A stretch of 63,997 bases of DNA, counting the filler, from Thermoplasmatota archaeon (GTDB lineage Archaea > Thermoplasmatota > E2 > JACPAO01 > JAHFTW01), in NCBI GenBank assembly GCA_041623215.1. It is 6 parts of 6 records of this genome, joined end to end, with 100 filler letters (N's around TTAATTAATTAA, not from the genome) between each part and the next. Parts side by side here need not be neighbours in the genome. Positions count along the whole stretch, not along the records: positions 58,265 to 63,997 come from JBFJXH010000112.1; 5 more parts are not named here. One strand, given 5' to 3'. Below the pieces are notes generated by a model. That model saw only the letters and a program-made list of their open reading frames with translations. It was not told where the DNA came from and did no database searches. The position numbers were made by a program, and so were the translations under genes. The first letter of the stretch is position 1; the number at the start of each line of letters is the position of its first letter. Positions 1-63,997 of the stretch are shown here, piece after piece.

Positions 1-58
1 ACGCGCTTGTCGTGCCAACTTGCGCGTGGGGCTTGGCCGTGCCAGCGTGGAGCCGCCC

Positions 59-679
59 TCAGGCCAACCAATGGTCAATGCCATCGAGGATGTATTGGAC
101 GCTGAACGCGACCACAATCATCGCCATAATCCGAGTGACCACGCGCTGGCCCGTGTCGCCAAGAATCTTGTCGAGGCGCGTGGCGGCCAGCAGCGCCAGC
201 AACGTCACAATCATGGTGGCCAGCACAGCGGCAGCTACCGTCCCAAACCCAGTTTGCGTGCTCTGCACGATGACCATGGAGAGGGCTCCCGGCCCGGCGA
301 GCATTGGCAGACCCAAGGGCACGAACGATGGGTCTTGGATGTCCTTTGGGTCGGCACTCCCGCCGGTCGGTAGGGCCACTTCACGGCGAGGAATTTCGCG
401 GCCCTCCCGGAGCATGCGAAGCCCAATCATCAGGAGGAGGACGCCGCCGGCGATGCGCACGGAGTAGAGGTTTATGCCAAGATAGTTGAGGCCCGCGCTG
501 CCACCGAACGCGAAGAGCAGGAGGATGGCTGCCGCGAAGGCGGCCCCCTGAATCGCGATTCTTGCACGCTCGGAGCGCGTCCGGCCCTCGGTGAGACCGA
601 GAAAGACGCCAATGGCGGCCGGGGGGTCCACCATAACCAGTAAGGGGACGGCGACGATGAGAACCTCCAGGACCTGCAC
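59..679 (-). CDS. MarC family inner-membrane protein
   Basis: Six hydrophobic segments with MarC-type motifs (VDPPAAIGVFLGLT, RIAGGVLL, VPLGLPMLAGPGA, VTRIMAMIV). Start moved to GTG 679, 29 nt after a TTTAC TATA-like box. Confidence 0.88.
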   Translation of the reverse strand: MQVLEVLIVAVPLLVMVDPPAAIGVFLGLTEGRTRSERARIAIQGAAFAAAILLLFAFGGSAGLNYLGINLYSVRIAGGVLLLMIGLRMLREGREIPRREVALPTGGSADPKDIQDPSFVPLGLPMLAGPGALSMVIVQSTQTGFGTVAAAVLATMIVTLLALLAATRLDKILGDTGQRVVTRIMAMIVVAFSVQYILDGIDHWLA

Positions 680-785
680 GGCGCAGGCAAGTCGCCGCGC
701 CGTAAAGCCACCGGCATTACGACGCACGGGTTCCACACGAAGATTCCCCCAACCGCTTTATGGCCAAGCCGATGATGGGCGGCTG

Positions 786-1163
786 GTGAGTAGGATTCCC
801 GTAGCCGTTGCTGTGGTGGCAACGGTGCTGGCAGCCGGGTGCCTGGGCGGCGTGGGCGGCAAAACGTGGTACGTGGTAGAAGCCGTGGAGACCGGCGGAG
901 CGCCGGTTGATGAGACGTTGCTGCCATGGGACGAAATCCCCTGGGGCTCCCAGGAGGAAACCATGTGGCGCATCCTTCGAGAAGCCGTTGAAGATGGCTT
1001 GGTAGTCAAGCGACCCCTCGAGGAACCGGTGTGGTCGGACTTGAACGCCCGCCTGGGCCAGGCATGGCAGGAAGCGCAGCCTGCCGCCGAGCCCCCCGCG
1101 ACCTATTGGATTTCGCGAGGCGACGCTACCTTTGGCATCACATTCGACGTCGTCGTCTTGTGA
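786..1163 (+). CDS. Small lipoprotein, unknown function
   Basis: GTG 786 lies 29 nt after TTTAT (757); signal peptide ends in lipobox-like LAAGC. Confidence 0.65.
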   Translation: MSRIPVAVAVVATVLAAGCLGGVGGKTWYVVEAVETGGAPVDETLLPWDEIPWGSQEETMWRILREAVEDGLVVKRPLEEPVWSDLNARLGQAWQEAQPAAEPPATYWISRGDATFGITFDVVVL

Positions 1164-1229
1164 GACCATTGCCTAGCGGTGGACGTGATGGTGGCGAAGG
1201 CTTTGAGCGGCATCGATGTCGCCGGCTTG

Positions 1230-1634
1230 ATGGATGCCACCGACCGCAACTTGCTGAATTTGCTGCGGCGCGACGGACGAGCCACGTTTGCATCCTTGGC
1301 TCAAGCACTCGGCGTAAGCGAGGGAACCATTCGTGGTCGCATGAAGCGCCTACAAGCATCGGGCGAAATTCAGCGCTTCACCGTGCGCACCCGGGGTGGC
1401 GGTGTGCGTGCCCTCATCGAGGTCAACACGGGTGGCGCGCCGACCGCTGCCACGGCCAACGCCATTGCCGCTTGGCCGGCGGTTGAGTTGGTATGGGAAA
1501 CGACGGGCGACTGGGATTTGTCGGTGGTGGCAGATTTAGGAAATCCAGACGATCTCAACACGCTTATCGACCAAGTGCGTGCCTTGGAGGGCGTCCAGGG
1601 TACGCGCAGTCGCTTGATTCTCAACGAGCACTGA
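1230..1634 (+). CDS. Lrp/AsnC family transcriptional regulator
   Basis: MDATDRNLLNLLRRDGRATFASLAQALGVSEGTIRGRMKRL helix-turn-helix; C-terminal RAM domain with TTGDWD. Confidence 0.92.
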   Translation: MDATDRNLLNLLRRDGRATFASLAQALGVSEGTIRGRMKRLQASGEIQRFTVRTRGGGVRALIEVNTGGAPTAATANAIAAWPAVELVWETTGDWDLSVVADLGNPDDLNTLIDQVRALEGVQGTRSRLILNEH

Positions 1635-1812
1635 AGAGCTTCGGCTAGGTCAAACGGGTCTGCAGGACCACCGCGAGGCATGCCGATGCCGGGTGCCAGG
1701 CAGCTGGCCTCCACGGCCCCCGCTACGGAATCCGGAGGCGTGTTTCGGATTTCGTGCGGGTCGTCTGAAATAGGGAGTGCCATTCGGCCGTTCGCAACCA
1801 CGGAGTGAACAA

Positions 1813-3159
1813 ATGGCCATTCGAGGAACCGAGACCAAGCCGCTGCTCAAGACTGCCATTCCTGGCCCGGAAGCCAAGAAAATCATCCGCAAGGATTCCA
1901 AGTACCTCGCCACCACCACGAAGTGCGCACCCATCGCTGGTGTCCGCGGCAAAGGCGTCGTCGTAGAGGATGTGGATGGCAACCGATTCCTGGACTTCGC
2001 CGCCGGCATTGGTGTGCTAAACACCGGACACTGCCACCCTCGCGTCGTGAAGGCCATCCAGGACCAGGCTGCCAAGATGATGCACTTCGCCGGCACCGAC
2101 TACTACTACTCCCAACAGGCGGACCTCGCCGAACGCCTGAACAAATTGGTCCCCATCAAGGGTGCCACCAAGACCTTCTTCTGCAACTCCGGCGCCGAGG
2201 CTAACGAGGCGGCCTTCAAATTTGCCCGCAACCACCTGGGGCGCCGCCAATTCATTGCCTTCCAGGGCGCGTTCCACGGCCGCACCCAGGGAGCTATGAG
2301 TCTCACCGCGTCCAAGGCGGTGCAGCAAAGCCTCAGCGGCCCGAGCATGCCCGGCGTCCACCACGTACCCTTTCCCGCACCGTTTCGCAACCTCTGGGGA
2401 ATCAACGGCTACGACGAGCCGCAAGAATTGGCCAACCGTGCAATGGACGCGCTTGAGTACCTGATGCAGACCAAGTTGCCCGTCGAAGACGCGGCAGCCT
2501 TGTTCTGGGAGCCAGTCCAAGGCGAGGGCGGATACCATGTCCCCCCCAAGATGTGGCCCAAAATGCTCCAGCAGTTCTGCAATGAGCATGGCATCCTCTT
2601 GGTCGCCGACGAAGTGCAGACCGGCTTCGGCCGCACGGGCAAGTGGTTCGGTAGTGACCACTTCGGCGTGAAGGCGGACATCGTCAGTATCGCCAAGGCC
2701 ATGGGCAGCGGCATGCCCATTGGTGCCAGCGTGGTCCGCGCCGATCTGGACTTTAAGGCGCAGGGCGTTCACTCCAACACCTACGGCGGTAACCTGGTCG
2801 CCTGTGCCGGCAGCCTCGCGAGCATTGACGTCATCGAGGACGAAGATCTAGTTTCCAACAGTGCCAAGATGGGCGAATTGATGGCTAAGCGGCTCGACGA
2901 AATGAAGGAACAACACGCCACCCTGGGCGACTCCCGCGGCCTCGGCTTGATGCGCGCCATTGACTTTGTTGACAAGAAGGGCGGCCACAACCCGAAGATG
3001 GCCGACAAGGTCGAAGACCTCTGCGTCAAGAATGGGCTTGTCGTGTTGGGTTGCGGCAAATCGGGCATCCGTTTCATTCCGCCGCTCAACGTCACGGCAG
3101 GCCAAATCAACGGCGCCATGGATGTTGTTGCCGAGGCGTTGAAGCAAGCCAAAGCCTAG
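1813..3159 (+). CDS. Class III PLP aminotransferase (ornithine/4-aminobutyrate aminotransferase-like)
   Basis: Motifs DVDGNRFLDF, NSGAEANE, AFHGRT, EPVQGEGG, DEVQTGFGRTG, SIAK (PLP lysine), HSNTYGGN; GGAGTGA SD before ATG 1813. Confidence 0.92.
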   Translation: MAIRGTETKPLLKTAIPGPEAKKIIRKDSKYLATTTKCAPIAGVRGKGVVVEDVDGNRFLDFAAGIGVLNTGHCHPRVVKAIQDQAAKMMHFAGTDYYYSQQADLAERLNKLVPIKGATKTFFCNSGAEANEAAFKFARNHLGRRQFIAFQGAFHGRTQGAMSLTASKAVQQSLSGPSMPGVHHVPFPAPFRNLWGINGYDEPQELANRAMDALEYLMQTKLPVEDAAALFWEPVQGEGGYHVPPKMWPKMLQQFCNEHGILLVADEVQTGFGRTGKWFGSDHFGVKADIVSIAKAMGSGMPIGASVVRADLDFKAQGVHSNTYGGNLVACAGSLASIDVIEDEDLVSNSAKMGELMAKRLDEMKEQHATLGDSRGLGLMRAIDFVDKKGGHNPKMADKVEDLCVKNGLVVLGCGKSGIRFIPPLNVTAGQINGAMDVVAEALKQAKA

Positions 3160-3266
3160 CGCGGCTGGCAGCAATGCGGCGGCAGGCGGGCCACCTGTGG
3201 TGGGGGTGCTTCACCCCGCCAAGGCGGAATCCATCAACCCTCGTTGGCACCCGCCCAAGCGCGCCG

Positions 3267-4763
3267 CTATGGCTTGAACTTCCGCGCCGCTTTCACGGCC
3301 TGATTCCATTGCCGGACCCGGCTGCGAACATCGCCGCGCTTCATCGCGGGCTCCCAAAGCGTGTCTTTGCCAGTTGCTGCGTGGACTGTGTCAACGGTCC
3401 AAATGTTGGTGGCAAGGCCGGCAAGATAAGCCGCGCCCAGGGCCGTGGATTCCACGTTAGCCGGGCGCCGGACAGGGCGACCCAACAGGTCCGCTTGGAA
3501 TTGCATCAGAGGAAAGCTATTGGTGGCTCCGCCATCCACGCGCAGCTCCGGAATCTTGTGGCCCGAGTCCTTTTCCATAGCCCACAACACGTCGGCTGAT
3601 TGATGCGCGATGGCCTCCAGGGTCGCCCTGGCCAGATGCGCCCCCGTAGTGCCGCGCGTAATCCCAAACACTGCGCCCCGTGCATCGGCATCCCAATGGG
3701 GTGCGCCAAGGCCGGTGAAGGCAGGGACAATCACGACGCCATTGGCGTCATCTCCCGCCTCCGCCGCCAAGTCGTTTACTGCGGGCGCATCGGGAATGAG
3801 TTGCAGTCCATCTCGCAGCCATTGAATCGCGGCACCGCCGACGAAAACGCTGCCTTCCAACGCATATTGGGGAGTCTCATCGATGCTGGCGGCGCGGGTC
3901 GTTAGCAGTCCCCGTTTGCTCGCGGCAGCCTCGCCGCCCGTATGTTGCAACAGAAAGCAGCCGGTGCCGTATGTGTTCTTAGCGTCGCCCGGGCGTGTGC
4001 AACCCTGGCCAAACAAGGCGGCTTGCTGGTCCCCAACGAGGCTGGCTACCGGCGCTCCACCAAGAGTCGTAGCGGCCCCGTAGATGTGGCTGGACGGTCG
4101 AACCTCGGGCAGGCAGGGGGCCGGCACATGCCACAAATCCAGCAGTTCCTCATCCCATTCGCCTGTGTGGATATTGAAGAGGTTGGTTCGGCTTGCGTTG
4201 GTGTCGTCCGTGGCATGGACTGCGCCGGCGGCGGCGGTTCCCCCGGTTAGATTCCACAAGAGCCACGAGTCGATTGTACCGAAGGCCAACTTGCCGCTCT
4301 TGGCTTGCTCGCGAGCAGCAGGGACATGGGTCAGAATCCACGACAATTTGCTGGCCGAGAAGTACGGGTCAAGCACGAGTCCGGTCTTGGCTTGCACCTT
4401 GCGTTGCCACTTGCGGCGCAGTTTGGCACATTGGGGTTCAGTGCGGCGGTCTTGCCAGACAAGGGCGCGGTGGATGGGTTCCCCCGTCACTCGCGCCCAT
4501 ACTACGGTCGTTTCGCGTTGATTGGTTATGCCGATGGCACCGAGCTTGGACTCGGGCACCGCCGCCTTCTTGAGCGCACGGCGGGCGACCAGTTGTGTGG
4601 TATCCCAGATTTCGTTGGCGTCGTGTTCCACGAGCCCCGGTTTGGGGTAATATTGGGTAAACTCGGCAAAGGAGCGTGCAAGGACCGTTCTGGCGTCGTC
4701 GAGGACCAAGCAGGTGATGCCCGTGGTGCCAGCGTCAATGGCAAGGACGTAGCTCTTCGCCAC
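3267..4763 (-). CDS. glpK: Glycerol kinase
   Basis: Motifs AIDAGTT, GITNQRETT, VWQDRRT, DPYFSASK, NASRT, GDQQAALFGQ, KNTYGTGCF, YALEGS, VDGGA. Confidence 0.96.
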   Translation of the reverse strand: MAKSYVLAIDAGTTGITCLVLDDARTVLARSFAEFTQYYPKPGLVEHDANEIWDTTQLVARRALKKAAVPESKLGAIGITNQRETTVVWARVTGEPIHRALVWQDRRTEPQCAKLRRKWQRKVQAKTGLVLDPYFSASKLSWILTHVPAAREQAKSGKLAFGTIDSWLLWNLTGGTAAAGAVHATDDTNASRTNLFNIHTGEWDEELLDLWHVPAPCLPEVRPSSHIYGAATTLGGAPVASLVGDQQAALFGQGCTRPGDAKNTYGTGCFLLQHTGGEAAASKRGLLTTRAASIDETPQYALEGSVFVGGAAIQWLRDGLQLIPDAPAVNDLAAEAGDDANGVVIVPAFTGLGAPHWDADARGAVFGITRGTTGAHLARATLEAIAHQSADVLWAMEKDSGHKIPELRVDGGATNSFPLMQFQADLLGRPVRRPANVESTALGAAYLAGLATNIWTVDTVHAATGKDTLWEPAMKRGDVRSRVRQWNQAVKAARKFKP

Positions 4764-4823
4764 GGCCGACCAGCGCACCAGCTAGCTTTAGGCCCATCGC
4801 GGGGCGCCACGGGGCGTGCAGGC

Positions 4824-5588
4824 CTACGGCGCGAGACCCACCGTCCACACCTCGACATCCACGGCTCCACGCCACAACGTGTAGTCGTACGAGATGCTCC
4901 AATCGCCTTGCTCCGGCTGCCATGCGATGTTGCTGGCTTCTTGGCCTTCGTTGCCTGTGAAGGTGCGATCGAAACGCACGTCGCCGCTTGGGTCGATCAC
5001 CTGGATGCGAACCGTGCCTAGGTTGCCCGGATCCGTAAGGGTATCCGGCCACGGCATCACCGACAGGTCAAACCGGACTTCTCGCGCATTCCCATGGACA
5101 AAGAAACTGGACTCATCCATGACGCCATTGCACGGGTCGCTGCATTGTCGGTCATGCATGTAGACGGGTTCGGGTGCGTAATCCTGCGCTAACTCGCGAA
5201 AGTCGTCGGCCAGAAACACAGTCAGGAAGGCTCCCACGAGGACGACGAAGCCGGCGATGCCGAGCAGGGTCAAGATTGTGAACTTGAGCACCCGGCCGGT
5301 GCCGCGCGCCACGTCCCGCGTCACTTGCAGGGCGACCTCGCCCTTGCTGTCTCGGATGACGGTTCGCTCTGGCTCGTAGGACAAGGCAAGCTCGCGTGGT
5401 TCGCCAAAATCTCGCAGCACTTGGCGCGTGATGGCATCGGCATCGGCTTTGGAGCCGGCGGCGGCGACGGCATCGTTCACTTGGTCGGTGAGGTGGCTTC
5501 GCAGTTCGTCGAGGATGCGACTCTTGTCGGCTTTGGGCGCCGCCAGATGGCGCTTCACTTCGTTTAGGTAATCGTCAATGCGGGTCAT
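4824..5588 (-). CDS. HAAS-domain membrane protein with extracellular C-terminal domain
   Basis: N-terminal IDDYLNEVKRHL...ILDELRSHL...FGEPRELA is the HAAS pattern; one TM helix; ATGA overlap with the PadR gene. Confidence 0.78.
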   Translation of the reverse strand: MTRIDDYLNEVKRHLAAPKADKSRILDELRSHLTDQVNDAVAAAGSKADADAITRQVLRDFGEPRELALSYEPERTVIRDSKGEVALQVTRDVARGTGRVLKFTILTLLGIAGFVVLVGAFLTVFLADDFRELAQDYAPEPVYMHDRQCSDPCNGVMDESSFFVHGNAREVRFDLSVMPWPDTLTDPGNLGTVRIQVIDPSGDVRFDRTFTGNEGQEASNIAWQPEQGDWSISYDYTLWRGAVDVEVWTVGLAP

Positions 5589-6007
5589 TTGGCAGTCTCC
5601 TTGCGTTTGGTTTCGTTGTCGGGATTGTCCGTTAGTTGGTCGAGTGTTTGCGTGACGGCGGCCGTTAGGCCTGCCCAGTCATCGAGGGCTGCGTCGAGAG
5701 CAGTCGTGCCGGCGGCGGTGGCTTGGTAGTACCGCCGCGGGGGGCCGCTGTCACCGGTACCCCAGTAGCTGGTGACCAGGCCTGCCTTCTCGAGGCGCTG
5801 GAGCAGGGGATAGGCGGTTCCTTCCTTGAACCGGAGCGTGCCATCGCTGGCGTCTCGTATGGCGGCCAGCAAGCGGTAGCCGTAGTCGGGGCCGCGGCGT
5901 GCAACGGCAGCTAGCAGAACGAGGCCAATGATGCCGCTCTTGAGCTCACGGTCCAGTTTCTCCCGGAAACGAGCGAGTTCTCCGTTGCCTTGAGGGTCTT
6001 TGGCCAT
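5585..6007 (-). CDS. PadR family transcriptional regulator
   Basis: YGYRL, EGTAYPLLQRLEKAGLV, GPPRRYY..T..G, and a C-terminal W-containing helix. Confidence 0.93.
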   Translation of the reverse strand: MAKDPQGNGELARFREKLDRELKSGIIGLVLLAAVARRGPDYGYRLLAAIRDASDGTLRFKEGTAYPLLQRLEKAGLVTSYWGTGDSGPPRRYYQATAAGTTALDAALDDWAGLTAAVTQTLDQLTDNPDNETKRKETAK

Positions 6008-6013
6008 AGAGCT

Positions 6014-6041
6014 TCAAGGTAGTCTGAGGCTCAAGGTAGTC
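6014..6041. promoter_or_regulatory. Direct repeat TCAAGGTAGTC x2, putative PadR operator
   Basis: Exact 11-mers at 6014-6024 and 6031-6041, lying between the TATA-like box and the padR ATG. Confidence 0.6.
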
Positions 6042-6074
6042 AAAAGCCTTACCCCGCCGCCGCGTCGCGGGCCC

Positions 6075-7163
6075 GTGGCCGTCTTCGCTGGCACGGTTCT
6101 CCTGCACGACCGCAGCGAAGCGGGCTGGCTCCAAACCGACGAAGGTCGCGTCACCGACTTTGGCCTCGACGACGAACCACCAGAGAAGCCGATGGCCACC
6201 GGGTGGATTTGCCCGCCGCCCGTCAATGCGCACACACACGTTGCCGACGCTTTCCTGCGCGACGCCCCCGGCAAGCCCACCGACGTCGCCAGCCTCGTCG
6301 GACCCGGCGGCTTCAAACACCGACACCTCGCAACCGCGAGGCCAAACCAACTCGTCGAAGGCATCCTCCATTATACCGACGAGATGGCAGCCATCGGAAC
6401 CAGCCACTTCATCGACTTTCGCGAAGGCGGCCTAGACGGCAGCCTGCTGCTTGACGGCCTTCGACACGAAGCCGCCAGCACGCCCGTCATCTACGGCCGC
6501 CCGGCCAGGAACACCTTTGACGAAGATGAGGCGAACGCCCTGCTGGAGCGTGTGGATGGCATTGGCTTGTCCGGGGTCCGCGACTTTGAGCGCCAACGCG
6601 ACATCGACGCGTGGGCCGAGGCCTGCCATGACGCCAAGCGACCCTGGGCCATCCACCTGTCGGAAGACCGCCGCGACGACGCGGAGAGGATTGCCGCCTT
6701 GGCGCCCCGATTCGTCGTCCATTGCACCAAGGCCAACAAGCAGGACTTTCGCATTCTGGCGGAGCACGACATCCCCATCGTCGCGTGCCCCCGTTCCAAC
6801 CGATTCTTCGGACTCAAGACGCCGCTTCCAGCCATGCAGGAGGCCGGGTGTACCGTGGCCCTTGGCACCGACAACGGCATGCTCCAAGACGGCGACTTAT
6901 TGCAGGAGGCTGCTCGCCTCAAGGCCTGGTTTCCATCCACTCAAACGGATGAACTTCTTCGCATGATGACTTGGAACGGCCGGCAACTCCTGAAGCTCCC
7001 TCCGGTGCTCCCGGCGGCCACTGGCACCCCCCTTGACCATGTTGTTCTGCCACCCAACCCCCTGCCCCCGGCACCCGACGACCGACCGGGCTGGACAGCG
7101 CCGAGTGCCGCCACCGACGCGGGTTCCCACGAACCGCAACGACAACCCCGTGCCGAATCTTAA
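6075..7163 (+). CDS. Amidohydrolase-superfamily metal-dependent hydrolase/deaminase
   Basis: VNAHTH, DFREGG, IHLSE, VHCT, CPRSN, ALGTDN motifs. Confidence 0.88.
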   Translation: MAVFAGTVLLHDRSEAGWLQTDEGRVTDFGLDDEPPEKPMATGWICPPPVNAHTHVADAFLRDAPGKPTDVASLVGPGGFKHRHLATARPNQLVEGILHYTDEMAAIGTSHFIDFREGGLDGSLLLDGLRHEAASTPVIYGRPARNTFDEDEANALLERVDGIGLSGVRDFERQRDIDAWAEACHDAKRPWAIHLSEDRRDDAERIAALAPRFVVHCTKANKQDFRILAEHDIPIVACPRSNRFFGLKTPLPAMQEAGCTVALGTDNGMLQDGDLLQEAARLKAWFPSTQTDELLRMMTWNGRQLLKLPPVLPAATGTPLDHVVLPPNPLPPAPDDRPGWTAPSAATDAGSHEPQRQPRAES

Positions 7164-7188
7164 AGCCCATGACGGACCCTTTCCATTC

Positions 7189-8532
7189 ATGCGCGTAGGT
7201 GGATTTACCTTGGCGCGACTGGCCGTGGTGGCCGTCGCCCTAGCGATGCTTGTTCCCGCCCCTGGAATGGCGGCCTTTGGTGGACCCAGTGAGCCATCGC
7301 CATCATGCGCGGGCCTTGCCACAATTGTCTGGTTCGGCGAAGGCCAAACCGAGCCCCGTTACAGCTACCACACGACCAACCACACCGTTGACGCTGCGGA
7401 CGTCATTTGCCTCGGCTGGACCTATCATTTCCCTTCCGATAGCCTCCGCCTCCGCCTCCAGGTGGACGACCACGAGGACCTCGGCACACCCCCCATTGCC
7501 AGCGTGACATATCGCATGGACCTGGAACTTCGCAACGCCAGCGATGTTCCCTTCTTTGGCTCCGTGAGCGCCACCTGGACAGGCGTTTCGCTCGAGGGGT
7601 CCTTCACACCCAACCAATACGCTGACCCAGGACAACAAGTGACCTACGACCTGGACCCCACTTGGACCTCCGGTGGCGCCCTCGACGTTGTTGTCAAAAC
7701 GGCGTGGTTTAGGGGCGGCCCCCAGGGCGACACGCCTTACCAAGCAGCAGGCGGCGATGCCTTCCTGGCCGGCGCCTTGGCTTCGGAGGGCGTGTGCCTG
7801 GACGAATGCCCAGGTGACGGCGACTTGTACCCCCCCGGCACCGCAGTTTTGCCCACGCCACCCTTGCCGGTAACCTTGCAACTCTCCCTTTCCCACTACG
7901 GCACGAACCGGCTCGAATTCTCTCCTGGTGACGACGTTCTGTTACCCATGGCCGTGTACAACGGCCGCAACGAGACAAGGGAGATTTCCTTCCAGGTGAT
8001 TGGTGATCCCGCATGGGGCTGGAACTCGTTAGCCAACGTAACCCTCGGGCCCCGCGAATCTATTGACCTCAACCTGACCGGCACCGTCCCGACTGGGGAC
8101 GCGGCCAGTTCGCTTCGCGTCATTGGCTCAAACGGCATCGTCACGGAAGACGCGGGCTGGTCCCTACTCGTCCCCGTCAAGGTGGCGATTCGCGTGCCAC
8201 CCAACTTGCACACCCAGTCAGATATGCAAGTGCGCGTTGACGCGCGCTTCCTGAACGGAGCCGCCGTTCCTGGCGCCGACGTGGTCATTGAACACCATTA
8301 CCGAGCCCTCGACTCGCGCGACATGATTGCCCCGCCCGGCAGCGGATTCCACGAAGGCCGCCAAACCGGCACAACCGATGCCATTGGCAATGCACGCTTC
8401 TTGTTCACCGACTCCCACGACTCCACGGTGCAAATGAGCGGCGGCCACCGCTACAACGCATGGGTCACGTTCGACGGCGTCACAAGTAGCAACCACCAGA
8501 ACTACGAAGTGCGGCAAAGGGGCATTGTTTAG
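7189..8532 (+). CDS. Secreted multi-domain beta-rich protein
   Basis: Signal peptide MRVGGFTLARLAVVAVALAMLVPAPGMA; Ig-like beta-rich segments; CTTAAA about 29 nt upstream. Confidence 0.65.
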   Translation: MRVGGFTLARLAVVAVALAMLVPAPGMAAFGGPSEPSPSCAGLATIVWFGEGQTEPRYSYHTTNHTVDAADVICLGWTYHFPSDSLRLRLQVDDHEDLGTPPIASVTYRMDLELRNASDVPFFGSVSATWTGVSLEGSFTPNQYADPGQQVTYDLDPTWTSGGALDVVVKTAWFRGGPQGDTPYQAAGGDAFLAGALASEGVCLDECPGDGDLYPPGTAVLPTPPLPVTLQLSLSHYGTNRLEFSPGDDVLLPMAVYNGRNETREISFQVIGDPAWGWNSLANVTLGPRESIDLNLTGTVPTGDAASSLRVIGSNGIVTEDAGWSLLVPVKVAIRVPPNLHTQSDMQVRVDARFLNGAAVPGADVVIEHHYRALDSRDMIAPPGSGFHEGRQTGTTDAIGNARFLFTDSHDSTVQMSGGHRYNAWVTFDGVTSSNHQNYEVRQRGIV

Positions 8533-8590
8533 GCCGCCGGCAGCACCTCGGCCTGGCAACACCTTTGAGCCGGGCCAAGGTCGCCGCGCC

Positions 8591-10402
8591 GTGGCCGTGA
8601 CCACCTCAACCCAAACCGCCTCCACGGACTGGCCCGACGTCACCGACGCCGTCATGGACTTGGCCAAACGTCGCGGCTTCCTGTTTCCCGCCTTCGAGGT
8701 GTATGGAGGCGCGGCGGGCCTGTATGATTATGGGCCGCTGGGCGCCGTCATGAAGAACCGCTTCGAGCAACTATGGCGCCGCACCTTCACGACGTGCGCG
8801 GTGCCCATGGCCGAGGTTGCCTGTCCGCGCGTGACCATCCACGACGTCCTCAAGGCTTCTGGCCATGTGGATGAATTTACGGACCTGGTGGTGCGGTGTG
8901 CCAAGGGCCATCCAGTTCGCGCCGATCACCTGGTAGAAGCAGCAGGATTCCAAGGGACCGCAGACGCCCTGTCTGCCGAAGCCATTGACCACGAAATTGC
9001 GGCGCTTGAGCCCAAGTGCCCGACCTGTGGTAACCCCGAGTGGACGCCAGCCAAGCCGATGAATCTCATGTTCAACACGGAAATTGGCCCAGGCAGCGGG
9101 CGCACAGGCTACCTACGCCCCGAAACGGCCCAAGGCATTTTCACCGATTTCCCGCATTTGCTGCGATTCTTCCGGGGCAAAATGCCGTTTGGCGGCATCC
9201 AAGTCGGAGGCTCCAACCGCAACGAGATTAGCCCCCGTCAAGGCATGCTTCGACTACGAGAGTTTCACATGATGGAAGCGGAGGTTTTCTTCACCGACAC
9301 GAACACGCCCCTACCGGCGTTTCGGTCCGTGGCAGACCGCCACGCAACCTTCGTCCCCAACACGGACGAGGTGCCGGTCGTCAAATCCATTGGCGACGCC
9401 GTTGCATCCGGCATGGTGGGAAACGAGGCACTGGGGTACTTCCTCGCGCTGACCCAGGAATTCCTCGTTGCCGCCGGCGTGGACCCCGCGCGTCTTCGCT
9501 TCCGGCAACATTTGGACGACGAAATGGCCCACTACGCCAATGACTGCTGGGACGCCGAATTCTACTCGGCCCGGTACGGTTGGGTTGAGTGCGTGGGCAT
9601 CGCAGATCGCGGCTGCTACGACCTACAGCAGCACGCCACGCACACCGGAAAAGCAAGCGACTTCCAAGTTACCGTCGACCTGCCCGAACCGCTCACCTTC
9701 GAGGCCACCGCTTACGAGCCAGACCTTGGCATGCTCGGCCGCACGTTCAAGGCGCAGGCAAAGCCGATTGCAGCGGCGCTCACGGCATCCTTTGACGCGG
9801 CCAGCGCCCTGCGCGCCGCCGGCCACGAAGCAGCATGGCTCGAAGAGGACCTGCTGGTGAAGGGGCCCGACGCGGAGCCTGCCACCGAAGCCGTTTTCGT
9901 CGAAGTGGACGGTCAAACGATCGAGGTACCATCCGAGGCGATTCGGGTCCGAAGCGGCTCATGGACCGTTTCGGCGTACCGGCTGATTCCGCGCGTCATT
10001 GAGCCGTCCTTCGGCGTTGACCGCATCTTGTATGCACTGTGGGAGCACGCCTACGAGCATACGGAGAAGGAGGGCGACGCCTACACGCGGCTCCGTTTGG
10101 CGCCCGCGGTCGCCCCGGTTCAAGTGGCCATCTTGCCGTTAACAAACAAGGATGGTTTGCCGGATTTGGCCGAGCGGCTCGAGGCCAGCTTGCGTGGCGA
10201 CGGAGTGCTCACGGACTACGATGGCAGCGGCAGTATTGGCCGCCGCTACGCCCGCCAAGACGAGGTGGGTACGCCGTTTTGCATTACCGTTGACAACGAC
10301 TCGTTGCACGACGACGCAGTGACGGTGCGTGACCGCGACTCGACGCAGCAGACGCGCGTGGCAATGGCCGAGTTGTCCGCCTGGCTGGCCGAGCGCCTCT
10401 AA
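8591..10402 (+). CDS. glyS: Glycyl-tRNA synthetase, archaeal/eukaryotic alpha2 type
   Basis: LAKRRGF, YDYGPLG, ASGHVDEF, YLRPETAQGIF, RNEISPRQG, LRFRQH, MAHYA, IEPSFG, SIGRRYAR. Confidence 0.96.
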   Translation: MAVTTSTQTASTDWPDVTDAVMDLAKRRGFLFPAFEVYGGAAGLYDYGPLGAVMKNRFEQLWRRTFTTCAVPMAEVACPRVTIHDVLKASGHVDEFTDLVVRCAKGHPVRADHLVEAAGFQGTADALSAEAIDHEIAALEPKCPTCGNPEWTPAKPMNLMFNTEIGPGSGRTGYLRPETAQGIFTDFPHLLRFFRGKMPFGGIQVGGSNRNEISPRQGMLRLREFHMMEAEVFFTDTNTPLPAFRSVADRHATFVPNTDEVPVVKSIGDAVASGMVGNEALGYFLALTQEFLVAAGVDPARLRFRQHLDDEMAHYANDCWDAEFYSARYGWVECVGIADRGCYDLQQHATHTGKASDFQVTVDLPEPLTFEATAYEPDLGMLGRTFKAQAKPIAAALTASFDAASALRAAGHEAAWLEEDLLVKGPDAEPATEAVFVEVDGQTIEVPSEAIRVRSGSWTVSAYRLIPRVIEPSFGVDRILYALWEHAYEHTEKEGDAYTRLRLAPAVAPVQVAILPLTNKDGLPDLAERLEASLRGDGVLTDYDGSGSIGRRYARQDEVGTPFCITVDNDSLHDDAVTVRDRDSTQQTRVAMAELSAWLAERL

Positions 10403-10410
10403 CCCCCGCC

Positions 10411-11787
10411 CTAGGCAAATCCACTGTGCTCTTCGGAACCAATCGGGTCTTCGGCGTAGTGGAGCACCGTCAGGCCGGCATTGCCATCGGCAGTAATGGT
10501 GTAGCCTCGGTGGACCACAACGTCCCAAACGCCGGGCCGGTAATCGGCGCCGTCAGGTCGGTCCCCGTTCACGGGGTGACTGCCAACGGGCGTTGGAACC
10601 TCGGGGTTGCTGATGTCGAGGACCCAGACGCCACCGTGGTACATGGCCATGTAAAGGCGGTCGCCCACGAGTTGGAAATTGTGCAAGCTGAAGGTGGTGT
10701 CCTCGCCTTCGAAGTCGTCTAGGGCGACCCATTGGGCGAGGACCGTTGGGTTGTCGTAGTCCGTGATGTCAAGCACGAACAGGGCCGGGGGCCGGGCCAC
10801 TTCTGGCGCACTGAAGGCAATCCGCCGGTCACCTTGAGCCATCATCATACTCGTGTGGATGAGTCCCGTGTACATGTCGCCATCCTCGCCGTCCCAGGAC
10901 CCAACCTCAATCGGGACTTCAGGGATGCTAACGTCCACGAAGCGCGTGCCCAGGTTCCAGAACGAAACAGTGAGCATGGGCGTGCCCGTCAAGGGGTCCT
11001 CCTGGAACGTCATGTCCTGGTGGCCGCTGACGTGCTTGAAGGGGTAGCCCACGGGGTCATTCTGTAGTGCCGCCACTTGCTGCTCGACAAACTTGGGGTG
11101 ATTGGGCACCCAGCGAGCCACGGTGACAATTTCCCGTTGGCCACTTGGCGTTGCAGGCAGGATACGCCCGACGTAAACCGCATTGTCCAGGGGTGCACAA
11201 AACAGGTATTCTTCTTCGTTGATGGATGCATATTCCACCATGTGGCAGCCAAGTAGCGTGCCGGGCGCGGGCCAGAACCCGGCCAATTGTGGATTCGCCT
11301 TGTCCCGCACGTCGTAAATCAAAACGCCCGGCGTCGTGGAGAGTTCCATCGCCAGGAAAACCCAGTTGCCTTCTGCGTCTGCCTTGAGGTCCGCCGTGTA
11401 ATGTCCGACGACCGGCGGCGCGGGTGTTTCCACTTCCACGATGCTCACGGTCACAGGGTTGGCCGGGTCGCTGACATCGATAATCGCAAAACCGACGTTC
11501 ATGATGGCCACGAACGCGTGGTCGCCGGCAATGTCAATTTCTGCCATGTAGCCGGGCGGCCCATCCGGCGTCACCGGCTCGGTCGCAATGAGGTGCATGT
11601 TATTGGCGTGCTCATGGCCCTCCAGGGTGTCGTGGTCGTGACCGACACTGATGGGGTTCACAAAGGGCGCCAAGGCAGGCATGTCATTCGCGTCATCAAG
11701 GGGCGAATCGTCGCTGGCGTCGCCGAGGCAGCCAGCCAAGGCCGGGAGTGCAACTAGGGCTGCCACCCAGGCGTAGGTGTGCTTCAT
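10411..11787 (-). CDS. LVIVD-repeat beta-propeller lipoprotein
   Basis: Lipobox LAGC; repeated units GFAIIDVSDPANP, GVLIYDVRDKANP, GTRFVDVSIPEVP, GVWVLDISNPEVP. Confidence 0.82.
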   Translation of the reverse strand: MKHTYAWVAALVALPALAGCLGDASDDSPLDDANDMPALAPFVNPISVGHDHDTLEGHEHANNMHLIATEPVTPDGPPGYMAEIDIAGDHAFVAIMNVGFAIIDVSDPANPVTVSIVEVETPAPPVVGHYTADLKADAEGNWVFLAMELSTTPGVLIYDVRDKANPQLAGFWPAPGTLLGCHMVEYASINEEEYLFCAPLDNAVYVGRILPATPSGQREIVTVARWVPNHPKFVEQQVAALQNDPVGYPFKHVSGHQDMTFQEDPLTGTPMLTVSFWNLGTRFVDVSIPEVPIEVGSWDGEDGDMYTGLIHTSMMMAQGDRRIAFSAPEVARPPALFVLDITDYDNPTVLAQWVALDDFEGEDTTFSLHNFQLVGDRLYMAMYHGGVWVLDISNPEVPTPVGSHPVNGDRPDGADYRPGVWDVVVHRGYTITADGNAGLTVLHYAEDPIGSEEHSGFA

Positions 11788-11841
11788 GGAGCCGCCCAGT
11801 TTGCCGGCCACGCTTAGTGCTTGTGTCGCCGGCCCTTCTAG

Positions 11842-12249
11842 CTAGCGCGGCGTAGATGCTGTGGCATCGGCCGGTTCCTCCGTTACTTGCCCGTCTTCGT
11901 CGGCCGCTTCACGGCCCGCCGACGGGGTCCCCGGAGCGCGCGTCTGGCCGGGGGCCTGGCGGGCGGTCGGCTGCGCGGTGGAGGACTCGGGCAGGTCGTC
12001 AACTGCGCCCGTGCGGGGCAGCAGGCCAGGCAAAGGTTCGTCCGACCTTACGCCGTGGACAGGCCAGCGCACTTCGAAGCGCGTCATAGCGCCCAAGTTT
12101 TCGATGTTAAGGGTGCCCCCGTGCGCTTCGACGAGGATTCGGCCGACGTAGAACCACAAGGCGTGTTCTGCTTGCTCGCCCGTTGATGTGTCGCCCATAA
12201 GGAAGCCGAAGGGGTCCAGGAGGCCCCGTATTTCACCTGCCGTCAGGGC
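11842..12249 (-). CDS. C-terminal fragment of a degenerate HATPase_c (histidine kinase-like) protein
   Basis: Open frame from the contig end reads LTAGEIRGLLDPF...LWFYVGRILVEAHGGTLNIEN...TRFEVRWP. Confidence 0.65.
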   Translation of the reverse strand, partial: ALTAGEIRGLLDPFGFLMGDTSTGEQAEHALWFYVGRILVEAHGGTLNIENLGAMTRFEVRWPVHGVRSDEPLPGLLPRTGAVDDLPESSTAQPTARQAPGQTRAPGTPSAGREAADEDGQVTEEPADATASTPR

Positions 12250-12349
12250 NNNNNNNNNNNNNNNNNNNNNNNNNNNNNNNNNNNNNNNNNNNNTTAATTA
12301 ATTAANNNNNNNNNNNNNNNNNNNNNNNNNNNNNNNNNNNNNNNNNNNN
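12250..12349. other. Artificial contig linker
   Basis: 100 nt: N run + TTAATTAATTAA (stops in all six frames) + N run. Confidence 0.99.
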
Positions 12350-13145
12350 AACCGTGGCCCTCCAGCCACATGGCAGCCGTCGCCTTGGCGGCAGCGAAGC
12401 CAACCACGTGGGGCGAATGCATGATGGCTCCCGGCTCCACCGTGTTTCGAACCACGTAGTCGCGGTCATAATCGACGGGTTGGCTCGCCCTCCCACTAGT
12501 CGTCAGGGTTGCCTTGTACGACCGGTCGCCATCCTCGTTGTCCACGGCATACATGCTGACAATCGTGAGATTGCCCGCCTCATCGGCACCCATGGCGTTG
12601 TCAACGCCCCAGATGCGGGCCGCCTCATCCAGACGAGCATAGTAGCGGTTGTCATCCCATTGGGCACCGCCGTCGCGCGATTGGAACGTGGTGTGGGGCT
12701 GGTGAATGGCGTTGTCGCGGGCCGCGCTGTGTGGCGGTTCAGCCTGCGTGGGCAGGTCCGGGCCAGGCCCTCCGTGCAGTGCATTGAAGGCAAGGAAACC
12801 GGGGTGGATGGGGTCAACTGCGAGAACGGGTTGGCCAAGGACGTCTTCGACATCCACTAGATAGGCTGGACAAGCTGGTTGGTCCGCCTGGCCGCGAGCC
12901 ACGGGAGGACATTTGAATTGCACATCGTAATCGCCGGCTCGCATCGTGGCAACCGGCACGCTGGATGCGTGATGGCCGGGCTGCGCTATCACGGTCGCCT
13001 CAGGCGACCAGGAAGGCATGAAGTCCGGCAGTGGGCCGCCAAGTTCTGGAGCCTCAGGTGCCAGGAACGGGCTTACGACGCCGTGCGCGGTCGCAGCTTG
13101 GGGCAGGAAAAGCAACACGACTAGGGGCAGCGCGAGGCGCATCAT
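12350..13145 (-). CDS. Secreted protein with Asp-box-like motif (3' truncated)
   Basis: Signal peptide MMRLALPLVVLLFLPQAATA; GGAGGT SD; SRDGGAQW; ATGA overlap with the upstream gene. Confidence 0.7.
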
Positions 13146-14698
13146 ACGGAGACCTCCGGGGGTCGTTCGGGGTGCGTCAAGGGAACGTTGTCCACGAGAG
13201 CGCCCCGCAAGCCCATGCCGCCGCTTTGCACAAGCACGACCGTTTGCCTGTCGCGACTCTGGTACTCGGCGCTCTGGCCGTCGCCGGCGCAACCGTTGCG
13301 AATGACGCAACCGTCCGTCATCGCCACGTAGTAGCGCCCTTCTGCATCTGACACCATGTCAATGAAGTCAAGCATGTTGCGACATTGTTTGGGTCCGCCA
13401 CCTCCGCCGCCTTCCCAGGCACAGCCAATCTGGATTGGGTCTTGATCAGGGGTTACGCGCTGGGTAAGGAAGAGTGGCTCATCGGCGTCGGCGTTGAAGC
13501 TGTGCGTGACGTAGGCGTGCCAGGCGGTGCCGCCAATGGCGTCGCTGGGCGTGGCGTCCTTGTCTTGTGGATGGGTCGTGCCAATGTACGACATCGCAAT
13601 GCTGCCGTCGTCGCCACTGGTAATGGCGGTGAACCTTGTCAGGGTAAGGTCGGGCGGCGACACGCGAAAGACATCGCACGTCTGGAACTTGTCGGTGGTG
13701 CGGGCGACGTACTGTTGGTGATCGTCGTGGCGGAACAACAAGTACGCTGTTCCATCCGGCGTCACCGTGATATCGGCATCCACCTCGACATTGTAGTAGT
13801 CGGGGGCGCACGTGTCACGAACTGTCCACGTGAGACCGTCATCTTCTGTCAAGGCTACCGTTAGCGGCTTATCACAGAAGTCGCTCGGCGTCAGGGGGAA
13901 GGCCACCACGACGGTCCCATCAGGATACGGAGCGGGGTGACCATTGAGCGCGCCGCAGCCCGGGTCGGGGCCTTTGACCATGTTATCATAGGCATAGTTC
14001 AAGCCTCCATCGTGGCTTGCCGCGCACCAGGTTCCAAGTTGAATCTTGTTTACACAAAGGTATAGGACAGAAGGATAGACGGGATTGAGAGCAAACGGCG
14101 ATGACGGGCCATGCGAGGACGTCATGATTTTTTGGTGGTCCAGGGAAGGCGTCGCGCACGAGGCTGGCCGGTCAATCCACGTGTCGCCGCCATCGTCGCT
14201 GATGTACATGTAGGTACAAAGCAGACCAGGATGCATGTGGTTGGTGAAGATGCGGTCCGTGGCAGGGTCCACCCAAATCATGGGGTCCGCGGTGTTGAAG
14301 TAATCGTCAACCGCGTTGCCCGGGGGCGTTCGGAAGTCGAGCACCATCTCCCAGGTTTGACCCTGGTCGCGACTGCGGTGCACTCGCTCCAGGTTGGTCA
14401 CGAACACGGAGCCATCCGAGGTCACGCCAATGTTGGGCTCGGCACCCTCGGTCGGTAGTTCGACTTCGACGCCGCGGGGTAAGTTTTCCCACGACAGGCC
14501 GGCATGGCCGCCTTCGCCAAGCACCGATACGTCAAGCACGTTGCCGGCCGCATCATGCAGAATTGGGTCGGCAAAAGTCCAGCTGCCGCCAAAGGTAGAG
14601 ATTTCCTGCGACCGCGGGGCGAACGCATCGGATTGGACGCAGCCCGCAAGAGCGGCCGTCAGAAAGAGGAGCGCAGGAAGCCCCAGCGACCTGTTCAT
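13142..14698 (-). CDS. BNR/Asp-box (sialidase-fold) beta-propeller lipoprotein
   Basis: Lipobox LAGC; Asp boxes SRDQGQTW, SDDGGDTW, SHDGGLNY, TEDDGLTW; GGAGG SD. Confidence 0.8.
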   Translation of the reverse strand: MNRSLGLPALLFLTAALAGCVQSDAFAPRSQEISTFGGSWTFADPILHDAAGNVLDVSVLGEGGHAGLSWENLPRGVEVELPTEGAEPNIGVTSDGSVFVTNLERVHRSRDQGQTWEMVLDFRTPPGNAVDDYFNTADPMIWVDPATDRIFTNHMHPGLLCTYMYISDDGGDTWIDRPASCATPSLDHQKIMTSSHGPSSPFALNPVYPSVLYLCVNKIQLGTWCAASHDGGLNYAYDNMVKGPDPGCGALNGHPAPYPDGTVVVAFPLTPSDFCDKPLTVALTEDDGLTWTVRDTCAPDYYNVEVDADITVTPDGTAYLLFRHDDHQQYVARTTDKFQTCDVFRVSPPDLTLTRFTAITSGDDGSIAMSYIGTTHPQDKDATPSDAIGGTAWHAYVTHSFNADADEPLFLTQRVTPDQDPIQIGCAWEGGGGGGPKQCRNMLDFIDMVSDAEGRYYVAMTDGCVIRNGCAGDGQSAEYQSRDRQTVVLVQSGGMGLRGALVDNVPLTHPERPPEVSV

Positions 14699-17600
14699 GC
14701 GCGCCTCCTGCGTCCAAAGACAGCGGCAAGCGTCACAAGGCCAAAGGAGGCAACGAAGGCAAGCCAAACGGGCCATGTTTCCGTGGTGAAATCAGACGCG
14801 ATTTCCATGGGCGTCGGTTCGGCTTCCTGCCGAATCGCAAGCAACGCTGCGGTTCCGGGGGTGTTTCCGGCGACAGCTTCGTGGGCACCCACTTCGGTCG
14901 CGTCGGGGAACGACCAGCCCTGCCCGGATTGCACGTCACCGATGTACATCATCTGCGCAACGGTGTCCGGTTCGAGGCGGAATTCGCGGTAGGTGTTGCC
15001 ATCCCCATCAACCCACTCAAAGGTGAAGGCAATTTTCGTCACTTCCAAGTGCATGTTGACGAGCACGCCCGGCACGACGTCGCCCGTGTCCAGTGGTAAG
15101 ACTTTGATCTTCGGCAAAATCCGCGCGTAGGTGGTGGGGCCAGCCGCCATGAGGCGATGGGAGCTAAGTGCCTCACCCGTGCCGCCCGAATGATAGACGA
15201 GCCACAAGTCAGTGGAGTCTCCCGCGACCATGGCAACGTCATCGAGGCCATCCTCGTCTAGGTCGGGCAAGCGATTGGGGAAGGCCAACGTGCCGGCGTT
15301 CTGCATGGTTACCAGTAGTTCGCCAGTGGCCCCCGAGGCCCAGGTGGTTTGGTGGAGAATGAGGCCATCCGGCAGGAAAATTGGATCGTCCGTCGGGTAG
15401 TCGCCAACGCCATCACCATCCAAATCCGGGAAGCCACCGTCGGCCATGCGAGCGTAGATGGCGGCAAGGTCGTAGGGTGCCGAGATGGTATTGGTGACGC
15501 GAATCATTTCGCCCGTGTTGCCATCCAAAACTTGGATGCCGCGCGCCGTCACATTGCTTCCATCCCCCGCGATTTCGATTGTGTTTTCTTGGCGCCACCA
15601 GTGCATGAAGACGAAGTCCAGACCCCCATCGCCATCCGCATCACCAAGCGGGTGAATTTCTTGCCAGCGCGGGGAGGTTCGCTCCCAGATGGTCGAACCG
15701 GTATCGCCGTCAAGGACGTAGATTCGGTCTTCGTAGTCGGACATGAAGGCCCGTAACTGAACGAGAAGGTCCTGGCCGCCGTCGCCATCCACATCTCCTG
15801 CGGGCCGAATGTCAACGGTGATGCCGTTGTCGTAGTCGGGATAGCTGCCGCGCCCGTTGGCACTTTCGATTGGTAAGTTGTCAACGAGCTCTTGGTCAAA
15901 CAGGAGCCGGCCATCGGCGCCGCTCCAAGCGTAGGCAGACATGCCGAAGCCTTCGCGGCCATCCACATTGGCGGTTCTGATATCACGCCATTCCCGCGTA
16001 ACCGTGACCAAGTCGGCTACGCCATCGCCATCAACATCGGGGCAGCACTTTGCCGCATCCCAATACATGTCCATGTTGCCCTGAGGAATGGCGTCCGGGT
16101 AGGTGTCCCAGTACCACCCGTAATTCGCATTGGCAAAGGGCGCCGTGACTGACGGCCAGGGTAGCACGCTGCGCCCTGGCGACGGGCTCAGGGTGTCTGC
16201 TTGGTACGTGAGGGTACCTGTGTCAAGGTCAACGCCAGCCATCCACTCGCGTGGGTAGTGTGTGTCGGCAACCTCTGGCGCACGGTTGAGTCCCATGCCG
16301 CTTACGTACAGGATGGCAGCGTTTGCCACGAAGCCAATTCCTTGCAGAAGCAATTGGGGCTCTGTCGTTCCTTGCAGATTGGGCAACGTATCCTGCGGAA
16401 TCGAAAGGTGGGGCTTGACAAGCAGCGTCTCAGCGACGTTCTGCCCGAAGAGACTGTCAAGGTAATAGCCCTCGAAGGGAATCGACCAACGAGTGGCGCC
16501 CGTGGCCCCGTCCACGAGGTACACCTCGTGGCGAATCATCGCCGGGCCGTCGAACAGCCCGCGATCCCATTCGAAGCGCTGCGCCAGCAGTGCACTGCCT
16601 TCGGCAGTTTGCACGGGACCAATGATGGCATCAACCGAACACGTCGTGATTTCTGCCCATCCCACCACCGCTGGCCGGGTCATCATACGGTCCCACAGCG
16701 GCTGCCCACTGGCGCCGCTTACGGCAACCACGACATGGTACGGGCCGCACCAATTTTCGGCCAGGAACCATTCAACCCAGGCGACGCCGCCCAGAATGGA
16801 CGGGTTGGTGTTGGCGCACGCGAAGTAGTCGAGACAAGAGATGTCCACGGCCACATCGTCAACACCGTCGCCATCCACATCTCCCAGGATGTGGTCGAAG
16901 GTGATGCTCATTTCCGGCGTCACGAGCGGGTCAATGGGTTGACCTGCGGCTGCCAAGAAGGCCAATGCAATCTCTTGGTCAGACGATTCCGGCGTGCTTA
17001 GGGCGAGCGCGAGGTCAGACAGGGGGCCTCCACCGGGCAGGGTCATCGCGCGGGGCGGCCCGCCCGAGAGGTGCTTGGCAGCATCGCCTATGCTGGGAGC
17101 AACATTCACGGGGGAAGATTCTAAGGAGCCAGGTGGCAACGCGCGCGAATTGCTTGTAGGACCTTCGCCGTTACCCGCCAGCTTGGGCTCGGTGGGCGGC
17201 GGGGCAAGAGTCCCTGCCGGCTCCGGTGGGGAAAGATCCAACTCCGCCAGTTCATTGGCTTCGTCGCCCAAAATCACCGCTGCATCGGCTTCGTCATCGG
17301 CGGTGTCGAATCCAATCATGCCCGGGGTTGGAATCAAGAGTAGCATCAGCATGATGCCGAGAGGGTCGCGGCGGCGACGGGCTGCGTCGCGGCGGCGGCG
17401 CAACAACGGCGCCAGCAGTAGCGCGCCGATGATGCCGGCCGCGACGGCAACGGCCATCCAACCGATGAGTTCCATGGCTGATTGAATGAAGCGGCCTCGG
17501 TGCAGTGCCGACTCTTGCAGGAGGGCCGGCGAGTCTTCGCCAGAGGTAGTGGCCGGCAGGAGCCAGCGGGGTCCATCCACGTCGATGATGCCAAAGGAAG

Positions 17601-19548
17601 GGAAAATTTCGAATTGACGCCAGAACGAATACCGCTCCATGTTGCTAGAGATGAGAAGTCCCTCGCGGGTCGCTTCGCAGGAAGCGGCCAACCCCACCAA
17701 GTCAACGCCGAGCGTGCTGCTTCGGGGCTCTGCCAGGGACCACAGTTGATGCCGGTCCGTGGGGTCAACGACTGGTTGTAGGAGGTCAGGGTCTTGCTGC
17801 CAACGCACCAGTTCCAGTCGTTCCGAATGCCCCACAAAGGCACCCGCGACGCCGTCGCCGCACGATGTCATGACGCCACTCAGGCCCCATGCTTCGTAGC
17901 TTCCAAGTAAGTCGCCTGTGGCACCGTCGATGCGGTCGAACGCGACGCGTGCGGTGGCGCGGAAAACTTGTTCCGTCCCAAGCGCACCAATCATGCGGGC
18001 CGGCATGACCGGGTCAACGATGCCGTCGCCCGTCATGTCGCCGGTTTGGAAATCGTGATACCATTGCCACTGGGCCATGGCGAAGGCCGCGTCGCCCTGG
18101 ATGAGGTCCTGCTCACGTGTCCACAGTCGCTCCCCGCTTTCGCCATCAAGGCCGACCAGGCGTGCGCCCTTGGTGGCCAAGAATTGAGTAGAGCCTTGCG
18201 ATGGAAGGTCCGTTGTGGCCGCCGCATAGGTTCCACTGCCAAGCTCATGGACAAAGCCCCAACCTTGGACAAGGGCTTGCCAGGCAATCTCGCCCGTGGC
18301 GCCGTCCAAGCGTAGGAAATGAGTCCGGGCTGACCCGTCAATGGATACGCCCGCCAGTTGTTCGATGCCAAGCCATTGTGCCATGATGTCGGGAACGCCG
18401 TCGCCGGTCACATCGGAGCCGAGGCGCGCGTGCGTCCACGACAGAACCTCAACGCCTTCTTCGTTGTCCGTTTGCGGTTCAACCGGCACGAGGGGACGAA
18501 TCTCACTCGCCCACAGGATTTCCCCCTCGCCCCCCAAGTTGCCGTCAATGGCCAACATGCGCATCCCGCGTCCGTTGCGGTACGGTTGCTCATTCAGGGC
18601 AGGGACTTCCATTTCATTGCCGCGCGGATTGGCAAGCACCAGTTGGTCGAGAATGATGTCTGGTTGACCGTCGTTGTTGAGGTCCGTCAAGCCGCTAATC
18701 CACGTGATGTTGGTTTCATTGGGGTCGGCCGGCGGGCGGTCATGTCGCCATAGCTCCTGGCCGTTGCCATCAAAGACAATGAAGTGGTCGCGGAGGCGTC
18801 CATCCATGGTCCAGATTTCGTTTTGAACGACGAGTTCCAGAATGCCAAAGCGGTCCTCATTTTGATGAAGCGTCACATCCGTCGTCTTGAGCAGAATTTG
18901 CGTTTCGTTGCCCACTTTGTGCACGCGCAAGTCGGTGGGCAGGTTCAGCACCTGTTGATTGACACTGAACCGGTAGGGCCAATCGAAGACCGTCACGGTT
19001 GTTTGAGGCAGTACCGTTTCCCAGGTTTGGTTGCCTGTGGCACCATCGAGAAGGCGCAGGACGATGTCGGAGTTGCGGACGGCTGGGCTGCCAATGATGG
19101 GCGTGACGATGGAGTCGAGCCGCCCTCGGAGGCCCCATGTGACGAGGTCGCAAACACCGTCGCCGTTCAGGTCGTCCGTGAGCGCCAAGTTGTTGGGCCC
19201 ACGTGGGTCCGGCATGCCACCGCGTAAGAGAGAAATGCCCCTCTCGCCGACAAATACATTGAAGGCGGCGCCGTCCGCGCGCCACAGTTCACTGCCGTTT
19301 TGTCCACTACGTGCGAAAATGGTCGTCTCGCCGCCAGTCGTCGTCCCCTGGCCCCCGGTCTCGAGGGCATTCTCGACGAGGTCCAGCACGCCATCGCCGT
19401 CCAAGTCGCAGGCGGCCTGAATGTCGCGATGCGTGGTTCCGGGGGGAACATAGTACGACCATTGGCCGGCAACCGGTAAACTAACTGCCAGCAAGACAAG
19501 AACAACCATTGGCGCCAGGGCCCGGATTATGTTGGTACGAAACGCCAC
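14695..19548 (-). CDS. 1617-aa FG-GAP/PQQ-like repeat cell-surface protein, internally duplicated
   Basis: Signal peptide; many DxDGDGxxD and DGATG..W repeats; internal TM followed by an Arg-rich segment; C-terminal TM followed by RRRR. Confidence 0.82.
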   Translation of the reverse strand: MAFRTNIIRALAPMVVLVLLAVSLPVAGQWSYYVPPGTTHRDIQAACDLDGDGVLDLVENALETGGQGTTTGGETTIFARSGQNGSELWRADGAAFNVFVGERGISLLRGGMPDPRGPNNLALTDDLNGDGVCDLVTWGLRGRLDSIVTPIIGSPAVRNSDIVLRLLDGATGNQTWETVLPQTTVTVFDWPYRFSVNQQVLNLPTDLRVHKVGNETQILLKTTDVTLHQNEDRFGILELVVQNEIWTMDGRLRDHFIVFDGNGQELWRHDRPPADPNETNITWISGLTDLNNDGQPDIILDQLVLANPRGNEMEVPALNEQPYRNGRGMRMLAIDGNLGGEGEILWASEIRPLVPVEPQTDNEEGVEVLSWTHARLGSDVTGDGVPDIMAQWLGIEQLAGVSIDGSARTHFLRLDGATGEIAWQALVQGWGFVHELGSGTYAAATTDLPSQGSTQFLATKGARLVGLDGESGERLWTREQDLIQGDAAFAMAQWQWYHDFQTGDMTGDGIVDPVMPARMIGALGTEQVFRATARVAFDRIDGATGDLLGSYEAWGLSGVMTSCGDGVAGAFVGHSERLELVRWQQDPDLLQPVVDPTDRHQLWSLAEPRSSTLGVDLVGLAASCEATREGLLISSNMERYSFWRQFEIFPSFGIIDVDGPRWLLPATTSGEDSPALLQESALHRGRFIQSAMELIGWMAVAVAAGIIGALLLAPLLRRRRDAARRRRDPLGIMLMLLLIPTPGMIGFDTADDEADAAVILGDEANELAELDLSPPEPAGTLAPPPTEPKLAGNGEGPTSNSRALPPGSLESSPVNVAPSIGDAAKHLSGGPPRAMTLPGGGPLSDLALALSTPESSDQEIALAFLAAAGQPIDPLVTPEMSITFDHILGDVDGDGVDDVAVDISCLDYFACANTNPSILGGVAWVEWFLAENWCGPYHVVVAVSGASGQPLWDRMMTRPAVVGWAEITTCSVDAIIGPVQTAEGSALLAQRFEWDRGLFDGPAMIRHEVYLVDGATGATRWSIPFEGYYLDSLFGQNVAETLLVKPHLSIPQDTLPNLQGTTEPQLLLQGIGFVANAAILYVSGMGLNRAPEVADTHYPREWMAGVDLDTGTLTYQADTLSPSPGRSVLPWPSVTAPFANANYGWYWDTYPDAIPQGNMDMYWDAAKCCPDVDGDGVADLVTVTREWRDIRTANVDGREGFGMSAYAWSGADGRLLFDQELVDNLPIESANGRGSYPDYDNGITVDIRPAGDVDGDGGQDLLVQLRAFMSDYEDRIYVLDGDTGSTIWERTSPRWQEIHPLGDADGDGGLDFVFMHWWRQENTIEIAGDGSNVTARGIQVLDGNTGEMIRVTNTISAPYDLAAIYARMADGGFPDLDGDGVGDYPTDDPIFLPDGLILHQTTWASGATGELLVTMQNAGTLAFPNRLPDLDEDGLDDVAMVAGDSTDLWLVYHSGGTGEALSSHRLMAAGPTTYARILPKIKVLPLDTGDVVPGVLVNMHLEVTKIAFTFEWVDGDGNTYREFRLEPDTVAQMMYIGDVQSGQGWSFPDATEVGAHEAVAGNTPGTAALLAIRQEAEPTPMEIASDFTTETWPVWLAFVASFGLVTLAAVFGRRRRA

Positions 19549-19667
19549 CTAGGTGTCACCCGGGAGGCGATTTCACACCTCCCATAAGGCTGTTGCCTGG
19601 CCCATATCGGAACACCACCCGCCCACTGGCGCGCGACGGCAATGGATGTCGTCGTAGGCGGATGTTG

Positions 19668-22028
19668 TTAGCTGGCGCCCATCAGGGCCGGCAACGCTTC
19701 TGCCCAAACACGGCGCAACGCAGCGGGTACCCACGTCCAGGCCTCCTCGCCGTGCCGGACCACGAGGTCACCTTCTGTGACGCGCCCAATGAGAAGGCCG
19801 TCGGGGACGGCAGCTTGGAAGGCATCGGTCATGGCGGCTGGCACTTCCAGGAGGAAGCGCGTGTTCGACTCTGAGAACAACGCGACGGCTGCTGGAAGGT
19901 TGAGGCTGCTCAGGTCCACATCGGCACCCAAGCCGCCAGCGAAGCACATTTCGGCCAAGGCAACGGCGATGCCGCCTTCACTCGGGTCGTGGGCGGCACG
20001 GACCAAGCCCGCTTCAATGGCAGACACGATGGCCTCGGCCCGATCTTGGAGGACGCCAACGTCGCTTCGAGGCACAATCCCGCCTTCGAGGTCCAAGTGG
20101 TCATGGAGAATGGAGCCCCCGAATTCGTCCTTGGTTTCCCCGACCAAGAAGATGGCGTTGCCAGCTGCCTTCAAATCCATGGTGGTGGCGTGCTTGAAGT
20201 GACTGAGAATACCAACGCCCATGACCGTGGGTGTGGGCGGAATGGGGCCTTGCGGGGTTTCGTTGTAGAGGCTGACATTGCCGCTACTAAAGGGGGCATC
20301 GAGGGCCCGCGCCATGTCACCAAGGCCACGCGTTGACTCGTACAATTCCCACATGCGCTCGGGCTTCTCGGGATTGCCGAAATTCAGATTGTCACAGAGG
20401 CTTGAGAGGCGCGCGCCGACGCAGGTGAGATTGCGGACCACTTCGTCAATGGCGGATGCACTGCCCCAATACGGATCGCGCTCCGTCAGCCGCGGATTCA
20501 CGTCCGTGGTGAGCGCGAGCGCCTTGTCGGAATCAGGCACTGGCTTGAGGACCGTCGCGTCACCGGGGCCTTCGTTGCCAATGACCCCCTGCAGCGGCTT
20601 GAGAATGGTGTTGGCCCTCACCTCGTGGTCGTATTGCCGGATGACCCATTCTTTGCTCATGACTGCGGGGTGCGCCAGGAGCGCCGGTAGGGTGGCTTGG
20701 ATATCGATGGCGGGCAAGGAAACTGCCGTGGAGGCGATTTCCTGCTCGGCCACGGGGCGGTTGTACACGGGGCCGCCGGTGCTGAAGGTCAAATCCAAAT
20801 CGAGGACAACCTCGCCATGGAACCGAACCCGGTTGACCTTCTCTTCGATGACGCGCCCAACCACGACGGCGGGCACATCCCACTTGGTGGCGATTTCCAC
20901 GACCCTGTCCGCATCCTCGGGTTTGCAAGTCACCATCATGCGTTCCTGGGATTCGCTGACCCAAATCTCCCAGGGTGCCATGCCAGGAACCTTGGTCGGG
21001 ACCTTTTCGAGGTCGAGCTCGCAGCCGAAGCCTGCATCATAGGCCAATTCCCCGGCGACGCAAGACAAGCCGCCGCCGCCAAAATCCTTGCAGCCGGTGG
21101 CGAGGCCAGCCTCAATAATTTCTAGCGTGGAATGAATGAGTGGTTCCTTCAGAATGGAATCCCCGACCTGCACGGCCGACCGCGAGGCATCCTCCGAATC
21201 CTCGGTCAATTCTTCGCTGGCGAAGCTAACGCCGTGGATGCCGTCTCTTCCGGTTGCATTGCCGAGGTAGACAAAGACGTCGCCCGGGCCGCCGGCTTTG
21301 GAGTGAATGAGCTTGTCTTTGCGCACGACGCCAATGCAGCCCACATTGACCAGGCAATTGCCGGTGTAGCCTTCGTGGAAAGTCACGCCGCCAGCGACCG
21401 TGGGAATGCCCGTCCGGTTGCCATAGTCGCGAATGCCTGCCATGACGCCCCCCAACAGAAACCGAGGGTGCTTGACGCCGGGGGGCAGGTCAGCGTGTTT
21501 CTTGTCCAGCGGACCGAAGAATAGCGGGTCAACAAGCGCGACCGGCTGAGCCCCCATGCAGACCACATCACGAAGGATTCCACCGACGCCCGTGGCGGCG
21601 CCACCGTAGGGCTCAATGGCACTGGGATGATTGTGACTCTCAAGGCCCACCGCATAATACCAGTCGTCATCGAATTCCACAATGCCGGCATCCTCGCGCG
21701 CGGCAATCTTGTGCTCGGCGATGCCATAGACATTCTTGGCCAACACTGGCTTACTAGATTTGTAGCAGCAATGCTCGGACCATGCCTGGCCCAGCGCCTC
21801 CAATTCTACGTCGGTGGGACGTGCGTCGCGACCGGTTTGCTTGGCCTTGGCGACGAAGTGGTCGCGCGCTGATTGCATCTCATCCAGCTTGAGGCCGATG
21901 CTCATGGCTTGACTGCATGCTAGCAGTTCATCGTCCGTCATGGCCGCCAAGTCAAAGCGGCGAACGGGAACGTCCGCCAACTTGGTTACGTGTGCTTCCC
22001 AACTGGGGGAGTCCAGGGTGGCAGGCAT
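19668..22028 (-). CDS. purL: Phosphoribosylformylglycinamidine synthase subunit PurL
   Basis: WSEHCCYKSS, ESHNHPSAIEPYGGAATGVGGILRD, SESQERM, QYDHEV, NFGNPEK, GNVSLYNE. Start codon uncertain. Confidence 0.96.
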   Translation of the reverse strand: MPATLDSPSWEAHVTKLADVPVRRFDLAAMTDDELLACSQAMSIGLKLDEMQSARDHFVAKAKQTGRDARPTDVELEALGQAWSEHCCYKSSKPVLAKNVYGIAEHKIAAREDAGIVEFDDDWYYAVGLESHNHPSAIEPYGGAATGVGGILRDVVCMGAQPVALVDPLFFGPLDKKHADLPPGVKHPRFLLGGVMAGIRDYGNRTGIPTVAGGVTFHEGYTGNCLVNVGCIGVVRKDKLIHSKAGGPGDVFVYLGNATGRDGIHGVSFASEELTEDSEDASRSAVQVGDSILKEPLIHSTLEIIEAGLATGCKDFGGGGLSCVAGELAYDAGFGCELDLEKVPTKVPGMAPWEIWVSESQERMMVTCKPEDADRVVEIATKWDVPAVVVGRVIEEKVNRVRFHGEVVLDLDLTFSTGGPVYNRPVAEQEIASTAVSLPAIDIQATLPALLAHPAVMSKEWVIRQYDHEVRANTILKPLQGVIGNEGPGDATVLKPVPDSDKALALTTDVNPRLTERDPYWGSASAIDEVVRNLTCVGARLSSLCDNLNFGNPEKPERMWELYESTRGLGDMARALDAPFSSGNVSLYNETPQGPIPPTPTVMGVGILSHFKHATTMDLKAAGNAIFLVGETKDEFGGSILHDHLDLEGGIVPRSDVGVLQDRAEAIVSAIEAGLVRAAHDPSEGGIAVALAEMCFAGGLGADVDLSSLNLPAAVALFSESNTRFLLEVPAAMTDAFQAAVPDGLLIGRVTEGDLVVRHGEEAWTWVPAALRRVWAEALPALMGAS

Positions 22029-22082
22029 CCTGAGGCGGGCCACCTAAGCTCGCCTCATAAGGGCCACGACGCCCGGCGCCAA

Positions 22083-22253
22083 TCAGGTAGGCGGCTTTCG
22101 GCGCCGCTCACGGGGGTGGCGCCCTTTTCGGAAGCCACGAAGCGGCGGCACAGTCTCACCATCTTCATCGGCCTTCTCGGCATCCTTCAATGCCTTCGCC
22201 GCGTCGCGAAGCACCTTAGCGTTGCGTGTACGGTCGCGACTGGCAGGGTGCAT
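22083..22253 (-). CDS. Putative 56-aa small protein (absent from ORF track)
   Basis: ATG overlaps the purS stop (TAATG); translates as MHPASRDRTRNAKVLRDAAKALKDAEKADEDGETVPPLRGFRKGRHPRERRRKPPT. Confidence 0.45.
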   Translation of the reverse strand: MHPASRDRTRNAKVLRDAAKALKDAEKADEDGETVPPLRGFRKGRHPRERRRKPPT

Positions 22254-22495
22254 TACTCAGCCAACGTGATGTCGTAATCGTGAATGACCGGGTTGGTCAA
22301 CAGCCGGCGGCACATTTTGTCCACTTCGTCCTTAGCAGCCTCGCCTTCAGCAGCCAAGTCAATTTCGAAAATGCGCGTCGTGTGAACTTCCTTGACCCCT
22401 TCAAAACCGAGCAAATGGAGCGCCTTCAGGGTGTTCTGGCCCTCGGGGTCGCTGATGCCGGACTTGAGGTGGACGGTGACGTGGGCGCGGGTCAC
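22253..22495 (-). CDS. purS: FGAM synthase subunit PurS
   Basis: VTVHLKSGISDPEGQ...LGF...MCRRLLTNPVIHDY, 80 aa, next to purL. Confidence 0.95.
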   Translation of the reverse strand: MTRAHVTVHLKSGISDPEGQNTLKALHLLGFEGVKEVHTTRIFEIDLAAEGEAAKDEVDKMCRRLLTNPVIHDYDITLAE

Positions 22496-22628
22496 GAAGC
22501 AGGCCAGCCAAGTTCTCGTGATAAGGGCGGCGGCCAGCCGAAATCCCTGTTCTCGTCCGACCTGAGCCCGACCCCCGCTTCGCCACCGCCACGGCAACGG
22601 CCATGAAGCACAGCCGTCATGGATTGCC

Positions 22629-23849
22629 ATGCACCGATTCCTGGTGGGGATTTTGCTATTGGTTTTGCTCGCTGGTTGCATCGCCTCGGACGACCCGCCG
22701 GAGGCGCCGGATGAACCCGCCGCACCGACGGGGCCGCTGCGGGCCGAAGTCGCCTGTGCGGATGGCTGCTGGGAACCCATGGTGGCGGTCGGGCATGACC
22801 AAACGGTGTTCGTAACGAGCAGCGAGGATGGCTTGTTTGCGCTGGTTCCAGGCAGCACGGAACTGGAGGCCCGGACGCTCCCGCCGCAGGAGCTAGATGG
22901 AGCCTTTCGCGGCGATGAAGCAGTCCACGTGGATTCCGCAGGCCGCCTCTATTGGAGCGCCCTCACAGCGGGCGAACTTGTGGGCCCCACCAGTTCGCGC
23001 AGCGTGGAAGTTCACGTCAGCAATGACGGCGGCGTCTCATGGGCTGCCTCGAACTATCTCGGGCCGATTGATTCTCCCACGGCCGGCACAAGTCCAACCA
23101 CCATCTCCGCCGACCGTCAATGGTTGTTCTTCGACGACGACAACGCGTACGTGACCTTCCAACGGCCAACCGGCGCGGCAGTGGTGTTCGCATCCGAAGT
23201 GGTCATGGCCAGGGCCCCCGCAGGCACCGTCGATTTCGGTCCGTGGGAGACGGTTTCGCCGCTTGAAACGCGAGGCGGTTCGAAGATTAGCGGGCAGGGC
23301 ATCGCCACCGACCAAGGGCAACTGGTGCCCATGTGGACGAACGGCCCGGGCGTCGCCGGCGTGTGGGGCTATTGGTTGGCGCACGTAACCCCTGAAGGTG
23401 TTACCTACACCAATGTGGACCAAGGCAACACGGGCAGTTGGTTCCCCGCCGTCGCCCGCCTGCACGATGGTTCCTACGTCGCCGCCTGGCGCACCTCGGA
23501 CGGCAACGTCATGACATCTTGGTCGTCCGACGCCGTCACATGGCAGCAACCCGCCACCGTGGACACTCAAGGCGTAACCTCACCTTGGCTGACGCCTTGG
23601 CAAGACGGTGCGGCCTTGGTTTGGCATAGCGGCAGCAGCGAAGAGACCGACCTCATGCTGGCCACAGGCACGCCATCTGGCTGGTCCGATCCCGTGCTGG
23701 TGCAGGAGGGCATCGTGGGCCAATTTGGTCGTGGCAGCAACAGTGACATGAGCCACGTTGCCAGCCACGGCGATGTGCTGGCGGTGACGTGGTCGAGTCA
23801 ATCACCGGGCGCCATGGGTGTCGTGGTGTACCGCCCCGGCGACCTCTAG
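22629..23849 (+). CDS. Asp-box beta-propeller lipoprotein
   Basis: Lipobox LLAGC; SNDGGVSW, ADRQW, SSDAVTW. Confidence 0.75.
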   Translation: MHRFLVGILLLVLLAGCIASDDPPEAPDEPAAPTGPLRAEVACADGCWEPMVAVGHDQTVFVTSSEDGLFALVPGSTELEARTLPPQELDGAFRGDEAVHVDSAGRLYWSALTAGELVGPTSSRSVEVHVSNDGGVSWAASNYLGPIDSPTAGTSPTTISADRQWLFFDDDNAYVTFQRPTGAAVVFASEVVMARAPAGTVDFGPWETVSPLETRGGSKISGQGIATDQGQLVPMWTNGPGVAGVWGYWLAHVTPEGVTYTNVDQGNTGSWFPAVARLHDGSYVAAWRTSDGNVMTSWSSDAVTWQQPATVDTQGVTSPWLTPWQDGAALVWHSGSSEETDLMLATGTPSGWSDPVLVQEGIVGQFGRGSNSDMSHVASHGDVLAVTWSSQSPGAMGVVVYRPGDL

Positions 23850-23918
23850 CCCATCGGAGCCTCCCCCCTCAAGCCTCATATACCCCCTCCATCTCGCGCG
23901 GCCTCTCTACAGGAGACC

Positions 23919-24018
23919 NNNNNNNNNNNNNNNNNNNNNNNNNNNNNNNNNNNNNNNNNNNNTTAATTAATTAANNNNNNNNNNNNNNNNNNNNNNNNNN
24001 NNNNNNNNNNNNNNNNNN
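23919..24018. other. Artificial contig linker
   Basis: N run + TTAATTAATTAA + N run. Confidence 0.99.
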
Positions 24019-25367
24019 AGCGTAGGGGGCCGCAGCTGGACGACCTCCGGCTCGTGCCGCCCGCGCTCCTTCCAGATCGCTTGTCCGACATGGCAAGGTT
24101 GGGCCGGGAGCCTACTGCCTTGGATGCCCGCACAGACATGACGCTTGGAGGCTTGCAGGCAGCAGCGCCCTTGATTGTGCCCGCCATGGGTTCAACACCC
24201 GTCGCCCACCGACACGCCATGGCCCTGGCACGGGCGGCGGCGCGCGCAGGCATTCCACTCGTTCTCGGAGAAAACATCGCTACGGTTTGGGGCTATGACG
24301 AGCGACGCGATGCCGACATGCCGACGTTCAAAGAGCGCCTCATGGCTTACCTGGACGTGGTAAGCGCAGGTGACAGCGTCGGCGCTGAGCACCCGGTACG
24401 AGGCGGCATTGTCATTCAGCAATCGGTCGAAGACGCCATGGATGAACTTTGGCACCGCGTCTATGACGACCCTGATGTTCAGGAGCATTTGACGGCCGGC
24501 CGAGTCGCCTTTGAAATGAAAGTTGGACAAGGCGCCAAACCTGGACTCGGGGGCGTGACCTTGGTTGACGACGCAACCGCCGAACGCCTGGCTGGCGACT
24601 ACGCGCTGGGCGACAGGGCGGTTACCCAGGTCGGTAAGCGCGAGCGGTTCAGTGCGCCAGGCACCTTCACAGCGAACATTTTGGAGGCGCAGGTTCGCCA
24701 CTTGCGAAACGATTTCCCCCATGCACGCATCTGGGTCAAACTGCCACCAACGCGAGACCTGGTAGCCGTGGCGCACGCCGTGGCCGCTGGCGGCGCCCAT
24801 TGTATCACGGTGGATGGTGCCGAAGGTGGGACTGCCTTGGCGCCAAGCGTCTTCTTGGACCACGTGGGGTTGCCACTCACCGCTTGCTTGGCGGCACTGC
24901 GACGCGACCCGCCCGCCGTGGATGTCATTGCGTCCGGCGGGCTTCGCCATGGTGGCGATGTGGCGAAGGTGGTGGCCTTGGGTTGCGTAGCTGGAGCCAT
25001 GGGTCGCGGCGCTTTGCAAGCGACGCTGGATGACGGTGAACGCGGGGCCGAGCGGTTTTTCGCCGACGTTCGCGATGAAGTTGCGATGATTACATTCGCC
25101 ATGGGCCACCTTGACGTGGAGGCGCTGGACGACGCCGATGTAGTTGCCTTAGACGACCGACTAGGCACCATGCTTGGCGTGGCTTCAGTGTTTGATTTAC
25201 CCCGCGGCCTGGCCCTGGGCCGCGAGGGCGATTTCGTTGACGCGGCGCAAGGGATGCCAGCGTGGTCGCCCGCCGGTGCGCATGGCGGCCACACCCATGC
25301 GGTTGCGGCAGCAGGCAGCACGCCGGCAGGCCATGGGGATGACGCGGCTGCCGCAGCGGTGGCGTGA
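24019..25367 (+). CDS. FMN-binding glutamate-synthase-family protein (5' truncated)
   Basis: LDDLRLVP, PAMGS, FEMKVGQGAKPGLGG, IWVKL, ITVDGAEGGT, IASGGLR, DVAKVVALG. Confidence 0.85.
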
Positions 25368-25403
25368 CGACCGGCTTTTACCACCGTGGCCCGTGCGCGG
25401 CTT

Positions 25404-25952
25404 GTGCGCGTCCTTGGATTCACAGGCATGCCTGGCGCTGGCAAATCGGAGGCCATGGCTGTTGCCAAGGACGCCAACCACCCCATCGTGCGCATGGGCG
25501 ATTTGATTTGGGAGGAAGTGGAACGACGGGGCTTGCCGCGAACCAGCGAACACGTGGGGCCGGTGGCCAATGAGTTGCGTCAGACCCACGGCCCAGACGT
25601 GTGGGCGCTGCGAACCGTCGAGCGCATTCGCGCGGCGCATGGTGATGCCTCATTGGTTCTCATCGATGGCATTCGAAGCCTGCACGAAGTGGAGGTGTTT
25701 CGACGCGAACTAGGCGAGGAATTCACGCTCATTGCGATTCATACCCCAGAAACGACCCGCTTTAACCGCATGACGGCGCGGGGCCGAGACGATGACCCGG
25801 ACGATGCTGATGGCCACCGGGCAAGGGACGAACGGGAGCTGGGCTGGGGCATCGCGCGCACCATCGCGTTGGCGGATGAAATGGTCGTCAATGATGGCTC
25901 ACTCGACACCTTCCGGGACAAAGTGAAGGCGTTGTTAGCCAGCCTATCCTAG
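25404..25952 (+). CDS. P-loop kinase of the archaeal dephospho-CoA-kinase-like family (COG0237-like)
   Basis: GFTGMPGAGKS, MGDL, IDGIRS, RGRDDD, RDERELGWG, ADEMVVNDGS. Confidence 0.85.
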   Translation: MRVLGFTGMPGAGKSEAMAVAKDANHPIVRMGDLIWEEVERRGLPRTSEHVGPVANELRQTHGPDVWALRTVERIRAAHGDASLVLIDGIRSLHEVEVFRRELGEEFTLIAIHTPETTRFNRMTARGRDDDPDDADGHRARDERELGWGIARTIALADEMVVNDGSLDTFRDKVKALLASLS

Positions 25953-26045
25953 CTATGGCCACGTCGGCAACCGGGTGATTCGGACAGGTTGATTCGACGT
26001 AGATTCACCGCACCGGCCTGTATCTACCTGTAGGCTTGGCCACCA

Positions 26046-26738
26046 ATGATGCCTATGTGGTCCCCGATTCTTACTCCGGACGTCCACTTACTGAGTGGTC
26101 CACGGCCCTTGCTGAGACAGTTTGCCCAAGAAGTGACCCACCGAACATTGCACACCGATGGCCGCACGGTCCTCTGGTGTGACGGCGACCACGGCTTCAA
26201 TCCGTATCACTTTGCTGAGCTGAATCTTCGCAATGGTTACGCTGCGGGCGAGGGCGCTAACCGTATCCTTGTGAAGCGCTGCATGACTGCCTTTCAATGG
26301 GACACCGTGCTGGACCAACAATTAGCCGACAAGCTCGCCGAGACACCTACATCTCTTGTGGTGGCAGCTCCCTACGATGCGCTGTTTCGCCACCCGGAGC
26401 TACAAGACTGGGAACAAGAAGATCATTTGACGTACAGCGTAGCCCACCTGAACCACTTGGCCACGCAGTACGCCGTGCCGATTCTGGCCTTCGTGGACAT
26501 GGACCACTTATGGCGCAGTCACCCAACGTTGGCGGCCATCATCTATCAGGCCTTCCAGGACCGCTGGTTGATTGAACGCCCCGGCGGCCGTTGGCGCCTC
26601 GTTCATGAACGGACCCGGGACGTTTTGGACCCGAGCCTCAGGCGCAAGGTCACCTTGTTGGACTTCTTGCCGGAAGACCCCGTGGTAGTTCCACCCACGC
26701 CTACTCGACGCTCTAAGCAACCATTGCCCCCCATGTAA
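26046..26738 (+). CDS. Inactivated RadA/RecA-like protein (PolB2-associated type)
   Basis: RecA-fold traces VLWCDGDHGFNPY and RILVKRCMTAFQW; Walker A eroded to SGPRPLLR; C-terminal KVTLLDFL. Confidence 0.72.
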   Translation: MMPMWSPILTPDVHLLSGPRPLLRQFAQEVTHRTLHTDGRTVLWCDGDHGFNPYHFAELNLRNGYAAGEGANRILVKRCMTAFQWDTVLDQQLADKLAETPTSLVVAAPYDALFRHPELQDWEQEDHLTYSVAHLNHLATQYAVPILAFVDMDHLWRSHPTLAAIIYQAFQDRWLIERPGGRWRLVHERTRDVLDPSLRRKVTLLDFLPEDPVVVPPTPTRRSKQPLPPM

Positions 26739-26753
26739 TTCAGGGAGGAAACC

Positions 26754-27101
26754 ATGGGACAAAGCACACCCACCACAACCATGGCCTTCGGGACCTTCGA
26801 GTCCCGTTACGCCGAATTCCGAGCCGAACTACACCCCCATGAACAACGCCACTTCGACCGCCTCATAGAAGCCGCTCGCCGCCACAGTAACGCCATCAAC
26901 CGGCGACCTCACCTCGACTTTGAACGCCCCGTCATCCTTGCCATGATGATGGAAGCCATGGTCGAATTGGAGGCAACACGCAACGACTTGCAGCAAACCA
27001 AACGACAACTCGACGAAGCCTGCCGCGTCTTAGCCGGTGAAGGCCTCATGCGACGACGGCCCCGGGTCGGGCGCGGGCAGCTGCGGTTAGTGGCCAATTG
27101 A
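26754..27101 (+). CDS. Small alpha-helical PolB2-partner protein (arCOG07300-like)
   Basis: MGQSTPT...FRAELHPHEQRHFDRLIEAARRHSNA...VILAMMME resembles the family pattern MGRTxPT...FRRALR..D...FD.L...AR.H..A; GGAGG SD. Confidence 0.75.
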   Translation: MGQSTPTTTMAFGTFESRYAEFRAELHPHEQRHFDRLIEAARRHSNAINRRPHLDFERPVILAMMMEAMVELEATRNDLQQTKRQLDEACRVLAGEGLMRRRPRVGRGQLRLVAN

Positions 27102-27175
27102 GGGCCGGGGCAACAGCCCTTTTGCCCCTTGCCGCCGCGCCACTGCTCCCATAAGGCTCACGGCGCACTCACCCT

Positions 27176-27925
27176 GTGGATACCTTAGCCATCGGCATCG
27201 CCGCCGATTTGGCCACCGCCGCCTTGTCCATTTACGTCGCCTTTCGCGTCCGCCAGGCCCAGCGCTGGGGGCTGGAGGGTTGGTGGTCCCAGTGGTTTTG
27301 GTATGGCTTAGCCAGTTTCTTGGTCCTAGACGGCGGCTACGCCCTATGGGTCACCATGGCCGAGCCAGGCGCACCTATTCCCATCTTTGTTCTGCTGTTG
27401 CGACGCCTCCTTTTCGTCATGGGCGTGGCCGGCCTCGTCATCTTTCTCGCCGATTGCTGCAACGGGCATCAGGCACGTGGTCGGATCATCGCCTGGTACG
27501 TCGCTTTGGCAACCGTCGTCGAAGCCACCACACTTTACCAGAATCCCATTGGCCATCAGCAGCTTCCGTGGTCCATTCAATTTGTCCATGCACGGCCGAC
27601 GCCACCGTTGTTTAACTTGGCAACCGCGCTTGCACTCTTTGGCCCTCTTGTCTGGACCTCAACGGCGGGCCTCATGCGTTACAAGCAACAGCCAGGCCGC
27701 GAGCAACGCTTCCGCCTCGTCATTCTCCACGCCAGCATCATCAGCTTCTGCGTCGGCATCACTCTTGGATTCTGGGACAACGACTGGTACTGGTATGGCC
27801 TATTCGAAAACCGCCTCGTGGTCACCATTGTCGCGGGCATGCTGTTTGCCCTACGCCCACCATGGCTCGTCCGGCGCATTTGGGGCATCCAAAAAGTTCG
27901 CCGCGTCGAGCAGTGGATTGTCTAG
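27176..27925 (+). CDS. Multi-pass membrane protein (about 7 TM), unknown function
   Basis: About seven hydrophobic helices; CATAAG box upstream. Confidence 0.7.
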   Translation: MDTLAIGIAADLATAALSIYVAFRVRQAQRWGLEGWWSQWFWYGLASFLVLDGGYALWVTMAEPGAPIPIFVLLLRRLLFVMGVAGLVIFLADCCNGHQARGRIIAWYVALATVVEATTLYQNPIGHQQLPWSIQFVHARPTPPLFNLATALALFGPLVWTSTAGLMRYKQQPGREQRFRLVILHASIISFCVGITLGFWDNDWYWYGLFENRLVVTIVAGMLFALRPPWLVRRIWGIQKVRRVEQWIV

Positions 27926-27941
27926 ATGGCTGCGTCATTAG

Positions 27942-29303
27942 CTAGCCCACAAGGGTCAGAACCACGAGCGTGAACCACGCCAGGATTCCTACGATTGCTA
28001 ACGCATTCAATCTCCGTGTGCGAGTGGCGGCCCTCGCCGCACCGGCCGCCACCAAACCCAAGGCACCCACCAAGACGGCGCGGTGGACAATGGACTGCAA
28101 CGGCAGGCCAACCACGCCCAGAAATCCATAATCCAGTAAACTGGCAATGGCAAGCGCCATTGAGGCAACCACGGCTGCGTCGAGGCGGTGTTCAATGCGC
28201 GTCGAAAAACCATAGGCTGCGGCGGGTAAGCCAACAATCAGGATGGGGTAGCCGATGGCTGCAATCGCCCGCATCGGCAAAGCCGTGGCTTGACCTTCCA
28301 GAAGAATGCCCATCCAACGGACGCCGAGCACGATGGCGACAATGCTCGCAGCGAGAGCCAAGTGTCCGCCCGTCAACCTTTGTCGTAACTGCCGTAGAAC
28401 CTCCTGATCCTCAGGCGTCAAGTGGCGCCGCCAAAACGCGTCGCGGCCCGTCGATCGCTCTGCCCGTGCCACGTGCCCTGCAGCGACGGCGGCAACTAGC
28501 AGAATCGAGGACAGGGCGACCGTGCTTCCTGTCTCCTCGCCCGTGCCCTCGCGATTGGCCGACGTGGCATTGTCATTCAGTTCAACGACCGTTGCCCAGC
28601 CATCCGAATCGGACGGCCCGCCATTGTCAAGAAACAGGCGCCACACGCGGCTAATCGCGGGGTTAGCCATGAGCCCCGCCTCGACCTCCTCTTGAGCGCC
28701 AGCAACGCCTTCCACTTGGTGCCGCAGGGTGAACCAATCAAAGTGCTCAGCGTGCGCTTGCATCACCACCCATTCGCCGTCCACCGGAGACTCGTACAAG
28801 CGCACATGCACCCGGTGACCAAAGTAGGTGCCATCGTGCACATGCGCATCCTGCTTGACCCAGCGACCTTGCTGACCGTCGTGCAGGTACGCAAGTCGGT
28901 CGGCACCCACGGTTTCGCGCCACAACGTGCGGGGCCGTTCGGCGATTGGTTCGACGGAGGCGTTTTCCTCGGGGTTTCGCAAGCCGTACGTCCCACCGTG
29001 CGCGTCCACCGCATCAGGGCGAACATCCGTCCACCCGGTGCCACGCAGGATGCCCAACGCCTCCTCGAGGTCTGTGCCGAGCATGACGACATTGATTGGG
29101 CTTCGGGGCTCAAACGCTTCACGTGGGCTAAGGTAGGGCCAGAAGCGCCCCGCCGCGCCATCCAATTCGACCATCGCAGGCTCTGCTATGGCACCCCCGC
29201 CCGGCCCGCCACCCACAAACGGGGTTCCAATCCAGGATGCCAAGGCGAAAAACAGCAAGGCAACAAACCCTGCCCACAAGGCAATTGCCAGCGGGCGTTT
29301 CAC
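27942..29303 (-). CDS. Membrane protein with extracellular domain and C-terminal TM bundle
   Basis: N-terminal TM; soluble domain containing SPINVV and RVHVRLYE; about 5 C-terminal TMs. Confidence 0.7.
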   Translation of the reverse strand: MKRPLAIALWAGFVALLFFALASWIGTPFVGGGPGGGAIAEPAMVELDGAAGRFWPYLSPREAFEPRSPINVVMLGTDLEEALGILRGTGWTDVRPDAVDAHGGTYGLRNPEENASVEPIAERPRTLWRETVGADRLAYLHDGQQGRWVKQDAHVHDGTYFGHRVHVRLYESPVDGEWVVMQAHAEHFDWFTLRHQVEGVAGAQEEVEAGLMANPAISRVWRLFLDNGGPSDSDGWATVVELNDNATSANREGTGEETGSTVALSSILLVAAVAAGHVARAERSTGRDAFWRRHLTPEDQEVLRQLRQRLTGGHLALAASIVAIVLGVRWMGILLEGQATALPMRAIAAIGYPILIVGLPAAAYGFSTRIEHRLDAAVVASMALAIASLLDYGFLGVVGLPLQSIVHRAVLVGALGLVAAGAARAATRTRRLNALAIVGILAWFTLVVLTLVG

Positions 29304-29405
29304 CAGCAGGGAGTCGTGGCGGCAGGTATGGACCTTTGGACCGACCAGCTTGCCGGCCACAACCTGCAGGCGTTAGGCTCCCTCGCCACTGCCACTGTTA
29401 TGTGG

Positions 29406-29921
29406 TCAACCTAATGAATCCAGCATGGCGACCAAATCATCAGCCATGTTGGGTTTTGGCGGGTGGCTACGAAGCATGTTGGCGGTCGCCTCGGCATCAA
29501 CGAGCCGGAAGACCGCTGATCGACCTTGCTCTTCACGCTCTACGACGCCAGCGTTCGTCAGGCGACGGACATGGTAACTGACGCTGCTTGGCGCGATGCC
29601 GACTTGTTTTGCAAGTTCTGGATTGGTAGCGGCGCCATCCAATAGGGCCAGCACAATCCGCAAGGGTGCGGGGCGGCGCAGAATGACGAGGACACGTTGG
29701 TCGCGCCGATCTACGACTGCCTCGCCTTCCGACGGGAAGCACGCCTTGTCCCTGCGGTGGACGAGACCCGCGCGCTCGAGTTGATGCACGTGGTATTCCG
29801 CGTGGCTGTACGCGATGCCTAGGTGGCTGGCCACGTCCGCGACTGGAGTGCCAGGGTAGCGCTGGATGAAGCGCCACACCTGGTCGCGCTTAGCGGAGGG
29901 CTCCGATGTAGAGACTGGCAA
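29406..29921 (-). CDS. Double winged-HTH transcriptional regulator
   Basis: RDQVWRFIQRYPG...AEYHVHQLERAGLV and TNPELAKQVGIAPSSVSYHVRRL...GVV; TTG start with GGAGG SD lying inside the upstream gene. Confidence 0.82.
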   Translation of the reverse strand: MPVSTSEPSAKRDQVWRFIQRYPGTPVADVASHLGIAYSHAEYHVHQLERAGLVHRRDKACFPSEGEAVVDRRDQRVLVILRRPAPLRIVLALLDGAATNPELAKQVGIAPSSVSYHVRRLTNAGVVEREEQGRSAVFRLVDAEATANMLRSHPPKPNMADDLVAMLDSLG

Positions 29922-30144
29922 GTGCCGCCGCCTCCATTCCGGCAATCCAAGCCCACACGGTGCCAAGGGGCGTCGTCCACGCTTGAACGACGACCACGCC
30001 AGCCAGCGCCAGCAGCGACGCCATGGATGCGGACATCCATGCCGCACGCCGGTCCCTGTGGGCAAACCAAGCCTTTGCGGCTAGTGCCGTTAGGGCGAGG
30101 GCGAGGATGGCGTTGGCTCCTGCTAGGGCAGCAATCCATTCCAT
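29890..30144 (-). CDS. Small 3-TM membrane protein
   Basis: 84 aa, three hydrophobic segments; lies between the surface protein and the HTH gene. Confidence 0.7.
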   Translation of the reverse strand: MEWIAALAGANAILALALTALAAKAWFAHRDRRAAWMSASMASLLALAGVVVVQAWTTPLGTVWAWIAGMEAAALASLYIGALR

Positions 30145-30168
30145 GCGACACCATTTGCTTCGAGGTGC

Positions 30169-31479
30169 TTAGGACCTCCGCATGACGCGAGAGCCAGCCA
30201 CGAAGGCCGTTGCCACGACAGCGCCAATGGCCAAGGCCAACACCGGGGGCTGGTGGAGAACCTCGAAGGCGCTGCCTTGCAATCGAATCTCGTGCACGCT
30301 GAAATGCGGCACTTGCACGAGTACCTGCGTCGAGTTTTTCCCGACTAAGATGAGGTACTCAGCCACGCCGTCGGTGACGTTCAGGACGTCCGCGAGGTCG
30401 TCAGCGGGTTCAATGCGGTTGCCGTCGAACAGGACAACAAGGTCCTCGATGGGGCCAATCGCCTTGTGTTCGAGGTCGAACAAGAGTGTACGTCCCTCGC
30501 CGTGGCCCTCAATGGTCACGATGACCTCGCCGGCCGATTTCTCAGTGGTCAGGTTGTAGGCGCCAAGCGGCGTGGCATCGGCACCGCCGTTAATCTTGAC
30601 CTCAGCCGCAATTTGGCCCGTGGCAATGGCATCGTCGATTTCTTGGGCGCGGCCTTGGGGCACAACGAGACGGAATTCTTCACCGTAGAGGGTGCCATTT
30701 TCCACGTACAGTTCGTCGCCGTTGACGTAGGCGGTAAAGCCGTCACCGGAGAGCAAGAACCGCGTGTTGCCGTGGCCACTCTTGCTACCTGTATCGGTGA
30801 AAGACAATCCTGGGCCAGGTACGGCGCGCGTGTCCTCGGATTCAAAGCGCAGGTTGCCTGCGGCGGAATCCACAATCCTGGCTTCTTGGTCGTCAGCTTC
30901 CAGTTCGTGACTGGCACCGTGCCACTCGTACTCATCCCAGGCTTCCGGCCCGGTGACCTCCGAGAATACGACACGACCATTCACGGTGTAATTGGCGAGG
31001 CCAAACGTGGTGACTTGTGTGGTCACATGGCGCCCGGAGATGCTGGTTGGCGGTGCACCTTCGAACTCCTCGTCCGAGTCATCATCGGAATCATCACGAC
31101 CATCATCGGAATCATCACGGTCGGCGTCAGCGTCATCACGGCCATCTTCATCCTCGTCTCCGGCCCGGCATTCTTCGCGGTCGGCTTCGGCATCAGCCAC
31201 ATCATCGTCGTACCGCGCGTTCGCTTCCGCGATGGCCTCAGTGTAGTCTTCTTCCGCTTTTGCCCGGTCCTCGGCATCCGAGTCAGGGTCTTCGTAGGTC
31301 TCGTTCCGGTCCGCCTCAGCATCGGCGGTTGCGGTATCTCGGCGCTCATTCGCCTCTTGTAAGGCAGCGTCGTATTCCGCGTCGCAAGTCGCTTCGGGGC
31401 TGCCAGAGTCCTGGGCAAGAGCCAGTGGCGAAAGCAGCAGCATTCCGGCAAGAATCAAGGTGGGGGCTTTCCAAGCCAT
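30169..31479 (-). CDS. Secreted, C-terminally anchored acidic surface protein
   Basis: Signal peptide; Asp/Glu-rich N-terminal region; VQVPHFSVHEI; C-terminal TM; TATATA box about 29 nt upstream. Confidence 0.8.
   Translation of the reverse strand: MAWKAPTLILAGMLLLSPLALAQDSGSPEATCDAEYDAALQEANERRDTATADAEADRNETYEDPDSDAEDRAKAEEDYTEAIAEANARYDDDVADAEADREECRAGDEDEDGRDDADADRDDSDDGRDDSDDDSDEEFEGAPPTSISGRHVTTQVTTFGLANYTVNGRVVFSEVTGPEAWDEYEWHGASHELEADDQEARIVDSAAGNLRFESEDTRAVPGPGLSFTDTGSKSGHGNTRFLLSGDGFTAYVNGDELYVENGTLYGEEFRLVVPQGRAQEIDDAIATGQIAAEVKINGGADATPLGAYNLTTEKSAGEVIVTIEGHGEGRTLLFDLEHKAIGPIEDLVVLFDGNRIEPADDLADVLNVTDGVAEYLILVGKNSTQVLVQVPHFSVHEIRLQGSAFEVLHQPPVLALAIGAVVATAFVAGSRVMRRS
31080..31140. 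repeat. 21-nt period coding tandem repeat (RDDSDD units)
   Basis: CATCATCGGAATCATCACG at 31080-31098 and 31101-31119, plus a degenerate third copy. Confidence 0.8.
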
Positions 31480-31656
31480 GACGGTTGCTTGGCCACCGCG
31501 GTATATAGGCGACCTTTGGTTTTTTTCGAATGGTCAGCGTCCGAGCCAAGGGGGCCAAGGCTGCCAGGGCGCTGCCCGGCCTAGCACATGCGGGCTGGCT
31601 CGCCGCCGGCAGACGCGACGGAGGGGTTTATCTTCGCCACTAGCCGGTGGCACGCC

Positions 31657-32061
31657 GTGCAATTCGAGATGACACAACCCACACAAGATGCGCAGGCGAC
31701 GTGGAATCGCTTGGCAGATTTTGGCAATATCGCGGATTGGAATTCGGGCATCATTTCCAGCCGCATCATTTCAGCCACCACCGGGCAGGTCGGGATGGAG
31801 CGCCAATGCGACCTGAAGGGGAATGCGTTCGTCCGCGAGGAAGTCACCGAATGGGACCCTGAACGACGGCGTCTGGGCCTGAAATTCACGCACTTTCCAC
31901 TCCCGGTACGCATTCGTGCCACGTTCACGGTTGCGGACAGCCACGTTCACATGGCGTACTGGTTTCAAGGCCGAGGCCTGCTCCGTCCGGCTGGACCCCT
32001 GCTCAAACCAATCTTCAAGCGCGCTGTGCGAGGCCTCCTGAAGGATCTCGTCAGCCACTAG
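31657..32061 (+). CDS. SRPBCC/polyketide-cyclase family protein
   Basis: ATWNRLADFGNIADWN, GVGMERQC-like GQVGMERQC, REEVTEWDP. Confidence 0.8.
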   Translation: MQFEMTQPTQDAQATWNRLADFGNIADWNSGIISSRIISATTGQVGMERQCDLKGNAFVREEVTEWDPERRRLGLKFTHFPLPVRIRATFTVADSHVHMAYWFQGRGLLRPAGPLLKPIFKRAVRGLLKDLVSH

Positions 32062-32153
32062 ACCGTTGCCAGGCGCCGCCACCCAGGCCTACGCATGGCG
32101 CAACGAGGCACTTGGAGTGGCGGCGAAGCGGACCGGAGGGGCCCCGTAGGTTG

Positions 32154-32365
32154 CTACGTGGCGGAGCCTTGGCAAACGGGTTTGGCCATGAAAACTCGTA
32201 CCTCGTCGCGCCCAGTTTCATGCCAACCCAGGTGCTCGTAGGCAGCCTGATTTTCCGTGAACAAAACGTGCGTCGCCAACCGCAGCGTTGTGAAGCCACG
32301 GCGTGCCGCTTCCGCCTCGGCAAAGTCCAGCAGTCGCCCACCGAGGCCCGCCCCCTGCCTCCGGT
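32154..32365 (-). pseudogene. GNAT acetyltransferase C-terminal remnant
   Basis: A frame with no start codon reads GLGGRLLDFAEAEAARRGFTTLRLATHVLFTENQAAYEHLGWHETGRDEVRVFMAKPV (GNAT motifs A/B); in-frame TAG upstream. Confidence 0.75.
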
Positions 32366-32638
32366 GGTTCCATGCAACCGGCTGGCAGGAGAAGCAGACC
32401 TGCTAGGCACAGGAATCGCTTGGACCCGGTCCCATCAAAGAGCCGAACCATCGGCCGAGAAAGGCGAGTCCACTTCTTCGCACCTGTGGGGCTCTGGCCC
32501 CGCACGCCCCGGCCCCGGGCGTGCGTGGAAGCGAGTCGGCAGAGCCCGGCGAGGCGCGTGGCAGGCTGGCCAGCGCGCGGTCAGGTTGAGTGACCGGTCA
32601 TGTGGCGGCCTTTCGCTCACGGCCCTCGTGTCCTCTGC

Positions 32639-32941
32639 CTACTCTTGCACGCTTCCGACGAGCATCTTGACGCCACCAGTGGCAAAGTTTGCTAGGTCAG
32701 CAACCGCCGCCTCGCCAGCGGGTGAGCCGAGCGTCGCAGCCATGTGGGACTGATCGTTGAAGTACATCTCAGCCATGCGATGAAACTCGGGCTTGCTGCC
32801 GTCTGGCCCGGGGCCAAACTTGGTGAGTTCGATGCGCGCAACGTCCATCTTGCCGGCAATCGGCATGTGGGTTTCAGCGTAGTATGCCTCGAAGGCAGCT
32901 TCATCTTCTGGGTGGTTGTAGAGCACAGTTACTTTTTGCAT
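32639..32941 (-). CDS. EthD family protein
   Basis: KVTVLYNHPED..AFEAYY.ETHMP, AEMYF, SPAGEAAVADLANF; GAGG SD. Confidence 0.9.
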   Translation of the reverse strand: MQKVTVLYNHPEDEAAFEAYYAETHMPIAGKMDVARIELTKFGPGPDGSKPEFHRMAEMYFNDQSHMAATLGSPAGEAAVADLANFATGGVKMLVGSVQE

Positions 32942-33160
32942 GTCGATTCCTCGTTGGCGATGGCCGGCGCAACCAAAGCGCCCCAGCAATCAGACGACAT
33001 AGGACGCGACAGTACTTAGCCGAGTGAAAGCGGTTAACCACTTGCCGGCGGCGTTGGCAGATTGTTGACACCGACAAATTCGTGGCGACCCGTGGCCCGA
33101 CCACACCTAGATCGCCGCACCCCCCTGCGCGTTGGCTGATTGGGTCCCGTGCCCCAGGGC

Positions 33161-33472
33161 CTAGGCCACGGCTAGCGCGCCAAGCAGAGCATTGACAAAA
33201 GGCATCATGCCCGCCGGCCCAGAAGATCGATCCTTCATGTGGACCGTCGTGTCGTTGCTCGTCTGAAAGATGAATTCGACAATCCGGCAACGCAAGTCCA
33301 AGTCAATGCCCGCGCCCATAACGACATGGTCAATCGGATGCTCCTTCATCACGTCTTGCACATCCTGAAGGCTTGTGCCCAAGTGAAGAGAGATGTCGGG
33401 CACCGTAATTTGGCGCTCTACCTCATCCAACACGAATCCCTTCCGGCCAAGCAACAAGACATTCACAGCCAT
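33161..33472 (-). CDS. Small alpha/beta hypothetical protein
   Basis: VLLLGRK...IDHVVMGAGIDLDLR...TTVHMKDRSSGPAGMMPFV; globular composition. Confidence 0.7.
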   Translation of the reverse strand: MAVNVLLLGRKGFVLDEVERQITVPDISLHLGTSLQDVQDVMKEHPIDHVVMGAGIDLDLRCRIVEFIFQTSNDTTVHMKDRSSGPAGMMPFVNALLGALAVA

Positions 33473-33629
33473 GCTGACAACACTGCCGCATGCCCAAAAA
33501 TAGGCATGCACCGGTGTTAGTTTCCATGGCGTGAACCGGTCGGTTCGTCAGCCTTGTTGGACATTTTCCAGCTCGCTTCGTGTAGACGCATGTCGGCCTA
33601 GGTGCTTGCCTTGAGGCTGCTCTTGGTAG

Positions 33630-34910
33630 CTAGCCAAGGGCGCCGATGACCAATTGTCGCTGCCCCGTGTCTCCGACGGCCCAGGCGGCAATGGCCCCAT
33701 CTTGCCACGGCGCAAGGCCGTGGTAGTGGCCCATACCGGTCGTACCGGCATTGTGGGTCGAAATGCTCGGCCCATCAACCACGCGGGCATTGTAGTCGTC
33801 GTCACTTACAGCGTAGACGAATTCCCACTCATCCGTCAGGCGGTAGGCCGTGACGATGATGCGCCCGTTGTTTTCGATCGCATTCGGCCCGGTCGTGCCT
33901 TGACTCGTCAGCGCCCGAAGATGTAGTGGCGGCTTGGACTGATCGGCGAAATACAACACCGGCACTTCATTCAAGCCGTCATACGCTACGGCCACGGTCG
34001 CGGGTCCGAACGGCTTCGGCCATGTGAATGGTGCCTTCCCTGTGGAAACCAATCCCACGGATGTCTGGATGCAAACATCATGGATTTCGGTCACACGAAT
34101 GTTATTCCAACCGACGCCCGCCCACGTCCATGCCCCATCCCAGTAGCCCCTGGCCATCGAGAGAAATTCACATTCGCCAATTTTGAGTACATCCACTAGA
34201 TTTCGACGGCTGAAACCGTCCTGCAACGATGCCCAGGACCATCCATTTTCCTCGCCGGTGCGTGAATGCCGCCACGTCAAGGCGGGGCCATTCGGACCCG
34301 CCGTCAAATGGGCGAAATCGGGGATGCTGTTGCCCTCCAAATCGCATCCCCCCGTGACTACTCGTGGCTCGCTGAAGTTGGTCCCATCAAAGGTAAACCA
34401 TGCCAACACCCGATCGCCAGTGCTCGAATCCACTCCTGCGATAGTCGTGATGACGGCCCGCCCATCGTGGACGGTCACGCTGGGATCAAAGAATTCTCGG
34501 CAACCGGCAAAGGCCGGATATTCGTTGAATCGATCGAGTGGAAAGGGCTCATGAACGGTCCAGTTCGCGCCGTTCGACGTCACTACGTGCAGCGTCCGCA
34601 ATCCATTCTTGAAGGGTGTATGCACAGCGATAACCCGTTCCCCATCCACCGCAATGGCCGGCTCAAAAGCGTCAGCCGAATCGACGACTTGCGGACATTC
34701 CGAACAAGGTGGAGTCCATGCAGACCACGTGGCTGGCTTCACCGGCGGGCGGTCGTCCATCTCCGGTTCTGACTCGGTCGCGCAGCCCGAAAGCGCAGGC
34801 ACAAGCACCGCGAGCACCAGCCAAAGCCAGCGCAACTTACTCGACCCGCTTACTTGCTGGTCCCGCTGCAGCCCTGCCCAGGTTTCGGCCTCCCGCTTTG
34901 CAGTTTTCAC
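33630..34910 (-). CDS. Propeller-like lipoprotein
   Basis: WLWLVLAVLVPALSGC lipobox; EPAIAVDG, SNGANW, FDPSV, MGHYHGL. Start uncertain (34910 or 34835). Confidence 0.68.
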   Translation of the reverse strand: MKTAKREAETWAGLQRDQQVSGSSKLRWLWLVLAVLVPALSGCATESEPEMDDRPPVKPATWSAWTPPCSECPQVVDSADAFEPAIAVDGERVIAVHTPFKNGLRTLHVVTSNGANWTVHEPFPLDRFNEYPAFAGCREFFDPSVTVHDGRAVITTIAGVDSSTGDRVLAWFTFDGTNFSEPRVVTGGCDLEGNSIPDFAHLTAGPNGPALTWRHSRTGEENGWSWASLQDGFSRRNLVDVLKIGECEFLSMARGYWDGAWTWAGVGWNNIRVTEIHDVCIQTSVGLVSTGKAPFTWPKPFGPATVAVAYDGLNEVPVLYFADQSKPPLHLRALTSQGTTGPNAIENNGRIIVTAYRLTDEWEFVYAVSDDDYNARVVDGPSISTHNAGTTGMGHYHGLAPWQDGAIAAWAVGDTGQRQLVIGALG

Positions 34911-35038
34911 GATGCGGGCGAACACGATGACAGCATTAGCGTTCCGGGGCAACCCACGATGCCAAGGCAGGGAAGGGTCGAGGCGACGGGCGAACAGGAA
35001 GCGGCTTGAGTGATTTGTTAGGCGGTTGCGCGCTCCGT

Positions 35039-35497
35039 TCACGTTGACCTGTAGCGCCGGGCAGCCAACAGGATTGCCAGGGCGGCAGATAGGGCGAAGC
35101 CAGGGGTGGTCTTGCCCGCCGGCTCGGCCTGCTCAGTGATCTGAACCGAAGTGCAGCCCCTCCATGTCTCCACGATTTGCTGGACATGCGTATGCCATGG
35201 CCAGAAGATTGGATCCCGCAGGGTCAATCCCGCGTCCGCCATGTCGCCTCCGATAGCTAAGTGGACGTCAGCGTGGTACCAACTGCCTTCAATTGTTTTG
35301 CCGAGCCGATTGAGATCGGGAATTTCACACAGCGCCGTATAACTCCAGAATGGTGACGTATCGTTGCCGCCGGCAATCGTCAGGTAGCTCGGAATCGCAA
35401 TCCCTGGGGCTTCTGACGTTCGAGCTTTACAGGGCATCTCCACTGGGTACGCGTAGGCAGAAGGAATGGGAGTGATCGGATCCCAGGCAACGATTTC
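35039..35497 (-). CDS. Tyrosinase/di-copper-centre protein, C-terminal part, with PGF-CTERM-like tail (5' truncated)
   Basis: CuB motif HADVH...GGDM...DPIFWPWH; WDP upstream; ends TPGF + hydrophobic helix + RRYR. Confidence 0.8.
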   Translation of the reverse strand, partial: EIVAWDPITPIPSAYAYPVEMPCKARTSEAPGIAIPSYLTIAGGNDTSPFWSYTALCEIPDLNRLGKTIEGSWYHADVHLAIGGDMADAGLTLRDPIFWPWHTHVQQIVETWRGCTSVQITEQAEPAGKTTPGFALSAALAILLAARRYRST

Positions 35498-35597
35498 NNN
35501 NNNNNNNNNNNNNNNNNNNNNNNNNNNNNNNNNNNNNNNNNTTAATTAATTAANNNNNNNNNNNNNNNNNNNNNNNNNNNNNNNNNNNNNNNNNNNN
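35498..35597. other. Artificial contig linker
   Basis: N run + TTAATTAATTAA + N run. Confidence 0.99.
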
Positions 35598-37475
35598 AGC
35601 GGCTCCATTGGTGCCGATGAGGCCGGTGGCCACGTATTCATCGTTCCCCGCTTCGTCCAGCAGAAATCCAGCGCCCGTCGCAAAGCCGCCGCCGTTGACG
35701 CCCCAGCGGTTGGCTTCGTAATAGTCGTGGCCGGCCAGGTCGATGAGATGGCCCAAACCGCCGGCCGCTCCGCCGCCATTCCCGCCTTCGTCGGCGTCCA
35801 AGTAGCGGTCGTTGCCGGATGTGTCCAACAGCAGGCCGACGGCATGTGTTCGTGCGCCACCGTTGCTGCCATGGCCCTGAGCTTCGTACAGGTCATCGCC
35901 GCCACCGTCGTACAGGAAGCCCGTGGCGAAGCGGTACCCGCCGCCGTTGACGCCGCTGGAACCCGCCCGGTAGGTGTCATCGCCTTCCAAATCCATGAGG
36001 AAGCCGCGGGATTGCGCATCGCCGCCGCCGATGGCTCCTAGACCGAAGGCTTCGTAGCGGTCGTTGCCCCAAGAGTCAATCAAGAATCCAATGCCTTGTG
36101 CTTGGGCCCCTCCAATGACGCCGCCCGTGGTGTAGCCAATGGGGCCCTGGTAGTCGCTGTGGCCGCCGAGGTTGATGAGGTGGCCCATGCCCCCGAGGCG
36201 CGCGCCACCCATGGTGCCGCCGTTGCGCGCGGAGAACGTATCGGTTTCCAGGAGGGGGTTGATGGCGGCTAGGAAGCCGACGCCGCCCGTGGTCCCGCCC
36301 CCGTTGACGCCGTGGGTGAAGCCATCGAAGCGGTCGTGGCCGCCTACGTCGAGCAGGAATCCAGCCCCCAGATAGGCACCGCCATTCTTGCCACATTTGC
36401 CGTAGTTGCCATAGCCGGACTCATGGTAGGTGTCGTCGCCTGCGAGGTCAATGGCCATGCCGGCCCACACGGCGCTGGTGGGGTATTCACCCGTTGGCTC
36501 GCAGCCATTGTCGGCCCAGGGGCTGCGGCCGCCCCCGGCACTGTTGAAGTAATGGTCGTGGCCGCCAACGTCGATGGTGAGCAGCGCATGGTGGCGATAA
36601 GTGGTGGACCAACCCTCCGGGTCAATAATGAGGGCAGGGGGCAGTTCGATGAGCGGCGCACGCCATTCGTTAGGGTCCGGCTCGGGCCGCTCCGGCAGCA
36701 AGGGGTAGGTTTCATCGTCGCCGTTGATGATGCTCATGAGCGTCTTGTAGGCGCGCAAGTTGTACACGTAAGCCTCGATGATGCGGTCCACGTCAACGTC
36801 TAGGGCGCCCGGCCCAAGCTCCGGCAACGCCCCGCGTGACTCGGGGGAAAGGCTGGCAAGCTCTTCGATGGAGGCTTCCATGGCGCCTAGCTTGTTGGGC
36901 AGGTCGGGCCAGTTGACATTGGCAAACGCGTCCTGCGTGGCTTGGTGGTAGTAGATGTAGGCGTCGAGGGCGCCGGTCAAGGCGCTTGCCAGGCGGGGTC
37001 GTAAGGAGTCCAGTTGCTCCAGTTCAGCGCGGTGCTCGGATGCATCCATGTCGGCAAGCGCCAAGACAGCGGCTGCGGCCGCGCTGGGGGATGCGTGGCC
37101 GTCAAATCGATCGGGCACCTGCAAGTTGGGGTGAATTGCCTCCAGTACGTCTGTTGCTGCCTCAATGCTGGGGAGTGCGTCGCGAAGGATTTCGCTAACT
37201 GCGGCGGAGAGTTGCAAGTCTTGGTGGGACGTCAAAGCCAGCGTGCCTGGGGTGGCGTCGTCGGTTAGGCGGTCTTCCAGGATTGCCAGGGCGTCCCGTG
37301 TGTGGCCGAGGCCCTGGCTTTGGCTTCCTGTGAGCCACGCGGGCAACGTCGGGGTGGAATCGTGTGACGGCGCAGCGGCCGCTGCTAGCCCTGCCGTCGA
37401 CAGTAAGAGCACCATGCTGCCTGCGATTAGGGTGGTCCACCGTGTCCTGAGGACACCAACACCGGCCCGCACCAT
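35598..37475 (-). CDS. Secreted Gly-rich repeat protein (3' truncated)
   Basis: Signal peptide; about 11 repeats of about 28 aa, GxLxDxxGxDxY...GxNGG. Confidence 0.8.
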
Positions 37476-37638
37476 GCTCGCTCCGTGGGTCTGTTGGTAC
37501 TTACCTGTTTGGGCGGTCCACGCGCTGCCATACCCTCGGGCGCCTGTGAATATTACGCAATGATAGTAACAATTCCTGCAAATTCATGGCCTCCATAGGT
37601 TGTTTACCCCGATACTTTATTGGCGTAGATGATTAGCC

Positions 37639-37745
37639 GGGGCGCGGGGTCCGTTAGGATTACCACCTACCACCACAGGATCGGCTAAGCCGGTCCCGCC
37701 TCGCCGGCCGCGCCTTCAGCAGGCCGGCGGGGCCCTTCGGGGGGA
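37639..37745 (+). ncRNA. Candidate structured non-coding RNA
   Basis: TTTATT box at 37616 with no ORF at the usual spacing; four consecutive hairpins, including a cUUCGg tetraloop. Confidence 0.4.
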
Positions 37746-37761
37746 GGGGGGTCGCTTGGAT

Positions 37762-38376
37762 TTAGCGAACGAGGTCTGCGAACGCAATCTTGCCATTGAT
37801 GCGGTGCACCTTGACCTTGACCTTTTGGCCAACGCCAACATTGGGGATGAAGAACGTGAATCCCTCGTAGGATGCGACGCCGTCACCGCGCTGCCCCTTC
37901 GACTTGATCATGACGTCGTAGGTTTCGCCTTCCTTGACGGCCGCCTCGGGGCGGCGCGCCTTGCGAGCCTTCACAGGCTGGTGGGCGCCGCACGCCTCGC
38001 ATTTGAGCAATTGGACGCGGCCGTCCTTCTCGAGGTGCGTGTCGGGGCTACCGCAGGCGTTGCATTGGACGTAGGTGGCTACGTAATCATCAAGGCGCCC
38101 CTGGAGGTTGCCCTGCTGGAGGCGACCCGTGAAGACAATGCGGTCGCCGTCGGCCGATCCGGGCATGCCTAGCTGGCCCACGAGGAACTTGGTGACGTGC
38201 GCTTCATCGCGCCGCAGGGCGGCCAAGATGTCGCGGTAGTTGCGGAAAATCGTCATGCGTCCCTCGGCGATTAGCTCCGGCTTGGGCAAGCTCCAACGTT
38301 CCTTGTTGCCGGCATTCTCCGGCAGGCTGCTCCGGGCCTTCGCCAGGAGAGCTTCGTAGTCATTCAGGTCTGTCAT
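37762..38376 (-). CDS. eif2b: Translation initiation factor aIF2 beta subunit with C-terminal TRAM domain
   Basis: DYEALLAKAR, YVQCNACGSPDTHL, LKCEACGA zinc ribbon; TRAM domain GQRGDGVA..GFTFFIPN. Confidence 0.94.
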   Translation of the reverse strand: MTDLNDYEALLAKARSSLPENAGNKERWSLPKPELIAEGRMTIFRNYRDILAALRRDEAHVTKFLVGQLGMPGSADGDRIVFTGRLQQGNLQGRLDDYVATYVQCNACGSPDTHLEKDGRVQLLKCEACGAHQPVKARKARRPEAAVKEGETYDVMIKSKGQRGDGVASYEGFTFFIPNVGVGQKVKVKVHRINGKIAFADLVR

Positions 38377-38485
38377 GGCGGCGGCCAAGGTGGACTCCTA
38401 TTTGAGGGCCGTTAGCGCGGTTGGGTGGCACGACCCTGCCCCTCCGCAAACATCCGCCCGTCCCGCGCAGCGGCCACGCCTCAAT

Positions 38486-40156
<1,671 letters not shown>

Positions 40157-40289
40157 TCACCATTTAGCCGTTGATGATGCGGCAGGTCGAACCGGCGCCG
40201 TGGTTCGCAGGGTGATGCATGGGCAATCGGCGCGTAGGCACCATCCCTTGGGGCCCAAATGCCAAAAGGCAACGCCGCGTCGCCTGCGC

Positions 40290-40736
40290 GTGGCCATTAC
40301 CCGCCTGACCTTCCGCACCTTGGAAGCTCGCCGCTTCCAAGACGCCCAGCCTGCCAAGGCACAGCAACTACGCGTTGACCACAACTCGAACCTGTCCATG
40401 GTGCGGGCGCGTGGCGACGAGGACATGGAGGTCGAGTTCGCCTACACTACGGGCTACGGCAGCATTGGCTTGGTGAAGATTGAGGGAAGCCTTGCCTTCC
40501 GTGGCGAAGGGGCCGGCGAGGCCGCCGAAGAATGGAACAAAACCCACAACCTGCCGCCGGCCATGGCGCAGGAAGTTCATGGAGCCATCATGGCAGCTTG
40601 CGTGCCGCAAGCAGTCGGCCTTGCTAAGGATCTGCGTCTTCCCCCACCCATCCCTCTGCCGCAGGTGCGCTTCCAGGAAGCCAAGAAGGGCGGAACTGCG
40701 GCTGCTGCGGCCGCGGCCGGGCCGGATGCTGCCTAA
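40290..40736 (+). CDS. Conserved archaeal protein, possible SecB-like fold
   Basis: Four beta strands followed by helices, ending in AKDLRLPPPIPLP. Confidence 0.6.
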   Translation: MAITRLTFRTLEARRFQDAQPAKAQQLRVDHNSNLSMVRARGDEDMEVEFAYTTGYGSIGLVKIEGSLAFRGEGAGEAAEEWNKTHNLPPAMAQEVHGAIMAACVPQAVGLAKDLRLPPPIPLPQVRFQEAKKGGTAAAAAAAGPDAA

Positions 40737-40820
40737 CTAGCACCAGCGCCACCAGAATCCGCCCCCTAACGGATAAGAGGACTTATCAGGGTCCCAGGAA
40801 TCGAATCCAAAGGGACGCCC

Positions 40821-41621
40821 ATGGCTGAGACTGTAGAGCGCCGCACGGTTACGACGCGCACCATTCGGAGCGCGAACACGCAAGAGCTGAAAGACAACAT
40901 CAGCGGCATCGCCTCGGAAATCGAGCGAGTCCGGGACCGCGCCGAGCAAGAAGCCCGCGCCCTGCAAGAGATTCGGGGTATGCTCAACGTTGACACGCTC
41001 AATGATTTGCTGCGTGCAATTGACGCCTTGGAAGCCCGCATCGAGGAAATTGAAACTGAAGGCATGCGGGCGCGTGAAGAGAGCACCGGCCTACAGGAGA
41101 ACCTCGAGCAAGAGCAGGACCGCCTGCGCAAGCTGTGGGACGCGTACAAGACGCAGGAGGATGAACTGCAGCGCCTCAAGCGGGACTACCCGCTCATGGA
41201 GGAGAAACTGTTCGAGCGCGAGCGCACCATTGACGCGCTTCGTCGCGACGTGGACGAAATGGCCGGCCTCAAGCGGGTCCAGGCGGATTACGACTCCTTG
41301 CTAACAGAACACCAGGCCCTGCAAACCGAGGCGGCGCGCATGGACGAGGAACTGGACCTTGCGACCAACGCCTTGAAGGAAATGGAAGCGGAAATCGCCG
41401 AGCATCAAGCGATGGGCGACGTTCGCCTCCAAAACAAGGAACTGGAAGCTACCTTGGACGAGGAGCGCGAGCGCCTTGCCAAGTTATACCGCGTCTACGA
41501 GGACCAGAAGCAAGAGATGGAAGACCTCTCCGCGCGCCTGGGAGACTGGGAAGCGTGGTTCCAGAAGCTACAGCCCCATTTCCAAGGCATTTGCGAAGGC
41601 AAAGACGCCGTCCCCCGTTAG
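40821..41621 (+). CDS. Long coiled-coil protein
   Basis: E/K/R/L heptad pattern along almost the whole length; repeated motif RLRKLWDAY / RLAKLYRVY. Confidence 0.8.
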   Translation: MAETVERRTVTTRTIRSANTQELKDNISGIASEIERVRDRAEQEARALQEIRGMLNVDTLNDLLRAIDALEARIEEIETEGMRAREESTGLQENLEQEQDRLRKLWDAYKTQEDELQRLKRDYPLMEEKLFERERTIDALRRDVDEMAGLKRVQADYDSLLTEHQALQTEAARMDEELDLATNALKEMEAEIAEHQAMGDVRLQNKELEATLDEERERLAKLYRVYEDQKQEMEDLSARLGDWEAWFQKLQPHFQGICEGKDAVPR

Positions 41622-41715
41622 ATTGCAGGCCCGCCTTTCTGGCGGAACCTTGGCTTGGTGGCGCCGGGCGGTGCGCGTCAGGCTCAGCGCCGGAGAATCC
41701 TGCGGCTACGCACAG

Positions 41716-42396
41716 TTACCGGCGGAGCGAACGCCACGCTAGACGAAACGGAACCGAGGCGCTGTGGCGCCACACGGGTGGTCGGGGGATTGGTTCGCCG
41801 CCGGCCTGCACATGTCCCTGACCTAGCGCCTGCAGGACATCCTCGTTGGCGTCTGCGTCGATGGCGGTCCAGCACGAGCCGATGTCCGTAACCCAGTGGG
41901 CATCGCTGCCCCCAGTGGCGGCAAGTCCAAGCTCGCGCAGGGTGGCCTCGGTGTTCCTCTGGGCGAGCTGGCGTTCGCGGCCGTTTCTTCCTTCCGCCAC
42001 ACGACCTCCTGCGGCGGCGTGGTCCGCAAGGACTGCTGGGCCAACACCGCTTAGGGGCTTGAGGGGGTGACTGGGTATGGCAATGCCGCCCGCTGCCTCG
42101 ATGGCCGCGACGGTTTCCAGTGCGGGGCACCGAGAAGCAATCGGCTCAGTGACGCCAATTCCTAGAATATGTCCCTGGCTGCTGCTGACTTCGATGCCGG
42201 GAAGGATGGTAAGGTCGAATTGCCTAGCGGCGGCGGCAACATCGCGGTGCGATGCGGTGGTGTTGTGGTCTGTGACGGCAAAGCCGGTTAGGCCGGCGGC
42301 TTTTGCGGCTTTGGCTAACTCTTCAATGGTTCCGATAGCATCCTTGGAGTAGCAACTATGGACGTGTAAGTCGAAACGAGGCACATTCGGACCCAT
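41716..42396 (-). CDS. PHP-domain phosphoesterase
   Basis: DLHVHS, AVTDHN, PGIEVS, GHIL, SHP, GGSDAH. Confidence 0.9.
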   Translation of the reverse strand: MGPNVPRFDLHVHSCYSKDAIGTIEELAKAAKAAGLTGFAVTDHNTTASHRDVAAAARQFDLTILPGIEVSSSQGHILGIGVTEPIASRCPALETVAAIEAAGGIAIPSHPLKPLSGVGPAVLADHAAAGGRVAEGRNGRERQLAQRNTEATLRELGLAATGGSDAHWVTDIGSCWTAIDADANEDVLQALGQGHVQAGGEPIPRPPVWRHSASVPFRLAWRSLRR

Positions 42397-42399
42397 GGT

Positions 42400-44631
42400 T
42401 CACCGAATCGTAGCGCCGGGTGGCAGCTCACGTTGAGGGTTAAGGACCGACACGGTTCCGTCATGGTCGCCAGCGAGAATCATGCCCTGGGACTCGACCC
42501 CTCGGAGCTTGACGGGAGCCAGGTTGGCCACGAATGCGACCGTCTGGCCAACGAGCTCTTCTGGTCGGTAGTATGCCTTGAGTCCGGCCACGACTTGTCG
42601 TTCGCCTAGGTCGCCTGCGTCTAGGCGCAGCACATACAATTTGTCGGCGTTCGGATGGTCTTCCACCGAGGTTACGCGGGCTATACGGAGTTGGACGCGG
42701 GCAAAGTCATCGAAGGCGACAATGGCGTCATTGGCAGGCGCCTCGGCTGAGCTTTGGGAGTTGCCCTGTGCCTTGCTGCTGCCGGAGGACTTGCTTGCTC
42801 CTTTGCCCTCTTGCGCTGAGGATGCACCGGTGGCCGCGGGCGACTCCGTGGCCGCTTCGGCCGCCGAGGCACCTGGGATGTCTTTGGGGTCAAGTTTGCG
42901 AAACAGGGCTTCGGGCTGTGCAAGGGCTGTGCCTTCGGCCAGGGGGCTTGCAGCGTCTGCCCAAGCGGCGGCGTGGACGCTACCTTTCTCACCAAGCATC
43001 TGCCAGAGGCGCTCGGCTGCATGAGGCATGAAGGGTGCCATGTAGATGGCGAGGGCCTTGTCGAGTCGTAGCAGGGCATTGAGGGCGGCTTCCCCGGCGG
43101 CGCGGTCTTCCTTCAACAGCTTCCATGGGGCCGCCTCCTGCATGAGCTGATTGCATGACCCCGCGAATTCCAATAGGCGTCGAGCAGCTTTCTTGAGTTC
43201 GACGCGGTCCAGGTGCGCCGCCATGTCGCGCCCTGTCAGTTCAATCAACGCTTCGGCCCGCTCAGCCCAATGCGACGCGCTTGCGCCTGGGCCGGGAACG
43301 GCGTCGAGGTTCTTGTGGGTGAAGCTCAAGGTTCGATGCACGTAGTTGCCGATGGTTCCGACCAACTCGTCATTGACTTTGGCCAGGAAATCATCCCACG
43401 TCCAGTCGGCGTCCCTCTGCTCGGGCATGTTGATGGCAAGATAGTACCGAATGGCATCCGCTTGGAAGCGGTCAAGGACCTCGTGCACCCAGATGCCGAT
43501 GCCCCTACTCTTGCTGAACTGTTCGCCGCCGAGGTTCAGGAATTCATTGGCGGGGACATCGTAGGGCAACGTCAAGGCGGGTTCGCCTGCTGCTTGGCGG
43601 GCCTTGTTGTAGGCAGTGAGGATGCCTGGCCAAATGATGGTGTGGAATGGAATATTGTCCTTGCCGAGGAAGTAGAAGGATCGAACATCGGGATGGGTCC
43701 ACCATCGTTGCCAGGCGTCAGCACCGCCCAACTGTTTTGCCCGCGTGTCCTGCGGCCAATGGCTGCCCGGCTCTAGGCCCTCCCAGTTGCCTTCGCTGCT
43801 GCGCTTGGCCCATTCGATAGCGGCCGTGAGGTAGCCGCAAACCGCCTCAAACCATACGTAGATGCGCTTGTCGCCGTGGTCCGGCAGGGGAATCGGAATG
43901 CCCCACTGCAAGTCTCGGGTAATCGCTCGGTCCTGCAGGCCTTCCCGGAGCCAATTTTGGGTGAAGTTGATGGTATTGGCGCGCCAGTGGTCGCGGTGGT
44001 TCGAGACGTATCCCTCCAATTCCCCCTGTAGCTTGGACAGGAGGAAGAAGTAATGGTCCGTGTCGCGAAATTCGATGGTGGAATCGGGGTTGAGCTTGCT
44101 ACGGGGATTGCGTAGCTCCTGCGGGTCCAAGGTCTTCCCGCAGCTGTCACATTGGTCGCCACGGGCATCGGCAAAGTCACAGTGGGGGCAGGTTCCTTCG
44201 ACGTAGCGGTCGGGCAGGAATCGCTTGGCAACCACGTCGTAGGGAGCCTGTTGCGTCCGCTTCTCGATCAGGCCTTGGTCCAACAAGGCCGTAAAGATGG
44301 TTTGGACGTGATCGCGGTGATTGTCGGTCGTGGTGGTCGTGAAGCAATCAAACCGGATGCCAAGGCGCTCCATGGCACGGACGTGCTCAGCATGGAATCG
44401 GCCCACCACCTGGGCTGGTTCGAGCCCTTCCTTTTCGGCCTGCAGCATGATGGGTGTGCCATGACAATCGCTGCCTGATACCATAAGGACGTCATTTCCT
44501 GCCAGCCGGTTGTAGCGAGCAAAGATGTCGGGGGGTAACAGGCTCCCCGCGATGTGTCCTAGGTGCAGGGGTCCATTGGCGTACGGCCAGGCGACCCCGA
44601 TGAAGACGGGGTGGCGGTCCGAGCGGCTCAT
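42400..44631 (-). CDS. metG: Methionyl-tRNA synthetase with C-terminal tRNA-binding domain
   Basis: WPYANGPLHLGH, CPHC/CDSC knuckle, YVWFEA, GKDNIPFH, FSKS, HPNADKL...SQGMIL. Confidence 0.97.
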   Translation of the reverse strand: MSRSDRHPVFIGVAWPYANGPLHLGHIAGSLLPPDIFARYNRLAGNDVLMVSGSDCHGTPIMLQAEKEGLEPAQVVGRFHAEHVRAMERLGIRFDCFTTTTTDNHRDHVQTIFTALLDQGLIEKRTQQAPYDVVAKRFLPDRYVEGTCPHCDFADARGDQCDSCGKTLDPQELRNPRSKLNPDSTIEFRDTDHYFFLLSKLQGELEGYVSNHRDHWRANTINFTQNWLREGLQDRAITRDLQWGIPIPLPDHGDKRIYVWFEAVCGYLTAAIEWAKRSSEGNWEGLEPGSHWPQDTRAKQLGGADAWQRWWTHPDVRSFYFLGKDNIPFHTIIWPGILTAYNKARQAAGEPALTLPYDVPANEFLNLGGEQFSKSRGIGIWVHEVLDRFQADAIRYYLAINMPEQRDADWTWDDFLAKVNDELVGTIGNYVHRTLSFTHKNLDAVPGPGASASHWAERAEALIELTGRDMAAHLDRVELKKAARRLLEFAGSCNQLMQEAAPWKLLKEDRAAGEAALNALLRLDKALAIYMAPFMPHAAERLWQMLGEKGSVHAAAWADAASPLAEGTALAQPEALFRKLDPKDIPGASAAEAATESPAATGASSAQEGKGASKSSGSSKAQGNSQSSAEAPANDAIVAFDDFARVQLRIARVTSVEDHPNADKLYVLRLDAGDLGERQVVAGLKAYYRPEELVGQTVAFVANLAPVKLRGVESQGMILAGDHDGTVSVLNPQRELPPGATIR

Positions 44632-44664
44632 GGCGTCGGCCACGGCGCGCGCGGTATTTGGTGC

Positions 44665-46350
44665 CTACCAGTAGCCGCGCCGGTAGCCACGAATTACCAG
44701 GAATGCTCCAATGGCGGCCACGGCGCCTACGGCCAGCCACCAGGCAGGGAAGGGCAACGCGATACCGCCGTCAGAACCACTCGATGGTGCGCCTCGCACA
44801 TCAACCACGTCGTTACTGGTGTGGACCTGGCCATACTGGTCCATCACGGTGAGCGAGATGCGCTTGCTTCCCTCTGTTTCATACGAATGGCTTGCCACGG
44901 GGCCTTCTGCGGGCAGCGAGCCATCACCCCAAACCCACCGGTAGAGTAGTGGTCCCCCGTCGCCACTAGCACTGGCCCGGCCGTCCACCGTGATGGTGAA
45001 GCCGTCCAAGATGAAGCTAAACCGCGACAACGGCCGGTCCGGAAGGTCGAGTTGTTCACCGCCGCCGTCCGGACCTTCGTCCTGGCCAATGTCAATGCGC
45101 CGCTGGAAGGAGTTGCTGAGGCCTTGGTCGTCGGTGACCGTGACGCTGACATTGTAGGCTCCAGCAGCCTCGTACTGGTGGTCGTCGCTGGCGCCTTCGC
45201 CGAACGAGTCGTCGCCCCAGTCCCAGCTGAAGTGCGTCAGGTTGCCATCGGGGTCAATGCTGGCCGATGCATCCACACTTAGATTGAGGCCATTGCGATT
45301 GTAAGCAAACCAGGCGGCGGGGGGTCGGTCGCCCGTTGGCCCGGCGCGACTTTCATCGTCGGTGGTATTCAGGCCGGCATTGGGGTCGGTTGTGCGGTTC
45401 AGCGGAACGCCATCAGGGTCGAAGCGCAGAATTTGGTCTGTAATGTAGAACCAGCCCGGGTCCACAAAGCCTCCGAACAAATACGCCCGGTTGTCGCCCC
45501 ATACCGAGATTCCTTCCCAGCGCGTGCTGGGCAGAATGCTGGGCGACTTCTCCACCGTCTGGGTCCATGTGTCAAAGCGGTCAATCGAGTCTAGCGTATC
45601 GGTGTCCGTCGCACCACCCATGATGTAGGCGTAGCGTTCCCCATCGTAGGAAACCCCGGGACTGCTACGTGCGTCGGTTAGGCGCGAGGGAACAACCTGC
45701 ATGGTTTGCTGCGCCGGATTGTAGGCGAGAATCTGGTTCAGGCGGCCCGTATCGTCGCGGCCGCCTACGACGTAGGCCGTGTCATTGGCCCAGAACGCCA
45801 TGCTGCCGCACCGCGGAGTGGGCAAGCGGTCCGGCATCTCAATCAGGGCACCTGTGGCTGGCGTGAAGCGATACACGACGTTGCTTCGAGCCAGGTTGCA
45901 TCCGCCAAAGATGTACGCGTTTTCGCCGTCCCAGGCGGCCGCCGCATAGCCAAGTGGTGGAAGCCGTGCTTGCAACGTGCGGAAGCGGTCCGTGGCCGGG
46001 TCATAGCGGACAATGTCGCCCAGGTAGGTTTCATTGTTGAGGCCGCCAAACAGGTAGCCGTGCTGGCCATCCCAAATCGCAGCGGTGTACGAGCGGGCAG
46101 TTGGCAATCGCCCACTGGTTTTTTCGACCGTCTCAGCCAGTGGGTCAAAGCGAAGCACGTCATCGCAGAAGTTCTGACAGCCGGTGCCGCCAATGACGTA
46201 GGCGAACCGGCCATCGTAGATGACAGCCGGGTTGCTGCGGGGGGATGGCAGGAAGGTTTCCGGTGAATCGAGGCGCTGCGCCTGGGAGGGGACCATCAGG
46301 CCGGCGGCAAGGAGCACTACGAGAATGGCGACGGCTGGCAGACGTTGCAC
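44665..46350 (-). CDS. Secreted Kelch-repeat propeller with two PKD domains and C-terminal TM
   Basis: Six Kelch repeats (LPxxR...YxxGG...xxDP); WDWGDD and WVWGDG PKD motifs; TM followed by RR. Confidence 0.88.
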   Translation of the reverse strand: MQRLPAVAILVVLLAAGLMVPSQAQRLDSPETFLPSPRSNPAVIYDGRFAYVIGGTGCQNFCDDVLRFDPLAETVEKTSGRLPTARSYTAAIWDGQHGYLFGGLNNETYLGDIVRYDPATDRFRTLQARLPPLGYAAAAWDGENAYIFGGCNLARSNVVYRFTPATGALIEMPDRLPTPRCGSMAFWANDTAYVVGGRDDTGRLNQILAYNPAQQTMQVVPSRLTDARSSPGVSYDGERYAYIMGGATDTDTLDSIDRFDTWTQTVEKSPSILPSTRWEGISVWGDNRAYLFGGFVDPGWFYITDQILRFDPDGVPLNRTTDPNAGLNTTDDESRAGPTGDRPPAAWFAYNRNGLNLSVDASASIDPDGNLTHFSWDWGDDSFGEGASDDHQYEAAGAYNVSVTVTDDQGLSNSFQRRIDIGQDEGPDGGGEQLDLPDRPLSRFSFILDGFTITVDGRASASGDGGPLLYRWVWGDGSLPAEGPVASHSYETEGSKRISLTVMDQYGQVHTSNDVVDVRGAPSSGSDGGIALPFPAWWLAVGAVAAIGAFLVIRGYRRGYW

Positions 46351-46421
46351 ACGTGGCCCAGCCTAGATTGCGTTAAGGAAGGTTCTGGTAGCGGTCGCAA
46401 GCCGGCACGGCACCGTAGGTC

Positions 46422-47000
46422 TCAATGCTGCTGGTCCTCAAGCCACCGTTCGGCATCAATGGCCGCCTTGCAGCCGGACCCTGCGGCGGTGATGGCTTGC
46501 TTGTACCGATGGTCGAACACGTCCCCTGCCACGAAGACGCCGGGGATGCTGGTGTGGGTGTCATGTGTTCCCTCGGGAACAATGTAGCCACTTTCGTCGA
46601 GGTGCAGTTGGCCCCGGAATAGATCCGTGTTCGGCTTGTGGCCAATGGCCATGAAGAAGCCGTCACAAGACAGGTCGAGTTCCTCTTCCCCGACCGTACT
46701 GGCTAGGCGGACGCCCTCGACTTTTTCCTCGCCAAGGACCTCAGTCACGGTGCGGTTCCACAAAATGTCAATCTTGGGGTGCTCGAGCGCCCGGGTCGCC
46801 ATGATTTTGCTGGCCCGGAACTCTTCGCGCCTATGCACAATGGTGACCTTGGTGGCGTACTTGGTCAGGAAGGTTGCTTCTTCCATGGCCGTGTCGCCGC
46901 CGCCCACCACCACGACTTCCTTGTCCTTGAAGAAGAATCCATCGCAGGTGGCGCACGCCGAAACACCGCGCCCCATCAACCGCTTCTCTGATTCCAGGCC
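46422..47000 (-). CDS. trxB: Thioredoxin reductase (5' truncated)
   Basis: GVSACATCDG, VVGGGDTAMEEA, HRR, AIGHKPN, AGDV, QAITAAGSG. Confidence 0.95.
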   Translation of the reverse strand, partial: GLESEKRLMGRGVSACATCDGFFFKDKEVVVVGGGDTAMEEATFLTKYATKVTIVHRREEFRASKIMATRALEHPKIDILWNRTVTEVLGEEKVEGVRLASTVGEEELDLSCDGFFMAIGHKPNTDLFRGQLHLDESGYIVPEGTHDTHTSIPGVFVAGDVFDHRYKQAITAAGSGCKAAIDAERWLEDQQH

Positions 47001-47100
47001 NNNNNNNNNNNNNNNNNNNNNNNNNNNNNNNNNNNNNNNNNNNNTTAATTAATTAANNNNNNNNNNNNNNNNNNNNNNNNNNNNNNNNNNNNNNNNNNNN
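47001..47100. other. Artificial contig linker
   Basis: N run + TTAATTAATTAA + N run. Confidence 0.99.
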
Positions 47101-47156
47101 AATCCGTGGCGGAGCGACCAACAAATGGTAAAACCAAGGTCCCCCGTCGATTGACC

Positions 47157-48908
47157 GTGCAGGGCCACCCTCACCCCCGTCGCCACCTTTACTGGTTAGC
47201 CTGCGGCTTCACCGTTGCCGCGCTGGTGGCGGTTGGCCCCGTCGGCGGCCTTGTGGGCTGGGCCGGTGATGCCTGGCGCTGGGATGGATTGACGGCAGGC
47301 ACCGCCTTCAACGCCACCTACGCGGGAGCCACTTACGTGGACGAGGGCGGCTTCATTGACCTTGATGGCGACGGCGTGGAGGAATTGTTGGTTCCCGGTG
47401 AGGACCCGCGCGTCTTGCATGCCTTCCGCGATGGTGAGTTGCTGTGGAACCATACGGCCTTTGGTGAGTGGCACATTTACAACCCGCACGCCGGCATGCT
47501 GCCCGTTGTTGCAGACCTGGACGAGGATGGCTTGACGGAGTTGGTTGTGCCCAACCGTGACGGCTTTCTGCGCGTCTTAGACCCGCTTGATGGCAGTGAA
47601 TGGTGGGCCATTGACCTAGTCCAAGTGCCGCTGTTTGCGCCGCTGGCTGTGGCGGACCTAGACGGCACCAAGGATGGCCTGGAGATTCTAACCTATCATG
47701 AGCCAACGGCCGCTCAGCCGTACCTAGATGCCTGGGATGCCAAGGGCCGCCTCATCTGGCGGATTGACTGGACCGAGTATGCCAGCGCCGGTCAAAATGA
47801 CCATCCCATGACGCTGGTGGATGTGGATGGCGACGGCGCTCTCGATTTGTTTGTCAGTGCCCAGCGTCCCTACCGAATCGATGCAGCCACCGGGGAAGTG
47901 GTCTGGTCGCGCGACGCTTGCGGCATTGAAGCGGCTGTGGGCAAGGACCGCCGCGGCCACTGGCACGTTTGCATGACGCCCGAGGGCGATCTCGTTGTGG
48001 CCGACGCCATCACGGGCGTTGACGTGTGGAGCATCGAAGATCTGGGTATTCAGCCCGTGGCGCTTCGCGTAGCAGATGTCAACGGCGACCGCACCGCTGA
48101 TATTGTGGCCGTATCGCCCGAGTGTAGCGTAGTGCTGGTTGATGGAAGCCAGCGGCGCGTGGCCTGGGAAACCAAGCTGGACCACAAGGGATGCCAGCAG
48201 GTTCCGCTGCTTCTGGAAGATGCTGGCGAAACGTTCCTCGCGTTAGGGCGCCATGTCGTGGATGCTGCCAGCGGCCGCGTCCTTGCGGACCTGGCCGAAG
48301 ATGGCAACATGCCTGCCAGTTCCATCCGCGACACGGGCAGGATGGATGCGATTCAGGCCGATGGTGACGCCGCGGTAGAGCTGTTCACGACGGCCATCCG
48401 GGGAGGATTGTGGGCTGGCCGGGACTCGGACTATGTTCCCCCGGCGCCCTTTGGAGGTGTGTGTGCTGCGGACTGCGAACCGCGGGAACGGCCCAAGGTT
48501 GGCAATACCAGCAAGGAACTTCGCGACGATCCGCCGACGCAAGAGGACCCTTGCATCGATAACTGCGATGCGACGGACCCTGCGGGGGGAGGCGGCTCGG
48601 GCGGCGCGGGGGGCGGCACGGGTGGCGATACGGGCAACCCAGGAGGCGGCGACGAGGGAAGTGGTTCTGGCGATGGACGCAGTACGCGTCGCGTTGGGCG
48701 GGATACGACGGGCAACGCAGTTACCTGTCCGGAGGAATTGACGCTGGAGGAGTGTGACGCTCTCTTTGGCGAGGGATGGAATGAGCCGGAGCCCCGCACG
48801 GCTTGGCAGGTCACAATCGACACGGTATTGGCCCATCCCTGGTTCTTTGGCTTGTTTGTCATTGTGGCGGTCGGAGCCATTGTGCAGTGGCGCCGGCGGT
48901 ATTACTAG
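47157..48908 (+). CDS. FG-GAP/PQQ-like propeller surface protein with Gly-rich linker and C-terminal TM
   Basis: DLDGDG and DVNGD repeats; GGGGSGGAGG linker; TM followed by RRRYY. Confidence 0.8.
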   Translation: MQGHPHPRRHLYWLACGFTVAALVAVGPVGGLVGWAGDAWRWDGLTAGTAFNATYAGATYVDEGGFIDLDGDGVEELLVPGEDPRVLHAFRDGELLWNHTAFGEWHIYNPHAGMLPVVADLDEDGLTELVVPNRDGFLRVLDPLDGSEWWAIDLVQVPLFAPLAVADLDGTKDGLEILTYHEPTAAQPYLDAWDAKGRLIWRIDWTEYASAGQNDHPMTLVDVDGDGALDLFVSAQRPYRIDAATGEVVWSRDACGIEAAVGKDRRGHWHVCMTPEGDLVVADAITGVDVWSIEDLGIQPVALRVADVNGDRTADIVAVSPECSVVLVDGSQRRVAWETKLDHKGCQQVPLLLEDAGETFLALGRHVVDAASGRVLADLAEDGNMPASSIRDTGRMDAIQADGDAAVELFTTAIRGGLWAGRDSDYVPPAPFGGVCAADCEPRERPKVGNTSKELRDDPPTQEDPCIDNCDATDPAGGGGSGGAGGGTGGDTGNPGGGDEGSGSGDGRSTRRVGRDTTGNAVTCPEELTLEECDALFGEGWNEPEPRTAWQVTIDTVLAHPWFFGLFVIVAVGAIVQWRRRYY

Positions 48909-48994
48909 CGCTGCTGCTAGCCGCCTGGCCCGCATTGCTTCTGGAAAGGCAACCGTTATGACCGGCGTCGGGGTCGCTTTGTCAGGGTGCACAA

Positions 48995-49234
48995 ATGAAG
49001 GTCTTCGAATCCCAATTGCGAGGAAAGACCGTGATGAGCGATGAAGGCGGCTACCTCGGCGTCCTTCGCAACATCACCGCCAACGTCCAGACCGGCGACT
49101 TGACCGATATCCACGTCGAGCCAGCCATGGAAGTCGATGCACGGCTTTACCGCCGCGACGACCAAGGTCGTATCACATTCCCATTCCAATCGATTCGCAG
49201 CGTGCGCGACGTGATTGTCGTCGCCGCCAACTAA
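48995..49234 (+). CDS. Stand-alone PRC-barrel protein
   Basis: LRGKTVMSDEGGYLG...TGDL...PFQSIRSVRDVIVV, 79 aa. Confidence 0.88.
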   Translation: MKVFESQLRGKTVMSDEGGYLGVLRNITANVQTGDLTDIHVEPAMEVDARLYRRDDQGRITFPFQSIRSVRDVIVVAAN

Positions 49235-49398
49235 GTTCTAGCTGGTTCGCTGTACCCGGCGGGCGCGTAGGCCCGCTTCCATACCCACGGTAGCGCACGC
49301 TGGACTTACCTAGCGCTTGGGGGTAGTGTCGGGCGGTTTCCGTGCCCCCGCACCGCGCGGCCCGGAGGCACCCGGTACCAGACATAGACAGCCAGAAC

Positions 49399-49413
49399 TC
49401 GAACCCGTTCGAC
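49399..49413 (+). promoter_or_regulatory. Palindromic site TCGAAC-CC-GTTCGA(C), copy 1
   Basis: Perfect 6-2-6 inverted repeat in an intergenic region; identical 15-mer at 56108-56122 on the minus strand. Confidence 0.7.
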
Positions 49414-49524
49414 TTCGGCGACCTGAAGGGCACATCGGGGTCGTCACCGTTAAACCCGGAATCCGGCATCCCGCGCCCCGTCGCTCGGCTTGCCGGGCAC
49501 GCTCACATACATGGAGTCACAGTC

Positions 49525-50514
49525 ATGGTTCTCTTCGTCGACAAAGCAGCCGTCCTCGGGGCCGGCGTCATGGGCGCCCGCATCGCGGAAATTCTAGCCC
49601 TCAATGGAACGCGCGTCATTCTCAAAGACATCGACCAGGCCGCCCTGGACCGTGGTATGGCCGTCATCGAAAAGGATCTGGATGAATTGGTCGCTTTCCA
49701 TGCCGCCAAGGCAGACAAGGCCATCAAGGACTTCGAGAAGAAGACCGGCGTAGAACTGACGGACGACCAGAAGGCCAAGGTGGCCGAGACGCTCAAGCCG
49801 ACCTACACAGAGGAGCGGAAGGAGAAGATTCTCGCCAATATCACGCCAACCACGTCGTATGATGGCTTCGACCAACTGGATTTAGTCATCGAAGCCGTAG
49901 TCGAAAAACTCCCGATTAAGCACGCCGTGTACAAGGAGCTTCTAGAACACATTAGTGACCACTGCGTCTTGGCCAGCAATACGTCCACGCTGCCCATCAC
50001 GGAGCTTGCTGCTGGCCTGCCGCAAGAACGGCGGGGGCGCTTCATCGGCGTCCACTTCTTCAATCCCCCAACGCAGTTGCCGCTCGTGGAGATTATCCCT
50101 GGGTTCGAAACGCGCTACGACCTGGCGGATGACATCATCAATTTCTTCGCTCCCATGCGCAACTTCCGCTTCCCCATGCTGCCCATCCAAGTCAAGGAAG
50201 GGCCTGGGTTCTTGGTGAACCGCTTGCTCATCCCGTATCTCCAGGAAGCGCTGGCCTGCTATGAGGAGGGTGTGGCCAGCCCGAAGGACATTGACCTAGC
50301 ACTGCAAGCGGGCGCGGGCATGCCCATGGGTCCGCTTGCGCTCATGGACCTCATTGGCATCGACGTGCTTCATGATGTTTGCAATTCCGTCATGGAACAA
50401 TACGGCACTCATGGCACCGACCCGGTCAAGGCTGCTCAGGTGCTGCGGCGCTTGACCCTCGCCGGCCGCCTGGGCCAGAAGTCAGGCCAAGGATTCCACT
50501 CGTACAACGACTAA
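49525..50514 (+). CDS. 3-hydroxyacyl-CoA dehydrogenase
   Basis: GAGVMG, IEAVVE, ASNTST, GVHFFNP, GFLVNR, PMGPL..DLIGID, GRLGQKSGQGF. Confidence 0.94.
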   Translation: MVLFVDKAAVLGAGVMGARIAEILALNGTRVILKDIDQAALDRGMAVIEKDLDELVAFHAAKADKAIKDFEKKTGVELTDDQKAKVAETLKPTYTEERKEKILANITPTTSYDGFDQLDLVIEAVVEKLPIKHAVYKELLEHISDHCVLASNTSTLPITELAAGLPQERRGRFIGVHFFNPPTQLPLVEIIPGFETRYDLADDIINFFAPMRNFRFPMLPIQVKEGPGFLVNRLLIPYLQEALACYEEGVASPKDIDLALQAGAGMPMGPLALMDLIGIDVLHDVCNSVMEQYGTHGTDPVKAAQVLRRLTLAGRLGQKSGQGFHSYND

Positions 50515-50557
50515 CCGAACCAATCGACGAACCACTCCACGAAACATAGGTGACAAC

Positions 50558-51352
50558 ATGCCAGAATACCTCAACGTCAAGACCGAAAACAACACCGCCA
50601 TCATTACCCTCGACAACGCCCCCGTTAACAGCCTGAACCCGCAAATGCTGGACGAAATCAAGGCGACCATGGAGGAACTAGCCGGCAGCAACGATGTCCG
50701 CGCCATCATCATTACGGGCGCTGGAAACCACGCTTTCTGCGCTGGGGCGGACCTGAAGACCTTCCAGGACTTTGACCCGCAAAACCCCAAGGAAGAGGCC
50801 GAGGCGCTCGTTGCCAAGGGCCATGCTGCCTTCAATGCCATCGAGGATTGCCCGAAGCCCGTCATTGCGGCCATCAACAATTTGGCGCTTGGTGGCGGCT
50901 GTGAGCTTTCCATGAGCTGCGACATTCGCATTTCCTCTGACCGTGCCCGCTTTGGCCAGCCCGAAGTGTGGCTTGGGCTCCTGCCGGCCTGGGGCGGCTG
51001 CACCCGTCTGCCACAAATCGTCGGTGCCGCGAAGGCAAAGGAACTCATCTTCACTGGCCAAATGATCAACGCGCAAGAAGCGCAGCGCATCGGCCTGGTC
51101 AACAAGATCGTCCCCGACGGCGAAGAGCTTCGTGCGGCCATTGACATTGCTCGCATGATTATCCGCAAGTCGGCGCCGCTGGCCGTTGCCGAGAGCAAGG
51201 CCGCCGTCAACTTCGGCCTGCGCGCCGACACCCGCGACGCCAGCCTTGCCAATGAGCTCGCGGCGGCGGGTAAGTTGTCCACCACCGAAGACCTAGTGGA
51301 AGGTCTCACGGCCTTCGTCGAAAAGCGGCCGGCCGAATTCGCTGGCAAATAG
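50558..51352 (+). CDS. Enoyl-CoA hydratase
   Basis: AFCAGADL, PVIAAIN, GGGCE, FGQPE, GLVN. Confidence 0.94.
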   Translation: MPEYLNVKTENNTAIITLDNAPVNSLNPQMLDEIKATMEELAGSNDVRAIIITGAGNHAFCAGADLKTFQDFDPQNPKEEAEALVAKGHAAFNAIEDCPKPVIAAINNLALGGGCELSMSCDIRISSDRARFGQPEVWLGLLPAWGGCTRLPQIVGAAKAKELIFTGQMINAQEAQRIGLVNKIVPDGEELRAAIDIARMIIRKSAPLAVAESKAAVNFGLRADTRDASLANELAAAGKLSTTEDLVEGLTAFVEKRPAEFAGK

Positions 51353-51469
51353 GCGCTCGCAGCGGTCGATACCTTACGGCCAGCGTGTTGCCTTTGGCTC
51401 CTTTTCCCCTTCCTCTTCTCGCTCCGTCTTCTCCATTTCCAACCGCCTGCCCCGAATCAGGAATTCATT

Positions 51470-52681
51470 ATGGGACTCGAATTCTCCTTCACGCCCGCCC
51501 AGCGCCTTCTGCAACGCAGTGCCCGCTCGTTCATGCGAAACGAGATTGAACCCTACCTACCGGCCGATGATTGGACCGGGCATGGTGGCCATACGCCCAT
51601 GGATTTGGTCAAGAAATTGCAGAACCAGGGCTACTTTGGCTTGCCCGTTCCGACAGACCTTGGCGGCCCAGGTATGGGGGAAGTAGAGTATTGCCTGGTC
51701 TTCGAAGAATTGGCGGCTGTCGACTCATCCCTTGCGACCGTATTTGGCGCCCACACGGGCATCGGTCTGATGCCAATCTATCTGTTTGGTAACGATGAGC
51801 AGCGAGAGCGGTATGTGCGGCCCATCGGTGAAGGGAAGCACGTGGCCGCTTTTGCGCTGACCGAGCCAACGGCCGGCAGCGACGCCGCCCACATCAAGAC
51901 CACCGCCGTCAAGGAAGGCGGAGATTACGTCATCAATGGAACCAAGATTTGGTGCTCCAATGGCAACTTTGCCGACACGCTCGTCGTTTTTGCCGTGACG
52001 GATGAAATGCTGGGTGCTCATGGGGGCGTCACGGCATTTATCGTCGAAAAAGACGCTGGCTTCGAAGTTGGAACCATCGAGGACAAGCTCGGCATTCGGC
52101 AATCCAACACGGCCGAACTGATCTTTGACAACGTCCATGTGCCAAAGGAAAACGTGCTTGGAAAAGTGGGTGAGGGCTTCATCGCCGCGCTTACTGCCCT
52201 TGATGGCGGTCGCGTGGGCCTTGGTGCTGCGACGCTCGGGGCGACCAAGCGGCTACTTGAGCAAATGATTGACCATAGTTTGCGCCGGGAACGGTTTGGC
52301 AAATCCATCGGCGAGAACCAAGCCCTCCAATGGGCGATGGCAGACATTGCCTCGGATATTCATTTGGCCCAGTACGCAACGTACCATGCGGCAAGCCTCA
52401 CGAATGACTACTACCACCGCATTGCAGCCGGGGAACCTGTGCCACGAAGCTTGCGTGAACAAGTCAGTCGAGCGGCGGCCGTGGTCAAGATTCATTGCTC
52501 CGAGATGGCCGGTCGGGCCGGCGAGAAAGCCATCCAGGTCTTCGGGGCCGAAGGCCTTCGGATGCGGAACCGCGTTGAGCGGGCCTTCCGCGATCAACCC
52601 ATCACTGAGATTTACGAGGGCACGAACGAAATCCAGCGTCTCATCATTGCACGCGAACTCTTGCAGCGGGGGGGTGTGTGA
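51470..52681 (+). CDS. Acyl-CoA dehydrogenase
   Basis: FALTEPTAGSD, NGTKIWCSN, KLGIR, LDGGR, IYEGTNEIQR. Confidence 0.95.
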   Translation: MGLEFSFTPAQRLLQRSARSFMRNEIEPYLPADDWTGHGGHTPMDLVKKLQNQGYFGLPVPTDLGGPGMGEVEYCLVFEELAAVDSSLATVFGAHTGIGLMPIYLFGNDEQRERYVRPIGEGKHVAAFALTEPTAGSDAAHIKTTAVKEGGDYVINGTKIWCSNGNFADTLVVFAVTDEMLGAHGGVTAFIVEKDAGFEVGTIEDKLGIRQSNTAELIFDNVHVPKENVLGKVGEGFIAALTALDGGRVGLGAATLGATKRLLEQMIDHSLRRERFGKSIGENQALQWAMADIASDIHLAQYATYHAASLTNDYYHRIAAGEPVPRSLREQVSRAAAVVKIHCSEMAGRAGEKAIQVFGAEGLRMRNRVERAFRDQPITEIYEGTNEIQRLIIARELLQRGGV

Positions 52682-53436
52682 TGGGGCTTCGTATTCTGGT
52701 ACCTGTGACCGGTGCCTTCCACGGGCGGCTGCGGGTTCGCCGCAGTTCCGGCCGATTGGACACGGAAGGACTGGACCGTGTCCTCTCCGAGCCAAGTACG
52801 CGCGCCCTGAACTTGGCCCTGCAACTGCGCGAGCACGACGCGGAGTTGGTGGCCGTGCACGTGGACAAGGGTGGCGGCGAAGCAATCCTTCGCGAAGCCA
52901 TGGCTTACGGCCTTGACCAGGGCGTTCTGGTGGAAAATGCCCCCAAGCCGAGCGACGCCGGGACGCGGGCGGCCACCATGGCCGAAGTGGTCAAGCAAAA
53001 CGGACCGTTTGACGCCGTCATCGGTCCGGCGCGAAGCGAATTTGGAGGCTTTTCAGGGACCTTGGCCGCGCTGGCGGGCAATCTCGAACTACCGTGCGTT
53101 GTGGGTGTGCGCCGCATTGCCCCCGACGATGGCGGATTTGCCGTTGGCTACACCAGCATCTTCGGAGATTACGACCTGCACATCCCGCGCCCATGCGTGG
53201 TTCTGGCGGGTGACTTGCCGCCTGCCTACCCCACCAGTTGGGGCATTACGGCGAGCCATGAAGAGAAGGGGCTCCTTCGCGTCGACGCCACCACGTTTGG
53301 CCTCGCCGGGCCGTCCACCGACCGCGCGCGCGTGGAGGGTGTGCCGCGTGCCGAGCAAAGCCTAGAGGAAGTGGATGGCGCAACCTTGGTGCGAAGGCTT
53401 CGCAGTCGGAGCCTGATTGCGGAGGGTAATCCATGA
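52678..53436 (+). CDS. Electron transfer flavoprotein beta-like subunit (divergent)
   Basis: RALNLALQL, LREAMAYGLDQG, LAGNLELP, LHIPRPCV; overlaps both the ACAD and ETF-alpha genes. Confidence 0.75.
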   Translation: MMGLRILVPVTGAFHGRLRVRRSSGRLDTEGLDRVLSEPSTRALNLALQLREHDAELVAVHVDKGGGEAILREAMAYGLDQGVLVENAPKPSDAGTRAATMAEVVKQNGPFDAVIGPARSEFGGFSGTLAALAGNLELPCVVGVRRIAPDDGGFAVGYTSIFGDYDLHIPRPCVVLAGDLPPAYPTSWGITASHEEKGLLRVDATTFGLAGPSTDRARVEGVPRAEQSLEEVDGATLVRRLRSRSLIAEGNP

Positions 53437-54488
53437 GCGATGATTGGGGCTTTGCCGACGTCTATGCGATGGACGATGAACCGGTGGAGAAAACCGGACA
53501 ACTGACCGACGTCGTAGGCGAAGATTGGCGCAACATCCTGGTGCTCGGTCGTGCGACAGCCGATGGCGTTTACCCTGAAACGCTGAGTCTGGTAGGCCGT
53601 GCTCGCCACATGGCGGACGAACTAGGTTGCCGGGTCGAAGTGTTGCTCATTGGCGAGAATCTTGACGCAGCAACCGAGGCACTCAAGCGATATCCGATTG
53701 ACACCGTCTACCGAGTATCAGCGCCCGATTACGCGCCCATCGATCACACGGCAAGAATCATTCAGCAGGTGGTTCGCAAGCGCCGTCCTGAACTGGTCAT
53801 GGTTTTCCAGTCCCGCACGGGTGACGCGCTGACCGCCTACGCCGCAAGTCGCTCGGGCGCGGGCTTCGTCGTCGGGGCTATTGATGTGCAAATGGACACC
53901 ATGGAGCGCAAGGCGATTGTGCGCCACCAGGCCGTGAATGCGGGCTTCATCATCAACACGCACTTCACCAGCCAGCCACAATTCGTTAGTGTCCAGCGCG
54001 GCCTGTTTCGCTCGCCGATGGAGGACCCCTATGCCAATGTCACTGTGCATGACCTTGACATTGATGCCGGGCAACTGGCTGATATTCGGGTCACGGAGCG
54101 CCGGGAACCGAAGGCTCCTGATCTTGCCACGGCCGAAACGGTAGTCATTGCCGGCAGTCGCGTTGCCACGTCCGAAGCATTGGCCGCAGCGGAGGCCCTA
54201 GCCAAGCGGCTAGGAGCTGCTTTTGGCGTGACGCGGGCGGTCGTTGAGCGAGGCCTAGCGGACGAGACTGCGTACAGCGTGGTTGGGTGGTGGGATGTCC
54301 ACGTCGCTCCTCGTCTGCTGGTCACTGTTGGGTGCCGTGGCGCCCTCGACTTCCAGAATGGCATCGAAGGGACGCCGGTCATTGCCGCGCTAGGAAATGA
54401 TGCTGGAGATGCCATTGCCGGCCTCGCAGCCTACCTGGTACCTGGCGACCCGGCTGAAGCTATGGCGGCGTTTGAAGCCGGCTTGTAG
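53433..54488 (+). CDS. Electron transfer flavoprotein alpha-like subunit (divergent)
   Basis: PELV, PQFVSV, DLATAETVVIAG, LAKRLGA..GVTRAVVE, VAPRL, PGD. Confidence 0.78.
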   Translation: MSDDWGFADVYAMDDEPVEKTGQLTDVVGEDWRNILVLGRATADGVYPETLSLVGRARHMADELGCRVEVLLIGENLDAATEALKRYPIDTVYRVSAPDYAPIDHTARIIQQVVRKRRPELVMVFQSRTGDALTAYAASRSGAGFVVGAIDVQMDTMERKAIVRHQAVNAGFIINTHFTSQPQFVSVQRGLFRSPMEDPYANVTVHDLDIDAGQLADIRVTERREPKAPDLATAETVVIAGSRVATSEALAAAEALAKRLGAAFGVTRAVVERGLADETAYSVVGWWDVHVAPRLLVTVGCRGALDFQNGIEGTPVIAALGNDAGDAIAGLAAYLVPGDPAEAMAAFEAGL

Positions 54489-54493
54489 GGCCC

Positions 54494-54892
54494 CTACGCC
54501 TTTTCGAACATCATGCCCGGCTTGTAGGACGGGATGTATTCGACTTTCGAGCCCATGGGCAGCTCGGAAGGCCGTCCAATCCAGGGAATCCATCCGCTGA
54601 CTTTGGGCCCGTCGTCCAATTGAATGACAGCAAAGGCGAAGGGCGTCTCATTCAGGAATTCCTCCGCAGCTACCGATTGAATCGTGTAAGAAACCACGGT
54701 GCCGGTAGTGGAAAACTGGCGTCGGCTAATGTCGGTGCTGCGGCACTTTGAGCAGCGCATCATGGGGCTGAATTGGTCGTAGGAACACGCATTGCAATGG
54801 AAGCCCGTGATGTTGCCATCGCGAAGCAACTCGGCTTGCTCCTTCATGGTGATGGCCGGGGCCGAGGTGGCCTCCTGGACGGTCTCGCTCAT
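54494..54892 (-). CDS. DUF35 Zn-ribbon/OB-fold protein (thiolase partner)
   Basis: CNAC...P...CSKC, GTVVSYT, PF..AVIQLDDG; directly downstream of the thiolase gene. Confidence 0.92.
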   Translation of the reverse strand: MSETVQEATSAPAITMKEQAELLRDGNITGFHCNACSYDQFSPMMRCSKCRSTDISRRQFSTTGTVVSYTIQSVAAEEFLNETPFAFAVIQLDDGPKVSGWIPWIGRPSELPMGSKVEYIPSYKPGMMFEKA

Positions 54893-54893
54893 G

Positions 54894-56051
54894 TCAGGAC
54901 CTCCGTGCCAGGATGTGGGTCGCAACGGTGCCGCCGGTGGCGCCGACGTTGTGCGTCATGCCGCGCGTGGCACCATCCACTTGTCGGCCGCCTGCCTCGC
55001 CACGAAGTTGGATTACGGTCTCCACAATCTGGCCGACTCCCGTCGCTCCTACTGGGTGACCTTTCGCCTTCAGGCCGCCACTCGGGTTGATGGGACGGTC
55101 GCCGTCCGGGTACGTCCGCCCTTCGTTCTCGGCGATGTAGCCCTTGCCTCGCTCGAAGATTCCTAGGTCTTCGCTCGCCACGATTTCGGCAATCGTGAAG
55201 CAATCGTGAACCTCGAAGAAGTCGATGTCCTTGGGCTTGACCTTGGCCTGCTGGTAGGCCTTTTGGCCGGCGCTGACCGTCCCGGGAATGGTCGTCAAGT
55301 CATCGCGGTCATGTAGCGCGGCAATGGAGCCGCTGCGGGCACTTGCCTCGACGTAGATGGGCGTGTCCGTGAGCTTCTTGGCCACTTCTTCCGAGCAAAG
55401 GATTGCTGCGGCTGCGCCGTCACTGAACGGGCAAGCATCGTAGAGTTTCAGGGGGTCAGCGACTTTCATGGAGCTCATGACGTCCTCCATGGTGATTTCC
55501 TTGCGCAAATGCGCTTTTGGATTGTGGACCGCGTTCTTGTGGTTCTTGATGGCCACGTTGCCGAGGTCCTCCTCTCCGGCGCCGTATTGATCGAAGTAGC
55601 CACGCGCCATGGTGGCATACAAGCCGGGGAACGAGCAGCCATTGCCGCCTTCGAACGTGTAATCAGAGCCATAAGAGAAGTAGGTCGTAGCTGTGAGCGT
55701 ATCCAACATGCTCACACGCTCTACGCCGCCGGCGATGACCATGTCCGAGAAGCCGCCCGCCACATCACGGTAGGCATGGTGGAAGGCGGTGCCGGCGCTG
55801 GCGCAGGCGGTTTCCATCATGGTCGCGGGCGTCTCCGGGATGCCAAGGGCGGTCATAATGAGCGGGCCCAGGTGGCCTTGTTTTTCCGCCACGCCGAAGG
55901 CATTGCCAAAGAAGCCGCCCTCAATGTCCGTGGCGGCAACGCCAGCCTCTTCAATCGCATCGTTGGCGGCGACCGTCATCAATTCGTGAGCTTTCAGATC
56001 TAGTCGGCCGTACTTGGTAGAGCCGATACCGACAACGCATACGTCACGCAT
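54894..56051 (-). CDS. Archaeal-type thiolase (acetyl-CoA acetyltransferase)
   Basis: ETACASAG, NPKAH, SDGAAA, EVHDCF, NPSGGLKAKGHPVGATG, HNVG. Confidence 0.95.
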   Translation of the reverse strand: MRDVCVVGIGSTKYGRLDLKAHELMTVAANDAIEEAGVAATDIEGGFFGNAFGVAEKQGHLGPLIMTALGIPETPATMMETACASAGTAFHHAYRDVAGGFSDMVIAGGVERVSMLDTLTATTYFSYGSDYTFEGGNGCSFPGLYATMARGYFDQYGAGEEDLGNVAIKNHKNAVHNPKAHLRKEITMEDVMSSMKVADPLKLYDACPFSDGAAAAILCSEEVAKKLTDTPIYVEASARSGSIAALHDRDDLTTIPGTVSAGQKAYQQAKVKPKDIDFFEVHDCFTIAEIVASEDLGIFERGKGYIAENEGRTYPDGDRPINPSGGLKAKGHPVGATGVGQIVETVIQLRGEAGGRQVDGATRGMTHNVGATGGTVATHILARRS

Positions 56052-56107
56052 GATATGTTCAAGGCTAGGTTGAACGTGAAAAGGGGAAAAGGGTGGTGGT
56101 GAGTGGG

Positions 56108-56122
56108 GTCGAACGGGTTCGA
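56108..56122 (-). promoter_or_regulatory. Palindromic site TCGAAC-CC-GTTCGA(C), copy 2
   Basis: Plus strand reads GTCGAACGGGTTCGA, upstream of the thiolase gene; identical to 49399-49413 when read in the coding orientation. Confidence 0.7.
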
Positions 56123-56145
56123 TGCCACGTGCCTTTGGGCCAATT

Positions 56146-56622
56146 CTAGGCAAGCCCTGCGATGGCGGCCTGCTCCAACCCATCGCCTTGCGCCGCTGCT
56201 TTCACGGTGCCTGCGCCATCCAGAACGACGACCGCCGCCTGGCTATTGGCATCATCGATGCCAAAAGCGCCACCCACGGCATTGTCAAAATCAGCGCAAA
56301 TGACGACGTAGTCCGGTGCCTTGTCCTCGCCTAGCTTCTCAGCCAGGCGATTGTATTGCTGGCCAATTTGCGCACTGGCCAGCTTCTTGAACATGCCAGC
56401 CATGGCTCGTAGGTCTACGATGTTCGCCACCACGACGTCCGGATTTGGGTGCTCGGCTCGCACCGCCTTGCCAATGGCTTTGGGAGCATCCGTAGTTTTG
56501 GGTCCGTGGAACACGAGAACGGCTTGCTTGCCCGCCAACGATTCCTTACTGATGGTGCGGCCACTGACCGCGGCGGCAATCGTGAAGTCGGGCGCGTCGG
56601 TGCCAGGTGAGGGTAGGCTCAT
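56146..56622 (-). CDS. Thioredoxin-fold (redoxin-like) protein without CxxC
   Basis: PGTDAPDFT..., LAGK..VLVF, AD.D..V..AFG, VVLDG.GTV. Confidence 0.65.
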   Translation of the reverse strand: MSLPSPGTDAPDFTIAAAVSGRTISKESLAGKQAVLVFHGPKTTDAPKAIGKAVRAEHPNPDVVVANIVDLRAMAGMFKKLASAQIGQQYNRLAEKLGEDKAPDYVVICADFDNAVGGAFGIDDANSQAAVVVLDGAGTVKAAAQGDGLEQAAIAGLA

Positions 56623-56647
56623 CGACCGGCTAGAGGCGTTGCCCGTT

Positions 56648-57457
56648 TTAGGACCGGCGGCCTGGCAGCCATTGCTTGGCAAGAACAAGGCCAATCAATC
56701 CCGCAGCCAAGATTACCGGCGAAATCCCAGGTGAGAAGAAGCCGTTTGATTCGCGCGGGGGGTCATTGGGGACGAATGTCACGATGTAGGCTGTGCCCGA
56801 AGCGAAGGTATGGGTTTGTTGGGGACCTTCCGCGGTGGCCACGGACCACTCGGCTGGGGCCGTGGCTACTACGGTTTCAATGACGGAGACGCCGCCGTCG
56901 GGATTGGGTGTCGCAGCCGGGCCCCAGTGCAGGCTAATGCTGCGCGCATGCTGGGCCACGTTCCAATCTTCGCCGTAGTCGCGAATAGGATCCGTGAACC
57001 AGTAGGTCCAGGTCTCGCGCACAATCTTGCCTGCGCGTTGGGTCACGGGCCCTTCGAAGTTCACGAGTTTCGTACGGTTTTCGGCAGCAACCAGATCGGC
57101 TGCGGCATCGCCGGAATAAGCGCCTTGGTTGAATTCAGCAAACAGGTTGACAATGCGATGATCCGGAACGTCTCTGCCGGAAACATTCTGCCAGCTACGC
57201 AACTCATACGCAGCCACCTCGGCCGTTGTCACGGTGCCGTCGCCATCGCTGTCAACGTTGGAGGTTAGGTTCTCCCACTGGCGGTCGTCGAACAACAGGT
57301 CGTAAGCAACGCTGGCTGCTGTGAGACGGTCGTGCAACGTGATCTGGATGATGCATTCGTCCCCGGGGCTGTTTTGGGCGGCAGCCGGCGGCATCGCCAT
57401 CATGGCAACCACAAGCGCCAGGGCGGGAACCAGAGGCAAGCCGAAAAGGCGATTCAC
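56648..57457 (-). CDS. Secreted protein with EF-hand-like loop and C-terminal TM
   Basis: Signal peptide; DSDGDGTVTTAE; SPGI followed by a hydrophobic tail. Confidence 0.7.
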   Translation of the reverse strand: MNRLFGLPLVPALALVVAMMAMPPAAAQNSPGDECIIQITLHDRLTAASVAYDLLFDDRQWENLTSNVDSDGDGTVTTAEVAAYELRSWQNVSGRDVPDHRIVNLFAEFNQGAYSGDAAADLVAAENRTKLVNFEGPVTQRAGKIVRETWTYWFTDPIRDYGEDWNVAQHARSISLHWGPAATPNPDGGVSVIETVVATAPAEWSVATAEGPQQTHTFASGTAYIVTFVPNDPPRESNGFFSPGISPVILAAGLIGLVLAKQWLPGRRS

Positions 57458-57507
57458 GGCAGTCCACCGCCAGGGCGGCACTTCAAGCTTGGCGGTGCCG
57501 TGTCTGG

Positions 57508-58164
57508 CTATGGTGAATTGTTGGCCACATGTCGGCCGCCATCCACGTGCAGGGTTTCACCGGTGACATAGTCGGCCTTCAGTAGGTAGCAAACGGCGGA
57601 GGCCACTTCCTGGGGCGTCCCCGCACGGCCAATCAGCGTGGCGTCCACGGCCCGTGCCATGTCTGCCTTGGCATCCGGCGAACCGTCCGTTGGGGCAAGA
57701 ATGGGACCGGGTGCAACGGCATTGACGCGAACCGGAGCAAGCTCCCGCGCAAGCGTCCGCGTCATTCGTGCCAAGGCCTGTTTGGAAAGATGGTAGGCCA
57801 CATGGTCCGGGTCATGCGAGTCGACGCGTGTGTCGGTGATATTGACCACAGCCGTACCGCCGTTCTTGGCCAGCCGGCGCGCCAGGACCAATGGCGACCA
57901 GGCATGCAGACGCATCATGGTCTCGAGGTGGTCCAGTTGGACCTCGTGTAGCGACCCGCGCAAAAATTGGCTGGCATTGTTCACGACGTAATCGAGCTTG
58001 GTGCCGGCCTGGGCGCATGCCTCGTCGAATAACGCGTCTGCCCCGTCGGGCGTCGCCAGGTCTGCCTGGACCAGCCAGGCCTGCTGGCCAAGTTCGGTGA
58101 CGGCCGCGAGGGTGCCGTTGGCCGGCGCCCGGTTGTAATGCACGACAATGTCGTGGCCATCGGC
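57508..58164 (-). CDS. SDR oxidoreductase, pteridine-reductase-like (5' truncated)
   Basis: VVHYN, ADL, VNNAS, YHLSK, RVNAVAPG, VTGETLHVDGG. Confidence 0.88.
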   Translation of the reverse strand, partial: ADGHDIVVHYNRAPANGTLAAVTELGQQAWLVQADLATPDGADALFDEACAQAGTKLDYVVNNASQFLRGSLHEVQLDHLETMMRLHAWSPLVLARRLAKNGGTAVVNITDTRVDSHDPDHVAYHLSKQALARMTRTLARELAPVRVNAVAPGPILAPTDGSPDAKADMARAVDATLIGRAGTPQEVASAVCYLLKADYVTGETLHVDGGRHVANNSP

Positions 58165-58264
58165 NNNNNNNNNNNNNNNNNNNNNNNNNNNNNNNNNNNN
58201 NNNNNNNNTTAATTAATTAANNNNNNNNNNNNNNNNNNNNNNNNNNNNNNNNNNNNNNNNNNNN
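58165..58264. other. Artificial contig linker
   Basis: N run + TTAATTAATTAA + N run. Confidence 0.99.
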
Positions 58265-59614
58265 CCGGACACGTATGACTACGAAATCGGCCTCTTCAAG
58301 GCCGCCACGGCTCGCGAGTCAGGCGGCGTCCGCGAGAGTTACGATGACCCCTTCTCCATCGAACAGCGCCAAGACAACGGCTCCCGACACACGATTCACG
58401 AACTCTACCTCGCCTACGTGCAGCCAGAAGAGGTGGATGACGAACCGGAGCCGGCAGGCAATGCCACCGGCAATTCCACCGGAGAGGCCCTTGGTGAAGG
58501 CGAAGATGGCAACCTAACCTTCGACCTCAACCGAACCGACTACGTCGTCGCAGCATGGCTCGAAACGGCCCAAGAGCCCGGAAACAGCAGCATGCGGTAC
58601 GCCGGATTCATTGACTTCGCCTTCACAGAAACGGGCGGACGCAACAATTGGACCCGCCTGAATGAAACGCAAATCATCGGGCCCTGCAAGGACTACAGCA
58701 ACATCGAGGCTTGGGACGGCTTGGTGTACGTTGCCTGCAACGTGGCGAAGGGCTACGACCACCGGCCACGCGCCCGGATTGGTGACATTGATGTCTGGAG
58801 TTTCGACCCCACCACGGGCGAAACGGAACTTCTGGGCACCACCGGCCTCAATGGTGGGCGTCCCCGGCTCGCCATTGCCGACGACGGCTACATGGGCATT
58901 GTCACCAGCCGCTGGCACAGCATGCAACAAGTCGAGGTGCGCATGGCTGCCGGCTGGTACGGGTACCAATGGGAGCCGCTACCCGGCGACTTAGGTGGGC
59001 GCCTGCACACGTGGCTTGGCGGCCACGACATGTGGGATGCCGACGTGACCGCAGTCGAAATGACGCGTGACCACGTCATCTGGATTAGCTACAAGGAGTG
59101 GAACAACCGCACCCAGGACAATCTGCCCGAACCGGACCCGTCGGACCCCAGCAACCTGGATGGCGTTCGCTTGGTGGACTTCCGTAAGATGGTCTTTGCC
59201 ACCGACATGTGCAGTGGCCCCATAGCTGGCGTTGAGATGCAATTGGGCACGCAAGTGGATGCCTACAACTATGACATCTACAGCCAGGACCCGGGTGCCT
59301 TCAATGACCACCAAGACGGTCTTCACCGCGCTATCGACCCACTTACCGGCCAGGAATTCCTGTACTTCGCTGTGAACGATTACGGGGCGATGCAATTCGG
59401 CGCCATGTACTTGGAGGGCCAGCCTGGCTTCTGCCCGCCTCCGCCCCCACCACTCAATCCCGGCATCCTGCCGGTGCCACAGGCCCTCTCTGTGGCAAGC
59501 CCCAACACCGCCATCATCGGCAGCGCCTTCGGCGTGGCTAGTGTGGCGGCCATTACGTACCTACTAGCCGTCAAACGGCGCAACCCGATCGCCGCCGTCG
59601 CGGAGGACCGATGA
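58265..59614 (+). CDS. Membrane-anchored surface protein (5' truncated)
   Basis: Open from the contig start; beta-rich; poly-Pro stalk; C-terminal TM followed by KRR. Confidence 0.75.
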   Translation, partial: PDTYDYEIGLFKAATARESGGVRESYDDPFSIEQRQDNGSRHTIHELYLAYVQPEEVDDEPEPAGNATGNSTGEALGEGEDGNLTFDLNRTDYVVAAWLETAQEPGNSSMRYAGFIDFAFTETGGRNNWTRLNETQIIGPCKDYSNIEAWDGLVYVACNVAKGYDHRPRARIGDIDVWSFDPTTGETELLGTTGLNGGRPRLAIADDGYMGIVTSRWHSMQQVEVRMAAGWYGYQWEPLPGDLGGRLHTWLGGHDMWDADVTAVEMTRDHVIWISYKEWNNRTQDNLPEPDPSDPSNLDGVRLVDFRKMVFATDMCSGPIAGVEMQLGTQVDAYNYDIYSQDPGAFNDHQDGLHRAIDPLTGQEFLYFAVNDYGAMQFGAMYLEGQPGFCPPPPPPLNPGILPVPQALSVASPNTAIIGSAFGVASVAAITYLLAVKRRNPIAAVAEDR

Positions 59615-61542
59615 TGAAACAACGACTGAGCCATGTGGACCCCCATGATTGGGTGGCCGCACAGAAGATCAAGACCACGGCTGACGTGAAACTGCCCCAG
59701 CGCCTCATTGACGAAGTCATCGGCCAAGAAGAAGCGGTGGCCGTAGCCAAGAAGGCCGCCCGGCAAAGCCGGCATTTACTGCTCTTGGGCGACCCTGGCA
59801 CGGGGAAGTCCATGATTGCGAAGGCCATGGCCGAACTGCTGCCGGAAAGCCACTTGGACGACGTTCTAGTTCGCGCCAACGCCAAGGACGAAAACCAGCC
59901 GTTGGTTGAAATCCACAAGGGCGGCGAAGGTCGAGCCCTGATGTTGGAAGAAGTGAAGCAGGCCAAGAAGAAGGCACGTGTCTACACGTTTGCCGAATGG
60001 GGCATGGCTGGCTTGTTCGTCTTCGCTGGACTGTACGGCCTCATCGCTCTTGGTGGCTTCCAAGGCCTGATGGCCGTGCTTCTTGCGACTCTCGTGGCGG
60101 TGTTCTTCCTGCACGTGGCCCGGCAAAACCGGGGCAACGTGGCAAAGGACGTTCCCAACCTGCTCATCGAGCGACCCGACACGCCCATTCCGGCGCCCTA
60201 TGTCGACGGTACCGGCAGCCATGCCGGTGCCCTTCTAGGCGATGTGCGCCACGACCCGTTCCAGTCCGGTGGGCTCCAGACGCCCACGCACGAACGCGTT
60301 GAGCCCGGTGCCATCCACCGCGCCCACGGTGGTTTGCTGTTCATTGATGAAATCAACGTGCTCCGGCTGGACTCGCAACAAGCACTCCTTACCGCCATGC
60401 AAGAGGGCAAGTACGCCATCACGGGCCAATCGGACAAGTCAAGCGGTGCCATGACGCGAACCGAGCCGGTGCCGTGTCAGTTCATTCTAGTGGCCGCCGG
60501 CAACATGGACGTCATTGCGCCGACGGACAACCAATACACCGGCCTGCACCCCGCCCTGCGCTCGCGTATTCGAGGTTACGGCTACGAAGTGTACGTCCGC
60601 AGCGCCATGGACGACACGGATGACAATCGCTTGAAGCTCGTCCAGTTCGTCGCCCAAGAGGTTCGCCGAGATGGTAAGATTCCGCACTTTGATTCTGCTG
60701 CGACTGGCGAAATCATCCGAGAAGCCCAACGCCGCAGCGGTCACAGCGGCAAGCTCACACTGCGCCTGCGTGAACTGGGCGGCCTCGTCCGCACAGCCGG
60801 TGACCTAGCACGCGACGAAGGACGTGACGTTGTAACCGTCGAGGACGTGGTTGGCGCCAAGCGCATGAGTCTCAGCCTCGAGCATCAAGTAACGCTTCGC
60901 GGCATTGAACTTACGACGGCCAAGGAAGCCATGGATACCTCCGGCGCCCTCGTGGGCACCAGCCGCAGCTGCGCCTTCCTTGGTACCGGCGAAACGGGCG
61001 AACCCGCCGGCATCGTGGTCCCCATTGAAGCCGATGCCACGGTTAGCAGTAACAAGAACCGCGGCACGCTCTTCGTCGGCGGAGGCTTGGATCGGAACAA
61101 CACCATTCAGGACAACGTGGGGGCGCTTCTGAAGCGTCTGCGCGGAGCCGACATGGCTGGCATTGACTTGCACGCACAGGCGCTGCTTGAACAACCGTCG
61201 GCCGACGTTGGCGCACTCGGCGCGGCGACGGCCGTCGCTTGCATCAGCGCCCTGGAGGGACTCCCCGTCCACCAAGATGTTGTCGTCATTGGCAACCTTG
61301 GTGTGAGTGGCCGGCTGCGCAGCGTCGAAGGCATCACTCAAATGATTGAGGCCGCCGCCGACCTCGGCTACTCCACGGCCGTAGTCCCGGCGGGCAATGC
61401 CACGGACGTGCTTCTGGAACATGGCTACGAGGACCGCATCAAGGTGGTCTTTGAAGATCACATGGCGGGCGTCGTAGCCCACGCCCTGAAGGCACCCAAG
61501 ACGCGCGTCAAGCTGGTCCAAAACGCCTTGCAGCGCAAGTAG
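59611..61542 (+). CDS. LonB-family membrane AAA+ protein with non-catalytic protease domain
   Basis: VIGQEEA, GDPGTGKS, two TMs, GALLGDVRHDPFQSGGL, LFIDE, HPALRSRIRGYG, LRLRELGGLVR. Dyad positions are Ala535 and Met578. Confidence 0.93.
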   Translation: MMKQRLSHVDPHDWVAAQKIKTTADVKLPQRLIDEVIGQEEAVAVAKKAARQSRHLLLLGDPGTGKSMIAKAMAELLPESHLDDVLVRANAKDENQPLVEIHKGGEGRALMLEEVKQAKKKARVYTFAEWGMAGLFVFAGLYGLIALGGFQGLMAVLLATLVAVFFLHVARQNRGNVAKDVPNLLIERPDTPIPAPYVDGTGSHAGALLGDVRHDPFQSGGLQTPTHERVEPGAIHRAHGGLLFIDEINVLRLDSQQALLTAMQEGKYAITGQSDKSSGAMTRTEPVPCQFILVAAGNMDVIAPTDNQYTGLHPALRSRIRGYGYEVYVRSAMDDTDDNRLKLVQFVAQEVRRDGKIPHFDSAATGEIIREAQRRSGHSGKLTLRLRELGGLVRTAGDLARDEGRDVVTVEDVVGAKRMSLSLEHQVTLRGIELTTAKEAMDTSGALVGTSRSCAFLGTGETGEPAGIVVPIEADATVSSNKNRGTLFVGGGLDRNNTIQDNVGALLKRLRGADMAGIDLHAQALLEQPSADVGALGAATAVACISALEGLPVHQDVVVIGNLGVSGRLRSVEGITQMIEAAADLGYSTAVVPAGNATDVLLEHGYEDRIKVVFEDHMAGVVAHALKAPKTRVKLVQNALQRK

Positions 61543-61663
61543 CTGCCTCACAGGCCTCAACGACGCCACGGCGCGGGTCCGGGACCAAGGTCCCCGCTGC
61601 CCGGGTGCCCCTTCGCCGCTGGCTGCCCTTTCCCTTTAACCCCGGCCGCCAACTGCCGCCCCC

Positions 61664-63157
61664 GTGTTCAAGTCGCTGCTGGTTGCCAACCGAGGCGAGA
61701 TTGCGTGTCGCGTGATTCGCGCGGCCAAAGCGCTGGGTGTGCGGACGATTGCCGTCTATTCAGACGCCGACCGAGGTGCCCTCCACACGCGGCTGGCCGA
61801 TGAGGCGATTCACGTCGGCCCCGCCCCCAGTAGCCAAAGCTACCTGGTCGTGGACAACATCTTGGCTGCCGCCAAGGAATCAGGCGCGCAAGCCATTCAC
61901 CCCGGTTACGGATTCTTGTCGGAAAACGCGGACTTTGCGCGCGCCGTCCAGGCTGCCGGAATCGTTTGGGTGGGCCCCCCGCCGGAGGCAATGGACCGGA
62001 TGGGCGACAAGACGCAGGCGCGAGCCGAGGCGGAAGCAGCAGGCGTTCCCGTGGCTCCTGGCAGCCCCGCGTTGGCCGATGCACAGGACGCCGCCACGTG
62101 GGCAAGCAAGGTAGGCTACCCAGTCATGCTCAAGGCGGCCGCGGGCGGCGGCGGCATGGGGATGCGCGTGGTCCACGACGCCAGCGTCATCCAGGCGGAA
62201 TTCAAGGCGTGCCAAGATCAAGCCCGTTCGGCGTTCGGCGTCCCGGACGTGTTTCTCGAGAAATTCATTCAGCGGCCCCGCCACATCGAGGTGCAAATCT
62301 TGGCGGATGGGCACGGCAACTGCATCCACTTGTACGAGCGGGAATGCAGTATTCAGCGCCGTCATCAGAAGCTGGTGGAGGAAGCGCCCAGTCCGGCGTT
62401 AACGCAGGAACAGCGCGTCGACATTGGGGCCAAAGCGGTGGAACTTGCCAAGCGCGTGGGCTACACCAATGCGGGCACGATGGAGTTCCTGTATGAAGAT
62501 GGAAACTTCTACTTCAACGAAATGAACACGCGGATTCAGGTCGAACACCCTGTCACGGAACTCGTCACAGGCGTAGACCTCGTGCAATGGCAATTGCGCA
62601 TTGCCAGCGGCGAAGAGTTGTCGATTCGACAGTCTGACGTGGCGCTCAAAGGGCACGCCATTGAGCTTCGCATCAATGCCGAAGACCCGCGCCGCGACTT
62701 TCTTCCGACGCCGGGGCCGGTGCATCGCCTCCGGTTACCGGTCGGAGACGGCATTCGCGTGGACCACGGACTCATCGAGGGGTGGACCGTACCAGATTGC
62801 TACGACTCCATGGTGCTCAAGCTACTTGCGCACGGCCCCACTCGCCGCGAAGCCATTGACCGCGTTCTCCGGGCGACAGGGCAACTGGACGTGGATGGCG
62901 TGGGCGTCAACACGGTTTGGCACCAAGCCTTGCTCCAGGACGAAGCGTTTCTGGCGGGTGACTTGAGCACGCGCTTCTTGGAGGAACGAGATATCCTGCG
63001 ACTCGACCCTGGCCCGGACGCTCGGCGCCGGGCTGCCGCGGTGGTCGCCGCCCTAGTGAATGCACCCGGCGCTGGTCTAGCTGGCCTGCACGCCCGCCAA
63101 GCGCGACCGCCCATGGTCCAGCGCTCAAGCGGCGAGCGCACGTGGGAGGTTGCATGA
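61664..63157 (+). CDS. Biotin carboxylase subunit of an acyl-CoA carboxylase
   Basis: LVANRGEIA, HPGYGFLSEN, GGGGMG, RHIEVQ, ERECSIQRRHQK, EMNTRIQVEH, RINAED. Confidence 0.96.
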   Translation: MFKSLLVANRGEIACRVIRAAKALGVRTIAVYSDADRGALHTRLADEAIHVGPAPSSQSYLVVDNILAAAKESGAQAIHPGYGFLSENADFARAVQAAGIVWVGPPPEAMDRMGDKTQARAEAEAAGVPVAPGSPALADAQDAATWASKVGYPVMLKAAAGGGGMGMRVVHDASVIQAEFKACQDQARSAFGVPDVFLEKFIQRPRHIEVQILADGHGNCIHLYERECSIQRRHQKLVEEAPSPALTQEQRVDIGAKAVELAKRVGYTNAGTMEFLYEDGNFYFNEMNTRIQVEHPVTELVTGVDLVQWQLRIASGEELSIRQSDVALKGHAIELRINAEDPRRDFLPTPGPVHRLRLPVGDGIRVDHGLIEGWTVPDCYDSMVLKLLAHGPTRREAIDRVLRATGQLDVDGVGVNTVWHQALLQDEAFLAGDLSTRFLEERDILRLDPGPDARRRAAAVVAALVNAPGAGLAGLHARQARPPMVQRSSGERTWEVA

Positions 63158-63654
63158 TGCGAGCCGTCATCGACCTCGACGGCCACCAGTTCGACGTGAA
63201 GCTAGAGCCCATGGACTCGGACGAAGCCGACACGGCCGGGCCGCCGCGGTGGCGGGCCACGGTGGACGGTGAGGCATTCGAGGTCGTTGCAAGGGAGCCT
63301 GGCATCATGGAGTCCGGTGGCAGCATGCACACCGTGGCTCTGGCCGGCGACCAAGTCATCGTGAATGGTTCGGCTGCCAAGCTTTGCATCGAGCACTTGG
63401 ACGGCGTGGCAGGCGCCCAAGGTGCCGCCGCCGGCGACGGGACGATTCGGCCGCCCATGAATGGAACAATTGCCGATGTTCTTGTTTCGCCCGGAGATGC
63501 CGTCGGAGCCGGCGACGTGTTGTTTGTGCTGGAAGCGATGAAGATGCAAAATCAGGTCAAGGCGCCCATGGCGGGCACCGTCGCGGACGTCGGCATCAAG
63601 GTTGGCGAGACGGTAGTGCCGGCCCAGGTGGCAATTCGCATCACGGCCGCGTAG
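63154..63654 (+). CDS. Biotin carboxyl carrier protein
   Basis: PMNG, LEAMKM biotinylation motif; ATGA overlap and GGAGG SD. Confidence 0.93.
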   Translation: MMRAVIDLDGHQFDVKLEPMDSDEADTAGPPRWRATVDGEAFEVVAREPGIMESGGSMHTVALAGDQVIVNGSAAKLCIEHLDGVAGAQGAAAGDGTIRPPMNGTIADVLVSPGDAVGAGDVLFVLEAMKMQNQVKAPMAGTVADVGIKVGETVVPAQVAIRITAA

Positions 63655-63757
63655 CAGGTTCCGTGCATCCACGGCAGCGAGCCGAGCCGGCTTCCCAAAA
63701 CCTCCCAAACGGGGTTGGAGCGCCGCGCTTAACCCTCGGTCGGTCATGCCCGGCTCA

Positions 63758-63997
63758 ATGGGCGAACGCGAAGCCGGCATCCGAGCTGACATTGAGCGCC
63801 TCGAGCGTGGCGGACCCAAGAAGTACCACGACAGACTTCCGGATGAAGGGCCCGGCAAGCGCTTCGTGCGCGACCGCTTGCAGCTGTTTTTCACCGAGGG
63901 ACTAGATTTCGAGGATGGCCTCTTTGCCAACAATCTCCGGGCAGACGAGGGTCTGGCGGCCGACGGTATGGTCACCGGCACTGGGACCCTTGGCGAC
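63758..63997 (+). CDS. Acyl-CoA carboxylase carboxyltransferase subunit (runs off window; not in ORF track)
   Basis: MGERE...GGPKKYH...GKRFVRDRL...FEDGLFAN...AADGMVTGTG; CTTAAC box about 29 nt upstream. Confidence 0.88.
   Translation, partial: MGEREAGIRADIERLERGGPKKYHDRLPDEGPGKRFVRDRLQLFFTEGLDFEDGLFANNLRADEGLAADGMVTGTGTLGD

Follow-up and report, generated by a model that had tools for sequence, protein, structure and literature searches.

The window analyzed here, 63,997 nucleotides of a Thermoplasmatota archaeon made up of six contigs joined by N spacers, encodes on one of these (C112, window positions 58265-63997) a LonB protein with an intact ATPase module and a protease domain stripped of its catalytic site. 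This protein is a LonB-derived pseudo-protease genetically paired with a single surface protein, and we consider it about 40% likely that it pulls the tail of that protein without cutting it. The database name, ATP-dependent protease LonB, is very probably wrong for the whole clade of such proteins (dead LonBs hereafter). The main clue to their function is the neighboring partner gene, which the preliminary description had overlooked. Coordinates are given in Table 1.

Table 1. Features of the dead lonB locus and of the second partner gene, in window coordinates.
Feature	Position	Strand	Details and basis
Dyad-less LonB paralogue (clade A)	59611..61542	+	643 aa; TIGR00764 630 bits, cut-off 516.6
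Walker A GDPGTGKS, residues 60-67	59788..59811	+	Sequence; 120-homologue survey
Membrane-anchoring insert, predicted helical hairpin, residues ~130-172	59998..60126	+	Hydropathy, AF2 model
Pore loop-1 with Phe217, residues 210-233	60238..60309	+	Corresponds to TonLonB 209-232 by alignment (PMC9569914)
Walker B LLFIDE, residues 242-247	60334..60351	+	Sequence; homologue survey
Presumed sensor-1 Asn298, 6-9 residue insert (residues ~302-310), ALRSRI with presumed arginine finger Arg319	60502..60567	+	
LRLRE motif, residues 384-388, with presumed sensor-2 Arg387	60760..60774	+	
Lon protease-fold domain without catalytic apparatus	60943..61494	+	Alignments, homologue survey, structural model
Conserved GTGETGEP hairpin in the P-domain	60982-61005	+	
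Ala535 at the catalytic Ser position	61213-61215	+	Codon GCA
Met578 at the catalytic Lys position	61342-61344	+	Codon ATG
Partner gene, 3' 449 codons, predicted beta-propeller ectodomain	58265..59614	+	5' end cut by contig start
Partner C-terminus	59432..59611	+	Pro-rich stalk 59432-59485, Ala/Gly/Ser-rich membrane helix 59507-59572, basic tail 59573-59611
Partner basic tail, KRRNPIAAVAEDR	59573-59611	+	
Second (clade B) partner gene, 5' part, on another contig of the window	12350..13145	-	

The preliminary description had placed Ala535 and Met578, 43 residues apart, at the positions of the catalytic Ser and Lys of archaeal LonB, and the alignments bear this out for Thermococcus LonB. A phmmer alignment to T. 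onnurineus LonB (3k1j) set the two residues on both catalytic positions without a gap; that chain, which we take to be an engineered double mutant, reads Ala there. The same columns held GDSAS and Lys in the protease-domain (P-domain) chain 1z0e of A. fulgidus, and EGDSAS and Lys in the canonical paralogue of the same genome (contig C125). The B-type Lon center, defined by an Asp preceding the catalytic Ser (PMC9569914), was absent, with Gly534-Ala535 in its place. The loss exceeds the dyad: the catalytic loop (GVEGDSAS in canonical copies), the threonine of TGS (now Ile560), the beta-1 strand VNGLAV and other positions were replaced, while the structural Gly, Asp, His, Ser and Glu positions of the P-domain were retained. 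Met was fixed at the Lys column in all 23 clade-A sequences. Among the 120 best homologues, the Ser column was variable and read Ser in 28, and the base column read Lys in seven; none of the 120 had both, so close orthologues with an intact dyad were not found in this set. An alignment slip masking a nearby Ser or Lys was ruled out by this survey and by the ungapped alignments with the canonical paralogue and with solved structures. It is highly improbable that the dead domain still cleaves peptides through rebuilt chemistry. The Ser and Lys residues remaining at these columns in some homologues and the conservation of Arg570, Gln577 and Glu464 in the dead P-domain could be read in that way, but Ser and Lys never co-occur, the copy described here has neither, and degeneration extends to the oxyanion loop, the substrate strand and the threonine of TGS. 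Moreover, the only conserved Ser and Lys, Ser546 and Lys508, are conserved equally in canonical LonB, where other residues catalyze.

The domain had been described as full length and free of stops, and translation of the 643-residue open reading frame found no internal stop. The profile check that had been proposed likewise came out in favor of a LonB, with Lon_C (PF05362) above its cut-off and TIGR00764 at 630.3 bits against 516.6. A model of the dead domain superposed on the A. fulgidus P-domain 1z0b with Z 27 and an rmsd of 2.1 Å over 197 residues. The whole model matched LonB structures in Foldseek (E 2e-66) and VIA (Z 33.8, rmsd 3.7 Å, 551 residues), and the protein is predicted to keep the LonB fold.

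The ATPase motifs and hydrophobic insert noted earlier were all present. Walker A (Lys66, Ser67), Walker B (Asp246, Glu247), Asn298, Arg317/Arg319 and Arg385/Arg387 were invariant in 120 of the 120 best homologues, all of which also carried Phe or Tyr at position 217 of pore loop-1. By TonLon numbering, Asn298 is presumably sensor-1 and Arg319 the arginine finger, and we take Arg387 to be sensor-2. Canonical LonB conserves four positions of the RKH/pre-sensor-1 pore loop at which the dead clade varied, as would be expected if the client had changed. The membrane-anchoring insert within the AAA+ module, by which LonB is defined (PMC9569914), reached a KD19 hydropathy of 2.4 over residues ~130-172, and the AF2 model placed helices at 107-147 and 150-172. 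This insert was the fastest-evolving part of the motor (dN/dS 0.13-1.3 in clade A), with a mean identity of 30% within clade A vs. 52% among canonical copies. The insert after sensor-1 and the GxGExGEP hairpin were considered as inventions of the dead clade and rejected as such, since catalytically intact LonBs from Thermoplasmatota families outside the class have both; they were thus inherited and do not mark a new function.

Dead LonBs were present in 35 of the 38 genomes of this order and in six genomes outside its class, with up to four copies per genome (G024). The genome studied here holds a second dead copy (clade B, contig C68). The canonical lonB for which a search had been suggested was found in it as well (C125), as it was in 29 of 31 in-order genomes examined and in four of the six carrier genomes outside the class. 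Dead genes were unlinked to canonical lonB. Phylogenetic analysis, also suggested earlier, recovered the dyad-less LonBs as one clade of 48 of 95 tree rows (FastTree support 1.0; 0.994 with the AAA module only), which comprised 54 rows in a further tree and retained an SH-aLRT of 100 after motif columns were removed. NG86 estimates of dN/dS for 15 clade-A pairs were 0.03-0.18 in the AAA module, and the dead domain gave 0.05-0.32. Mean P-domain identity was 68% in dead copies vs. 81% in active ones, indicating a somewhat less constrained dead domain. That the gene is a decaying lonB duplicate can be practically dismissed. The clade sits on a long stem branch and two clade-B Lons are apparently broken (an internal TAA in G025, a split match in G030), but dN/dS lies far below 1 in both domains for all 15 pairs, the gene is carried by nearly all genomes of the order, and two distant lineages have retained it together with this partner. 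Monophyly, purifying selection, the invariant ATPase motifs and the accompanying canonical lonB therefore uphold the earlier view of a gene that is not decaying, and at the level of sequence they also favor an ATP-driven, non-proteolytic motor. With regard to origin, the indels that the clade has in common with intact LonBs outside the class, and its place in the full-length tree (support 0.93), suggest that it may descend from them and have been transferred into this order. With motif columns removed its sister group was not resolved, and AU tests left all three placements standing (p 0.08, 0.67, 0.52).

Dead subunits could also co-assemble with canonical LonB, or deliver clients to it, leading to regulated degradation of the partner or of a ligand bound to it. 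We regard this as rather unlikely. The co-occurring canonical gene and the 62% identity of the AAA module to that of the same-genome canonical copy are compatible with mixed rings, but the P-domains are just 34% identical, the two kinds of gene are unlinked, and the paralogues of one genome, up to four, each have a partner of their own. The regulatory subunit of mixed hexamers offered in the preliminary description consequently gained no support, in contrast to its non-decaying motor.

The partner protein comprises a signal peptide, a predicted propeller ectodomain, a Pro stalk, a single Ala/Gly-rich helix and a basic tail of ~13 residues, the last being its sole predicted cytoplasmic portion. 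Contig C172 very probably holds at its 3' end the 5' part missing from this locus, signal peptide included; it carries map and a divergent hsp20, matching syntenic relatives. The clade-B partner fragment elsewhere in the window is 76% identical to the clade-B partner of G016, and its 3' part presumably is the one preceding the second dead lonB on C68. Hydrophobicity of the partner helix is weak, with a mean best KD19 of 1.85 and 45% Ala/Gly/Ser over 41 sequences. The ectodomain is predicted to be a seven-bladed propeller, the class favored by VIA for the partner model (Z 23-27). Foldseek matches to sialidases, whose family (GH33) has a six-bladed propeller, had low TM-scores (0.3) at 10% identity, identity to any solved structure was about 10%, and fold searches returned generic propellers only. 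None of 15 partner proteins matched Pfam above cut-off, and none of seven matched NCBIfam, including its sorting-signal models, at E 0.1. PEP-CTERM/PGF-CTERM-type sorted proteins carry a signature motif, a membrane helix and a basic cluster; the partner has a helix and a basic cluster, with no invariant motif ahead of the helix, and might belong to this type. BNR/Asp-box propeller surface proteins ('exo-alpha-sialidase family' clusters; YncE/WD40-type seven-bladed) share the predicted fold and an Asp-box-like motif with the partner, which differs from them in having no Pfam or NCBIfam match and in the absence of functional names among its homologues, 22 of which were found among 8000 candidates scored. 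In a set of 22 partner sequences, Cys87/107 and Cys325/342 were invariant in all, and the polar residues Asp113, His139, Arg152, Asp174, Lys489, Asp529, Asp532 and Asp552 in 21-22 of them. Tails were loosely conserved, with motifs by subclade (A, AVAED[RK] or KA[RK]K; B, EAPSL-like; C, KG[EK]-like) and no clear motif in some.

The partner gene lies directly upstream of the dead lonB, its stop codon overlapping the motor start (ATGA; an alternative ATG lies at 59614). Among 48 distinct dead copies chosen by Lon similarity, the partner was directly upstream in 43 and downstream in one, and upstream DNA was missing for four, so that it adjoined all 44 testable copies. In an enlarged set of 66, which included loci found via the partner and six Lons truncated ahead of the dead site, it was upstream in 61 and downstream in one, with four untestable. 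No partner match was found in the fetched flanks of 47 canonical loci and 73 canonical metagenome loci. Within a 401-genome sample of the phylum, the same 27 genomes had strong partner matches and dead P-domains above 115 bits; three borderline Lon matches were canonical. Of the supported splits, 22 of 31 and 25 of 37 were common to the partner and motor trees (patristic r 0.82). At least two partner copies (L163, L164) had no adjoining Lon. Linkage and co-phylogeny are both expected from the shared descent of linked genes, and thus they show neither contact nor direction (client vs. adaptor).

Other neighbors were less constant. A secreted S15 X-Pro peptidase-family gene occurred in clade C and D operons (15 of 50 loci screened) and large FG-GAP/BNR surface-protein genes in clade B operons; clade A operons, this locus included, had no conserved third gene. 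Biotin carboxylase genes downstream of 14 of the 50 loci, all in clade A, were rejected as part of the module and look like local synteny. No conserved channel gene and no conserved nearby regulator gene was seen at the screened loci. Eleven of the 50 loci, and this genome, had a divergent hsp20 gene upstream. Together with the receptor-like, single-pass anatomy of the partner, it would fit a signaling or scaffold role in which the propeller senses an outside ligand, the tail controls how the ring assembles or which nucleotide state it adopts, and the ring acts on cytoplasmic clients, perhaps with Hsp20, instead of pulling the partner. We judge such a role distinctly improbable: hsp20 is mostly confined to clade A, within a housekeeping cluster with map, so that the link may be ancestral synteny, and there is no conserved regulator gene.

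Because the motor adjoins the propeller gene across relatives, a non-cutting motor that pulls the inward tail of the partner appears the likely arrangement. The dead LonB would assemble into a ring on the inner membrane face, its dead domain serving as scaffold. By hydrolyzing ATP, the ring would grip and pull the short basic cytoplasmic tail, and the pull would loosen or extract the weak anchor of the partner without cleavage. The partner, as a surface receptor or adhesin, may thereby be released, turned over or reset. Several observations weigh against tail pulling: a tail of 13 residues is a short handle, a propeller that is disulfide-bonded at its invariant Cys pairs could not pass intact through the membrane by pulling, and the fast evolution of the motor insert argues against a tight helix-helix interface. 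A doubtful extension is that the propeller captures extracellular polypeptides or surfaces, which the ring beneath, acting on them or on the receptor, would pull through or along the membrane. We think it unlikely that the partner serves purely as receptor or adaptor while the ring pulls other polypeptides, such as scavenged extracellular peptides or secreted proteins encoded alongside, across or out of the membrane, as the chloroplast FtsHi import motor does. The invariant polar residues of the ectodomain, as in a binding pocket, the co-encoded peptidase and surface proteins and the FtsHi precedent favor it, but the motor insert is poorly conserved, a conserved channel gene is absent, and clade A lacks a conserved third gene.

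Comparison with known systems places the dead LonB closest in architecture to archaeal LonB (TIGR00764; MEROPS S16.005; 3k1j/4zpx, 1z0b-1z0w), with which it shares domain order, the insert within AAA, ATPase motifs and predicted fold. It differs in lacking the Ser-Lys dyad and the Asp before Ser, in its degenerate substrate site, in occurring as extra paralogues in addition to canonical lonB, and in its pairing with a surface propeller gene. The proposed action resembles that of Msp1/ATAD1, a membrane-anchored AAA ring removing single-pass proteins uncut, which belongs to a different AAA clade, has no Lon domain and performs general quality control, whereas one co-encoded client is proposed here. 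ComM and YifB are ATPases with a Lon protease-fold domain lacking protease residues. The same is described for BrxL, with <20% identity to Lon, and RadA/Sms (PMC10164562). All of these act on DNA, have other ATPase modules, show little identity to Lon and lack the membrane insert, and the dead LonB, with its LonB architecture, scored 34 bits against a cut-off of 403 with TIGR00416 (RadA). LonC of Meiothermus taiwanensis has a related architecture (Foldseek/VIA) but is the mirror image, soluble, with a dead ATPase and live protease (PMC3391209); a degenerate ATPase with an intact dyad is the opposite of the pattern seen here. FtsHi proteins of plant chloroplasts are likewise membrane AAA+ protease paralogues with a disabled protease site and active relatives alongside, and are described as retaining the AAA domain and serving an import motor (PMC8197885). 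They differ in belonging to the FtsH family, with an HEXXH zinc site, in their organelle and in being heteromeric with an active-type subunit (PMC8197885). The C-terminal domain of the dead LonB is Lon_C and not M41, with no homology between the two protease domains, and the likeness would be functional only. In our favored reading, the dead LonB would be a membrane AAA+ motor without proteolytic function, dedicated to the partner tail and comparable to FtsHi or Msp1. The chaperone-like role of human LONP1 is also reported to require ATPase and not protease activity (PMC8368198).

In the literature covered, which included few subscription journals, no dyad-less archaeal LonB with an intact ATPase and no such partner was described. 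MEROPS S16 includes unnamed non-peptidase homologues (PMC9569914), so a database entry for the dead LonB may exist. Protease-independent Lon activity has mostly been studied with engineered mutants, and the dead LonB is a natural one, selected in at least 41 species-level genomes. Tied to one candidate client, it offers a clean system for studying how a membrane protein is recognized, gripped and dislodged by a membrane Lon. If the doubtful extension, with a propeller that captures polypeptides or surfaces, is true, the pair would be a two-component archaeal envelope machine with at least four paralogous receptor-motor versions. No import or extraction motor derived naturally from Lon would have preceded it, and it would be the prokaryotic equivalent of the chloroplast motor formed by FtsHi. 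The dead LonB and its partner hint at a role in the cell envelope of uncultured Thermoplasmatota beyond those described so far.

The preliminary description had proposed a full-length, stop-free LonB in which the protease dyad is lost (Ser to Ala and Lys to Met), and the alignments bear this out. Matched to the LonB model TIGR00764, for which the cut-off is 516.6, the 643-residue product reached 630 bits. Ala535 and Met578 fell, ungapped, on the catalytic Ser and Lys columns of T. onnurineus LonB (3k1j), A. fulgidus protease domains, and the canonical LonB of the same genome (contig C125). An AlphaFold2 model (mean pLDDT 84.7) had 3k1j as its best structural match, and its C-terminal domain retained the Lon fold (rmsd 2.1 Å, 197 residues). 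Comparison of 54 dyad-less with 121 canonical sequences showed a loss wider than the dyad. Substitutions took in the catalytic loop, the threonine of the TGS motif, the substrate site's first strand, and adjacent motifs, and structural positions of the protease domain were preserved. Ser and Lys occurred together in none of the 120 best database homologues, all of which contained Walker A, Walker B, Asn298, Arg317/319, and Arg385/387. Proteolysis rebuilt within this retained fold, its catalytic surroundings so widely substituted, is very improbable.

The genome encoded three lonB genes: the canonical copy, which the preliminary description had suggested looking for, the dead copy studied here, and a second dead copy on contig C68 with Gly/Arg at the dyad columns. 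Record titles and source names of close relatives pointed mostly to Thermoplasmatota archaea. A dead copy was present in 29 of 31 in-order genomes surveyed, as was a canonical copy (29/31). With the dead domain as the query (E below 1e-30), matches were obtained in 35 of the 38 genomes of the order and in 0 of the 159 other genomes of the class, and a 401-genome phylum sample contained dead LonBs in six genomes outside the class. Three borderline Lon matches in that sample turned out to be canonical.

Every tree recovered the dead copies as a single clade with four subgroups: A, to which this gene belongs and in which Met is fixed; B, with Gly/Arg; C, which is variable; and D. Across 15 clade-A pairs, NG86 dN/dS was 0.03–0.18 in the AAA module, 0.05–0.32 in the dead domain, and 0.13–1.3 in the membrane insert; canonical protease domains from the same genomes gave 0.01–0.22 (14 pairs). 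Several of the clade-A pairs had dS close to saturation, among them the ones involving this gene, for which dN/dS of the dead domain was 0.21 and 0.32. Selection thus still maintains the dead domain, under a constraint that has eased somewhat. A single dyad-less clade under purifying selection bears out the earlier view that the gene is not decaying, and decay is hardly credible. Two clade-B genes look broken, by assembly error or recent decay: L036 (G025:C64) has an internal TAA, and the match in L082 (G030:C140) is split over two frames. Some clade-A dead LonBs (two loci in the table; P0050, P0065, P0066, P0067) have an additional N-terminal extension of ~230 residues with several hydrophobic segments, probably a fused membrane domain.

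A GxGExGEP hairpin and an insert after sensor 1 were common to the dead LonB and active LonBs of families outside the class, and the order's own canonical LonB has neither. This sharing hints at duplication in an outside-class lineage followed by transfer into this order; tree tests were indecisive. Intact LonBs of several outside-class Thermoplasmatota families (L202, L286–L289, L291, L295, L296) contained the insert, most also with a GxGExGEP-like hairpin. Both features were absent from the other LonBs examined, and the insert, mostly with the hairpin, may be a lineage marker.

The upstream gene encodes a predicted propeller surface protein, the partner, whose TGA stop overlaps the dead LonB start. 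Among 48 distinct dead copies picked by Lon similarity alone, a partner homologue adjoined upstream in 43 and downstream in one, and upstream DNA was absent in four; the corresponding counts were 61, 1, and 4 in a larger set of 66, in which six Lons are truncated ahead of the dead site and the partner led to some of the loci. The partner was beside canonical lonB at 0 of 47 loci (at least 1.3 kb upstream in 39) and at 0 of 73 canonical metagenome loci (of 79 examined once one had been set aside). Mixed rings of dead subunits with the genome's canonical LonB are distinctly unlikely. The partner was present in 34 of the 38 genomes of the order, the sole one with a dead Lon and no partner having its Lon at a contig start, and the same 27 genomes of the phylum sample carried both. 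Partner and Lon trees were mostly congruent (52 pairs), which shows duplication as a unit and says nothing on contact. Two or three tandem partner genes precede one dead lonB in L168, L169, and L170 (genus g11) and in L194, L195, and L196 (clade D); the Lon-adjoining partner of clade D belongs to a second, divergent type whose C-terminus differs.

The partner's 5′ part, absent here, is very probably the end of contig C172, where it would follow map and a divergently transcribed hsp20 in the arrangement seen in relatives; 11 of 50 loci, plus this genome, had the divergent hsp20. A secreted S15 peptidase-family gene lies downstream in clade C and upstream in clade D (15/50 loci screened). The clade-B operon whose front lies in the window probably continues on C68, which carries the second dead lonB. 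The window's acyl-CoA catabolism genes are what we take, from motifs, to be 3-hydroxyacyl-CoA dehydrogenase, enoyl-CoA hydratase, acyl-CoA dehydrogenase, an ETF pair, and thiolase with an OB-fold partner; the biotin carboxylase and carrier were Pfam-confirmed.

Locations of the genes and sequence features discussed
Feature	Location	Strand
Dead lonB (contig C112)	59611-61542	+
Archaeal hsp20, divergent from partner-lonB operon	G000:C172:2143-2769	-
Same	L127:11104-11784	
Clade-B operon front: large FG-GAP/PQQ-repeat protein, BNR lipoprotein, partner 5′ part	12350-18348	-
Secreted S15 (X-Pro dipeptidyl-peptidase/CocE-type) family protein	L147:2852-4969	-
Same	L157:2584-4692	-
Same	L196:5591-7483	+
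N-terminal extension, clade A	L140:3870-4600; L166:430-1110	
Ordinary acyl-CoA catabolism genes and biotin carboxylase/carrier/carboxyltransferase cluster	49342-56183; 61664-63997	
N spacers joining six contigs (adjacency across them not genuine)	12250-12349; 23919-24018; 35498-35597; 47001-47100; 58165-58264	

Partners of all subgroups formed one family (~570–700 residues, 23–37% identity) with a signal peptide, two invariant Cys pairs, an Asp-box-like motif, a Pro-rich stalk, and, at the C-terminus, one Ala/Gly-rich helix followed by a basic tail of ~13 residues. No Pfam or NCBIfam model matched the family above cut-off, and none of its 22 homologues in the database has a functional name. 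The predicted propeller comes from a model of a same-genus orthologue (pLDDT 79.5), closest to seven-bladed folds at ~10% identity; the closest ESM Atlas clusters were BNR/sialidase-like.

LonB rings assemble under the membrane. The dead LonB would do likewise, its dead domain serving as the scaffold of the ring. Because the tail and weak anchor would be the only partner portion within the ring's reach, we tentatively favor ATP-driven gripping of the tail, which would loosen or extract the anchor without cleavage (probability roughly 0.4). The handle is short, however, tail sequences are loosely conserved, the motor's membrane insert evolves fast, and a few partner genes lie away from any Lon. 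A receptor-plus-motor arrangement pulling other polypeptides is rather unlikely; a signaling or scaffold role is quite improbable. With loop limits from part of PMC9569914, pore loop-1 was conserved and four RKH-loop positions were variable in the dead clade, a pattern compatible with an altered client.

The dead LonB is a LonB by descent and fold, but lacks the B-type center that defines the protease in the parts of PMC9569914 and PMC2605481 covered. In the portions of the respective papers covered, LonC is its mirror image (PMC3391209), FtsHi pseudo-proteases are a parallel (PMC8197885), BrxL and RadA are, unlike it, Lon-domain ATPases acting on DNA (PMC10164562), and human LONP1 has a role needing ATPase independently of protease (PMC8368198). 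Haloferax LonB is described as an essential protease whose targets lie in both cytoplasm and membrane, in a review whose covered part uses neither "chaperone" nor "paralog" (PMC9263693). No account of the dyad-less clade or partner was found in a search of main texts that took in few subscription journals. The clade and its partner are real and conserved, and apparently undescribed in print. The kind is an AAA+ pseudo-protease, and what is new is a variant with an unnamed dedicated partner: probably a non-proteolytic ATPase working with a predicted propeller protein.
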